A stretch of 63,233 nucleotides of DNA, filler included, from Nemertoderma westbladi (Eukaryota > Animalia > Xenacoelomorpha): assembly GCA_032718475.1 (NCBI GenBank). It is 4 parts of 4 records of this genome, joined end to end, with 100 filler letters (N's around TTAATTAATTAA, not from the genome) between each part and the next. Parts side by side here need not be neighbours in the genome. Positions count along the whole stretch, not along the records: positions 25,278 to 46,493 come from JAUCBJ010005685.1; positions 46,594 to 58,938 come from JAUCBJ010003466.1; 2 more parts are not named here. One strand, written 5' to 3'. Shown piece by piece: positions 1 through 63,233 of the stretch; the first letter of the stretch is position 1; each line of letters begins with the position of its first letter. The position numbers were made by a program, and so were the translations under genes. Below the pieces are notes generated by a model that made no database searches, had not been told where the DNA came from, and saw nothing but the letters and a program-made list of their open reading frames with translations.

Positions 1-2464
1 AAAAATCGAAGAATCTGTTGGTAACTACTGTATGTAGAAGTGCATATTTTATTTATGGTCTTTGTTTGTTCACATTTGGGGAAAATCACACAACATGTTG
101 CTATATTGTACTGTACAATCTTACTCCATATTGCTAAAAAAAATAACAGATTCAAAGTGATCCGCATAATTTATGCGGCACCTTTTTTGGTTGTATTATA
201 AAAATTATGTGGAATCAAAAACGTTTGGTTCGGGTAAATTGCGAATATGTTTTGGGTTTCTCTCTCTTTTTGTATATAAGGATAACATTGGGTGCTCATT
301 GACAATTACACTAGTGTTACAGGTAATTTGGTAATGTGTAATATTTCACAGCTGACAATATATTTTTCTAACACGCGGCCCATGGTGGCCCCTTGGAGAC
401 AGCGGCCCAGGCGCACCTGCACCCATTGCACCCCCTTAATCCGGGCCTGTTGCTGAGAGTGTGAGCGGGTGGATTGAGGGAGACCAATCCGCGATGATAG
501 ACGCTTTATTGCTTTCGTACTAGGCATTTATATTGGGCCTTCAAAGCAGAAACAAAATAAATAAATAAAACATACATACAGTATACAGTGGTTGGTTGGT
601 TGCGTGAATAGGAAATAACTATGGAAATGTTCGTATACGTGTAGCCGGAAACGTGGCGGAATTTCAACACGTATCCTACTGTTGGTTTGTTGATTTGTCG
701 ACAGCGGTCGTGGAGTTGGTAATCAATATAATATATGCTGTAGTTAGTGGCCACGTTGTTAGCATATACAGTATACAGTGGTTGGTTGCGTGGTGGTAAC
801 GTGGTGAAAAGGTGAATAACCGTAGGGTTAGGCAAACATCGTCGTTGATTGGTTGGTTGGTGGGTGGGTAACAGCTGTGGATTGAGTAGCGATGGGATGG
901 GGGCTAGCCATGCATTGTGAGGTTAGACTATGTGAAGATGAATATGCAATGGTTGGTGAAAAATTGCGATTTGAAAAATAGTAGATGTTACCTGATGCTA
1001 AGTGTAGACACCTCTAGCGTCTGTAAAATAAAGGTTGGTGATTGGATGCAGTACTAGCGTCGGGGGACTAATAACGCCTCTAGCGGAATAAGCGGGAACT
1101 TGAGAAGTTACCATGGTTACGGATGAAATGCTGACATCTGATTGGTTGAAATAATAACGACCACCGCAAAAGGTTGAAATGGTGGCTTCTGATTGGCTGC
1201 AGTACCAGAAATGGATGGTAATGATGGGCTACGGGTGACCATGTGCCCGTGTCATAGCATTGTATACTACTTATAGGGCCTTCAAAGCAGAAACAAAATA
1301 AATAAATAAAACACACATATGCATTTAACTAACATGCTAAACACAATTGTGTGTCACAAACCCAACCATAAACCTAACCGCCATACGTAGTAACTGCACA
1401 AAAACTAACACTTGTATTGTATTGTATTAAACTCTCCATAACATAATTAAACAACATAATGTATAACGATCATTTCTAAATACAGTAAATAACCACTAAA
1501 AGGTAACAGATATTTAGTTACTGTATGTTGTGAATAGGAGGGAGAAGCGGCCCTTACATGCCAAAACCGTCTTATGTAGTCAATTTTTTTCAAAAATGAC
1601 ATATGCATATATTTGGATTCAGAAAAACGAGGCGCATTTTTCTAGCCAAGTCTTAAGACGTAATTATGAAGTCATAATGAGTTATATTTTTGCCAAAACC
1701 GTCTATCTCATCATCAGCTGGCAATAATAGTAAATCCCAAAACCATCTATCTTTACTTGGATTGATTTGGGATTAAACACTAAGTTTGAATTTATTGTTT
1801 CCTTTATTTAAACCGTCTATCTGTCACTGTGAATTCTATTCTATCTGTGAATTCTATTCTATCTGTGTATTCCGGCCAGTTGTATTCCGTTGGATTCAAT
1901 ATCTAATAATTATTCATTTTTATTTGCCAAAACAGTCTATCTCTATGATCTACAATACAATAATGACTGTAAACTTGCCTAATAGCCTACAATTATGCTT
2001 TTACTGGTACCTAATTTTACTAGTTTCCTAAAATCTGGGTTATCCAACATCGCAAACGCCATTTATATAGCTACTGTATGTTAATTGTCGTACTGTAGTC
2101 CCTTTCTGGCACCCATCACCAATATTTTTCGTGCTCAAATTTTCAAAAGTTTTTATGGGTAACGAAAATAAATTTATTTGCGGTATATCGCGTTTTTTGG
2201 ATGTTGATGACGATTGTAGAAACTCAAATATAACATTCTAGAAAAATTTTTGAAATTTTTAATGTGCCCGTCCTGGGGCACGACAAAAACAGGTAGTGCA
2301 AATATGATATTGAAAAATCAGCATGAAATCAAGATTTATGACCTTTATTGAATATTTAATTTATTTTTTTGGGATGCTGATCACGAATCTGACACTGAAA
2401 TATATCGTAGGCCTACATTGTTGATTATCTTGCTTAAGGTAGTGGCAAGCCGACTAAGGGCGTC

Positions 2465-3211
2465 ACAATGATCCATTACAAGGGGTTGGTGGAACAGGAG
2501 TTTTTATAGCCCCGGAAGACAATTAAAAGATCATTTAAACAACGGCCTATATATTTTTCCCCGTTGGGTTATCGTCAGGGCCTGATTACTTAAAACAAAC
2601 TGGTAAAACTGCAAAAACACAAGAAACACCGGTACCACCGGTATGCAATGTAAATCAGTAAGGGACATCAGACTCATGACTGGCTAAACAGAACCTACAG
2701 TATGTATATCTCCAACACTACAAAAAATTATATAAATACAGTATATTTTTATAAGACAAATTTAAACAAACGCCCCCAACTATGATATAGGTTACGCTTA
2801 CATAATAACAGAATCAAATTATATTACTGTACAATAAATTAAATTGATCATGAGCACCTAATTTGCAGACTAAACGTAAATGAAAGTAACCTATATCATA
2901 GTTGGGGGCGTTTGTTTAGCTTTGTCTTATAAAAATATACTGTATTTATATAATTTTTTGGAGATATACGTACAGTAGGTTCTGTTTAGCCAGTCATGAG
3001 TCTGATGTCCCTTACTGCTTTACATTGCATACCGGTACCGGTGTTTTATACCTTTGTGTTTTTGCAGTTTTACCAGTTTGTTTTAAGTAATCAGGCCCTG
3101 ACGATACCCCAACGGGGAGAAATATATAGGCCGTTGTTTAAATTATCTTTTAATTGTCTTCCGAGGCTATAAAAACTCCTGTTCCACCAACCCCTTTTAA
3201 TGGATCATTGT
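2465..3211. mobile_element. Foldback/MITE with ~330-bp inverted arms and ~90-bp spacer
   Basis: 2465-2795 (acaatgatccatt...gatataggttac) is the near-exact reverse complement of 2886-3211 (gtaacctatatc...aatggatcattgt); no ORF. Confidence 0.85.
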
Positions 3212-4001
3212 TGATTATGGCTTTTTGGATATGTGGATATGTTGTGTGGCACGAAAAATATACGTATAGAACAATAAATTTGTTAATCAGAAATCATCCT
3301 TTTGTTAGGACATTGGGTGTTTTCTGAGACGCTGATCACGAATATGAGACTCAAAAACCTCGTATTATCTAACCAAATTCAATTTTTGGCATTTGTAATT
3401 TTTATGCAACAATTGCATCTTTCGTCCCAGACAAGCACCACTAACCCAGTAAAAAATCCCCATGCGCAACGCATTCGTGCCACATGCAGCATTCGTAAAA
3501 GGTGCGTGAAATGTTATTTAAGATTCGTGAAGCCTTCGTCAATGGTTCGTCAGTCCGAATAATTTAACGAATGCGTATAGTATTCGTATCGCATGTGAGA
3601 TTTCACTTGTAAATATATTCGTGGCTCATCATTCGTGGCGCATGCGATACGAATGCTTCCACTCCACACAAAAATAATTCGTGGTTCATTCGTTCGTGGC
3701 ACATGCGATACGAATGCTTCGCCGCAACACGCTTAAAATTATTCGTGGTCCATGCGAAACGCGTGCAAAGCATTCTCAATTAGAGTACCGTACATACTTT
3801 AATACTGGCCAATCACAATTAGGCAAATAATCGAACATAAGTGTTATTAGTTAGTAGCTCTCCCCCTTTGTTACCAGTCAGCCAGTCCCATGTACTTTAA
3901 CTACTGTATATACAGTATTTAATGGGTTGCCCAGTAATTCTTAACTCCCGTTTATTATTTTGGTTCCCCATTATTTTGGTATGTAAACCTGTTCCCTTTC
4001 C

Positions 4002-4280
4002 CAACATGCTTGATATACTGTAATAATGTAAAGGTAATGTACTGTAGGCTAGGTGAGATAAATAATGACAACTATTAACTTAAGGAACTACAGTATGTAG
4101 GCATACTTATAGTACAGTATGTAGGCACCCCCCCCCCCCCCCCCCCACCCCCCCCCTCCCGTAGTTTTAGCCCCTGTACAGTAGTACTCATTTCCCAAAG
4201 TTATTACAGTAGTTTTATGTTGTCATTATTTATCTCACCTGGCCTACAGTACAGTACCAAATACATATTATAAAGCATGT
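4002..4280. repeat. Small imperfect inverted repeat around a poly-C spacer
   Basis: tactgtaggctaggtgagataaataatgacaac (~4040) pairs with gttgtcattatttatctcacctggcctacagta (~4220-4251). Confidence 0.6.
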
Positions 4281-5086
4281 GGCATTTTTATTAAATTGTA
4301 CAGTGTACGTATGTATGGTGATATTTTCACACCGTTTCTTAGGCTTCCAGGTTGAATCTGTTTAATTCGGTATAAAACGCATTAAAAAGTCTACTGATAC
4401 ACTGTAGCAGTTAATTACGGGTAACTGCTACAGTAGGCCCTACACTTATTAATGGTAAAAAAATCTTACAGACAAAATACAGTCCCAATCCCAATAAGCA
4501 TAAAGGGGGGTAGGTATACCCCCCCCCCCCCCCCCCGCCCCTCAGGTAAAATTTTCAAATTATTGTTTCTTTCTCTCACCTAGAGCGCAGAATTTAATGA
4601 GGATTACAAATCTGAAAACCGCTTAGTGAGACTTCTTTCAGTTCTCGAGTTATCACTGTTTATCCGTATGACGGTCTAACCGTCAAATTGTAAGAAAGAC
4701 AGAAGACCGACAGACAGACAGATAGACTAGATTCCACCAAAAATTAAAACTGACATCGGAAATGAAATCAACGACCCCGAAACCCCCAGTAATGAACATT
4801 TTAGGTCGTTGGTGTGCATCATTCGTGCCAGAAATAATTAACCAACCAGAACACAGACAGCCAATTTTGGCGGGAGGTTTAAACTTTGAAGGGCATTTTC
4901 TCGGAATGACATTTTTCATTTTCAAATTACTACTCCTCCGTCATTTTTCAACCAATTTTCTTCGTTTATGGCTCATTCGAATAAGCTTTGGAAGCTCTCT
5001 AAAAGTTATCTTATGGAATTTTGATAAATATTACCATTTTTTCTAATTAGCCATTTTTAATTTAAAATATGATAATTGAATAATTA

Positions 5087-7888
5087 CCCAGTCAAAAATC
5101 CACATGCGATACGCATGCGGGTGACGCACCAAAACCGCATGCGGAGCGCATGCGCGTATGTCCGGTCGAAAAAGTGCGATATGCATGCGGACCGCAAGCG
5201 TGTCCGCATGCGGACCGCATGTGTCCGAATGTAGTCTGCATGCGGACCGCATGTGTGTACGAATGTGGTCCGCATGCGGACAAGCGTGTCCATATGCAGA
5301 CCTACAAATATCCACACGCAAATCCCTTACCGCACAGGTCCATGCCCATTACGCACTCCTACTGCCAATTTGCGTCGAGTCACATCTTAAAAAGGTTGCA
5401 TATATTATATACAGTCTAATATATGTCTGGTCATTTCTCAGTCGGTCTGTTTGGTAAAACTCCACTGTATGAATGTTATACATACAGTTTATCAATATGC
5501 ACTTGTTACGTTTTATAGGATGAAGGGCCTTATGCAATTGTAAATATTGTGCAGCTCGAAGGCTGACTAAGTCTAACGTTTTGACTAATAACTCGAGTTT
5601 AAGAAAAGATATGAGAAAGCTGCTTGCAGATTTGAAATCTCTATTAAATTCGGCGCATGCACACGATAGGATTGGAAATTTGTTTGACAATTTCCAAACA
5701 TTCCCACCCCCACCCCAGTGTTGAGTGTTCCTTGGCGCTGAACTTGATTGGTTGGGAAGGCCGCAAATTGCCGCTAAAGATGTCCAAATGAAATTTTGAA
5801 TAATAATTCAAGCACAGAGTGATACATTAACACTTCGCACCATATTGTATTGGGTCTAAACTCTACACCGACAACCATTATTAAAGCGAATTAATAATGT
5901 TATTTATTAATTGAGGGAAAGGAACAGGTTACAGTGGAAGGTTATTCTAAAAAAACAATGAACGAGAGTCACAAACTCAGGTTACATTTTCATATTTGCT
6001 GTTGTCGGCAGTGGTTGTCGGCTGTCGGCGTAGTGATTAAACCCTACCATATTGTAGTTTGTTAGAGAGCGTTATATACCTCTTAATGAATCAAAGCCAA
6101 TACCTCAAATGTGCAGTAATAATTTGAACTCCAAATGAGCGACGGGTAAGGGAGGGGGGTCTATCGACACAAATTCCACCTGGACGAAGAAATAATGAAG
6201 TTAATGGGAATCGAACGAGTACAATGACAATATCTTATAACCAAAACAGTAACAGGTCTTTCAATTATTGCTCGTTATAAAAACAAGTTACCAACAAAAA
6301 ATGTTACAAAATAGTTTTATTAGGATTAGGAACTTGAACAAAATACTCAAAACAAAACATTTTTATTTTAACCTTATTTAATCAGAACTGTACACTCGAA
6401 TTTGCTTTCGTCGCTTGATCATGTCTTTTTTAGATATTAGTGTAATCTTCCTTTTCCTTCCCTTAATAATTTCCTCGCCGCCTCCGTCATTACGTCCTCC
6501 CTCTCCAGCCTCCTGCCTCCGTCTGAGCGCCACCACTACGTCCTCCCTCTCCAGCCTCCTTCTGCTAGGCTACGCTAGGCTGTCTGTTCTGTCTGTCATT
6601 GACATCTCACCTTCCTCAGTTCAGCAGTTCCTGCTTTCAGACCTTGTAATTGTTCCTGTGCTGAGCAGTGCAGTTCACGGTGCGAATTACCGGTACTGAC
6701 TGACTGAATTACAGTGAATACCGGTATAAACAAATTTAAAATCTTCCGGCAGTCCGGTATCTTCTGTCTTCCAGTCTTCGGCGTACATCTGCTGATCTGT
6801 CTCTGTCTGTACATTGCACATTGTGCAAAATACGCCGAGTTGCCGAGTTGCCGAGCCGCGAGCCAGCCAGGCAGCGTATTTACTTACATCATGGCTTCCG
6901 CGTAATTGCAATAATACGCAGCGTATCTTCCCTTCCGCGTAAATTCGGCTGTTCGGAGAAATTCCAGTCTGGCCTACCAGTCTACCGCACTACAGGCAAA
7001 CCGGGTACAGGCACACAGGCTGACAGGCCTATTTTATTATTTTGCATGTTAGTTTTACCTGACTGCCTGATGACAGGCAGACAGGTCAGCCACCAGCCGG
7101 TACCATTACATGCAGACATGTGCTTTACTGCATTAGCAGATTAGGGCATTACCTGGATTGGCCTACAACGATAGCAGAATACAGGAATAGGGCTGCAGGG
7201 AGCAGATAGCTTACTGCATACTGCAGTACTGGTAAATCTGACCTAGCTCAGGAGAAGCTAGAGATAAAATAGCTGACAGCCTGATTTTCCCGCCAAAACC
7301 ATGATTTGTTTAGAAGACAACCAAATCCTTAATTTAAAAATCCTGAATTTCCATTGGCAGATAGGCTAATTACGATTTTTCTTAGAAGTGAAGGCTGCTC
7401 CTGTGTTGATTTATTATGGTGCAGGTTAACTGGCAGAATAACGTCATACAAGAGGCTGACTGAATTATAAAATTGAATTATGCATCCAATCCTTGCGTGT
7501 CTCAGCTCGCAGGAACTATTCCGTAATTCAATTTCGAACGAAAATTAATAAAACGAAATAAATGATATTTAATAATAATTATGGTAGATTTATGATATTA
7601 AGGTGAATTATATCACTTTTTAAAATTTATAAAAATTTGAATCACGCATCCAATCCGCATGCGTATCGCATGCACAAGTCCGCACTACAATATTGCACCT
7701 AAATTAATAAAATGCAATAAATGACATTATATTTGAATAATTATGGTAGATTCATGATTTTAACATGAATTATATCATTTTTTAAAATTTCTAAAAAATG
7801 TTTAAAATTTATAAAAAATTTAATTCCGCATCCAATCCACATCCCGCATGCCCCACGCATGTGGATCGCATGCGTGTTTTTGACTGGG
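5087..7888. mobile_element. Non-autonomous CCCAG-type (animal EnSpm/CACTA-like) DNA transposon
   Basis: Termini CCCAGTCAAAAA...TTTTTGACTGGG with TA on both sides; subterminal gcatgcggaccgcat repeats (5105-5290, ~7650-7875); a related left end lies at ~3445. Confidence 0.75.
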
Positions 7889-8333
7889 TAAATTAATTAA
7901 TTAAAATAAAATTGGCTAATTAAAAATTCTATAAGATAACTTTTGTAGAGTCGATCACGCTGAGTCCAAAAAAGTTGGTTTCAAGAAATTAGGACCGAAA
8001 TTGAGGGACTAGTAGCAATTTTAGTGAAATCTTTAATTCCGCCGCCAGCCGCTAGGGGGAGGCTACAAATTTTCAAATTTTACTATAAAGGCTATTTGGC
8101 CTTCCATACAGTGGTTGACCATGACAAATAAGCAATATTATCATTTAACACTAATTGACAGCCATTTTAAAAAAAGATTCATTGGGGGTATACCCCCCCC
8201 CCCCCTTAACTTGGTCATTTTATTATTATTATTATTATTATTTAATTTATTTCAGGCCCGATGGCCCATAAAAACGTACTGTGGGGCGAGCCACGAAGTG
8301 AGTGAGCCTTAGCGTAGGGGTACCATTAATTAA

Positions 8334-8834
8334 CCCTATCCATACCGGGGGGGGGGGGGGGAGACTTTTGGAAACGCACTTTATTTGATTGCTTGGTTCA
8401 AAGCCAAACCACATTTATTGCAAGTGAAATTCCGTTACTTTTCCTAAAATTTATTATTCTTTATCTTAAAACAAAAATTAATTTCATATTATTATTTATG
8501 ACCATGGAAATGACACGTAAACTGACCTGTCTCTGAAACTGTCATATTATTGCTGAACTATTGTAGGAGGGAAATTTAAAATTCAATCAATTTAATATCA
8601 ATTTAAAGTTAATTTAAACATAATTATAGTATATAAATTTTATATTTGAGCATTAGTGTGTGGCATATTTGAATAGAGGAATAAATTTTGTATCTAAAAC
8701 TTTTTACTTTAAAGTAATATCATCACACCACACAAAGTTATATGCTTCCAAACTTTACGTCTCCAAAAGTCCCCCCCCCCCCCCCCCCCCCCCCCGGTAA
8801 TTTGAGCGTCTAAAGTACCCTGGTATGGATAGGG
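8334..8834. mobile_element. piggyBac-like MITE inserted in copy 1
   Basis: TIR ccctatccatacc / ggtatggataggg; flanked by TTAA and TTAG; absent from copy 2. Confidence 0.75.
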
Positions 8835-9669
8835 TTAGATCGTTCTGTCGTTCTGTCGCGTTTTTTTTCAGAATTTTATTTTAAACGTTAATACTGTAGC
8901 TCGGCCAATCCTTGATGAAATCTATCCAGACTTGGTACACATGTTGTTTGGCAAAAGTTTGAAAATTTTCCAAGTAGAATTTGCGTGGGGCCTTCGTGCA
9001 GCATCAGTGTAACTGTTATTGCAGTTATAATAAATTTATTTATCCAAAATTAAAATGCGTTAAATTATTATTACTGTAGGATAAATCAGCTGGGTTTCTG
9101 ACAAATTTTGCAATACATTGGGGCTGTCGGCCAATCTGCATGTACCGGTACTGTTAGGCTGTACTCAATACCTGAATCGAGAATCCTGCAATCAGTCAAT
9201 ACTGCAACACTGGTCAGCCGGTACCATACACTGCAGACATGCCATATCATGTTATGTAATTAAACATGGCCCCGGCAACCCTTGCGGTGATTATAGTTTA
9301 GGCCTAATTAGCCCAGTACCGGTACCGGTAATAATAGCCTAATATAATAGTTTAGATAGTTACCGCTAATCATTCAGTCATTGGCACGGTACACCGTATT
9401 GCTGTACTGCCGTTGTAGTGCGCACCGTAGGTACCACCCTACTACCGGTACCGGCTGACCGGTGGCAACTAGCACTTCAGCACTTGCACAGCAACAGCAC
9501 TACCGGCGATACACAGGTTGGAATTTATGTAGAGTTTGCTCGACAGTAGGCCTACAGATATAAAATAGTTATCTAAATTATATATATTACTATTGACAAG
9601 TATTGAAATATATACCGTTATTCGTGTTATCAGTATTTGCAACATCTGACATTGAAGAGGTGAGAGAAG

Positions 9670-10128
9670 ATGAATACTGGTACTCAACAAAACCAACGCT
9701 TATCACAGGTCGGTATGGTTACCTCGAAACCGGCGCGACTGTCCACTCGAATACAACTTCAAAACACAAACGCCAACAATAAACTGAAAGCGAATCGAAC
9801 GTCTTCAGAATAATCTGTCATTGGGACGAAGAAAAGGAAGCCGAAACCACGGGAATGGACCACAGCTAAGATTGAATGCTCCCATTGTCAGAGTTCCTGG
9901 ACCGAAATTGAAACACCAATTGCCGATGGGCTTGATCTCTCAAACCAAAACTTCCTCTGCGGGGTTTGCGCGGCAGTAAAGATTGAAAGTCTGGAAGCTG
10001 GCATCCCTAGGTATTATTATTATAAAGAGCGTCAGCCTGCGTTTAATAAATATATTTTAATACAAAACAGGTCGAACGCAAAGAGTCTTATAATGATGAC
10101 GAGTACTGCATTGATTGTATTCCTATAA
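9670..10128 (+). pseudogene. Disrupted copy of the CxxC-CxxC ORF
   Basis: Colinear with 13790-14248 but codon 48 GAA>TAA at 9811-9813. Confidence 0.6.
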
Positions 10129-11687
10129 ACCACCTGACTTTGCATATTGAACGTGCGTTTGGAAATAAGTTCGTGCTACCCTTCCGTGGGTGGTAGATGT
10201 CGCGGTTATGTATTGGTGGGTGGGGGGGGGGGGGGGGGGGGGGGGTGCAGATTAAAAGGGGTGAACACGTACTGTCCCCCTTTCTTTGATTAATTGGTGG
10301 TGTGGGTTAATCTCTCATAACCTGATTTTGTGATACAGTCGCACAATTTTAATTTGTATCTCATAACTGGGCCTCGTGCTGCGCGAAGGCCCCACGAACG
10401 TGTACTATAATTATCTTATCACACGGTAAACAAAAGTATAAAGCACAAAGAAATGTATATAGCTATGTACAAAAGATGGCCTAAATGTAATTGTACTTTA
10501 TTATAAATTGAACACACCGTAATATTTAACCAATATTATTACGCCCACCTAGCGTTGATACGCATCTCACGTATCCGGGAGTTACCCAAATTACTAGTCA
10601 CTCTAATCGACTCTAATTTTTAATTTTGGAGTGGCGTAATTAAGTTTCGGTCAAGGAGTAGAATGAAAGCAGTTAATATCAAGGAGCTTGAAAGAGGGGA
10701 AGACTGGGCTAGCAGCGGTGCCCTTGAACATGAAAACTGTTGTACCTGCCTGTTTTAAACCGACTTGCGCGTGGGACCAGCCCATTATTTTAGTAAGGTC
10801 GGTATTTATCTTTATCCCGCCGCTCTCCTTTGTATTACAATAACAGAAAGATAACCAATGGTCTACTCCCAGTGCTGGAAAGACAGGCTGGCACCATTGA
10901 AATGAATTGGCAAAGGCATTTTGTGTTACATCCTAATGTCTGTGTCGTCTTGGCTTGGCTAAGCTTAAACAGAGCCATACAATAGAGCTTTACCTAAATA
11001 CACTTCCAATGAACCGAGCAGTAGCTTGGCGGGTTAGCTCCAAAATGCCCATGTGGGGCGAGCCACGAAGTGAGTGAGCCTTAGCGTAGGGGTACCATTA
11101 ATCAACCTGTCGTTCTGTCGTTCTGTCGCGTTTTTTTTCAGTATTTTATTTTAAACGTTAATAACTCGGCCAATCCTTGATGAAATCTATCCAAACTTGG
11201 TACACATGTTGTTTGGCAAAAGTTTGAAAATTTTCCAAGTAGAATTTGCGTGGGGTCTTCGTGCAGCATCAGTGTAACTGTTATTGCAGTTATAATAAAT
11301 TTATTTACCCAAATTTAAAATGCGTTAAATTATTATTACTGTAGGATAAATCAGCTGGGTGTTGTCTGCATGTACCATGTGTACCGGTACTGTCAGGCTG
11401 TACTCAATCCCTGAATCGAGAATCCTGCAATCCGTCAATACTGCAATACTGGTCAGCCGGTACCATACACTGCAGACATGCCATATCATGTAATCTAATT
11501 AACCCCGGCAACCCTTGCAGTGATTAAAGTTTAGGCCTAATTAGCCCAGTACCGGCACCGGTAATAATAATATAATAGTTTAGATAGTTACCGGTACCGC
11601 TAATCATTCAGTCATTGCTGCATTGGCACGGTACACCGTATTGCTGTACTGCCGTTGTCAGTTGTAGTGCGCACCGTAGGTACCACC

Positions 11688-13556
11688 CATGGCCTACTAC
11701 ACACAGGCCATGATACAAGGACTTTGCTGTGAAATTAGCGTAGGCTGACTGTGCTGATTATCAGATTATGGTACTGTGGTACAAGCTATATACTGTTAGG
11801 TATACTGCTGTATTGGGGTGGGGTTAGGAATAATCCATTTGTTTTAGCATTTAATCCCCTTATTTATTATAAAACCATTGGAAATATTCGCAAATGCCGC
11901 TCCATTCTGCCATTACTGTCTGAAACGCTCCTGACAGTCCGATGTATCTGGACCCGAGCAGCCGAGTTGCTTCAAGAGGTGATTAACGGGGGAATACTAC
12001 GCAGTGCTACGGAATTGCTTGTTTGTCAGTACGATTCTATTTGGGTATTTACTACACTCAGACACTGGGAATACGGCGGTCGGTCAGATCGTAATGCGGG
12101 CCACTGCCAAGTTCCTCATGCCTCACTCCGGTCACCCACCTTGGAGTGCGGTGGGAAGAGTCCCACTTACTGACTTACGTCGACGACTGGACGAATCGAC
12201 GAGGATTGCGATCTGGGTTTAGCGGCGGCCCGGATCCTGGTATCGCCTGGGGGAAATGGTTGAACGTCGGGCATACTTGTATCGCACTGGATTACGTTCT
12301 CTGCGACGTGAAAGTGTGAAGCGAATTCGTTGTCGAATTGGGTCGAAAGCTGCGGGAATTCTACTGTTCTACGGGAGTAAACCGCAGCGGTCCGGTGACT
12401 ACGGACGGATACTACTGGGATAAGCAGGTATTTCGATCGAGTTTCTCGTATTCTCGATGCTCGACAGCTCGAGGCGGATAGAGAGTTGGTTGTGTTGGAC
12501 GGTGTTGTTCAATTATATCAAACGTATTAAATAATTGGTAAAATAATAAAAACACACCAGATAAAGATACTGAGCTTATGGTAAAGAGATAGGCCGAACT
12601 TACAATTTCCAAATAGATTGTTCATATAATAAATATATTTTTGGTATTTGATTTCAAGATAGGGGGGGGGGGGGGGGGGGGGGACTGGACGCAATAAAAA
12701 TTAATCCCTCTCCAGGGGAAATTGGACGCAAATAACAACAGCTGATTACTCTCAAAAATAAAACTGTAACCTGTTCTATTGTGTTTACTTTATTGTTTTG
12801 GTTAAAATAACGTGCCACTGTAACCTGCTCCTTTCCCAAAATTGAGAAATTAATATTGAGGCGGGATATTAATTCGCCAAGATGGGATTTGCGTCCAGTC
12901 CCACCCCCCTCCTATCTCTTGATTTTACTAAAAAATAGAATACATTGCATTTTACTGTTATAATTACTGTATTGAATAAAATAATTAATTTATTGTTTAT
13001 TAAACCGTGCTAAGCACGTTGAACTGGAGCTTTAACAATTCCCCACTAGCGGCAGACAGGAACTGTAAAAGTCTCTGTAGAATTTCTAATTAAGCAATGC
13101 TCTTAGGTAACTACTACTAAATTTCAGATGAATCTGATCGTTGGTTCTATAATTACAGCTATTTTTACGTTTCTGTTAATTCGCCCCCTAGCGGCAGACA
13201 GGGGAACTGTAGAAGTCTGTCTGTGTGTAGAATTTCAAAATTTTTTATAGACTACATGTGTACCAAGTTTGGTTCCATTTCATCCTTGATTGACTGACTT
13301 ATAAGCGTTCAAACATTCCTGCCACAAACATAGCCAGAGGCAGCCACAAACAAATAAAAGCTGCAGGAACTCTAGCGATAATTAATTAATTAATTATTAA
13401 ATACTGTTTCAATTAAATTACTTACGAAAATCTAGTCATCTTCTTTTAAATATGGACCCTGCATTCGTGGAAAATATAATATTTGATAATTCAGCAGTCA
13501 GCCTACGCTAATTTCACAGCAAAGTCCTTGTCATGGCCTGTGTGTAGTAGGCCATG
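11688..13556. mobile_element. Non-autonomous P-element-like (or hAT) transposon
   Basis: ~65-75-bp TIR catggcctactacacacaggccatg...; perfect 8-bp TSD GTACCACC (11680-11687, 13557-13564); the empty site is visible in copy 1 at ~9430. Confidence 0.85.
12655..12920. mobile_element. MITE (family also at ~32100-32310 in the opposite orientation)
   Basis: TIR agatagggg..gactggacgcaa / ttgcgtccagtc..cctatct; body matches the reverse complement of 32100-32310. Confidence 0.7.
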
Positions 13557-13789
13557 GTACCACCCTACTACCGGTACCGGCTGACCGGTGGCAACTAGCA
13601 CTTCAGCACTTGCACAGCAACAGCACTACCGGCGATACACAGGTTGGAATTTATGTAGAGTTTGCTCAACAGTACAGATATAAAATAGTTATCTAAATTA
13701 TATATATTACTATTGACAAGTATTGAAATATATACCGTTATTCGTGTTATCAGTATTTGCAACATCTGACATTGAAGAGGTGAGAGAAG

Positions 13790-14248
13790 ATGAATACCGG
13801 CACTCAACAAAACCAACGCTTATCACAGGTCGGTATGGTTACCTCGAAACCGGCGCGACTGTCCACTCGAATACAACTTCAAAACACAAACGCCAACAAT
13901 AAACTGAAAGCGAATCGAACGTCTTCAGAAGAATCTGTCATTGGGACGAAGAAAAGGAAGCCGAAACCACGGGAATGGACCACAGCTAAGATTGAATGCT
14001 CCCATTGTCAGAGTTCCTGGACCGAAATTGAAACACCAATTGCCGATGGGCTTGATCTCTCAAACCAAAACTTCCTCTGCGGGGTTTGCGTGGCAGTAAA
14101 GATTGAAAGTCTGGAAGCTGGCATCCCTAGGTATTATTATTATAAAGAGCGTCAGCCTGCGTTTAATAAATATATTTTAATACAAAACAGGTCGAACGCA
14201 AAGAGGCTTATAATGAAGACGAGTACTGCATTGATTATATTCCTATAA
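13790..14248 (+). CDS. 152-aa ORF with basic NLS-like patch and CxxC...CxxC (partial PHD-like), resembling a LINE ORF1 N-terminus carried in the element
   Basis: KKRKPKPR, CSHC...CGVC followed by KIESLE; expression unproven. Confidence 0.35.
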   Translation: MNTGTQQNQRLSQVGMVTSKPARLSTRIQLQNTNANNKLKANRTSSEESVIGTKKRKPKPREWTTAKIECSHCQSSWTEIETPIADGLDLSNQNFLCGVCVAVKIESLEAGIPRYYYYKERQPAFNKYILIQNRSNAKRLIMKTSTALIIFL

Positions 14249-15245
14249 ACCACCTGGCTTTGCATATTGAACGTGCGTTTGGAAATAAGTTCGTGCTACC
14301 CTTCCGTGGGTGGTAGATGTCGCGGTTATGTATTGGTGGGTGGGAAGGGAGGGGGGGGGGGGTGCAGATTAAAAGGGGTGAACACGTACTGTCCCCCTTT
14401 CTTTGATTAATTGGTGGTGTGGGTTAATCTCTCATAACCTGATTTTGTGATACAGTCGCACAATTTTAATTTGTATCTCATAACTGGGCCTCGTGCTGCG
14501 CGAAGGCCCCACGAACGTGTAGGATTTCTTCGAAAAAGGCCCAATTTTTTTAGTTACGAGTTACATTAAAATACTGATAAATATATTTTGCTTTGCGCGG
14601 AGGAGAGACAGTCCCTCTTCTATAGTGTACAATCGTGTTAATTATAAGCTTTTGGTTTATTTCTATGTATTTGGTTTATCAACAAGTTTGGATATGTTCT
14701 GTTCTGTTCTAATTTTGTTTTTGTCTCGTCAATTAATTGTGTGGTTAATTTGTCAATCGCGGCCTTAATTGGCTACATTGCCTCTGTATGAATGAATGTA
14801 ATTAGTTATTAACCCTTTGCTGCTCAGTGTTGTTCCGGAACAACATTCCTATTATTGGCTCTCCTAATCTCAGAATGGTAATATGTTAAATCCGATTGGT
14901 TGATATGGGTTGTCAACATGTTTCTTGTACCTGAGGATCAGTTTCCTTTGCTTCCCGGAGGGAAATTTGAACATTGGCTTACATATTGTGAGCCTATGCT
15001 TCAATAAGCGGTAATTGAAAAAACATGTGCATTCATATTATTAAAAAAGACAATTCCCTTTAATTTTTCCGTTCCAAAAAAATCGAGTAGATAGGAAAAT
15101 ATGTCTAAGATGATTTTCGAATGCTCCAATAGATTGTTAATAGATTTTAACCAAGTGAGTAGTGTTTTAAAGATTGTTGTCCCCCAACAACATTGCCCAT
15201 TTAAGAAAGCTATAATTACATTGTAGTTTTTATTTCACACTTTCA

Positions 15246-15514
15246 CAGGCACTTTCACAAGAATGCTGCGCAGAGTTCATTCTGTCAAGTACAATGAACA
15301 CATCTCCAACCAAACTCTATACAGCATTGGGGGTGTTCCATTAATCTTCACTAACTTGACACTTGAACGGAACCGCCTCCGCTTTGCAGAACATTGCTTT
15401 CGCCGTAATGACCAGCCAGTGCATAACCGTGTGCTTTGGCGCTCTCATGGAGCGAATAAGTGTGGACAGCCCATGACTTTCTTGAGACACATCGCGGCCT
15501 TGAAGATGCAGATG
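15246..15514 (+). mobile_element. RTE-clade LINE 3' fragment
   Basis: MLRRVH..YNEHISN..LY...RLRFAEHCFRR, homologous to 59270-59550; cut by the LTR starting at 15515. Confidence 0.8.
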
Positions 15515-16181
15515 TGTCACGGCTTTCGGCGTCCTTACCCCCTCAAAAAACGTAAAAAATATCTTATATATTTCATTCATTATCATTATCTTCATTAACA
15601 TTCAAATTTCCCGCCAACACTAATAATCTGATACATTCTTCACTCTGTCACCTATAAATACTGGACGTACTGCTATTTCATTCATTCATTCATTCATTCT
15701 GATGAATAGAATCACACGGACATCAGACTTTCTGCTCTGTGTCCACCAGCTACTGACTGCTGGACTGCATCTGTCAGTAGCTACTTTATCCTTTATCTGT
15801 TTCTAGCAGTCTCTTAGACACCCGTCTATGCGCCTGTATAAACGCCAGTATTTCTTTTGAACTGTGCGTGTGCGTTCCATTTTCATCACTACACTGCATG
15901 ATTATTGTCATCCCTTTTTGGCTCATATCGCATTTAGTGACATGCCTGATTTAGGAAATAAATAAACGGAAGGTTTTATAATAAAGAATATTTATTTTAG
16001 AGGCCATTGGCAATTAACGTTTACATGCTCAGGTGATGAAATTACGCCAAGCGCGCCAGCACGGTAGAATACGGGCTGACGGGCGTTAGTATTACAGCCG
16101 CCAAATGAAGGTTTTACCGGCAAAGCCTCATAAAATAACCAAAAGCGACCCAAACCGCTTTCCCACTGTTTAGCCGGGACA
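15515..16181 (+). mobile_element. 5' LTR of BEL/Pao element 1
   Basis: Starts exactly where RTE homology stops; TG...CA with terminal IR TGTCACGGCT / AGCCGGGACA; TATAAATA at 15653 and AATAAA cluster at ~15957-15984; colinear with gag once two insertions are removed. Confidence 0.75.
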
Positions 16182-16239
16182 GTTTTGTTCAAAAGAAATA
16201 ATTATAAATTTCTAAATCATTTTTTTTATTAATAACGTA

Positions 16240-17680
16240 CAGTTAGGTACAATGGCCAAATCTGGCAATGATTGTGATTGCCATATTTGGCAACCAAGCA
16301 AAATCTGGCAACATTTCTGATTGCCTGATTTGGCAACTATATAAAGCCGTTGTTGCCATATTTGGCAACTTAACTATGAACTAACTCATTGAATATGGAT
16401 TATATGGTTCTGCGTCCTTCTATCTGTCTATGGCAGTATGGTCATTCCTTAGATCCTGAAATGTTAATGTTAGGCCTAGAAAAAAGGCAAAGGGGTAGGG
16501 CCAGGTTACATGTTATACTTATACCAGTCAGCCAGTAGTGCCATATTCTAAGTTCTAACCAATACAACAATATATCCTAATAAATGAGGTGAGAATGAGA
16601 GTCAATAACACAAACACAGACTGACTGGTGATAGTTTTTTTGCTTTTTTGACATTTTTGTTAGTAATCTCTGGCGCTGCTTTGGGAGGTGGTTGATTGTT
16701 GTTTGTACCAATATTAGTTTAGTAGTTAAAGATTGTAACTGTGTAATGCTGATACAATTGCCCAGCAATCTAAATCATCCTTCACTCTATACCAGTATAC
16801 TGCTATATCAGTTCAGTATATCTATCTTTCCATTCCTACATCAGTACATACACACATATAATGAAAATAATTTCATCCCGTTTTTCATTAGCTGATTAGG
16901 GCCTACTAGAAACAATTTGTTGAATCCCTTAACCTGCCTGTTAACACGCGTTTTGGTTTTCTCAGTCTTTCTAAATTTTGGCACTATTTTTCTTCCATCA
17001 CGCTGTTTCTCAAACTTTAATGCCCCCTTGCCTTCTTGCTGCCTTTTGGTGATGATAACGTTCTGACGTTGTCAAATATTATTACGTTTATTTCCATTTC
17101 AGCCTTTGAAGCATGTGATTCTTTAGATTTGTTTATGCCTATACCATAGGGCCTATATACCAGTCTACCAGTACTGTATATGTTACAGACTCATCCATCT
17201 GTCCATTAACATATTAACAACAACATATCAAATAGGCCTACATTCTGATATTTCATCAACTAATAATGTTTATAAATCATCACAACTCGACAAGGGTAAG
17301 CAAGCAGTAAGCAATTTTGAAGTAATTTACAATGACAGGGTTACTGACAGGCAGACAGGGCTGCACAATAATAATTGTTGCCAAAAATGGCAACCATTTG
17401 CCATTATTTTTCTTTAATTCTAATGGTTGCCAAAAATGGCAATAATTATTTTAGGCACATTTCGGCCTATTGCTAAGAGAAATTCAGACGATGATTTTTT
17501 TTCTTATACGGTCAATTATATTTAAATTTCGCGCTCTTTTCACTTAACTATATACCAAAATGCGATTTTGCTTCTGGGCGTGCGAAAATTAGAAAAACCA
17601 AAAGTTGCCAGATTTGGCAATAAACATTGCCATATGTGGCAACTTTTGAGGTTGCCAGATTTGGCCATTGTACCTAACTG
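16240..17680. mobile_element. Non-autonomous DNA transposon with 5-bp TSD, superfamily unassigned
   Basis: 29-bp TIR cagttaggtacaatggccaaatctggcaa; TSD ACGTA (16235-16239, 17681-17685); subterminal ttgcca..tggcaa repeats. Confidence 0.85.
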
Positions 17681-17774
17681 ACGTATCGGTATTAAAAAAG
17701 AAATACTGCGCTTTACTGCTGTCTGGCTGAAGCCGTACTGACTGCAATTTATGCTTATTGCACATGCACATAGG

Positions 17775-20700
17775 CCCTATTGAAAAGTTTTATTTTCTGC
17801 GCCGAACGCAGCGCCGGGTGCCAAAAATCCTGCGCCGGCTCTGAGCAAAACCACGCCGGGTGCCAAAAATCCTGCGCCGGCGCTGAGCAAAACCACGCCG
17901 GATGCAAAAAATCCTGCGCCGGCTCGGTGTAAAACCACGCCGGGTGCAAAAATCATGCGTTGGCTCTGTGCAATGCAAAATGCTGCGCCGGGTGAAAAAT
18001 CTTCCGCCGGATCTTCAAAGCTGCACCGGGCTGACTGGTATAAGACATAAAATGTTAAATCTGGCTGTTATACTGTACAGTACGTGTAGTTTATTCTGTT
18101 TATCTATTATACTGCAGCTGCATATAGTACTGTATGTAATTTATAAAATATGTATGACGTATGTAATGAAACATATCCCGCCCCCATGACCGCCTCCCCC
18201 CACCCCCTGTCTTGAGTTGATGGTACCTAGAAGAGACATGTACTGTATTCATTTAAATACTGCATGATATCGTATTGTATTCGAATTCGACAAACTTATG
18301 TTCGTTCCATAACAAGTAATAATATGATACCAAAATAAAAGTATGGGGAAGGATTTGGATATTTGAATATATTAAACTTTATATGGTTTTAATAATTATT
18401 ATTTTTGCATGTTAAACTAAATCATCAGGTACAGCGTGCCATTAAGAAGTATTCATGGTATTAGGTATTGGCATTTGTTTGTAAAGTAGCTTTAAAAAAG
18501 TAAAGGAAATTGTGCTAATCCTAGTTGTTACATTATATTATATTAAAGTTGTGATGTGTATATGTTATATCTGTATATTAAAGACTACTAGTCTACTAGT
18601 ACTCTTAGTCCTTGTATTTATGTACTACTGCTACTGTACGTTCTACTTTACTACATACTACGTAGTGTGGTCCGGTATACGTCTATGCTACAGATACCGA
18701 GATACGGTATGTCTGAATGAATAATGACTAGCTAGCTGTATGTTATGTTATTATTTATTAATATCGCCAGAATAACAATAAAATATTAATTTTTGCACAT
18801 GTACGTACACGTACAGCAGATTAAAATAAAATGAACACATATCTGGCAAAGTACGCCAATAAGCGTATGTACTATTGTAAGAAAAATACGGATAATGGTA
18901 TTCAGGTAAAATTAGTAAAATAATTAAAATTATAGTTTATTTACAGTACTTACAGTTGGTGCATATTAATTATTTAAAAAAATTATTACAGTAAAATTAA
19001 ATTAAAAACCGGCAAAGCATACTTAGGTTCAAGTGCTTTAACAACATACAGTACTAAAGGCAAACATACAGACATATTAATAAGGGACAAGTTTACAATA
19101 CGTTTACAACACAAAAATACGTAGTATTTTCTCACGTATATTCTCACGGAACATAAATTTGGTACCGTAGGTATGTCGCATAAGTAAAATATTACTGCTG
19201 AAATAAAACGCGTAAAATAAAGTAACTACTGTACAAAAGTTAGGACAACAATTAAACATAAAAAAACACTATTTTAAAATTGAACACAAAAAAATGTTTT
19301 TTGGGATTGAAAAAATGAAAACAATAGGTACTGTAGCTAGATTTTGATGAAGATATCGTTGTATCCGAAAGATATCCAAAAGATATCGCTTTCGCTACTG
19401 CCACTTGGCGCACAGGAGTATCACTTCACTACATATTAATTTTAAGGGACATTTCGCAGTCTAGTCTATTTTTGAATGTGTTCGCAAGCATGGAGTACCA
19501 AGGGTATTACGTGCATTTACAACACTTTCCGGTAATGGTAAAGGATTCCAAATGTTTACAACGCTGTCTGCAAAGTTGTTGCATCTCCTTTGAGTCCTAC
19601 AGTTCGATCTTTTGTACAGCAGTACAGCGCCAAGGAAGCCTCGTGTTGAGCATTGGTGGAGTTTGGAGCGAAACTGCTGAACTGGAAGAAATTACTGGGC
19701 TCAATTTTGTCAATCCCGTTGATAAACTTTTATGTTGTTAAAAGGTCGGCTAGTACATGGCGATATATTGATGTCTGTAGTTTGAGTGCCCGTAGTCGGT
19801 TTTCATATGACAACTCAGCCAGCGATAGTACAACTGTACAAGGCGAGTGGCACGGTGTTGTACTTGTTCAAGCAGTCAAGACGATCAATATATATCATGT
19901 TGGAGATACGGCGACCAAACAACTGTGTCGAATTCAAAGAGAGGCCGAACAAGGGATTTGTATAACAGGGTCAGAAGGTAAACATAGGAGCTTCCAAATA
20001 TGTGAAAGTTATATTAAATGGACGAATCGCATGGCACGGGCTGCAGTATTTGTGCAGTGAGTTGTGAAGGACAAGTCTGGTGTAAATGAAATTCCAAAAT
20101 CACGTTCCTCGTTTGCCGAAAAAAGTGTACGTCCATTCATTGTGTAAAGTTCAGAAGTTGCTTGGGGATTTCTAGTTAAACTAGATGCATGACCTTCTGA
20201 CCTTGCACTTGGAGTCATTGAACTGCAATTTCCAATGGTTACACCATTCCACTAGCGTCTAGATCAGCCGGTCAGCCAGTAAGGCCTGTGTGTCAGTAAT
20301 AAATTGTTTCATTATTAATAGTGCCATAGTATAACTGTATAAGTCGTTTTGTTTTATTCACTGTACAACTTTATCCTGTTTTATTATGTGCAGTTTTATT
20401 TATACGCTTCTATTCTGCTATTGTCTATGACAGCGGTGTCTCCATCCAAATAATATAATATACTGTAATATAAATATAGCTTATACAATACAGCATGTAA
20501 ATAAATAAACTGACTGACCAATAGCAATAATGACTGATGAGCTGATAGCTGGAACTGTGATAGCCTACCTGCCTACTTCCTAACAGCATACTGGCATAAG
20601 GTTAAATACGTAAATAAATGACCAGTTTCAGTCAGCCAGTGTGAGTTTCCATTCTGCCTCATGCATGGCCAGTTGTTATTGTGTTGCTGTGCCAGTGTGC

Positions 20701-21061
20701 TGTTGGTCTGATGAACGCATGTCTGTTGTCGTGCTGTCTCAGTCTCACTGTCTGCCTGGTGCTAGGTTCGGCTGATTTCTGCGCCAGGCAAATATGTACG
20801 CCGGGTGTGCTGGGCTGATTCCTGCTCCGGCGCCGGGTCAATTTCTGCAGCGTCGACGCCGGGAATATTTCGACGCCTGCTGCGCCGAGCGCAGCATCTC
20901 TACCATTGCCAGTGCTCCGCCGGCTACGCCGGCGTAGCACATCTCTGCGCCGACCCTTCCGGCTCATTGCCCGGCGTAGCACATTTCTGCGCCAGCTCCC
21001 GGCGCAAGTTCTAGTGCTGCGCCGAACGTGCTCGGCGTACATGTAAAACTTTTCAATAGGG
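17775..21061. mobile_element. Non-autonomous DNA transposon with 8-bp TSD (Zisupton/KDZ-like)
   Basis: TIR ccctattgaaaagtttta; TSD CACATAGG (17767-17774, 21062-21069); ctgcgccgg subterminal arrays at both ends. Confidence 0.8.
19440..20280 (-). mobile_element. CR1/L2-group LINE reverse transcriptase C-terminal fragment, decayed
   Basis: Minus-strand frames give ERDFGISFTPDLSF..H and LYKSLVRPLFEFDTVVWSPY; frameshifted; boundaries approximate. Confidence 0.8.
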
Positions 21062-21348
21062 CACATAGGCCTGGGCCTATGCTTTTTTATGTTCTCCTTC
21101 ACAAGCCCTAACGCCTCTGCCAGTCTGCCAGTCTGTTACCACCTTACCGCCTGCTGACATTGCAGCATTCAGGCATTGACAGTAGGTTCAGTAAATTAGT
21201 CCTAGAGTAGGCTGTCTGGTAGCAGCAGCAGTGGTAGTGGTAGGTAGGCAATAGGCAGATAGGCTACTGCTGCACGTTAGGCCAACAGGCCTGCGTATAT
21301 CGTGGTATTTACGGACGCGGGCGCGTCTATATCTAACAGTCTAACATC

Positions 21349-24300
21349 ATGGATGAAACTCTGGTCAATCCGAACATTTCGGACGGTTCGGAAAACGGTA
21401 TCATCGACGACAGCCAAGCCTATCATGATCCGGATCCGGCGAGTATAGGTGTAAGTACAACCGACCATCTCCAGCTCCACTCCACTGCCATTAACATTCA
21501 CTCTGACAATGACGACAGTAGACCGACAAACCCAACAGGTAGCGGTAGGCAAAGAAATCCTGTAGTTAGGCCTACCTCCGACAATGTACCGGTACGCCAA
21601 AGGGTTTCTGCTACCGGTGTGCCTACTTCCGGTACCGGTGGGCCTACTTCCGGTACCGGTGGGCCTACTTCCGGTACCGGTGGGCCTACTTCCGGTACCG
21701 GTGGGCCTACTTCCGGTAATACAAATCCTTATTCTGTTTCTCAGAATGCGTTTGAATCTACCCAATTACCATTACAGCCTAGTAGACATAGAACACGTAA
21801 GCATTCTATGGCTGATAGTGTACATTCAAACGGTTCTCTTGTATCTTCTACAGCTACCCAGAGTTATAACAGGCTTAAGCAAGAACATGCAATTGCTAAA
21901 CTAGAGGCCAAACAAAATATAAGACGTGCTGAATTAGAGGCCAAAGACAAATTAGATTTATCTAAATTAAAATTGGAACAAGCCGAGCAGGAAATGGCTG
22001 AACGAGATCTAGTAGACTTCAAAGAGAAACCTGCAATTCCAAGCCCCTTTATTCAGCCGGCGGGGCTTAAAACTGAAAACAATTTTTCAGCAATTAATAC
22101 TGGCCCCAGCATGCCTAATATAATGTTTAATCCCGCTTCTACCCCCTGTTTATCACCAATTCTGCCACTGCCAAGTTTAGCTATTAGTAATAGGCCTATT
22201 ATAGTTGGTAAGCATACTGATATTAATACCCCTGTAACTGTAGTGCCTACACCTTATTTTACACAGCAATCTATATATAGCCTTCCTAGCCTTAGTAACG
22301 CTTATAGTACTAGGATTGTCCCTAATGTAGATAGTTATCCTAGACCTAGTGTTAATAATAGTAATACCAGTAGCAATATGTCAATTACAACACCGTTGAC
22401 TACTGAATTATTATCTAGTTACCATATCAATCATAATGTAGGTCGTGGCAACCACTCTCATCCATCCAACCCAATAAGTGGATACAATTCTTTCTCAGGC
22501 CAGCCTACTGGGGATATAGGTATTTATAGTATGTCCCCACATATCGCCATGGGGGGACCTTCTCAGCCAAATCATCCCTTCCATAGTCAAGGGGGCTATG
22601 GATGTCCTTCTACCGGTCTTCCTCCCAGTGGTAGCAGTTATATCAATCCAAATTTATCAAACATAAATTCTTCCTCTGTTGATGGTATATTTTCAAAGAC
22701 TCTTGATACTTTGGACAAACTTAACACTAAGCTTTCTCTTCCACCTCCTCAACCAAAGTCTTTTGATGGCAATCCTGCCAACTATATTTCTTTCTTGGCA
22801 ACTTTCAGAGCTCAGATAGATTCCAAACCTCTTGATGAATATGATAAGTTGAATTATCTCTTGCAGTATACCACAGGCAAGGCTCATACCCTTATTGAAA
22901 TGTATAGTGGTCTTCCTAACGGATACTCCAGTGCTTGGATGGCCCTTCATAACAGATATGGCCACCCTAGTGTCATTATCCAAACTATTCTTGATAAACT
23001 TACTGTCAAGACAGATTTAGGTGGATCAGCAACCCAGCGTAGAGAACGACTCCGTAATTATGCTGATAATATTATGTCTAATATTGCAGTTCTTCAGCAA
23101 CTATCAGATAGCAATGAGATGAACTCTTCAGCCAATCTCAAACAAGTTGCATCCAATCTCCCACCAGACATCCATCGTAGGTGGTGCCGCCATGCTCGTA
23201 GTTATCGACGCTCCCATGGTAACCATGAACCTACCCTCCAAGTACTAGCAGCATTCGTAGATGAAGAAGCAGAGGTCATCAATGACCCTGTGTATGTTCC
23301 CCATAGTTCACACTCGTCCACATACTCGTCTACTTCTACTGCACAAAATCAACCAAGTCAAAGGTCGCTAGCACCTACTGAACCAAAACCTAAGGTCACT
23401 ACCCTTAATATAGATACCATAAAAACATGCACAAGGAAATGCATGAAGTGTAATGGTTTAGATCATGGTATTTCTTCATGTCCAGAATATCTTGAATTAT
23501 CTCTTGCTGACAGAAAGAAAGTTGTTCAGGATAAGAAATTGTGTTATAATTGTCTTTATTATGACCATAACCCTTCAACTTGTACCTCTAAATACCATTG
23601 TAGGACTCCTGGATGTTCCAAACGACACCATACAAGCCTTCATAATCCTGATGCTGCAAAGACAAAGTCCAACAATTCTTCTTCAAGTTCTATGAATAAG
23701 AATAGCACTACTTCAAAGGAAACTAGCAAATCACCTGCTAAGAAAATCACTACAGATTCAAACTTTGTACAAGGATCTATAGCATCAGAAGAATCAGAAC
23801 AGGTTGGCATGTCATCCATTGTTGACTCTGAGGTCCTTTTTTCGAAACAGACCCCTTCTGTCTGGCTTTCGGTTGTTCCAATTAGGCTTTCTTTCGACAA
23901 GGAAAGTGTTTCTACATTTGCCTTATTGGATGACGGTTCTACTTCATCTTTCATTGACAAATCTGTCATTGACCATGTTGGTATAATCCCACGTCAAACA
24001 TCATTACGATTGAGTACATTGTTAGATATTGATAAACCTGTCTCAGTCGGGGAGGTATCATGTTCAGTAACTCCTGTTCCTGGCAAGTTAGATACTGATC
24101 CAAACTTAGTTATGAGGTTCGACAAGGTCTATGTAACTTCAAATATTAAGCGTGAATTTCTTCATGACAGCAAGCACATTGACCTGCAAACTTTTCCTCA
24201 TCCTTTCCCCCTCTCTTTGGAATTTTCTCATCCCAAAGTGGACATTCCATCCATCACTGTCCTCATAGGTGCAAATTACCCCCAGGCTTTGTTTCGCGAT

Positions 24301-25177
24301 AAGCATAAGTGGCCTGAACATCCTAACTCAGAACCTTCTGCTATCCATACTCCCTTTGGTTGGTGTGTAATTGGCCCTGTGGGAAATGTTTCCCATCTTC
24401 CCAGTGTTAGTGTCCATCACATAGTTGCAAAGGAAACAACTCTACTCAGTAAGGAACTGGAACTACAACTTAATCAATTCTTAGGACTAGATAAATTCGG
24501 TACAACTACTCCATCTGATTTTCTTATGGAAAATGATGAAGACAAAGCTTATTCTAGGGACGAACTCAAAGCACTACAGATGCTCAAAGAATCAACCAAA
24601 CTTATTGATCATCGCTACCAAATCGGAATGCTTTGGAAGCAATATCCCCCTAAGCTTGTCAATAATTACCCCTTAGCTATGTCCTGTGTTCTTAGTCTTT
24701 TGAAACGATTAAAGGATAAGCCTGGCAAATATCAGCTTTATCAGGACAATATTGACCAGTACATTTCTAAGGGGATTGCTCGTAAACTTACAGAAGATGA
24801 TATTCCTGCTGGTCCTCAAACATTCTATCTTCCCCATCATTTCGTTGAAAATGTTAACAAACCAGGACATATTCGAATTGTTAATGATGGCTCTGCTCTA
24901 TACAAAGGTGTTTCTTTAAATAATCAACTCATGGATGGTCCCAGCCTTTGTTGTTCCATAGTCGGGGTATTATTGCGATTTCGTATTGGTGCTATTGCTT
25001 TCATCGCAGACATAGAAAGCATGTTCCATCAGGTGAAGGTCACACCACAAGATTCTGACAGCCTGCGGTTTCTTTGGCAATCTCCAGGTGCCAGTACTAT
25101 TGATACTTATGCAATGTTGGTGCACATTTTTGGTGCTCGTTGCTCTTCATGCACTGCAACTTATGGTGTTAGACGTT
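21349..25177 (+). CDS. BEL/Pao gag-pol polyprotein (Gag, zinc knuckles, aspartic protease, RT N-half), truncated by assembly gap
   Basis: FDGNPANY...KLNYLLQY Gag core; CxxC..H..C knuckles and HHTSLH; ALLDDGS protease; YLPHH, RIVNDGS, ADIESMFHQV RT motifs; open for >1270 codons. Confidence 0.95.
21611..21717 (+). repeat. 21-bp in-frame tandem repeat (PTSGTGG x~5) in gag
   Basis: cctacttccggtaccggtggg units. Confidence 0.9.
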
Positions 25178-25345
25178 NNNNNNNNNNNNNNNNNNNNNNN
25201 NNNNNNNNNNNNNNNNNNNNNTTAATTAATTAANNNNNNNNNNNNNNNNNNNNNNNNNNNNNNNNNNNNNNNNNNNNAAACTGTATTTAATGCCTACACT
25301 TGCAACCTTATTGCCTACTGCAATAAGATAATTATAAACTGTTAC

Positions 25346-26508
25346 TGTTCGCGCTTTTGAAGACCTTTAGCAGTTTAACCTGCCAAATTTTATATGTCTT
25401 TTAGTTAATTAAAACCACTTTAGCATACGACAATAATTTATGCTAATACGCAAAACATTAGCCGAAATCAGCCCATGCGCGATCATTCACCCGATGGATC
25501 TACACCCGGGAGACTGAATTCGGATGCTTGAATTGTATTATTACAGTGTAAGGTTGCAGTGTATACCTAATGTATTATTCGATAGATCGTTAATAATTAA
25601 TCTCTGACAGATATTATTGGCTTTCGGGAAATATTAACAGTTCCTTTAGGACGTGGCGCTTTATCTATTTAAACAGAACTAAGACTTATACTAAAACGCA
25701 ACGATACTGCTTATGATTAAAGTATAAAGCGTATTCTTTAGGAAATACTTTGTTACCAATCACAATCATACACACTATTCTGCCGACAGTCAGTATATTT
25801 GATCACACATAAAGAGAGCAGTAATTGACTCACGTAGGGTCTGCTAAATAACATTGGATTCAATACACACCACATTAATATAAATCGCAATTGTTATGTA
25901 TAGCCGGTCTCTCTAACCTGTAGTGTTATCAAGAAAATTGGGAATTGGGTGATTTATCCGTATTATCCAAATAGCAATATTTCCATCAACAAATATTTAC
26001 AATTGATAACTGACGGTAAAATAACAGTACAAGCAATATGATTAATGCAAAAGTATCAAGATTAGTTAATGAGTATGATTATCAAGTTAAATTAGTTCGG
26101 TAACAGTTTATACTTTCGATAATTCAAGCAGTTTACGGTACAGCAGTATCTATCCAAAAATGCCGGTGTTTCTGGCTTAGACAGCAATAACAACAAAGTA
26201 TCAAGAAAAAACAGTAAGACTGAACACTCTCCTTATGATCGGCAGAAAAGCTACACGTCGACAGGAAAAACCGCCCTGATTGGCCCAAGCCAAACAAAGA
26301 ACCACGCGTCCAATGGCTGTTTCCATGTCAGCAACCAGCTGCTAGATGTCGTAATATGAATCATCACGGCTAAGCTGTGAAAGGTGGTTGGTGCATTACA
26401 AGTTTTTTGTCTTACCATGTCCACTAAAACACGTATATAGCAGAATTACTTTTATGTCCGTTAAAACCCCTGTAAAGGTACCTTGCGGGCGAGGGGAATA
26501 TATATACA
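25346..26508 (-). mobile_element. 5' LTR of a further BEL element related to element 2; body lost in the gap
   Basis: Shares the terminus tgttcgcgctttt..gacctttagcagtttaacctgccaa with 33517 and 46362, and internal similarity of ~25780-26115 to 33568-33905; right boundary approximate. Confidence 0.7.
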
Positions 26509-27662
26509 GTTAGAAAACCTTTTTTAGAGTATTCCAGCGCCTGGGGGGGAACTGGCCAGCAAAGGCAAACGTATCAGTTATCCCACAAAAGCTTTTACAC
26601 ATGTGGTGCTCTGCCCCATTATGTTTTGCGGCCGAAAAATGCAAGTCAGAACAAAACTTTTGGTACCGAGTACCACATTGCTAATATATACTGTACTACT
26701 AAAGCGAATCAATTTCACGAACCATTTAGGGCTTACATAAATATCGTCTGATCGATATATTTTGGAGATACTTCATTAATTTTTAAAATTACTCAATTGA
26801 TAATATTTTTAGCTGGACAGTGTGTTGCAGCTATGTCTTAATGATCTGTTGAAACAATAACTCTCATCTCGATGATAGATGATTTATACCCATACATAAC
26901 GACGTATAATGCTTTTATTAATATTTTATTTCACTTCACATCCAGCAATTCTGGTCCTTTTAATACGCATATATTTCCTCTAAATTTAAATTTAATACCC
27001 ATATATTTCATCTAAATTTAAATTTAATACGCATATATTTTATCTCATTCCATATGACATCCAGTCTGTCTCATAATTATTAGCAATGCCCCTTTAATGG
27101 AATATTTCTTATCTATTATACTGTATTTGTATGACCAACATTAAAATACAGTAATAATTTTAATTGGGTGTATTTTAATGTACATTATTTATTGACTCAC
27201 ATTTTAAAATACGTATGTTTTTAACTATTACTTTACCTTTAGTACTTTACCTATTACCTTTACTATTACTTACTTTTAATTATCTAACTGTATTAACTAA
27301 AGTTAATTTGTCAGCATTTTATGTTATCTTTGTTCAAAGTTACAGTATGGTGTAAATTTATATTAATAAATAATAATAATAATATTACATTAGTTATTAT
27401 TTATAAATATAATGTAGAACTTCGATCTTGACGCCTTTCAAACAGGTGTCTGAGCAGTTCCTACTGACAACTCATCCTCTTGTAACGAACGTAACAACTA
27501 CAAAACAAATATATTGAATAACTTATTATTAATAACTTATTTAAGGGAGTAAAGTGAATCTTTGGGCCAAAACGTCCGACAAACAAATCTTGTATTTCAT
27601 TTATTGGGCCGAAACGTCCTAGGCCAAAACGTCTTAGACCGAAACGTCTGTTACCCAAAATC

Positions 27663-27750
27663 CATGGACTTCTAGAATGTTATTTATACCAGGATTGGAA
27701 ACTAGGTAGCTAGCTATAGGCAAAATAAATTAATATTCTAGAAGTCCATG
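27663..27750. mobile_element. 88-bp micro-MITE with CATGG termini
   Basis: TIR catggacttctagaat / attctagaagtccatg; no clear TSD. Confidence 0.55.
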
Positions 27751-30177
27751 AGTAATCGTCTTATTGGCTAATATCTCAGTCAGCTGTTTGTAAGTTACCT
27801 ACAACGCTACAAGATGGACTGTGCTTTGTGCCCTCTCACGCCGGATTATAAAAGCAAATGTACCGGTAAGTGTACTCCGTGCATCTATGCTTTTCTTTTT
27901 ACAGTTTTGAATCTAATCACATGAAAGTTTTTTTATATGATAGATCATATAAATGAAGGTGAGGCAACATAACTATTAGGCGATATTTTGCGATAATAAT
28001 TATGCACCACTAGGTGGTGCTGCAAATTTATGCTAATTTTTTTAGGTTTATTATAAATAGTATTTAAATATTATTAGCAAAAAATTTCGAAAAGTTGTCT
28101 GATACTTTTATGCAGGGTGGCTATGTAGACATCCACAGAAATTTTCAGACTAATTGCTCAAAAATTGTAGAAGTAGTAGGGATTTGAAGTTGACAATTTC
28201 ATAAAAATAATATTTGGAGATAATCGACCTTTTATTATACGTACTGTAGTAAAAGTAATTTCAATAGGTCTCCCTAAATGAAATTTTTTATAACTTTAAA
28301 AGTAAAAGAGCTATTAAATTGTGGTTTTCTGATTTGTAAACACCATTTAATTGTGCATTACATTAACATTTTAATTATCCATTCCCCTGGATGCATATGT
28401 ACCAACTTTTATTTATCCATGTCTTCGCCATTGCACACAAAGTAGACTGTAACTATGTACTTGGAAAGTCAAACTACCCTTAAAACCAGACATTATGGCA
28501 CTTGGATATACCCGGAGTTAACGTTTTCATGCAACTCCCATGCAATATTCAATTGACTTCGAACTTACCGCAATTTGGGCTCCCTTTGGGTTGATTGACA
28601 GTAGTACAACTCTGGTTAACAACAGCTGTGGTTGTGGTTTGGGGGGCCTTTTTTTTTTTTTACATAAGCTCCATTCTAAGCAGCAGTCAAATAGCATGTG
28701 GTAGTGTACCTGTTCAGAGAGGCGCTTTCTTTCCTTCTATGGAATATGGGGCCTTAACCCACCACCACATTATGCACCACATTATGTTAAGCTAAAACTT
28801 GATGACGTATTTTCATGTGGTTGCAAATATCTTTAAACTAAACTTGATAAAAGTTTTATTTATGTAGTGTGAAAAGTGTGAACTAATAATGTAATTTTAA
28901 TCGAGTTCATGATATTAAATGAAAGTAAATACACTTCTTGTTTACTAATAACTTATGTTAACGAATACATTTTTTATTTATAACCACGCCATTTGCATGA
29001 ATTATGGTTTATTAGGAAACCATGTTAAACATTATACAGTACATTATAAAGGCACAGGTGGAAGGAAGCCTTGAGTAGCAGCAGTGCACCTAACATAGTT
29101 AGTTAGCAGAACCAGCAAGTAAGCGCCCTTTTAGACGCCCAGCAGCCCACCCACCACTCACATCAGAGTACTTCCCATTGAATGATTGACATTTCATAAC
29201 GGTAGTTTGCTAGCTTTGATGAGCGCCGCTGTCCCATAGGGCTAATGTAAAAATACTCTCTCGTGGAAGACGATTTTCTGAGTAGATACACTTGGAACCA
29301 AATGTCCCAATGTGGGTCCAAGGGAATGGATAATTCAATTTGTACTGTATAATAGATCATAAAAATAACTTCGACATATTTTGGATCAAAATGGTGTACC
29401 CCCCCCCCCCCTTAAACAAACAGCTTAACCCTTAGATCTTGGCTCAAAAACAACTAATTTGATGGTATAAGGGGGCGTTCATAAAGTATGTCACGCAAAT
29501 TTTCCAGTTTTTTGACCCCCCCTCCCCCTCTGTCACAAAGTGTCACGCAAGCTCGACCCCCCCCCCCCCCCTCTGTGACAAAAATTTGTTTTTCGTAAAT
29601 TTATAAACTCCCCCCCCCCCCCCCCCCCCCCCCACCCTCCCTAGACGAACAATATTTTATTTCAATAATTTAATAACAGTTAGAAAGCATAATAGAAAGT
29701 GAAACATTTTGACTGAAGTAGTTCTTACTAAAAGCATTTACATACATATTTTAGCAGCTTCAAACTACAGTACTGTACATGTACTAGGCAGACTAGACAG
29801 GGGTGCCTGTTAATGTTACAGGGATTAAATTCAATGTTATTGAGTTCATTGTTTTTTCCTTAAAGTCTCCCACTCATCTACAAATATGTTAGTCAAAGTC
29901 AAGCTAAAATTAAGCAGGTTAGTAAAGAAGCAGGTTACAGAGGCGTGTTGGGGGAACCAAAACAATAAACGAAAGTTAACACATGTTACAAGATTATGCA
30001 GGTCTTTATAATTGTTTTTGGGGTATGAAAATTGTTTTTGGGGGAAATAATATTTATGTTGTAAATTGTATATGAAGTTGAAAAATATATCACACTGCTC
30101 CATTTGGGATAGCGAATTTACTTCCTCACAAATAAATAAACAATATGAAACAAAGTAAATAAATAAATCAGTTAGAT

Positions 30178-31572
30178 TTAATTCAGATCGACCACATTTA
30201 ACGCCTCTAAAGTTTCCTCAGCGTCTTCGTTATCATCTGGGAGGGAACTCAGATCGATTGTGGGAATAATCTTTGGCATATCCACCCGTTTCTGACGTCC
30301 TTGAGCGCTTTTATGCCGCTGACAGTAGTTACTCTTACACGATTTGGTGAAAATCTCCTGACAGAACTCCCCGTGGGAAATCTCGAACAGACAGCGCCGG
30401 TACCGGGTTGGGTCGTTGGGGTACCGGAGGTGCGGCGTCCGCCGTGTTCGGACACCGGACGTCCGGGCGGTTTGCACCTTCTTACTGGACGCCCGTACAA
30501 CCTGCACTACTCCCTTGTTACGCGGCTCCACTCGCGGAGAACTTTCCGGCGAAGTTTTACCAAGCTTCACGATTTTTATTTTGCGTTTTGTAGATTTTTT
30601 ATTAGTTTGCTTAGGTTTACTAGAACTCAATATTCTTCTAGAAGTTTCTTTTTGAGATTCTCGAATATTTATAACACTTGCAGATTCTCTTAATTCGTCT
30701 GCGGTAACTTCATCACGAGATGACGATAAACTAACAATAATTTTTGGCGACTTTGTCGCTGATTTATAGAAAGGCCCCGCCCCTCTGATACCGGTACCGG
30801 TACCAGCCTTAGCCACGCTCGATTTTAATGAAGTTGAATTAGTTTGACTTAAATTCGATTTAATTTGGGTTTTATTTTTAGAAAAGTCATATAAATCGCG
30901 GTCCCCACAAGGAACGTTTACTCGAGAGTCCAATAACGAGTTATCCTCATCGGCTTCTATCCAATTACTAGACGCGAAATTAATTGTATCGAGTTGCCCT
31001 GCGAACAATGAATCGAGTCCAGACGTCTCCGGAACAACTTCGAACTCTGTGTTCGATTGGTTTAGAGTCGACAGGTTGCTCTCTGATGTACTACTGCATG
31101 CGTTGTTGTTGTCTGTAGTAGCCAAGGCACCACTCCGTTTCGCAGAATCTTCGTTGAGTATCAGTTGATCTAACAAACAGACTTTATGCACCATTACAGA
31201 CATCAACCTCGCTTTGCACCGGTTGAATTCACTCCTGAAACACTCTTGATCGAAAAGCAACAATTTCATTTTTCTCCTGAGTGTGTGGTAGTTTTGCAGT
31301 GTAGTGAGTTTATCAGGACTTTTATTCGAACCATCTTTTCGTTTCGCTGTCCGAATTCTGAATCTCTTTAAACGCAAACTTTTACTTCGCTTCTTCGTTT
31401 TGGGTTTGTCCACCCGCACATTGGATTTTCTCTTCGTGATCAACTCTGCGCCGTCGCTGTTACATACCGGTACCGGTACTTCGTAATGAGTTTCTGGAGT
31501 CACATTGTCGACATGCGCAGTAATTATGTTACTGACATCATTAGTGTTAGTGGGTACCGGTACATTATCCAT
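30178..31572 (-). CDS. Intronless 464-aa basic protein with INO80E-like coiled coil and C-terminal C3H zinc finger
   Basis: Uninterrupted ATG-to-stop ORF in stop-rich surroundings; aa ~94-141 YHTLRRKMKLLLFDQECFRSEF..RL....K..LLDQL...E resembles the INO80E N-terminal helix; C-terminal CLFEISHGEFC...SNYCQRH. Confidence 0.75.
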   Translation of the reverse strand: MDNVPVPTNTNDVSNIITAHVDNVTPETHYEVPVPVCNSDGAELITKRKSNVRVDKPKTKKRSKSLRLKRFRIRTAKRKDGSNKSPDKLTTLQNYHTLRRKMKLLLFDQECFRSEFNRCKARLMSVMVHKVCLLDQLILNEDSAKRSGALATTDNNNACSSTSESNLSTLNQSNTEFEVVPETSGLDSLFAGQLDTINFASSNWIEADEDNSLLDSRVNVPCGDRDLYDFSKNKTQIKSNLSQTNSTSLKSSVAKAGTGTGIRGAGPFYKSATKSPKIIVSLSSSRDEVTADELRESASVINIRESQKETSRRILSSSKPKQTNKKSTKRKIKIVKLGKTSPESSPRVEPRNKGVVQVVRASSKKVQTARTSGVRTRRTPHLRYPNDPTRYRRCLFEISHGEFCQEIFTKSCKSNYCQRHKSAQGRQKRVDMPKIIPTIDLSSLPDDNEDAEETLEALNVVDLN

Positions 31573-31879
31573 TTCAGCATTTAGGCCCTATCTCCTGATA
31601 TCTGTACCACCGGTTTGATTGATTTTTTCCATATATAAATATATACTGTACTGAATATATACACAATACTGAATACGGTATAGGCATACATAAATCACAA
31701 TTTACCGTTTCAACGTATGCCTTACGTATCCACGTTCTATACATTACATTGGGCGATTTGACATACGCGTAGTCGAATACTGTTTCCTGATTGGTCCAGA
31801 TGAGATACGAGAGAAATTTCATGCAAAACGCTTAGGCCTCCGTTAAATTAGATTTGACACAGAGAGCCCATGGGACCGG

Positions 31880-32890
31880 TGTCCCAGTCGAAATTGCCCC
31901 CTGCGCCTTGCGCGTAATGACCCCCCGCGGGTATACTCGCCTAGCGCGTAATGACCCCCCGGGTATACTCACCTAGCGCGTAATGACCCCCTTCCAGCGT
32001 TCCGCGCCAAATGCCCCACCCCAACTGCAAAGAATTAAGATAAGATTCAGAATTAAGATACTAAATAAGCTGACAGTGCAGCAGTAAACGGTAATGGTAG
32101 GGTCCCGCCTCAATTTTAAAGTCTCAATTTAGGGAAATGAGCAGGTTACAGTGGCACGTTATTTTAACCAAAACAATAAACTAAGCACACTAGAACAGGT
32201 TACAGTTTTATTTTTGAGAATAATCAGCTGTTATTTGCGTCGAATTTTCCCTATGGAGAGGGAATTTTATTGCGTCCAGTTCCCCCCCCCCCCCCCGCCC
32301 CCCCATCCCCTATATGTGCATTCGTGGGCTATCATCTGATCATTGTGTAACTAAACTGAAATCGAACCTTGGTTGCTCTTAATTCAATTCAAGTTAAGAG
32401 CCAGACTTGGTCTCGAATTGGAATAGATTTAATAGGGCCGCTACCATTGACGCTGAAGGGAAATGCGTTAATGACGTACGGACTACTACTAAATGGCCCG
32501 AAGGCTCTTCCTGGAAAAGACTCGCGTTGCGGAATTTCTGTCTGTACGAATTGTTGACTCGCTACGGGGTGGCGTAGCCGGATATCGTGATGTCAGATCA
32601 GGGACGTGAGTTCGTGGCAGAAGTTAATGAGCAGCTACTGTATTTAAGAATACATTTACATTAATGCCACCCACTGTACTGTACATTGTTATGTATCATT
32701 GTATATTGTGTATGGTATTCTGGTATAGGCCTACTTATGATATGTAATAAATAGGTCTGTAAAATGAAATTACAATTGAATCCCTTATTTCAAACCATAA
32801 AATCACCGGGGGGGGGGGGGGGGCATTCTGCGCGGTAGGGGGCTTATATGACCCGGGGGGGGGGGGGGGGGGGCATTTGGCGCTAGGCGA
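31880..32890 (+). mobile_element. Ginger/Gypsy-type integrase relic in a TGT-start element
   Basis: CCGG|TGT left end and subterminal cgcctagcgcgtaatgacccc repeats; 32370-32640 encodes WSRIGIDLIGPLP..GN, TKWPE and RYG..DIVMSDQGREF..VN with frameshifts; right end not resolved. Confidence 0.65.
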
Positions 32891-33137
32891 ATCTTTGTTT
32901 TATACATGGGGGGTCTTTGTTTTGTACATGGTGGGGTCTTTGTTTTGTACATGGGGGGGTCTTTGTTTTGTACATGGGGGGTCTTTGTTTTGTACATGGG
33001 GGGGTCTTTGTTTTGTACATGGGGGGTCTTTGTTTTGTACATGAGGGGGTCTTTGTTTTGTACATGGGGGGGTCTTTGTTTTGTACAGGTCTTGGGTCTT
33101 GGGTCTTTGGTCTTGGGTCTTTATTTTGTACTCTACC
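32891..33137. repeat. 21-22-bp minisatellite (gggggtctttgttttgtacat x~9), probably a MITE end
   Basis: Direct reading; followed by gtcttgg repeats and tttattttgtactctacc. Confidence 0.9.
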
Positions 33138-36100
33138 GTTCTCCGCCCGGTCAATATTTACGATATCTGGATATGACAACAATGTTAAGAAGCGCCCGCA
33201 GGCGCGTATTTGATTCAACGTCGTCAGAAGGAAATCCGAAGGCGAAAATCTTTCCAAGGTTCGGTTCCTCGAGAGTGGCGTATTTTCGATCTGTAGTACT
33301 GTAGTAGGCCTAGCCGATACAGCACTATTTATGAGGCATTATAATTTTATTATAAATCAGCATACGCTACTAGTACTATAAAAGTACACCATGTCCCGTA
33401 ATATAGTGTCATTTTCTGATGACACGGACCCCCCCCCCAGATTTTTCTACAAATCTTTATCATATTGCTTGAAATTTGAAATACAACTAGTTCCACTCAC
33501 CGTTGATGACCCCATGTGTTCGCGCTTTTAGACCTTTAGCAGTTTAACCTGCCAATTTAATCCAACCCTGCCGTCACTGATTTTGATCATATATAAGGAA
33601 GATTGCAACTGACACACGTAGGGATTATGAAATAGCATTTAATTCACACAAAACCACTATAATTTGAGTCACAGTTGCTACCGGTAGACCCTTCCTCTGC
33701 TTACCTCAGTAATCAAGAAAGTTGAGGGGTTTACGATTATTTGTCGGTATTCTCCAAATATAACATCCATTAATATAAACAGCAATTAACACAATATAAA
33801 ACAGCATTAAAACAGTAGTGCGGTGAACAGTCAGTAGGTGTTCATGAAGTGTAGTTTGGTGGTATATTGAGTTTGGTTTGGTGATTCAGGTTAATAGATT
33901 TACGTTCTTATAACTAAGGCCATCAGATGTTCTTGGGCCAAAGTCTGAAACGTCCATACTTAGTACAGAATTCTGAGAGGAATCTAATTCTCAGAAAAAC
34001 GATATCGTTGCGTTTCGAACACAATTCCAGGTTTCTTAAAGTTAAATCGCATGACGACGAGTTCTACCGATCGCACTAAACCATCATCGGATATATGAGT
34101 CTCGATGATACGATTTGTCTGCCACCTCTTACGGGGAAGATCTGATTCCATGATAAGGACCATGTCTCCGGCGCTGACGTTTTCTTGCTGCGCAAACCAC
34201 TTTGTTCGAAGTTGTAGCGTAGGAAGATAATGTTTTTCGAAATGGTCAGCGAAACGACGGGATAATAACTGCATAAGTTGCCAAGTTTGTCGGCAGTATT
34301 CGTCTCCATCTGTTATTTCCGATTGCGGGAGCATGGCTACAGGTTTCTTTAGTAGGAAATGCGTGGGTGTTAGCGCTTCTAGGGAGTCGGGACTCGATGA
34401 GACTGGCATAAGCGGTCTCTCGTTGAGATAGGCGGTGTTTTCTTCCATTAACGTCCGCAAAAGTTCGTCGGTGGGATACGCGCGGCATGGAACTATAAAG
34501 TGAAATGTGGTCTTTACGCTATGTATGAGTCTCTCCCAACTTCCTCCCCACCAAGGGGCGTCGGCGGCGTTGAAGGTCCAGCTAGATGCTGTTACTCTTA
34601 GCTGATCGTCCACCTGTCTTTGGTTCCAATCCTTTACGTAAGCTTTAATCTCGTTATTGGCGCCTATGAAATTAGTTCCTTTGTCAGATCTCAGAGTGTT
34701 GCTAGTCCCAAAATGAGCGATTTGTCGGCGTAAACTCAGTATGAAGCTGTTGGTAGATAGATCGTTCAACATATCTAGATGAATCGCTCTACAAGTCATA
34801 CAGACAAAGATGACGCACAATCGCTTGACTATAGCCCTAGCACGGTATACTTCAATAGGGCCAAATAAATCCACACCAGTATTAGTAAAGGGTGGTTCAT
34901 AACAGCTTACTCGTTCCCTAGGTAATTCTGCCTCTCGCTGTGTTAAAGGCCTACTAAATGATTTCCTACAGGGTATACAGTTCCTAAGAACTTGGTTTAG
35001 AGCTCTACGGGGCTTATTGAAATAATAGCGAGTTCTAATTTCGCTAAGAACTCGTTCTTTACTAGCGTGGTAAAGCTTACTGTGAACATCTACAATCATC
35101 TTGATTTGTATTTCAAGATTTCTAATGAGTATGGGAAACCTAGTGTCAAAGGACAATGGAGCTTTGGTTAATCTCCCTCCGACAAGTATTAACCCATCTA
35201 TAATTGTGCTAGAGAAACGATCCCTTAAGCGCATCTGTGGATTTCTTAACAACAGGAAATATCGTATCGGAATCCTCGTAACATTGAAGGAGTCTCAGTA
35301 TCTGCTTGTTGGTCTCATCATGTTCTTGGTAACTGATCTTCTCAGTCAGAAACCTATCAGGCAGTCTATAAGTGGGAAGGTCTTTAGTAGCATGGACCTT
35401 TTCAGCCACTACTGGAGCAGTATCATTAGCGATCTTCGTCCTGGAATAGTGATGATGGAAACATCTTTTCAAATACACAAGGGCTTTGCAAAGCCGATTC
35501 CAGGAGCTATAATGATCTATCGCCCTTTGTAGGAGAGGAGAGAGTCCTTGGGAGACATCTGGTGTTCCAGATTTCCAGTCTCTTTCTCTGATTTCTATAA
35601 CGGATTTATTTATAGTTCGAGTAGCATCCATGGAAGAATTTAGATCCACAGTGGCGTCACCGGCGGTGTGTAGCACAGACAGATCTATCGCTGGCTTAAA
35701 CAGCTTTGATTTACTCGTCCGGGTTTTCGGTTTGACTTTCTCCGCTCCCTTGGCTTGTCTGATTTCCGCTGTGGTGAGATGAGGGGGCCATTCCTCCTCT
35801 TCTTTACATAGGAAGTCGGGTCCACCTAATCAGTCTGGAGTATCTATCAATTCTTGAGGAGTTGCTCCTCTGGAAGCGATGTCAGCTGGATTAATCGTCC
35901 CAGGGGAATGTCTCCATTGATCTATATTAGACCGACTGAGTATAATGGCTACTCTGTTGGTAACAAAGACACTGAACTGACAGACTTCATTAGTTATAGA
36001 CTCCAGAACGAGTAAAGCATAAGACCAATAGACAGTTTTCTCTAGTGGATAGTCGATCTGTTCCGTTACATTCTGGCCGATGATGGCTGTAGTGTATAGA

Positions 36101-38549
36101 GCCGCCTATAACTCCGCTCTGGGAACCCGCAGTTTGTTGTTTATTAGGGCCTTGGAGGCGGCTAATGAAACTTTAATTCCATCGGGAGTTTCAACACTCA
36201 GTTAGGCTACTATATCTATTCCAATATCGCTGTCATCTCCAAAAACATGGAGTTGATAGGAATACGTGGGGAGAACGTGACTGAAATACGAGCGGGAAAT
36301 CTTAAAGTTCTCGATAGATGGTAAAGAATCTTCCCAATTCATCCACTTCTTTAGCAGTTCTCCCTTGCGTGGATCATCCCACGAGTGGTTTTCGAGCCAC
36401 ATTTGTTGTACTAAGCTCCGAGCAACTAGTATGACTGGGCTAATGAATCCCAACGGATCGAAATAAGTGTTCAGAATACTCAGACAAATCCGTTTAGTTC
36501 TAACTGGATTATCCCGTTGCTTCAGTTGAAATAATAAAATATCTCTCTCCATGTCCCATTTCAGACCAAGAGTCTTGGTTTCTGGAAGATCATCCTTAAT
36601 GAGGTCAAGGTCTTTAACACCTCAGTCTTCTACTGGGATTGATTCCAGGAATTCACGGGAGTTACTAGTGAATTTGGTTAGACGAAATCCACCTCGTTGT
36701 AAGCACTCTACCATTCCCTTGGCAACATCAATTGCTTCTTCTATCGATGGGAGGGACTTTAGATTGTCGTCCATGTAAATATCCCGTTTGATGTTGTCGA
36801 TAACCGCTTTTGAGAAGGCTTCTCTATTATCATCGGCAGTGGTGCGCACTACCGAACAAGCGTTCGAGGGGCTCGATATGATCCTGAAAGCCTGGATTGT
36901 CATCCAGTACTCCACCGGTTTTCGGTTGAGGTCTCCTTCAGGCCACCACAGAAATCGTAGGCTGTCTCGATCCCTAGCTAACGCTTTAACTTGCAGAAAC
37001 ATGCCTTCAATGTCGGAAGCGAAGGCGATCGAATATTGCAGCAGTCGTAGTAATATTCCCAACAAAGATTGGAGTAAGTTGGGTCCCGGCAACAGTTCCG
37101 AATTTATGGATTGTCCCATATAAAGGGCGGAGCCGTCAAACACTACCCGGACTTCGTTTGGTTTACCGGGCTTGGGAACGTAATGATGTGTCAAGTAATA
37201 CATTCTCTCAATTATGGGTGTTTCTTCTGGAACTCGCTACGCGTATCCCTTGTCTATAAACTTCTTTAATTAAGTTTTATATATTTCTTTAGCTCGATCG
37301 TTAGCCGTCAAATGCCGATGCAGTTGTGCGATTCTTTTTTCCGCTAAAGGTCGATTATTCATGAAGCTGGGTTCTCTCCGTCTGAAAGGCAGACCAATTT
37401 CATAATGACCTTCATCTTTCAGATAACGTGTGGTCATTACCTGAATCTGCTTGGCTCTCTCTTCTTCGACGGATAATGCTTTGTCGTAGGAATTAGGCTC
37501 TACGGCTTCTTGAGTAAAGAATCGTACGGCATGTTCATCGCGTACCTTACTATTGTACATTGGATTATTACACTATTTTCACCTAGTTCATCCTGGGGAG
37601 TGGATATCGATCCCACGTAGTAGTCGGTTGATACCTTGGATTTCCAAACCTGCATGATCCTGGAAAGGTTCAGTTTGGTTCGGAACTTTGGTTGACTAAC
37701 AAAGATATCTTCAGCTAGGTCTTTGTCTATAAAGGTGCATGTAATGCTGGAGTCAAGGAGGGCATTCACTATTAAGCTCTTCCCTATTCCATGTACTCTC
37801 AGTTGCACCACGGGGAACACTCGGATACCGACAGATGATGTTGAATTTTTCCATGAGAGCTGTCGATCCGGAATCGACAGTCGGGGTTCCTCTCCCTCCG
37901 TTTCGGTCTCATACGTAAGTGCTCGATATACGGTTGTGTTGATCATATAACAGGATTCATTTTCGTCTGAAAATTCATCGGTGTAGAATCCTTCCATCTC
38001 CGAACTGTGGTCAGTGTCGTTCACATCACTGAATTGGACATGTAGTTCGGGTTCACTTATCTGACTCGTCCGGGTCTTATCAAACTCGGTGTGCAGCAAG
38101 ATATGATGTTTCGCGCCACACTTAGCACACCTCGCGTCTCAGTAACAGGTTTTCCTTTGATGTCCTCGCCTGAGGCAGTTATAGCACAACCGTTTATCCC
38201 ACATGACATCACGTCTATCCTTTAGTTCTTTCTTTAAGAATTCTTCATATCCACTCAAGCGATATGGCCCGTCGCACAATACACACTTAGGTTTGATGTT
38301 ACTTACCTTAACCTGTGTTGTATTTTGTACGCTAGCTCTTTCTTCGGGCTTCCTCCCATGAATTCGCTTAGGAGACGTAGGGGGAGTTGTCATCTGTTCC
38401 CTCTTGCCACTGGTTCGAGCCTTAGATTTACTTACGTCTTTCCTGATCTTATTTATGTAGTAAGATCTCTCGGTGTCCTTACCACTATTCTCGTCATAAG
38501 ACGTTTGGCTTTCGTAATCATCTGTATAACACACTGGTGTTACCTTTCT

Positions 38550-40015
38550 CCTAGTAACAGGTTTTTCACTTACCTTACTTTCCGGAGTCTTCTCTCTAGA
38601 CTGTTTTATGAGCTGTAAACTTACCTCTCTGTTTAAGAATGACAGAAGGTCCGCCATGGTTGGGTCTCTATGTTGTTGGTCCATCAGATAGAGAACCTTT
38701 TTGTCCCAGCGAGTACCTACTCCACCCTTTGGGAAAGTTGATGCTACGGCTCCGACAACCATAGAACTCTGGTATTCCTGAGACTTACCCAACCAGTCTA
38801 GCTGTCTACAGATCTCCTGAATCTCATTGGAAAACTCTATAATCCCTCTGCTAGGAAACTTTCGGGGCGCTACTAATTTCGCATACAGATATCTAGCTAT
38901 GTTCGTCCTATTACCATACCTGATATTAAGTGTATCCCAAACTTGTCTCAATCTGTCTGGATGTCCAATAAACTTTAACGCCATTAACTTGTCAGATCCT
39001 TCCAAGCACTCGATGAGGAATCTAAGTTTCTCTCCGTTAGATAGCACAGAGTTCTGTATGTTATCTGTATGCTTTCGCCGTCGTCTGTATAACACACTGG
39101 TATTACCTTTCTCCTAGAAACGGGTTTCTCACCTTATTTTCCGGTGTCACAGAACTCTGGTATTCCTGAGACTTACCCAACCAGTCTAGCTGTCTACAGA
39201 TCTCATGAATCTCATTGGAAAACTCTATAATCCCTCTGCTAAGAAACGTTCGGGGCGCTACTAATTTCGCATACAGATATCTAGCTATGTTAGTCCTATT
39301 ACCATACCTGATATTAAGTGTATCCCAAACTTGTCTCAATCTGTCTGGATGTCCAATAAACTTTAACGCCATTAACTTGTCAGATCCTTCCAAGCACTCG
39401 ATGAGGAATCTAAGTTTCTCTCCGTTAGATAGCACAGAGTTCTGTATGTTATCTGTATACTTTCGCCGTCGTCTGTATAACACACTGGTATTACCTTTCT
39501 CCTAGAAACGGGTTTCTCACCTTATTTTCCGGTGTCTTCTCTCTGGACTGCTTTAGGAGCTGTAATTTTACCTCTCCATCTAAGAATGAAATGAGATCAG
39601 CCATGGTAGGGTCTCTTCGTTGTTGTTCCATCATATATAACACTTTCTTGTCCCAGCGTGTACCTACTCCACCCTTGGGCAAAGTAGATGCTAAGGCTCC
39701 TACAACCATAGAATTCTGGTATTCATGAGACTTACCTAACCAATCTAGTTGTCTACAGATCTCCTGAATCTCGTCGGAAAACTCTATAATCCCGCTGCTA
39801 AGAAACTTTCGGGGCGCCATTAATTTCGCATATAAATACCTAGCTATGTTAGTCCTATTACCATACCTGATGTTTAGTGTATCCCAAACTTGTCTTAATC
39901 CATCTGGATGTCCAATAAACTTTAACGCCATTAACTTGGGAGATCCTTCCAAGCACTCGATGAGGAATCTAAGTTTCTCTCCGTTAGATAGCACATAGTT
40001 CTGTATGTTATCTTT
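38550..40015 (-). repeat. Tandem triplication of the Gag core segment
   Basis: DNIQN.VLSNGEKLRFLIECLEGS..LMALKFIGHPD.LRQVWDTLNIRYGN occurs in ORFs 39491-40378, 39103-39483 and 38139-39095; 388-bp offset between the last two. Confidence 0.9.
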
Positions 40016-41109
40016 ATAATATTCATTATAAGGTAACCATTTCATCTCATCTCCATTGAACTTGATGACTTCTCCCACCTTTACCGCTTGACGGGCTTCG
40101 GTTCTAGCCATTTGACGTGTAAAGCTTTCTTGAGCCATCGTATTATTTAATATCGAATTATCGGTATATAAATTTCTCGGATTATTATCAGATTGGTATG
40201 GGATATCATTATCAACAGGCTTATTAATACCCTTAATAGGGTTTACTATTGGAGTTTCTACTTCACTAGCAGTATAGATGCGTGTAGGCTCCACACCTTG
40301 CGCATGAAATACTTCAGACCTAACGGGCTGACACATTATTACAGAGGGTGGTATTATACCCATTTGTATATTTACCAATTTATCGCGCTCGAGAGCGATA
40401 TTTTGCTGTACTTCTTGTAGCTCTAACTTACTCTCTCTTACTGTTCCCTTTAACAGTTGAACAGTCCCTTCTAATTATCAGACTTATTTAGAAGACTTTG
40501 TTATATTGTCTTCCAATTGCCCGAGCAATTCTTCCATCCCCCGTCATCCCTCCTCCATCCACTCTACCACAGATGTAGCCGGATGGCATATTGGGACGAC
40601 AGGGGATAGTCCATGTATTATCTCTTGCTCGGCGTCAATAACAGTCTGAGATTCTGGTAGCTGTCTACTAGACATAGGTAGTTTGGTACTGTGTAAAGGG
40701 AAATTAGAGGTAGGTTCTGGGAGCAAAGGGGTCTTTATTAAGGGAGTGGCTTCGCTAACAGGCCTAATTATTTCTGGCTCATCTACTATAGTAGGGAGTC
40801 TTTCTACTCTTATAATTTGGGCTGTTGGTTCTCTATTACTTAAGTCCACATTAGCTAGCTCCCTTCTCACCGCAGGGGGTAAGTTAGGCAACTTATGCCT
40901 GTGGGGCGCTGTTCTACGTCCGTTTGAATGAGATTTATTACCTTTACCCTCGGGATCAGTTGTATCACCTTCATCCAAGGAGGTAAATCCCTGTCTTCTG
41001 GGAGTAGATCGACTCAGTAGTTGCATCTGAGTAGCTGCCCTTTGTTTATTTAAGTAATCTTGTTTCGCCTGAAGGTTCTCCAACTCTAGTTGGACTGGCT
41101 CTTCAGATG

Positions 41110-41640
41110 CCCTCCGTTCTGCTTCTGCCACTGCCGCTGCTGCTGCCACTTTTCTTTCAGCTTCTGCCGCTTTTCTTTCAGCTTCTGCCGCTGCTGCTTT
41201 TCTTTCAGCTTCTGCCGCTGCCGCTGCCGCTGCCGCTGCTGCTGCCGCTGCCGCTGCTGCTGCCGCTGCCGCTGCCGCTGCCGCTGCCGCTGCCGCTGCC
41301 GCTGCCGCTGCCGCTGCCGCTGCCGCTGCCGCTGCCGCTGCCTCTGCCGCTGCCGCTGCCGCTGCGCTGCCGCTGCCGCTGCCGCTGCCGCTGCCGCTGC
41401 CGCTGCCGCTGCGCTGCCGCTGCCGCTGCCGCTGCTGCTGCCGCTGCCGCTGCCGCTTTTCTTTCAGCCTCTGCCACTGCCGCTTTTCTTTCAGCTTCTG
41501 CCGCTGCCGCTTTTCTTTCAGCCTCTGCCGCTGCCGCTTTTCTTTCAGCTTCTGCCGCTGCCGCTGCTGCTGCCACTTTTCTTTCAGCTTCTGCCGCTGC
41601 CGCTGCCTCTTTTCTTTCAGCCTCTGCCGCTGCCGCTGCT
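41110..41640 (-). repeat. (GCCGCT)n expansion encoding poly-Ala / AAAEAERK in gag
   Basis: Direct reading; frameshifted within the pure tract. Confidence 0.9.
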
Positions 41641-43027
41641 ACTTTCGGTCTTCTATCTGTTTTATCTTTATTTGTTCTTCTTTGTCCATTGCGATGAGAA
41701 TGCTTTCATCAAATTTAGCCTGCTCCGCGGCTAATATCTCCGCATCTAAAGAGTCCAAATAAATTTGGCTCCTTCACTATTGGGGTGAAGTCCAGCTAGA
41801 CGTCTCCTTAGCTATTTGTCACCTATAAATTGTTGATAATCCGACAGATAGATGTCAATAGCATCCTTCTTCTGAGGTTTTTCGGATACCGCCTCACCTT
41901 CCACATGAGAAAAGGTTGCATCGGTTGATTCTCCGTGGGTTATGCGTTCAGTTAGCTGAACCTTCCATTGTGTTGTTCCCTGGACTTTAGCATTCACTCG
42001 TTGGAACCAAGTCTTTACAGCCACCTGCAGCGACGTGTCTTGACTTCTCTTCGAGGCCTCTTCAAAGGCTGAAAGGATTAATCTGATCCTCAATATACGT
42101 TCTCTCAGTTGGTAAAGCAGCTCTCCCCTCTCTTGAGGTCCCTGTGGTTGTTGAAATAACTGTGTTTCTATTCGTTCCAAGGAGTTGAAGAATCCCTGGA
42201 CATATCCTGCTGCTGACTTCTTCCATACAGCGGGATCTCGGGTGTCCCTCACTACTCCCATTTGGTATAAGTCTTCCCAAGCAGCTTCCGATAAGTTAAA
42301 CGGGAGTCTGGGTCCGGGGAAGTTCCATTGAGTCTCTACAATAGACCTTAGTTCTTCCATCGGGTATCCGGCGTAACTGTCCCTGGTCGATCTCTTATTT
42401 CTCATCCAATCTGCTTGATGTTCTTCTACGGCTATAAGTACTCTAGTGAGTACTGCCCCCGGAAGAATTAGAAGTGGGTCTGGATAAACCGCTTCTTCCT
42501 TCCTTGTTCCGATCTCGGGCGTTAACTCTTCGGTGTCGGAACTAGAGTTACTACGCAGTTGAGAAAAAGTTCTCGGTTCGGGTACTGTTGTTGTTTTGCA
42601 GCCATCGCTTGGTCTCGCTTAACTTGGGCCCTAGTGCCGATAATAGACCTATGGTGCTTCACTAGCCTAGGGTCTGATACCACTACTGTAGGGATGACTT
42701 TTCTTACAGTAGGAGGGGACTTAGACTTTGGTCTGGGATGTTCCATAATTTGATCTGGGTCACAGATCGTTCTTTCCAAGAGACTATCTAACAGTGTTTG
42801 TTTTGTGTCAGACATAATTTATTTTACAGTTGAATGCCTACTACTATAATAACAGTTAAAGCAAGTCTAGGGGAAATCAGTATCAACTGTCAGTCTAGTA
42901 GTTGCCGATATCGCTACTCAATGTAACGTGGTATATATTTAATATTAGAATACCGGTATACACCTTATAGTATATATATCAGGATTATTTATTACAGTAC
43001 AGACTATGATCAATCACAGAATACCGG

Positions 43028-44204
43028 TGTAACAGCGGATTCAGTCCCCCGAAGAATCGGTCCCCCCGGACCGGATCTGCTAGCGGATTTAGTCCCCCCG
43101 GACCCAATCCGCTAGCAGATTTGGTCTCCTTAGGACCAAATCTGCTAGCGGATTGGGTCCTCGTTCGCGGATTTGGTCCCCCCACTGTTATTGCAATAAA
43201 TTCAAAATGCACTGCCAGACTGCTCCGTTCCCTTCCTCATTGTCAATGGTTACAGTACTGGCAGACCGGTTATTCAGTATGTATCGTTTATTGTTCTGGT
43301 TAGAAAACCTTGTCTGTGTAACCTTCTCCTCCCCAATTTCGTAGTACGATAAATTTATTGTAATGAGGTTATAGGCCTATTGTTTTAGCCTTTTTATTAT
43401 TAGAAAATATATCCTCCCTGCTCCCCACCTGCAAGCTAATAATATGAATGAACTGAACATGAATGAATATGAATAACTGTTACTCAGTTGGGTTTAGGTG
43501 TAACAGTTGAACTGAATATACACACCCCCCCCCCCCCCCCCCCCCCTCCGAAAATACTATCTGTAAAACCATTTATATTAGGCCTAGGTAATTAATTCAT
43601 TTAATTATTAATTAAACGAAATGACACCAACTGACCAATGACAAACCCAACCAAAGACACCTGACAACTCGAACTACAGTATGATTATTACTGTAATAGG
43701 GACAGTACAATATCTTCCTCCTCATCATGTAATCATCCCTCATCCATAATGAATCTATAATGTTGAAATTAGCCGCTTCCCTGAGTATAGTTCTCTTCCG
43801 CAACTTTGTTGAATTGACTGGATAGGCTATGTGTCATCTCCCGAAATATAATTATAGACGGCTTGATAAAGCTGCGTCCCATCGAAGTTGGCCATGATAG
43901 CCTACTGTACTGATGCGACTATATCAGTATATACAGATGTGGGAATTTAATTTAACGCAGTAGCTGGTAGCTACTGCAGTTTAATCAGTCTGCAGGTCTG
44001 ACCGATAATTTAATGCATAAGCTATGCTGCTATGTGCTATGTCAGTACCAGTACTGCTGCATTCAGCACTGTCTGACTGTACTGTAAAATTATAATTTAA
44101 GGGGGGACAGAATCCGCTAGCAGATTCGGTCCCACCGGACTCAATCCGCTAGCGGATCGGTCCCCCCGGACCATATCCGCGGGGGGACAGAATCCGCTGT
44201 TACA
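43028..44204. mobile_element. Ginger-like non-autonomous transposon
   Basis: TIR tgtaacagcggattc.gtcccc; CCGG on both sides (43024-43027, 44205-44208); subterminal ccgctagcggat repeats. Confidence 0.8.
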
Positions 44205-46689
44205 CCGGTATATAAGTTTAGCCTAATTTATATAAATATATAATAAGCTTACTATAAACACCGGTAATGTCAATTATTTAAAAATAACTGATTATCCGAA
44301 TTTTAGGAATTATTTCTCTTTACTTTATTACTGATATTAAGCAGCAGTTCAACTGATATTAACACCTAATTGATGTATAACAGGCCTACTATTTTATAAA
44401 TCTGATTGAGTTGATTTATAAATATCTATATATATACCCGTAATGGGTTTTGACAATATTTGAAATAAACGTTATTATTTCTGTGTAAGAAGTCACTACA
44501 CAGAGGCTGAACGCTCTCAGTGGAGTGCTACTTGTTAGACACTAATACTGACAGTAATTCTACTTAACTAAGTTACTTATCACTACAAATTACTTATGTA
44601 TCGGTTGAGAATACACAATCTCTAAATAAACAATAAACAAGTTACACGTACAATTTTTTAGGGTAATTTAACAAGAAATTTACGAACCAGACTGACAAGG
44701 AGTTAGAATTTCTGGTTCTTACAAACTGACAGGAAATTATGGTATTTGAAACCAATAAAGTAGTATTAAGTACGTTGTGTTGTCCAGATAAGGAAATGCT
44801 ACCGTCTGACGGCTTATAGTCTTACACTATAAGCACTACGTTATGTACCCGGAGTGTCCTATACCTAGAGGTTAATTATCGAAGCCAACCATCTAACAGA
44901 CCTATTAACCACGTTACAACACAAATATACTGCCTATGCACTAAATTATTTTCAGGAAAGCGCTGTACTCTAAACCCTAAATTAGGTACAAGCACTTATA
45001 CAACATATAACTAGCAGTTAAATATACGCGAACAGCCAAAAGAACCACGGTATCTGCTGGAATGACCGGAGCACAAAATCACCAGTCTGTCCTATGCCAA
45101 GCAGTCCTGAAGTAGTACCGGGGTTAATTTAACTATAACAGTATGCATAACAAGCATAATTACTGTAAAGAATAAACTTGGGGAGATGTAGGTTGCAAAT
45201 ACTTGCATAAACTCTGAATAATAAATATTACGCTACCCGTACAGACTATTCAAATAAAACACAGACCAAATGCTGGCAGACTACTGTCAAGCCTAAATAA
45301 ACCACAGTATATGCAATCTCCGAAATGGTTAGTTAGTAAGCGTTCTAACTACGTAGTACGACTTATTCTTTCGTGGGGGATTTACCTTACAGCACTGGAT
45401 GCCTCCACTTTCCTAACTAGCACTTTATCGGACAGACACTCTACATATACTGCAATCGCCTCAGACATAACAACAGTTAGACAATGTGACAGGATCAGGG
45501 ATCCGGACCGGGTTAATGCTCGTACGCGTCGTCGTAGGCTGATATCAGGTAACTTGGCCGAGGCTGTTAGAGAAAAATGTCTGGAGTTTGATGTTCCTTG
45601 CGTTCCAATATAAATGTGTAATAATAGCACGGTTAATGGCTGAATATGTTATGAATGATAAACCGGTAATGGCAATATATGATGACAGCATATAACAGCA
45701 CTTAGTGACGACGGTAAGACAATGTTGCCGGTCTGCACTGAAACTGATAACTGGGTAACTGAATGACAAACCGGTATGTAGGATATAATATATGATTACT
45801 TCACTCCTACGCTACCTTGGCCTGCTACCTAGTGGATGCTCTCCTTTGCCCTTATTGTGTTTCCCCTCTGTTGCTAGCCCATGCTAGCTGTGTCCCCTCC
45901 GAGGTGGTTTGACCTCTAACCTTCCTTTGTGTATGGCTTCGGGGATTGTACTGTCCCCCGATGTTGGTTTTTGATACGAGATTAATTATTGCTAATCTCG
46001 TATCTCCAACATATTGCTGAAAATGCCACTATCCCATTTTATGAGGGTAATGAGGCGGAATTGAATCCTCTTACAGACAACAATCTGGCCTACAAATTAT
46101 CTATACAATCTGAGCAGGCTTACACGCCTTCTGCTCAATATTACACTTACCGATAAATAAAACTGACAGAAATAAGTAAACCATATAAAGGAGTAAGGAG
46201 TGATCAATCCCTAATCCCCCAACAGCCTATAATATACAATATTTCACAATCAAATAATACTGGGTAAAGTACCGGTTCGGGTCAGGCCTACAGTTTACCG
46301 TCCGACCGGTACGTTTCGGTTTTATTGCCTACTCAGCAATAAAAGAAACAAAATCTATTAATGTTCGCGCTTTTAGACCTTTAGCTGTAGCAGTTTAACC
46401 TGCCAATTTAAATGTCTTTTTAATTATGAATCGACTTTAGCCCTTACCAATTACCTGGTGTACTGAAGTTACATCCGCCGAAGCCAGTCCGTGNNNNNNN
46501 NNNNNNNNNNNNNNNNNNNNNNNNNNNNNNNNNNNNNTTAATTAATTAANNNNNNNNNNNNNNNNNNNNNNNNNNNNNNNNNNNNNNNNNNNNATACTGT
46601 ATAACAACCTGTAAAACCCCTTATACAGTAAATAAGGTATTCTAAAACTGAAGCTAAGGACCTACACTTGATAAAAGGCTATGGGAAGA

Positions 46690-46945
46690 GCAGGTATTTT
46701 TTTAACTTTTTCTAGAAAATAAGTTTAGTTTTTGAATTTTTGATTTCTTGACTGAGAGAATCCAAATGACTGGGCCTTGAAAAGAGAGGGATTTGTGTGC
46801 AGAATCGAGACGGATCGGTGGAATATAACAATTGCAGGACGATGCAGCGCGGGTGTTATATGTGTGAATACTTGAGGTTTTATGGAACAAATGGGTGAGT
46901 GGGTGGGAAGGTTTGTGGAAGACGTCATGCATATAGACTAGACTA
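46690..46945 (-). mobile_element. L2/Crack-like LINE 3' fragment
   Basis: HTYNTRAASS...KSLSFQGPVIW, typical ORF2 C-terminus. Confidence 0.7.
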
Positions 46946-47689
46946 TAACCATTATTGAGTCCGCCAAACTATCTTCAGTAATGGATCGCACCACAAGTTC
47001 TGGCGGGACAAAAAGTGTTGGAAGGCGACACCCGCATGCATCTGTCTTATCTGTGGGGATGCGGCTACAGAGTTGGACCACGCGGTCCACTGCACAGGTC
47101 TTCCCTCTCTCCCAAACATCCTTAAAAAGGCGCTGGCCCTTTACATCTCGAAACGCCCTGGCTAACTCATCATTTTTAACATGTTTTAATAGTCTGAATT
47201 AATTTTTATCTATTTATTCTTAGTTTTACTGTAAATTATGTACGTTTTATTGCTCCAAAATGGTTTGGATTAAAGAAACAATATTCATTAAATATAATAT
47301 AATAGCCTCGCGCAGGTGCATATAACCATGCAAAATTTGAACGCCCGTATCTCAGCTATTTTTCAACGAAATTCAAATTGTGTTACATATTTGGAATCCT
47401 TGCAGGGCCAGCTTTCCATTGGTACAAAAACAAACAGCTATACAAGGTAGAAGAATTACTGCGGTGTAACTGGTGTAATATCTCTGGAGACACTTTTTTT
47501 AAACGCATGTAACTAAAGATTGAAAGCAAAAATAAAAATTCTGGCTCACCCAGTCAGTGGTCGGGAGGTGAAATTATCTCTGTTTCAAATTTCATGCGAT
47601 TTCATTACGATTTGTAAAAAAAATTAGGGGGGGGGGGGCGTGTCACTGAATTACGACACTATATTCTGGGACATGGTGTACAGTAGTAC

Positions 47690-48085
47690 AGACTGACAGT
47701 AAGACCGACAGACAGACAGACTAGATTTATGTAAACGTGTAAACTGACATCAGAAATGAAATCAGCAACCCTTAAAACCCCCATAGCGGGAATGTTGGTT
47801 AGTAAGTATACTTTCTTAAGTTTTGACAGACTGACTGACAGAAAGACCGACAGCCAGACAGACTAGATTTATTAAACGTGAAAACTGACATCTGAAATGA
47901 AATCAGCACCCATTAAAACTCCCATAACGAGAATGTTAGTTAGTTTGTATTCTTTTTTAAGTTTTGACAGACTGACTGACTGACAGAAAGACCGACAAAC
48001 AGACAGACTAGATTTATGTAAACCTGAAAACTGACATCAGAAATGAAATCAGCACCCCTTAAAAACCTCCATAGCGAGAATGTTA
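47690..48085. repeat. About three tandem ~135-150-bp units with GACA microsatellite (HINE-like core; single copy at ~4695-4800)
   Basis: gaccgacagacagacagactagattt...aaactgacatc.gaaatgaaatcagc repeated. Confidence 0.75.
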
Positions 48086-48251
48086 GCGACAAGTTTTATT
48101 CGTAAGATATATTTTAAAACATTTATTTATTAATAATGCAATAACTGAATAACCAGATAAAGGAAAGACAAACCGAATTGAAACTTTTAATTACTAATAA
48201 TAATTGTGGTGAGAGGTGATTGGAAATCCAGGATATATGTTATGTTATGGT

Positions 48252-49371
48252 TAAGGTGACCAGATTCACAGAGTGCCAAAGCGGGACACCTAAACTGAGC
48301 CCAGTTTGGTCTGAAGAAAAGTCAGTTTATCACCCAGTGAAAAACATTTCGTCCCTTTCATTTTCAAACAACCTAAATGACAAAATTGACCCTATTTATA
48401 ATAGTAAAATGTGTTATATAGGTTGTTTTAAAAAAACATTTCTTTATAATGCGGTCTATGCAAAACTGGCATATAGGTGGTTTTAAAACGTTAAATATCT
48501 CAGTTATATGTGGGAGTATTCTATGTGTGTTAATCGGATTCAGAATACATTTTAACATAAACAAATGCAGCAATCTCCATTTCGGCAAAAATCGCATATA
48601 GGTGGTTTCAAAATGAAAGGGGCGATTTATGACTCGGGTGAAAAACGCGCCAGGAATGTGTCAGAACTCTGAACACATGTAGTTAGATTCCTTATAAATA
48701 TTATCGAAAGCTATCATTTTGATCCAGATTCACTCTTGGCATATCTCGCCCAATCGTAATAATCAATTAAGGGAAAGGATCATGTTATAGTGGCATGTTA
48801 TTCTAATCAAAACAATCACCGAAAGGTTAAACATTTAAATATTTTTCACCCGGGTGATAAACATTAAAAAATGGCAATAATAGGCCGCAATCAGCCACCG
48901 CACCATTCGGTTTGAACTGTCAAAGGAAAATGAAACAAATGAAGCTTTTTCGATATCTTTAAACATAAGTTCATCTGTAAACGGTAATATGCAGTCAATC
49001 AAAATCGCTACGCATTTCGTACGCGCACAGGAACTTAATCATGAAAAAACCGTAGGCCTACAACAATTATAATATACTGCATAAATGGTTTTAGTTTCGA
49101 TTTCAGTCAGGCCGTACAGGTACAGTAGTATTGGTGGGTGAACTTAACAGCTGCAGTGCAGTGCGGCAGATCAGTCATTTCAAATTTCCATACCATAAGG
49201 TTTAGTTCAGTTTAGAGTTAAAATACTAATATTCAACATTTCACTAGAAAAGCAGGATCGTTTCAGCCAAGGCGGGACAATCGGGCGTCCCGCCAGGCAG
49301 CTCAGGGGACAATGTGACAGGGACTACAAAGCGGGACTGTCCCGCCGAAAGCGGGACGTCTGGTCACCTTA
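48252..49371. mobile_element. hAT non-autonomous element
   Basis: TIR TAAGGTGACCAGA; 8-bp TSD GTTATGGT (48244-48251, 49372-49379); gcgggac subterminal repeats. Confidence 0.9.
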
Positions 49372-50080
49372 GTTATGGTAGGCACAGGCAAATTAATTGA
49401 TGTCTGTTGAGATGTATTGAAGGAGCACTATGTATTCCTTCTACTAGACTACTACAGTTAGGCCATGTCCTTGTGTGCTAGCCTAGGCACTGGCTTGGTC
49501 AATGACTTTAGCTTGCCAGGTTAGTAATGTACAACTTCAAGAAATATTATTGGGCACGGCTGCTGCCCTTGCCATGCCTTAGGCTCTATGGGGGAGAATG
49601 GGGCCCATGTAAAGAATACCAGACTTTCTACCGTTATATTTCACTTTGCAGTTACCCCCATGTGAAGAATACCAGGTTTTCACCAAAAACACAGGTTACA
49701 GGAGGGCTGAATCTCACCAAAACAATAAACGAATTAGTATATGTACAGGTTATAAGACAGAAATAAGCGTTATAAAACACTTAATAAAGATAAATTAAAA
49801 AAAATAAAAAATCTTCATATATAAAATTCCAATAAAAAGTCGACCGAAAAGTAAAATCCTGGTATTCTTCACATGGGCGGAGAATGGAATCAGCTTATGA
49901 ATTTACAATGTTAATTATGTTTAAATCAATGAAAAATACATTTATTAACGCAAATCACTTGAAAAAATAAAAAACTATAATGGAATGGGGTACATGGATT
50001 CCAGATATCTAATTTCTGTGCAAAATAACTTTAATCGTATGGCGCTAAATTAATAATTTCAATGGAGAGACCGTTCAAAA

Positions 50081-50904
50081 TGACTCAACCATACAATTTA
50101 GCTGAAGATATTAATTTAGATTATGGCTTCCGACATTTATGGCTTCCGACACACACACACACACACACACAGACTTTTGAAAAACGGCCATAGTATAATT
50201 ATATCAGTTCGATGATGGCTCGCCATTCGTGTCTCGCCCCACATTGATATTGGGAACAGAAAAACAATAATTTATTTCACTCTTTCAACAAAACCAGAGA
50301 GACTCATAGCTGCAGTGAATATTAACATCCCGACGTTACTTTAGTAATAATATTAATGTCATTAAACCCGATACCTAAACACACACACACCTCCAGTCAG
50401 CCAGTTAAATGGAGAGTGAGTGAATGGATAGGGAATTAATGCTATCCTACCAGCAGCAGTCTGCCTCTAACAAGCCAGGACATTCTCAGCGTTGCTAAGA
50501 CACAGGAAGGAATTACTCCGTATTGACTGTCATTAGGCAGTTAGGGCCTGCATGTGAATTAATTGATAAAAATGCAATGTTTAATTGTAAATCAATAAAT
50601 AACTATAAAACTTGACATTAATCTCGAGTATAAAGTAAAGACTTTAATAGAATGGGACACGGCGAATCTACCCATGTTAATTTTATACCAGATGGGATAA
50701 ATGTTACCCCCCTAAATAATTAATTACCGATAGAAGAATCGAAATAATTCGATGACTCAACCATACAATTTAGCTGAAGATATTAATTTAGATTATGGCT
50801 TCCGACATTTATGGCTTCCGACACACACAGAGACATTTGAAAAACGGCCATAGTATAATTATATCAGTTCGCTGATGGCTCGCCATTCGTGTCTCGCCCC
50901 ACAT
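50081..50904 (-). repeat. Two ~160-bp direct repeats (50081-50244, 50753-50904) ending in a HINE-type terminus
   Basis: Both end tggctcgccattcgtgtctcgccccaca; the reverse complement resembles the 8280/11052 start tgtggggcgagccacgaa. Confidence 0.7.
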
Positions 50905-51218
50905 TCCTAATCCAAGCCAGCATCAAAGTTGATAAAACTGCTAAAGTAACACTCTTGTGTCAGTCAGTGCACAGCTGGTAGTGTAAGTTGTCCCAAAGGA
51001 AACGTTTAATTTGGATATTAATTTTACTCCCTAGTTACTTTGATATTTTGTAAACAGATTTTCTCAAACGCGATTCACGTAATTAAATTAGCACCGGTTG
51101 CCATATAATGTGACTTCGCTATAATAATATACAGTATATCATCGCTTTTCACTTTCATCCATCATAACTTTCTTTCTAGGATTGGTTTAAAGTTTTATAG
51201 CTAAGCGCTAAGCCCCCC

Positions 51219-52099
51219 GGATAGTACTAGATTGTGACAACAGTCGAAAACAGGCGAAAACAGTTGGAATGTAGGGAAAACAGACGAAAACAGTTAGATC
51301 GTTTAAAAATAATCATCCGTGCATCCAGGTGAAAATATATATTGAAGTTAACTAGGTGAAATAATAGATTTAAAATTTAGTGGCATTTATAATGTCGCTA
51401 ACTTAAGATGACGTTCTACCCATAACCCATGTACAACTGTACAGGTAGGCCTACAATAGCACTGATTACCCGTTGCATGATAATCGATTACTCCAGTACT
51501 GCAGTAAGCCTACAGAGTAGAGTATTCCGTGAGTCTATTGTACCGGCACCCGTACCGGCACCGATAGAAGAAGGTGTTGAAGTACGAAGTTCCGGTATCT
51601 TCGCTTCCAGCGGTTTCGCCATTATCAGAACAAACAAAATTATTTAATGCTAAAAATGAAATAGGCCTGTGCTATGTATTTTACGTACCTAGGTATCGTT
51701 ATTACAGACATGGAGTTCAGACTTAGGTCTACAGTACTAGCTAACTACTACTGTATAATAATCAATAAAGTGCATCTCTGCAATAATAATAAATTCAATA
51801 CGGTACTTCCCAACCGGTACGGACACAGTAACTACAACAGGTACCGGTACGGCAGTACGGGCACTGATATGAGCAGTGTTATTGTACATGGGTACGTCAT
51901 CTTAAGTTAGCGACATTATAAATGCCACTAAACTTTAAATCTATTATTACATCTAGTTAACTTCAATATCTATTTTCACCTGGATGCATGGATGATTATT
52001 TTTAAACGATCTACCTGTATTCGACAGTTTTCCCTAAATTCCAACTGTTTTCGCTTGTTTTCGCCTGTTTTCGACTGTTGTCACAATCTAGTACTATCC
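51219..52099. mobile_element. Mutator (MuDR)-like MITE with ~220-bp TIRs
   Basis: 51219-51437 is inverted at 51882-52099; 9-bp TSD aagcccccc / aagccaccc. Confidence 0.85.
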
Positions 52100-52783
52100 A
52101 AGCCACCCCCCCCCCCCCCCCCCCCCCCTCACACGGAGCAACTGTGACCGAAACCTCTGTCAGCTGTCTGCAACTTGTTGGTGTACTTCGCTTCCCACAC
52201 GACGAGTCACTTGTTACACAAGAATAACAATTATTTTCAAAGTATTTATTTTTTAAAGTATCAAATCCAATATTAGCTAAAAATAAAATACAGTAAAATG
52301 GGATGAAACTAAAGCGAAATTGCCCAAAGGTCCGCATCTAATACCGCAAGGAACACTGTCTCATCATTAATTTGTATGATACCAACCTGAGCTTTCAAGT
52401 TTCAATAAGCCACTCATTCATTCAGCTTAGCAAATTAGTAGAAAAGGGTAGGCCTACACTTTATTTCTATCAATTAAAAACTTAGTTTTTAATTAACATA
52501 AATATCTTAAACTAATTAAATATTTTGTAGAATGGAATAAAAGTTGTAAAATATGTTTCAGCTAGCAGTTAAACACGTAAACTTAGGCATAAATCAGGCT
52601 TTTGTTGCGCAATGCAACTTATTTCCGACCCTCTCACAAGGACTTTTTTGCTTCAAAAACCAAGTTGCAGCAACAAAAGTTGCAGTGAGGTGGCCCAACT
52701 GGTTTTAACATGCAAATATAACTGCGTTTGGTCTATTAAACAGATTTTGTGAACTTGTCAAGTTTTGTTCTACATACTATATA

Positions 52784-54044
52784 ATGATGTGTTGGCTACC
52801 GGCTATTCTTCTCTTACTTTTAACCTGTGTTCGTGTTTACTCAGAGACATTCACATCGACGACGGCGATGGAGCAGCTACTTATCCAAGATATTGAACTC
52901 GTCAAGGTCTTTGGTAAACATATCGAAAAGGAAGATGTGAAGATAAAGAGATTGAAAACGTATTTCGTAGAGATGCAGGGAGGCAGGGGATCCTACGATG
53001 AGAACAACTACATTGGCAACCCAATAAACGGATTTAAGTTATTGCGGAAGTTTTCAACGGTGTGGAAGGAGGTGAAGCAGTTACTCACTCCTGTAACCGA
53101 GCCAGCGAACAGTCTTATTGACATACTGGATGTATGGAATAAATGGTTTCCTTCTAAGGAGGATGTGTCTGGGGCTGCAGCCGCTCTTATTAGACTACGG
53201 AAAACCTACCAGCTCCAAGCGTCTGATATGATAGAAGGAAACATTAAAGGGGCTGCGCCAACCAATGAGACACTCTCTGCTACGGACTGCTTTGCGATTG
53301 GTCGACAAGCCTATATATTCAAGGATTGGCAGGAAAGTGTAGTTTGGTTGAACGAATCCCTTTTTCGTTTAGATAAACATCAAATAAATTATAACCAAAC
53401 CAAATCAAGAATACTTGAGCAATATGCCCGTGCGTTGTATAAACTAGGTGACGTCACGGACGGTAATAACTCAACGCTGGAGCGTCTATCATTGAATGGA
53501 AATTATTCTAGAATATTACATAGTTTGGGACATTATAGATTTGAAGATTATAATAACCCGAAAATTAATCGAAAGTTAATGTTTGACTCCAGCTTAACTG
53601 CGTCGATATCTAGATCTGTGGAAATCTCTAAAAGTATCGACTACTTTGATTTGAATTTACTACAGGAAACTGTACAGCGATCAATTTTGTCTGAAATCTA
53701 TGAGAGTTTATGTCGTGGAATGGCGCCACCACTAAAACCAAAAATTATATCGAAATTACGATGTCGGAATGTAGCGAGTAGAAAGGCGAGGCTAATTCTG
53801 AAGCCACCGAGAGAGGAGGCGTTGTACTTGGATCCACGAATCGTTGTTTATCACGATATGATATCCGATAAAGAGATACAAATTATTAAACAATTGGGAA
53901 ACTCTAGATTGGAAAGGGCGACAGTTGTTGTTAACGGGAAAACTGTGACAGCGGTGAAAGGACGGGTGCAGAAAAGTGGATGGTTGAATCGAAGCGAACA
54001 CAAGGTTCTGGGACGACTGTACGATAAAATGGAAGATGTTACAG
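52784..54044 (+). CDS. P4HA: Prolyl 4-hydroxylase alpha subunit, exon 1
   Basis: Signal peptide; FTSTTAM, GNPINGFKL, GAAAALIRL..TY, DCFAIGR, YESLCRG, PRIVVYHD, LERATV; phase-1 donor ACAG|GTAGG at 54045. Confidence 0.93.
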
Positions 54045-55279
54045 GTAGGAAGAGTCGGACACAGGTAGGTATGTATAGGAGGTACAGATATGACAGTTAA
54101 GACTACTGCGTGGGTTGGTAATGACCGTAGCAGATGCTATCAGCTACCAACCAGTCAAGTACTTACGTTTATGATAATTTAATTAATTAATGTTATTTAT
54201 ACGAAAGGTTATTTATTAAATCATTTAAACGTTTTCGTAAAACCTTCATTCACATCACATCTCTCCGGAGGTCGTGAGGGGCCCGGGTCGGGTAGTTCTC
54301 CTTTCGGTAAGAATGCTTTAACTTTGGGACTAGTCAGGGCGCATCTCCTCTGCCTATACAATCATATAAGGTAGGAAAACATAGAATAGGGCCTACTACA
54401 TTTATTATTATTATTTAATGTTTTTTTTCTCAATTTATATATTTTTATTTTTTCATTTATTTATTTATTTTATTTATTTATTTTATTAATTTATATATTT
54501 TCTCTATGATTTTTTTTCAATATTTGGTTGGAAGTGCAATTTGTCTCAATATCTGAAATCTAAAATAATTTTTTCCCAATATGTTTTCTCCGAGCCATGC
54601 CTTATTTTATCAATATCTGATTGGCCGCACCTCCAGGCTCTCATTCTGTATCCGTATGATATCGGGTACATTTTCTCAACTACATATTTAGGATTCTAGG
54701 CCGGATGCTAGTTCAACTAACCCTAATTAAAATAACAATCCAAATACACTACACCATAAGCAGTAGACTACATGCAGGCTACAGTACGCCCATTCCCAGT
54801 TTACACTACGTGGTGGCGGCCAATCAGATATTGAGCATAAAAAGACAGGACGGGCGTACGGGCTCATCCAATCAGATATTGTAAAAAAAATTAACGGTTT
54901 AGCCAATCAGATATTAAGCCTAAAAACATTGAGAAGTTTTACTTTAAATTTGACCAATCAAATACATTGAGAAAAAACATAGAATATTAATACTAAATGT
55001 GTAAAATGAGTATCAGTTCCCTCTAGAGTGTATACAGTAGTTCTGGGGGGACCCCACTGGAAATAAGTCGTCAGACTTTGAGCGTAATTCCTGGCCTAAC
55101 GGCCGAAGAAAACTTTACTTTACTTTATTTTTCTTTTACTTTATTTTACGATGAAGACCTTCATTGCACGGTTATGTAGAAAGTTTAAATAATTTATTAG
55201 TATTGTTCATTATATTTTAGATAATAAATATGATTTATCTTCTGTAAAATAATATTTCATATATAAATTTTCTGTCCAG

Positions 55280-55665
55280 GTTTGTCATCTGAAACAGCAG
55301 AAGAATTGCAGCTGGGTAACTACGGTATAGGAGGTCAATTCGAACCCCATGTAGACTTCTTTCCCGCGGAATCATTAAAATCCTTCAAAATATTTGAAAA
55401 TTGGGGAAATCGAATAGCTACAATGTTGTTTTATTTATCAGATGTGGATCTGGGTGGGGCTACAGTATTCACTGAAATAGGAGTTCGCGTTGAACCCGTT
55501 AGGGGGCGCGCTGCATTCTGGTACAACCTCGATCAGAGCGGAGTGGGAGATAGACGCACGAAACACGCCGGGTGCCCAGTGTTGGCGGGGAATAAATGGG
55601 TAGCCAATCAGTGGTTCCACGAGAAGGGACAGGAGTTCAGGAGACCTTGTGTGGCGATTGGTTGA
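55280..55665 (+). CDS. P4HA: Prolyl 4-hydroxylase alpha subunit, exon 2 (catalytic; spliced protein 548 aa)
   Basis: Acceptor tttctgtccAG at 55279 restores VTGLSSETAEELQLGNYGIGGQFEPHVD; GNRIAT, GGATVF, TKHAGCP, NKWVAN retain the HxD..H..K Fe/2OG ligands. Confidence 0.93.
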
Positions 55666-56089
55666 TGCATTGATTTTACTGCCGTCGCATCTTGATTGCA
55701 TTAATTACTATATAATTACTGATTCTAATTACTGTTAGATAGCTGTTAAAAGTGTTACTTTATGAGTACCGGCAGTACGTCTGTAGGTTGACAGTAGAGT
55801 AGTACAGTAGTAGGCCTAAGTGTTCACTGTTCGGGCGGTTTATTATATTTAGTGTTTCTATTCAATATGAATATATTATTGTATTAAGTCGAATCCAATT
55901 TTAACAATTACTAAGTGATTACTTATTAACGTAATTACAACATTCGCTACTCTATAAACAATGAAAGAAGATTAGGACTAAAATAACATATGGGAGAAAC
56001 TATTAGCATCTTTTATCAGCATCTTGTGCGTACTTAATAAATAAATATATTATATTGATAAATATACGTATAAATATAAAATTCCCCAC

Positions 56090-58290
56090 CTCCTCCCATT
56101 TGTACACATTTGTACATTTAAAATGTTACCGTAGGAAAAGCAGTAATTTATTCTCCACCAGAAACAATCTTGAACCAAGTTTTCTCTGCAATAGCTGTAT
56201 TTTTACTGAACTTCCCTTTCATGATACAATTTTAGAATCAGAAACCGACGATTCATTCCTCACATCGCCTCTGCAAACTCCAAGTGATGCTGACAGTGAA
56301 ACTTTTAAATTTTTTAAGAAAAAAGGTCTGCATTTTTTGCATTTAAACGCACGATCTCTGCTTCCCAAACTTTCCGAAATTCGTATTTTAATCAATAAAT
56401 CCAACCGCAGCAGTTTTAACAATCTCTGAAACTTGGCTCGATGATAGCGTTTCTGATGGAGAAATTTACATTGATAATTACGTAGTTTTATGTAAGGATA
56501 GGGATAGACACGGTGGTGGTGTCTGTACTTACATTCGATGTGATTTAGCTTTTAATCGTAGGGAAGATTTAGAGTCTTGTGACGAAGTTTTACTGGTGGA
56601 ACTTTTACTTCCTAAAACTAAACCTATTTTAATCGGTACTTTATATCGGCCCCCTAAACAATCAGATTTTTTGCAAAATTTTGAAAATATAATTTTATGT
56701 AATCTTAGGTCAGACTGTGAAATATATTTCTTAGGTGATTTTAATATCTGTTACCATCACAAAGCATCCCCCATCTGTAAACAGTACCAAAGTATTTTAA
56801 ATTTGTGTGGTTTAAAACAAATTATTCGAGATTCTACCAGAATTACCAGTAAAACTTCTACTTTACTAGATCACATCCTTTGTAATAATACCGATATTAT
56901 TTCTCAATCTGGGGTTTTACCTATAGGTCTAAGCGATCATTTTATAGTTTTTTGCACAAGAAAGACACAAAAATCTTTTTTCGGGGATCATAAAACAGTA
57001 ACAGTTAGGTCTATGAAAAATTACATCAAGGAACGCTTTTTAAGTTTGTTAGTTAATTCAGACAGGGAACCCTGTTTTAAGGCCGCTGACATTAACCTTG
57101 CGTACACTGTTTTTAAAGATATATTTTTAAGGGAGTTGTACTATGCTGGACGCGTCATAAATAATAACATGAGGGGATTCCCTGTTACTTTTCGTAATCT
57201 GTTATGCATCCGACGAGTAATTTAACACCATTGGTATAGCGTAAAAAATGTATGCACCAATTGAATTATTAAATATAACAAATAAGTAGATAAGTTAAGA
57301 AATAATATATCTGAGAAACGTAGGATATATACAATTTTAATTTATTTCTAATAACAAATAAATGATGACAAAATATGTACTTATTTCAATAATATTTTTT
57401 TCATATGCATAATTTTTTTTAAACCGTTCCAATTCAATTAATATATTTATTACTTCGTTTTCGCGAGGGTGGGACAAACAACTAATCAGAAGACATCAAG
57501 GTGCTCGAGCCGAGGCTAAACAACTAATAAGAACTACACTCGCGTTTTATAAACTGGGCTTAATGAGAAACGACAAAAAGTGTACCAGATAGGGTCAACG
57601 TCGGCAAAACCTCCAACGGGGAATCAGTTATAAGCTGCATTTAGCCCACTCCCGACCAATCCGCTTCCGTTTCTTACCCACCGCTGAGAATCGTTCCGTT
57701 TTTTCGGCCCTTTTCTTGCCCCTTTAGCCCCCGGGGAGACGAAGATCTAGCCCCAGCCTTACCAGAGCTAGTGCTTCAAACTTCTACCTCCCGAATTGTA
57801 AATCCTTCGAATCTGATACTTTCTTTTTTAACGGCATTAAAAATTGGAACGCTCTGCCAAATGAAATTAAAAACCTAGATAATCAACATTCTTTTAAATC
57901 TGCAGTTAAATATCACCTCCGTGTGCAATGTAAAAATAGGTACAATAGTCCTACAGTAAGTTATTAGTTTATTAATTAATTTCTATTTATACTGTAATTA
58001 TGTTTTATATTAAATTGTTCTGTACATTACATCTTTATCGTTGAGTCGGGCATTGTCACGCTCTCGGTAAAGTTGTACATGTACATAGTGTAATTACGTT
58101 TTATATTGGTTTTAGGTTAGCGTAGTGTAATATTGTATTTGTAACCAAGTAACATAAAGGACCCCCTTGGAAATAAGCGGCAAAGCTTTAGGGGTAATCC
58201 TATATGTTATGTTGGACAATACCTTTATACCAGTACATTGTTTGGTGTATTTGTTATTGTTTTTACATAATGTATAAATAAATCTATCTA
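56090..58290 (+). mobile_element. L2/Crack-like LINE: PHD remnant and APE endonuclease joined to the 3' end, RT core missing
   Basis: HLKC..FLCNSC..ELPF, HLNARSL, SETWL, GGGV, YRPP, GDFN, DH motifs to ~57125; unrelated insert ~57128-57755; C-terminal TRAS...NWNALPNEIK..SFK at ~57760-57920; 3' tail ggacccccttggaaataag. Confidence 0.85.
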
Positions 58291-58484
58291 TCCCATTGTA
58301 TTTAATGTTATATATAATTTAGCATTTAACATAAATAAAGTAAAAATAAGGGTCGCACTTAATTTAAAAAATTTATCAACAAAATTCAAAGTTTTTACAA
58401 TTTTAGAGTTTACAGTTACAGCAGTTCCCAGACAGTAGAAAGGGCCTTAATCTTATACAGTAGTAGCAACAGAACAATTGCCAT

Positions 58485-58825
58485 GGGGGGGGGGGGGGGG
58501 GGGGGTATAGCATACTGGGATGGGGGTGGGGTGTACAATGGGCAGCCTCGGGTAACGCAACGTATGGTAGAAAGCCAGAGACGGGGGGGGGGGGGTTATA
58601 GCATACTGGGATGGGGGTGGGGTGTACAATGGGCAGCCTCGGGTAACGCAACGTATGGTAGAAAGCCAGAGACGGGGGGGGGGGGGGGTTATAGCATACT
58701 GGGATGGGGTGGGGTGTACAATGGGCAGCCTCGGGTAACGCAACGTATGGTAGAAAGCCAGAGACGGGGTGGGGGGGGGTTATAGCATACTGGGATGGGG
58801 GGTGGGGTGTACAATGGGCAGCCAG
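58485..58825. repeat. ~90-bp G-rich tandem repeat, ~3.5 copies
   Basis: tatagcatactgggatgggggtggggtgtacaatgggcagcctcgggtaacgcaacgtatggtagaaagccagagac-(G)n units. Confidence 0.9.
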
Positions 58826-59038
58826 TAGTATGCTAAACACCGGGATTAAGACAGTGTCTGCCATAGTCTACCATGTTAAAGAATTTGCCGAACGGCTCTT
58901 GCCCGCCTACTTACTATAATTACTATTGTTGCCCCACCNNNNNNNNNNNNNNNNNNNNNNNNNNNNNNNNNNNNNNNNNNNNTTAATTAATTAANNNNNN
59001 NNNNNNNNNNNNNNNNNNNNNNNNNNNNNNNNNNNNNN

Positions 59039-59640
59039 AGCATGTGGACGACTTCTGTTACCTGGGATCATGGATCCGGTAGTCAGGTGAGGACCTTCGA
59101 ATACGTAAGGGAAAGGCATGGGCTGCCTTGAATAGGCTTTCCAGGATTTGGAAGTCACCGAGAATTAATCGGAAACTTAAGGTCCGATTATTTAGAGCAG
59201 CAGTAGTTCCAGTACTCCTCTACGGGAGTCCATGCTGGGCTCTAACTGCTGAGGACACCACATCTCTGGATGGCACATTCACAAGAATGCTACGCCGGGT
59301 TCATTGTGTCAAGTACAATGCACACATCTCCAACGAGACACTATATAACATTGGAGGTGTCTCATTGGTTCCCCCAAGCTTGACAATAGAACAAAATCGC
59401 CTCCGCTTTGCAGGACATTGCTTTCGCCGTGAGGACCAGCCAGTGCATAATCTTGTACTTTGGCAGCCTCATGGAGTGAATAAGCATGGTGGACAGCCCA
59501 TGACTTTCTTGAGACGCATCTTAAAGGACACTGGCCTTAAAAATGCGGATGATCTAGCAAATGTCATGGGTGATAGGGAGTTGTGGCGGTGCAATTTTGT
59601 TGACAAGCCGGCACAGCATTCTTAAAAATGCAGCTGCAAT
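59039..59640 (+). mobile_element. RTE-clade LINE 3' end
   Basis: VDDFCYLGS...RIWKS...KVRLFRAAVVPVLLYGS..W...RMLRR...RLRFAGHCFR. Confidence 0.88.
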
Positions 59641-59856
59641 GCAGCATGCCGATCCTAGTAGGCCCCGATAGTATAAGACTAACTATTTGCAGACCTATAT
59701 TATTAGCTATTTGTAGGCCCTACATTAAATCTTTGTAGGCCTATATTGAATATAAAATTGCTTTAAAAACTTTTTATGATTTTATAAAATCTGGTGGAGT
59801 CCCACAATTATTTTATGACTTTATATGATTAGGAATGTTTATTATTACGATTATAC

Positions 59857-60090
59857 CTGAGCTCTACTGATATGGAGTTCCTTGTGGAACACAGACCACT
59901 GTACCAATTCACCACAGTTTGGGGTTGTTAGGGAACCTCTGTAACGGTAGTAACTGGAGGGATCAAATTCATCTAGCAGGTCACCCAAATCGAACATCTT
60001 TGTGAGAATTGTTTCCTCGTTAAAGTCGTCCACGTTGGGCAGCTTGTCGAATATCGGTTGGAGAAGTTTGTTGGCAATGTCATCGTGGCT
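59857..60090 (-). CDS. CA: Alpha-carbonic anhydrase, third visible exon
   Basis: YYRYRGSLTTPNCGELVQWSVF; AG/GT boundaries, phase 0 on both sides. Confidence 0.9.
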
Positions 60091-60177
60091 CTGAAAAAAA
60101 ATAAAATTGTGTTAATATTGAATTTCATATTTATTATGTTAAATTTTAAATGTTATTATTACTCTTTGTTTAATAGC

Positions 60178-60765
60178 TATTTACATCATTGTATCAAAGT
60201 AGCATTTGCAGTGTTGCAGCGCCCGAGTTTATGGCCCGAGTTTATTTATGTAACGAGCGAGCGCAGCGAGGGAGGTTTACATAAATAAACAAGGGTCTTT
60301 AACGCTGAAAAGTGACCTTTGCTAGCAATAATGTATGTAATTATGTTACATTATGTTAACTTATCAGCGTTCGGTATGTGAAGAAATGATTTATTATCAG
60401 TATCGTTTCGGTATTTAAATTAGTTCATTATTGTTTTACTGCTGGAGCCTCTAAAATGTATTCAGTTGGACGTTTTGACATAATGGAATACAGTTCATGT
60501 TAAACAATAACTGTTATTTACATACAATATTTAGTCCCGCCACTGCAAACTGGATAATAAAGAAGCGCGCATTAATATAAATGGAAGTAATACATTCTGG
60601 AATACGGTAATTTAAGTTGTTTCCATGTCATTGATTACTTTGCAGCGTTCCGTCCTATAGGCCGCAACGCTGCAAAGTGGTACATTGCAGCGTTAAGTTG
60701 ACTTATTTAAAAACAAATTCTTTATTTGTCTGAAATTATTATGAAAAACTTGGATATGTAAATGA
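60178..60765. mobile_element. Possible Crypton-like non-autonomous element in CA intron
   Basis: Internal palindrome tttatttatgtaa-cgagcgagcgcagcgag-ttacataaataaa and ttgcagcgtt..aacgctgcaa repeats; class and boundaries uncertain. Confidence 0.35.
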
Positions 60766-61053
60766 ATTAAAAAAAATAAATTAAAAGAATGTATTACTTA
60801 CCGATACCGGTATGTAATTTATTAAATCAGAAAATAAATATAAAACCAACAAACTTAAATTCACTTTAAGTGTTTAATATGGAATACAAAAACCGATAAG
60901 AATCACATAAAACTACTAAAAAATATTAAACATTAAAATACCTATCAATATGTCCTGGGAATTGAAACACAAAAAACAATTTTGTAACTTGATAATATTA
61001 TGATATATATTTATTAAATATTTATGGGAAAATAAAACAACTCAGGATCTAAC

Positions 61054-61313
61054 TTCAAGCAGAAGGGCCATTACAGCCAAGGCGTTGGGGTCGCCAGAAG
61101 CGAGAGCGTCATCGGCGGTGGGGTACTTGTTATTGAGATAGACGAGGTGGATTTCGAGAGCTGCGTAGTCGTCGTCGAATGCGTGTTCCGATCCGTAATC
61201 GTCAGTGTGTCGGCCGTCCCAGTGGAGATGCATGTTAACGAACTTGTATCTCCCTGGAGACAACCCACCTCCAGAAACCTCAAGGTCCGGGGTTCCAGTG
61301 TACTTCATTTGGA
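61054..61313 (-). CDS. CA: Alpha-carbonic anhydrase exon carrying the Zn ligands
   Basis: MHLHW, GSEH, EIHLV, LAVMALL; acceptor tttgcAG and donor GT, in frame with both neighbours. Confidence 0.93.
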
Positions 61314-62201
61314 CTGCAAAGTACACAAATTATTGTTGCTATAGCAATGTAGAGGTTTAACCCCGAACTACCGATGGGGTCATTTCGACCCAAAGCCATT
61401 TTCAAATTATAACTTTTTTCTAACTTCTACAAAATTCTGTGGATTTGTGCATTTTGATGCAATCTCCAATTGATCGCAATCTATGTCAGAATAATGAACA
61501 AATAATAATTTATACTTTTGTTATAATTTTATTACCCAGGCGACGCGGACTACCGATTGAGGTCATCATCTATAAATATCTATATTACACACACTTACAC
61601 ATTATACATCTCTTACATATTATAGTTTGAAAATTTTTACTTGTATTTTTCGTCCTGGGGGGCCAAAATAGCACCAATAATAATTGATGCATTGCCAGAA
61701 AATATTTTTAACATGTTTTATCGTGATCAACGTCCTCCTCGAAATCCCGTATACCATCAAAATTGTAATTTTTGAGCCAAGATCTAAAAAATGTATAAAG
61801 TCGAGTATTTCGAGCTACATGTAATTTTGGTGCTCTTTTAGTGTCTATTATAAAATAAACAATGAAAATTTTATTCTAATTTCGCCGTGAAATAAAGTAA
61901 ACTCAATGATAGGAATTGGGGGTGCTATGTAACACGGCGTGAAATAAATTAAGTATTCTTTCAGTGTGATTGTACCCTGTTCTACGGTCACGCTGAGGTT
62001 GAGGTAGGCCTAACAGATGCGGACCGGTACCGTCCCGCGTACGGTATCGGTGTGATTAATTATCTCCTAATTCTCTAATAGATAATCTCACACTCGAGTC
62101 GGCGTGAAATACAGTGCTCCTTTATATAACTTTATATATTATATATATATACATTATATAACTTTTATTATAGCTATTTAGATGTTTAAACCTATACATA
62201 C

Positions 62202-62378
62202 CAGTGTGTCCGTTGTTCTTTAGGCTCAGTTTGGATCCTGGAATATCGTGATGGTTTTGCGAGAATACAAGGGGTTTCAGGTTTTTATTGTAAACCGCCT
62301 TTTTCGTCTCGATATTGATGGGAGATTGGCTCGTACCTCCACACGAGTATTTGAAGACATTGGCCCAGTTTTCTCGAT
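62202..62378 (-). CDS. CA: Alpha-carbonic anhydrase, first visible exon
   Basis: W....SCGGTSQSPINI...NNGHT; phase-1 donor joins the next exon; start exon not found in the window. Confidence 0.9.
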
Positions 62379-62744
62379 CTGCAAGAGAATGGAAAATGTT
62401 GCACAATTAAAAAATTATTGATAAGTTGCCAGAATTACGATGCAAAAATGGCAGGAAAGTCTTATTAATAATATCCAAACTAATAATAAATAAATTTCAC
62501 ATTAAATCATATCAATAATATATCAACGGTGCTACTCGACGAGTCTTCTTGTGAAAAGTGGCCGGAAAACGCGTTGATTCGAGAGATTCGGTTCGATTCG
62601 AGAGAGAATATCAAGTCAATAATATATCAATAGCAGTACAGTATCAGTAAGTACAGTACAGCAGGACAGTAACAAAACAAAATTCGAGAATGGATCGGTA
62701 ACAATAAAAATCGAGCTCCTGCTGCTTGTCTTAACAATTAATTA

Positions 62745-63233
62745 TGAAGATAGCAACTTACAATGCAAACTCTGTACGAACTTTGTCGAGTAAATATGTG
62801 ATAGCAAAGCTAGCTGAAACATGCGATATTATTTATACTCCTCCAAGAGACTATACTGCCAAAACAGGAGCTTGCTACTCTTAAAGGTCTCCATAGCGAG
62901 TTCTATGCAGAGGGTTCCTCGCCTGTTGATTATGAAACGGGGATTCTAACTGGGCGTCCATACGGCGGTTTGGGAGTTATGTGGAGGATGAATAACGGCG
63001 CGAACTCAGTAAAGATTTTGGACAACTCAGACCCACGGATAAGGATCGGACACGGATCCACGGGAAAAACTTCATTCTCAAAAATGTTTATATTCCATAC
63101 GATTGTAATGATAACACTAATGATTACATGGATTATCTAGAAGATAAACTAAATTGTTGAAACTATTGACCTTTATGACGTCTGCATTCTAGGCGATTTC
63201 AATGCTCATCCTTCGAAGCGTTTTTATGAGGAG
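62745..63233 (+). mobile_element. Non-LTR retrotransposon APE endonuclease fragment, frameshifted
   Basis: MKIATYNANS..LQET..GRPYGGL..NVYIP..ILGDFNA; runs off the window end. Confidence 0.8.

Follow-up and report, generated by a model that had tools for sequence, protein, structure and literature searches.

In LTR retrotransposons, tRNA primers are copied during plus-strand synthesis, and the 3′ end of a primer must sit at the end of the long terminal repeat (LTR) or a few bases from it. Cer7 of Caenorhabditis elegans encodes its own tRNA-like primer, and the Tf1 primer too is copied into the plus strand. The passages of PMC7175516 cited here establish the self-priming mechanism of Tf1 and state that plus-strand synthesis ends in primer-binding site (PBS) sequence; self-priming is described for the Tf1/sushi group (Tf1 and Tf2 of Schizosaccharomyces pombe, Tj1 and Tosmo1-3) in the cited parts of PMC7175516, PMC4600332 and PMC10085805. 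For plants, the cited part of PMC6317226 predicts it in Tcn1 (Ty3/gypsy) and TAR/Houba/Osr-1 (Ty1/copia), on the criterion of a complement to the 5′ LTR, 10 nt or longer, that starts 0–5 nt after the LTR. The fungal Copia element GalEa, according to the cited portion of PMC5445492, has no tRNA PBS and carries a Conserved Hairpin Site shortly after the 5′ LTR. BEL/Pao elements (Belpaoviridae/Semotivirus) are described by the ICTV as having LTRs of 0.2–1.2 kb, a gag-pol in the order PR-RT-RH-IN and a PPT, and as primed by host tRNA at an 18-nt PBS for tRNA-Arg or tRNA-Gly; their replication is called poorly understood (PMC8742986). A literature search, covering mostly sources other than subscription journals, Repbase reports, GyDB pages and supplements, returned no report of BEL/Pao self-priming. 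The main text of two BEL surveys (PMC3118150, PMC554778) mentions neither a PBS nor a tRNA, and BEL self-priming does not appear in the parts covered of PMC3601003, PMC6934838, PMC8220671 and PMC5445492; the one passage of PMC3601003 that has the term 'self-priming' lies outside these parts.

We analysed a window of 63,233 nt of Nemertoderma westbladi DNA (GCA_032718475.1), the whole stretch being four joined parts, of which positions 1–25,177 come from JAUCBJ010006939.1. It contains three elements, E1 on the plus strand and E2 and E3 on the minus strand, in which the sequence at the PBS position is an exact complement of part of the element's own LTR. Elsewhere in the window, long uninterrupted frames at 52709–54100 (plus strand) and 30178–31587 (minus strand) correspond to the N-terminal part of prolyl 4-hydroxylase alpha and to an INO80E-domain protein, and the blocks at 8840–10404, 11110–11766 and 13481–14521 are recent duplications of 87–98% identity, with one inverted junction.

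In E1, the 14 nt at the PBS position (16187–16200, plus strand) are the exact reverse complement of 15849–15862 (plus strand) inside the LTR, the predicted self-primer segment. This agrees with the initial annotation, as does the lack of a TGG after the LTR (none in 16182–16239); TGG is likewise absent after the LTRs of E2 and E3. Each E1 14-mer is single-copy in the window, and the spacer between the LTR end and the match is 5 nt (16182–16186), the longest among the strong cases described below. When the LTR of each element was dinucleotide-shuffled 5,000 times and matches were accepted at offsets of 0–6 nt, none of the 5,000 E1 shuffles reached 14 nt (maximum 13, mean 6.2). The E1 leader holds a second site, 13 nt at 17696–17708 (plus strand), that is an exact complement of 15846–15858. 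It extends 3 nt further upstream in the LTR segment than the PBS match does, with 20 nt matching at 85%. This second site may serve as an alternative partner, derive from aberrant copying of the primer, or have arisen by chance. The E2 leader, scanned for a second complementary site of this kind, gave at most 9 nt.

The putative 5′ LTR of E1 spans 667 nt (15515–16181, plus strand), runs from TG to CA and has a 10-nt terminal inverted repeat. On its left it interrupts an apparent non-LTR retrotransposon fragment (15248–15514, plus strand) that is 83% identical to 59272–59520; in local alignment, homology to this second copy (59272–59551), which lies near an endonuclease frame, stops at 15514. 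On its right, 9 of the 10 nt of the inverted first 10 nt are matched at 16181, the only position 200–1,500 nt downstream that closes a 10-nt inverted repeat with two mismatches or fewer. Because the left homology break and the right inverted repeat are both independent of the PBS match, the two edges hold, and the LTR end that had been placed at 16181 is upheld. No target-site duplication lies to the right of the LTR, and 15515–16181 is therefore not a solo LTR. The E1 3′ LTR is absent from the assembly, which has a gap at 25178.

A gag-pol frame (21349–25177, plus strand) starts 5.2 kb downstream of the LTR; it encodes DUF1759, zinc knuckles, a protease and the start of RT, and ends within RT at the assembly gap. 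The intervening leader contains two nested DNA-transposon-like insertions, one at 16240–17680 with a perfect 29-nt TIR and a 5-bp TSD and the other at 17775–21061 with a perfect 18-nt TIR and an 8-bp TSD. Subtracting both leaves 426 nt. The second insertion includes, by eye, an apparent reverse-strand non-LTR retrotransposon fragment near 19400–20250, and a third non-autonomous DNA-transposon-like insertion (43021–44211) lies in the E2 leader. For E1 alone, the LTR at 15515–16181 could have come from another element. The 21349 gag-pol would then once have carried a different, tRNA-primed LTR near 21217, since lost, and only E2, E3 and the relatives would attest to the self-pairing trait. Such an origin would fit the missing 3′ LTR and a 9-nt TGG-starting motif at 21217–21225, the same nine letters that open the tRNA-type sites in two relatives, L007 and L017, the former among E1's nearer relatives. 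That motif, however, lies within a CAG-rich run with no LTR-end CA beside it, both insertions retain intact TSDs, and the 426-nt leader resembles the leader of about 430 nt in another relative, L039. We regard a foreign LTR as quite unlikely, and the E1 LTR likely belongs to the 21349 gag-pol.

E2 shows both of its LTR 3′ ends, whereas E1 has its one LTR and E3 is represented by an LTR only. Of the E2 5′ LTR, a 3′ remnant is present (46362–46493, minus strand) and the rest falls in an assembly gap; the remnant and the 3′ LTR share their end motif, beyond which the flanking sequences diverge. The 3′ LTR (33517–33929, minus strand, 5′ edge approximate) is about 380 nt shorter internally than that of E3, and is preceded by a tract that we label PPT-like (33930–33942, minus strand). 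The coding region (33987–42618, minus strand) is broken, encodes gag, protease, RT-RNase H and an integrase with DUF5641 in this order, and is colinear with two full-length homologues (P0004 and P0005), giving the order PR-RT-RH-IN. Tandem duplications of 388–947 nt in the E2 gag, at 38500–40000 of the window, have produced two DUF1759-bearing frames. At the E2 PBS position, 11 nt with no spacer (46351–46361, minus strand) are the exact complement of 33891–33901 (minus strand), the predicted self-primer segment in the 3′ LTR copy. The E3 LTR (25346–26112, minus strand) has its 3′ end at 25346, 26112 being the extent noted and not necessarily the 5′ start; the internal part of E3 runs into a gap. 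The LTR is followed without a spacer by 13 nt (25333–25345, minus strand) that are the exact complement of 26100–26112 (minus strand), its predicted self-primer segment.

The LTRs of E2 and E3 are homologous. Their alignment, in which the self-primer segments are in register, has 222 identities in 377 columns and scores 247, where 200 shuffles went no higher than 151. The PBS-position sequences of the two elements differ at 4 of 11 positions, and all four differences are compensated in the LTR. Cross-pairs among E1, E2 and E3 reach just 5–7 nt. Could such matches arise by chance where A and T abound, or from isolated inversions of the DNA? The sequences are indeed A/T-rich, the finding was selected post hoc, and shuffles reached the observed length in 14 of 5,000 cases for E2 and 6 of 5,000 for E3, so that E2 alone gives p ~0.003. 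Against this, all three LTR ends in the window that have a following leader show the self-match, and the differences between E2 and E3 are compensated at homologous sites. The relatives described below bear further on this explanation, which we consider very improbable and which is largely refuted by their match matrix.

The proteins place these elements in BEL/Pao. E1 and E2 have a DUF1759 gag (E values of 1.4e-13 and 6.3e-12, respectively, in a domain search), with zinc knuckles in E1, and a pol related to Pao-type proteins. Homologues of the E1 frame are Pao-type polyproteins with 28–40% identity; among those listed, most carry PF05380 and PF03564 and many also PF18701, and the named hosts include cnidarians, tunicates, crustaceans, echinoderms, nematodes, moths and one fish. 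Domain searches of the window elements and the listed homologues gave no chromodomain match. E3 may be assigned to BEL solely through the homology of its LTR to that of E2. Of the features in the ICTV description, E2 shows the PR-RT-RH-IN order and a PPT-like tract, and the LTRs, as far as they are assembled, would fit the size range; the window elements depart from the description in having no TGG site. Because membership rests on proteins, and the PBS is a described trait, we file E1–E3 as BEL/Pao elements with a variant primer site. They resemble the Tf1/sushi group, as far as the cited passages describe it, in lacking a tRNA site and in carrying, at the PBS position, a short complement (about 11 nt in that group) of their own LTR RNA. 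That group, however, consists of Ty3/gypsy chromoviruses; with their BEL/Pao proteins, the window elements would work like it without being members. All three also fall within the DNA criterion used for plant Tcn1/TAR, as given in the cited part of PMC6317226. Those plant lineages belong to other superfamilies, and the same part describes no splice-junction form of the kind seen in relatives of E1.

Such relatives came from a metagenome scan with the E1 RT stretch, which returned 79 loci in 34 identity groups. The three window elements and 15 non-redundant metagenome elements with a delimitable LTR and leader were compared in a match matrix, the other 64 loci being left out. An own-LTR match of at least 11 nt was found in 11 of the 18 elements, a count inflated by the way the LTR end was set in six of the seven splice-type cases, where it was picked visually or came from the scan; among the 8 elements whose LTR end had been placed without recourse to the match, 5 reached this length. 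None of 304 non-cognate PBS/LTR pairs did so (maximum 10 nt); these controls leave out both pairings inside the L003/L023 family, which in one case had given 11 nt. LTR-versus-LTR local-alignment scores scale with length and were disregarded. Seven of the 18 elements fall below 11 nt. An automatic scan of 37 loci, run without a null control, gave a top match of at least 11 nt in 13; at least four of these (L024, L035, L048 and L055) look like background, and the scan served only to pick L025 and L029.

Four of the strong matches are contiguous (E1, E2, E3 and L039). The other seven, of 11–18 nt, bridge a GT-AG junction predicted within the LTR (L011, 847–1218; L014; L025; L029; L040, 1729–2311; L046, 2523–3337; and L050, 122–461), with predicted introns of 82–426 nt. 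Junction-spanning matches do not easily arise from a DNA-level inversion and therefore point to an RNA partner; together with the empty control set, they argue further against chance. The same arrangement was tried and rejected for the window elements, where the best junctions gave 0, 0 and 8 nt for E1, E2 and E3, below the contiguous match. Spacers in the 11 strong cases are 0–5 nt and loops 74–754 nt. Ten of the 11 strong PBSs start with GT, which suggests a constrained primer end. Two elements, L007 and L017, keep TGG sites, which we take to be of the initiator-Met type, and have own-LTR scores of 4 and 5 nt; five others (L003, L019, L023, L055 and L075) score 7–9 nt. Four of these five, L003, L019, L023 and L075, form a related group in which the PBS-position sequence starts with AT rather than GT. 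For L023, the site has an 11-nt match to the junction of a family member, L002; the 9 nt of L075 are obtained with GC as the donor.

In a tree of 57 rows, rooted at the midpoint and containing no named references from the Pao, Sinbad, Dan, Flow, Tas, BEL or Suzu lineages (24 loci with matches below 150 aa were dropped), E1 and E2 are long branches without a resolved placement, and the poorly resolved clade that holds E1 also contains the TGG-type L007 family. Families with self-pairing are scattered through the tree, and the trait recurs in distant relatives; we claim neither a single origin nor a direction of change. Searches found no tRNA in the window or in 24 of the 79 relative loci, and no Rfam match in the window.

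In principle, the pairing might instead be a structural switch acting in translation, packaging or dimerization, with a tRNA or tRNA fragment priming at an unrecognised site. The second leader site of E1 could serve such a switch as an alternative partner. Hairpins also follow the PBS positions of E2 (46322–46342, minus strand, z −2.3) and E3 (25308–25326, minus strand, z −2.9); the two are related, and a conserved hairpin soon after the 5′ LTR is reminiscent of the PBS-less GalEa as characterized in the cited portion of PMC5445492. GalEa, by that same account, has no LTR sequence complementary to its site, whereas the window elements do. A switch also sits poorly with the match starting 0–5 nt from the LTR end in 11 of 11 strong cases, where the 3′ end of a primer must be, and with PBS letters that vary across families while TGG-type relatives show no pairing. 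We therefore hold a structural switch to be rather unlikely, and favour a role of the paired segment in priming.

If the LTR segment is a primer, its place in the transcript matters for the comparison with Tf1. A motif scan of the E1 LTR identified a TATA box at 15653 and initiator-like repeats at 15678–15699 (together 15653–15699, plus strand), with a predicted start at about 15680–15684, and three poly(A) signals (15957–15985, plus strand) that mark the predicted R/U5 border. The TATA box at 15653 is the only one in this LTR with a correctly spaced initiator-like repeat. A start near 15847, as the initial annotation had suggested, is disfavoured because the nearest TATA, at 15837, is too near, only 10 nt upstream. 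The favoured start would lie about 165 nt upstream of the self-primer segment. The E1 primer segment is thus likely internal to the RNA, in contrast to the Tf1 primer, which in the cited account is the first 11 nt of the RNA. Relatives lead to a similar view: because the paired segment spans a predicted exon–exon junction in seven of them, which is a further departure from the Tf1/sushi group, it is probably internal.

Predicted folding of the native E1 RNA from either candidate start gave pair probabilities of 0.75–1.0 for the duplex. For unspliced E3, pairing over the 754-nt loop had a predicted probability of 0. The E2 and E3 LTRs (minus strand) both have a donor-like site (E3, 25831–25839; E2, 33615–33623) and, about 35 nt before the LTR end, an acceptor-like site (E3, 25379–25387; E2, 33546–33555); an intron at the E3 sites would cut the loop to about 300 nt, like that of E1. 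We also looked for the flanking duplexes of Tf1 and found exact complements of 3–8 nt only, the same range as in unrelated LTRs, with G-U and gapped helices outside the score; by this exact-match test the three-duplex 'pretzel' of Tf1, as drawn in the cited passages, is not found here.

These folding results raise the question of whether the element's RNA might prime in trans, with a separate short LTR-derived RNA annealing to the PBS and the genomic RNA left uncut. Candidates would be a processed LTR-only transcript, for which the poly(A) signals inside the E1 LTR offer a possible source, or a sense small RNA ending at the 3′ edge of the segment. Priming in trans fits all of the complementarity and covariation data, and both the long E3 loop, which disfavours folding in cis, and the missing flanking duplexes are in keeping with it. 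Yet E1 folds in cis with high predicted probability, the loops of the ten strong cases besides E3 measure 74–374 nt, and we know of no precedent for priming in trans by a short LTR-derived RNA. We judge it unlikely.

Taken on sequence grounds, it is probable that the BEL/Pao elements in this window use a segment of their own LTR RNA as the primer for the minus DNA strand. Priming from the element's own RNA had been put forward by the initial annotation, and this part of the proposal appears stronger for the compensated differences between E2 and E3 and the matches in relatives; what found no support is a Tf1-like primer at the 5′ end of the transcript. In E1, transcription from about 15680–15684 would leave the segment inside the RNA, where it would fold back to pair with the PBS, closing a loop of about 320 nt. 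Cleavage at the 3′ edge of the segment (15862/15863), for which the element's RNase H is the probable agent by analogy with Tf1, would free a 3′-OH. RT would then extend through the spacer, U5 and R as far as the cut, and the resulting DNA would jump to the 3′ R; this strong-stop DNA would span 15863–16186, overlapping the predicted R region. During plus-strand synthesis the primer would be copied, such that the PBS would be rewritten from the LTR segment in each cycle. This proposed rewriting would explain why the match is exact and covaries despite divergence. In several relatives, this primer would come together only once an intron had been spliced from the LTR.

A wider reading is that a broad BEL/Pao branch swapped tRNA priming for an internal self-primer whose terminal dinucleotide is conserved. 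Host splicing of an LTR intron would, in many of the families, build this primer and act as a checkpoint for reverse transcription; the window elements would represent an intron-independent form, and the interspersed tRNA-primed families would indicate repeated switching. We see the case for and against this wider reading as evenly balanced. BEL/Pao is one of the three superfamilies of LTR retrotransposons. If self-priming holds here, it would be extended to the third superfamily and with a different layout, the primer being internal and, in some families, built by splicing. For E1 it would make exact predictions: the RNA would be cut at 15862/15863, and strong-stop DNA would begin at 16186. 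It would also account for BEL elements said by annotation tools to have no PBS, and this BEL branch may escape host control exerted through tRNA supply or tRNA fragments.

Follow-up and report, generated by a model that had tools for sequence, protein, structure and literature searches.

Two related BEL/Pao copies of Nemertoderma westbladi whose primer sites complement a segment of their own LTR: a candidate case of self-primed reverse transcription

Two BEL/Pao copies on one contig

The window analysed here, a stretch of 63,233 nucleotides from Nemertoderma westbladi, is a series of contigs separated by N-gaps that contain a TTAATTAATTAA linker (25178-25277, 46494-46593, and 58939-59038), and one of these contigs (25278-46493) carries both E1 and E2, two related BEL/Pao copies on the minus strand. 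E1 comprises an LTR of 1308 bp (25346-26653, minus strand; TGTTC...GAACA) that belongs to a high-copy family, and the 67 nt of its leader that are present before the gap, while E2 (33517-46493) is a decayed copy. The string TGTTCGCGC, which forms the LTR end, occurs at 25346, 33517, and 46362. The minus orientation was assigned because the E2 genes and both E2 LTR ends fix it; a plus-strand reading of the E1 LTR, prompted by a TGG motif after the LTR, was dropped. Across position ~26640 the summed depth of contigs, a quantity that does not equal copy number, fell from 284,081 to 4,974 in run X1, from 241,084 to 1,558 in X2, and from 4,565 to 86 in X4, and this ~50-150-fold fall is consistent with the boundary of the E1 LTR. 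For both copies, the outer end is located within or past an assembly gap.

The coding part of E2 lies on the minus strand between its LTRs and comprises a gag region (38139-42618) with an alanine-rich tandem stretch and a locally repeated DUF1759 part, the DUF1759-bearing pieces being found at 38139-40474, a reverse transcriptase/RNase H region (35295-37500) with a YMDD motif, and an integrase region (33984-35294) with Integrase_H2C2 and DUF5641. The decay of the copy is seen in the in-frame stops of the RT/RNase H region, with seven in the main frame of 35209-37500, where identity to BEL loci is ~40-43%. Only the 3' part of the 5' LTR is present (46362-46493, minus strand), and since this LTR is truncated by the assembly gap, neither its copy of the candidate primer segment described below nor a target-site duplication is visible. 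The 3' LTR is a remnant (33517-33955, minus strand) whose start near 33950 is tentative, as the start shows weak likeness to the start of the E1 LTR (38/2000 shuffles) and equally to another repeat (23/2000). This remnant is without most of the counterpart of E1 26137-26653 and without that of E1 25390-25780, the latter being partly kept in E2's own 5' LTR; a reading of the internal LTR deletion as a spliced-out intron was dropped after inspection of the breakpoints. The 3' ends of the two E2 LTRs (46362 vs 33517) are identical at 44 of 44 aligned bases, save for a 6-nt duplication.

E2 has the gag-RT/RH-IN order between direct LTRs with CA ends that characterises BEL/Pao, together with a BEL-type gag (DUF1759) and an integrase with a C-terminal DUF5641 (E-values 6e-12 and 2e-19), and 337 homologues were found, those listed being mostly DUF5641-bearing. 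A chromovirus-type pol of Ty3/gypsy, by which the Tf1/sushi group is defined, was not found in E2, the domains and homologues of which are those of BEL/Pao. The coding part of E1 lies beyond the gap, and E1 is linked to the group of E2 through the likeness of LTR and leader. Rfam and ARAGORN gave no match in the window.

Primer sites, LTR complements and matched changes

The primer-binding position of E1 (25333-25345, minus strand, 13 nt) abuts the LTR, and that of E2 (46351-46361, minus strand, 11 nt) abuts the 5' LTR; neither contains TGG, and no site for a tRNA 3' end (TGG) was found near the LTR end in either leader. Both are perfect complements of a candidate self-primer in the LTR of the same copy, at 26100-26112 (minus strand) in E1 and, in the 3' LTR copy, at 33891-33901 (minus strand) in E2, giving own-LTR pairings of 13 and 11 bp, respectively. 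The two E2 strings are present where an earlier note on this DNA had placed them, abutting the 5' LTR and within the 3' LTR: AAATCTATTAA has its sole occurrence in the window at 46351, and TTAATAGATTT is found at 33891 and in one unrelated match at 15137. In E1, ATAAACTGTTAC is located at 25334 and GTAACAGTTTAT at 26100, and on the sense strand the leader starts with GTAACAGTTTATA in E1 and with TTAATAGATTT in E2. One position further inward, both E1 and E2 have a C-A mismatch, and the pairing therefore ends at the junction of LTR and leader. Just downstream of the primer site, E1 carries a leader hairpin (25307-25327, minus strand) with a TTATTGC/GCAATAA core, and E2 has a hairpin with the same core (46320-46344, minus strand) in which loop length and outer pairs differ.

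When LTRs were simulated by a first-order Markov model, none of 3000 reached 13 nt for E1 (maximum 11) and none of 3000 reached 11 nt for E2 (maximum 10). Furthermore, a single one of 937 offsets in the E2 leader has a complement of at least 11 nt, namely offset 0, at the junction. Predicted duplex energies are -13.9 (E1) and -8.4 kcal/mol (E2) for the own pairs vs -3.9 and -2.2 kcal/mol for the swapped pairs; the E2 duplex is weak and AU-rich, the strings of both copies are AT-rich, and the E2 duplex is extendable upstream with mismatches. The complements are contiguous in both copies, the best strict spliced match being 5 nt in E1 and 0 nt in E2, and a splice-made primer was rejected for these copies because no intron has to be removed to form the complement and any extension of it requires weak sites.

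The primer sites of E1 and E2 differ at 4 of 11 positions (1, 5, 8, and 11), and all four differences are matched in the partner segment, with no G-U intermediate among the changed positions, bearing out the claim of the earlier note that both sites had changed while staying complementary. Under independent divergence, four matches out of four would have a chance of ~1e-5 to 5e-5 before register slack is allowed for. The comparison is one between a single pair of subfamilies in Nemertoderma westbladi, with the primer site and partner segment of E2 taken from the two ends of a single decayed copy. As to homology, E1 25780-~26150 and E2 33568-~33935 align colinearly with 26100 and 33891 in register, and the whole local LTR alignment (~67% identity) scores 209 vs a shuffled mean of 97 and a maximum of 125 in 100 shuffles, demonstrating homology of the LTR region between the two copies. 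With both segments masked, the register was recovered within 3 nt in two of four scoring schemes and came out ~28 nt apart in the other two, and the likeness of the flanks just upstream of the segments is not significant (1230/2000 shuffles score as high). The proposed homology of 33891 and 26100 thus stands for the region, while its exact register is supported in half of the masked schemes and leans on the segments themselves (7/11 identical) and on the two primer sites, the position of which is fixed by the LTR end. The earlier note had regarded the co-variation as an argument for functional pairing; in this one pair of subfamilies it shows that two sites are coupled, whether through copying or because pairing is under selection, which is not proof of priming.

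Family contigs and related BEL loci

Contigs of four runs were aligned to 26000-26170; of these runs, X1, X2, and X4 are DNA runs and X6 is without coverage of the segment. Just 3' of the candidate primer lies a hypervariable stretch (26048-26095, minus strand) with many loose ends, where depth drops from 546,061 to 5,514 in X1 (~100-fold), from 222,392 to 3,253 in X2 (~70-fold), and from 15,784 to 0 in X4, a dip that arises partly from the E1 copy being atypical there. Depth recovers at 26096-26107, and the primer segment together with ~24 nt upstream forms a block common to the family copies (26099-26136, minus strand), with depths of 476,058 (X1), 314,912 (X2), and 14,995 (X4). Several of the listed contigs start matching at 26099, one of them after 81 unlike letters, and further loose ends are found at 26134-26136. 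In all three DNA runs, the edge of family conservation at 26099 coincides with the predicted 3' end of the primer. The contigs yielded no additional variant pair of primer site and segment, and no splice joint is listed around the segment, which speaks neither for nor against splicing there.

An integrase alignment fetched 98 related loci (80 from metagenomes and 18 from genome bins), which probably represent animal DNA present in the samples. Thirty-six of them have a terminal repeat and were inspected, and 11 have a well-defined LTR end, established by divergence of both copies in ten cases and by the contig end at ACA in L005; L002, L006, and L025 were excluded for unclear LTR ends. The search for self-complements allowed offsets, as pairing required from the first base misses offset cases; L033, for instance, scores 0 in the first-base-anchored test because its run starts at offset 4. 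Two of the 11 ends are of the tRNA type, with TGG sites and contiguous own-LTR complements of at most 4 nt (L036 and L092), two have contiguous own-LTR complements at offset 3, 11 nt long in L031 and 10 nt long in L048, and seven have a complement of 10-15 nt only across a GT-AG intron (L005, L028, L033, L044, L066, L068, and L088), the intron donors being GTAAG and the YAG acceptors pyrimidine-rich. Each of the nine well-defined non-TGG ends has a complement in its own LTR, 10-15 nt long and beginning 0-4 nt past the LTR, and cross-LTR controls gave at most 9 nt, except among the related loci L028, L044, and L066. Less weight is given to the splice-type ends of L075, L084, L094, and L098 and to six TGG-type ends, which were inferred by the search itself. 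The TGGTCC...CGA sites of the tRNA-type elements are presumably complementary to tRNA-Tyr. The predicted loop measures 60-290 nt in the related loci vs ~750 nt in E1, and AATAAA follows the junction within ~10-40 nt in 4/7 of the splice-type relatives listed. Unanchored complements of 10-13 nt at places other than LTR ends are many and were treated as chance. One match of a viral contig (L001) to the LTR-end pattern, with no further likeness to the window, was likewise judged to be chance, and protein scans of viral contigs found no relative.

An unrooted RT tree of 22 rows, comprising 20 of 21 labelled loci (L088 missing), E2, and E3, a third element in the window, separates eight TGG-type loci and E3 from all non-TGG elements by a branch that is not strong (89/75). 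E2, decayed and on a long branch (1.05), is split from 12 non-TGG loci by a 98/96 branch and therefore falls between the splice-type and tRNA-type groups. In an integrase tree, from which L091 and L099 were dropped as too short, the place of E2 is unsure because the tree was built by a quick method and the E2 branch is long (1.76). Both trees are made up of elements other than the named BEL/Pao references (Pao, BEL, Tas, Suzu, Sinbad/Sailor, Dan, and Flow). BEL elements lacking a tRNA site may form one clade, a possibility raised as a question in the earlier note with which these data are compatible.

Self-priming, its alternatives and known systems

By analogy with Tf1, the primer of which is 11 nt long, we consider it likely that E1 and E2 use the own-LTR segment instead of a tRNA as primer of reverse transcription, and we hold with still greater confidence that priming is self-derived in one geometry or another. 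Self-priming, which the earlier note had also put forward, is the best explanation of the co-variation, and the same association is seen in related BEL loci of other samples. As in Tf1/Tf2, the segment would fold back within the genomic RNA to pair with the primer site, probably aided by Gag, and the RNA would be cut at the 3' end of the segment (~26100), probably by the element's own RT/RNase H, whereupon RT would extend through U5/R before transferring to the 3' LTR. During plus-strand synthesis the primer would in turn be copied to give a new primer site, and a change in the LTR segment would thereby be passed on to the site. Such copy-back of a primer into the primer site is known for tRNA primers. 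The variable stretch beside the predicted cut may, speculatively, be a scar of strand transfer. Several observations count against self-priming. In an equilibrium fold of an RNA of 834 nt that begins with the segment, the pair forms with a probability of 0.03 (37 C) or 0.17 (20 C), falling to ~0 with three longer 5' ends, in a model that is weak at long-range prediction and ignores Gag. No TATA-like match is present ~30 nt upstream of the E1 segment, such matches being located at 26506-26499, at 26439, and on the segment itself. The long loop of E1, the weak E2 duplex, the dependence of the masked register on scoring parameters, and the place of E2 outside the splice-type group on the RT tree also weigh against this reading.

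Since selection on structure also yields compensatory change, the pairing might instead be a selected long-range RNA structure acting in packaging, dimerisation, circularisation, or translation control, with priming by other means, e.g., a tRNA fragment. The second conserved hairpin beside the primer site and the mismatched upstream extension of the E2 duplex would suit such a structure. However, neither LTR end has a TGG site nearby, the pairing has no mismatch and stops exactly at the LTR end, which is a requirement for a primer but not for a structural stem, the four changes lack G-U intermediates, and the pairing is absent in TGG-type relatives and present in non-TGG ones; we therefore regard this reading as unlikely.

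A second possibility is that the segment primes in trans, either as a short RNA derived from the LTR or as the 3' LTR copy, and not by fold-back of the 5' end. The ~750-nt fold-back is not favoured in the equilibrium model, and the AATAAA that soon follows the junction in four of the seven splice-type relatives listed means that short LTR transcripts could exist. On the other hand, the sense strand of the E1 LTR has neither AATAAA nor ATTAAA, and the sole tested system of such kind works in cis according to the available text of PMC5341516, making priming in trans improbable as well. Finally, a match that arose by chance, or by an inverted template switch that happened once in each copy, and has no function is very improbable despite the AT-rich strings, the additional TTAATAGATTT match at 15137, the uncertain masked register, and the decay of E2, given that 0/3000 simulations reached the length seen in E1 or that in E2, that the pairing occupies equivalent places in two subfamilies whose letters differ, and that 9/9 well-defined non-TGG relatives show it.

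Self-priming as the preferred reading would explain BEL elements without a tRNA site, and we reason that self-primed elements would be free of host tRNAs and of control by tRNA fragments. E1 and E2 would further provide two natural, mutually incompatible pairs of primer and site. Tentatively, a large branch of BEL/Pao may have swapped tRNA priming for a self-primer that is either contiguous (the E1/E2 family, L031, and L048) or spliced from an LTR intron, in which case the E1/E2 family would record a switch of priming mode; as a single tree holds all three types (contiguous, spliced, and tRNA), how tRNA priming arose and was lost becomes testable. The tRNA-primed BEL/Pao elements (L036, L092, and probably E3) share the gag-pol domain set and the TG...CA LTR ends with E1 and E2, whereas their TGG site lies 0-8 nt past the LTR and a self-complement is lacking, the reverse of what is seen in E1 and E2.

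According to the parts of the literature available to us, self-priming has been demonstrated in Tf1/Tf2, and certain gypsy and copia lineages are predicted to share it; a BEL/Pao case, if true, would add a third LTR superfamily. In open-literature listings, no report of BEL/Pao self-priming was found, and in the available text of BEL/Pao papers, terms for the primer site had no match in PMC3118150 and PMC6238403 and referred to PCR primers only in PMC554778. As far as its available text goes, PMC6317226 lists self-priming for Tf1/sushi, Tcn1, and TAR, and describes a screen for complements of 10 bp or more whose start lies 0-5 bp past the LTR, values within which E1 and E2 fall. By that screen, the plant lineages Tcn1 (Ty3/gypsy) and TAR/Houba/Osr-1 (Ty1/copia) were predicted to self-prime; they differ from E1 and E2 in superfamily and host, and no BEL/Pao element is among them in that text (PMC6317226).

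The closest parallels are Tf1/Tf2 of Schizosaccharomyces pombe and Tj1 of S. japonicus, in which, as in E1 and E2, the primer site adjacent to the 5' LTR complements the element's own LTR and a tRNA site is lacking (PMC4600332 and PMC5341516, in the text available). In Tf2 the self-primer in R is reported to pair with the primer site and to be cleaved by RT (PMC5341516, available text), Tj1 is proposed to self-prime as Tf2 does (PMC4600332, available text), and the Tf1 primer is not removed, to judge from a reference title cited in PMC11042837. In Tf1/Tf2 the primer is a mapped RNA 5' end and its cleavage was shown, whereas the candidate primer of E1 and E2 may be the capped 5' end of the RNA or lie inside it, and the ~750-nt loop of E1 is unlike those of Tf1, Tf2, and Tj1. 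These three elements belong to the Tf1/sushi group of Ty3/gypsy, while E1 and E2 are BEL/Pao (DUF1759 and DUF5641). In conclusion, the mechanism proposed for E1 and E2 is Tf1-like, yet by their domains and homologues the elements themselves fall outside the Tf1/sushi group.

E3, a probable tRNA-type element, and a TGG-type motif beside the E1 LTR

A separate BEL element on the plus strand, E3 (18299-25179, +), has a probable LTR at 18299-19153 (+), a long gag-RT open frame at 21337-25179 (+) and a TGG-type site, that of the tRNA-primed class, at 19160 (+), where no self-complement longer than 7 nt was found. E3 clusters with tRNA-type loci, and both priming types therefore appear to be present together in the genome of Nemertoderma westbladi.

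A TGG-type motif also lies on the plus strand (26654-26675) directly after the LTR of E1, the minus-strand BEL/Pao copy with a candidate self-primer. This motif and the probable primer site of E3 (19154-19175, +) have TTTGGTACCG in common, and the distance to a GAACA is the same for both. The junction between the E1 LTR and the motif is bridged by contigs in the sequencing runs X2 and X4 (summed contig depth of 132 in X2, which is not a copy number). The motif may reflect a nested insertion at the primer site of another element, or a single LTR may serve both orientations.

Other features of the window

The leader of the decayed copy E2 carries a MITE-like insertion (43021-44211) with imperfect inverted ends of about 110 bp and internal repeats. 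Open reading frames matched an INO80E domain (30178-31587, -), the N-terminus of prolyl 4-hydroxylase in one long frame (52709-54100, +) and a LINE-type endonuclease (56392-57225, +).

Splice-like sites in E1 and related loci

Within the E1 LTR, splice-like donors were identified at 26415 and 25833 (-) and a splice-like acceptor at 26009 (-); an intron running from 26415 to 26010 would take the candidate primer of E1 out of a spliced RNA. Summed contig depth in X4, as distinct from copy number, was over 25950-26640 approximately 10-30 times that of the other LTR half, and this unevenness suggests that a subfamily whose R/U5 differs is abundant.

BEL integrase contigs were present in 18 prokaryote genome bins or genomes (L082-L099), probably as host contamination. 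Among the related BEL loci, L005, L028, L033, L044, L066, L068 and L088, as well as L075, L084, L094 and L098, have a primer site whose complement is an exon-exon junction formed across an intron of 71-1022 nt in the element's own LTR. Locus L031 has a splice-acceptor-like site about 14 nt upstream of its candidate primer, and in L031 as in E1 the sequence CGAAC comes after the candidate primer (stretches 753-768 in L031 and 26095-26112 in E1).
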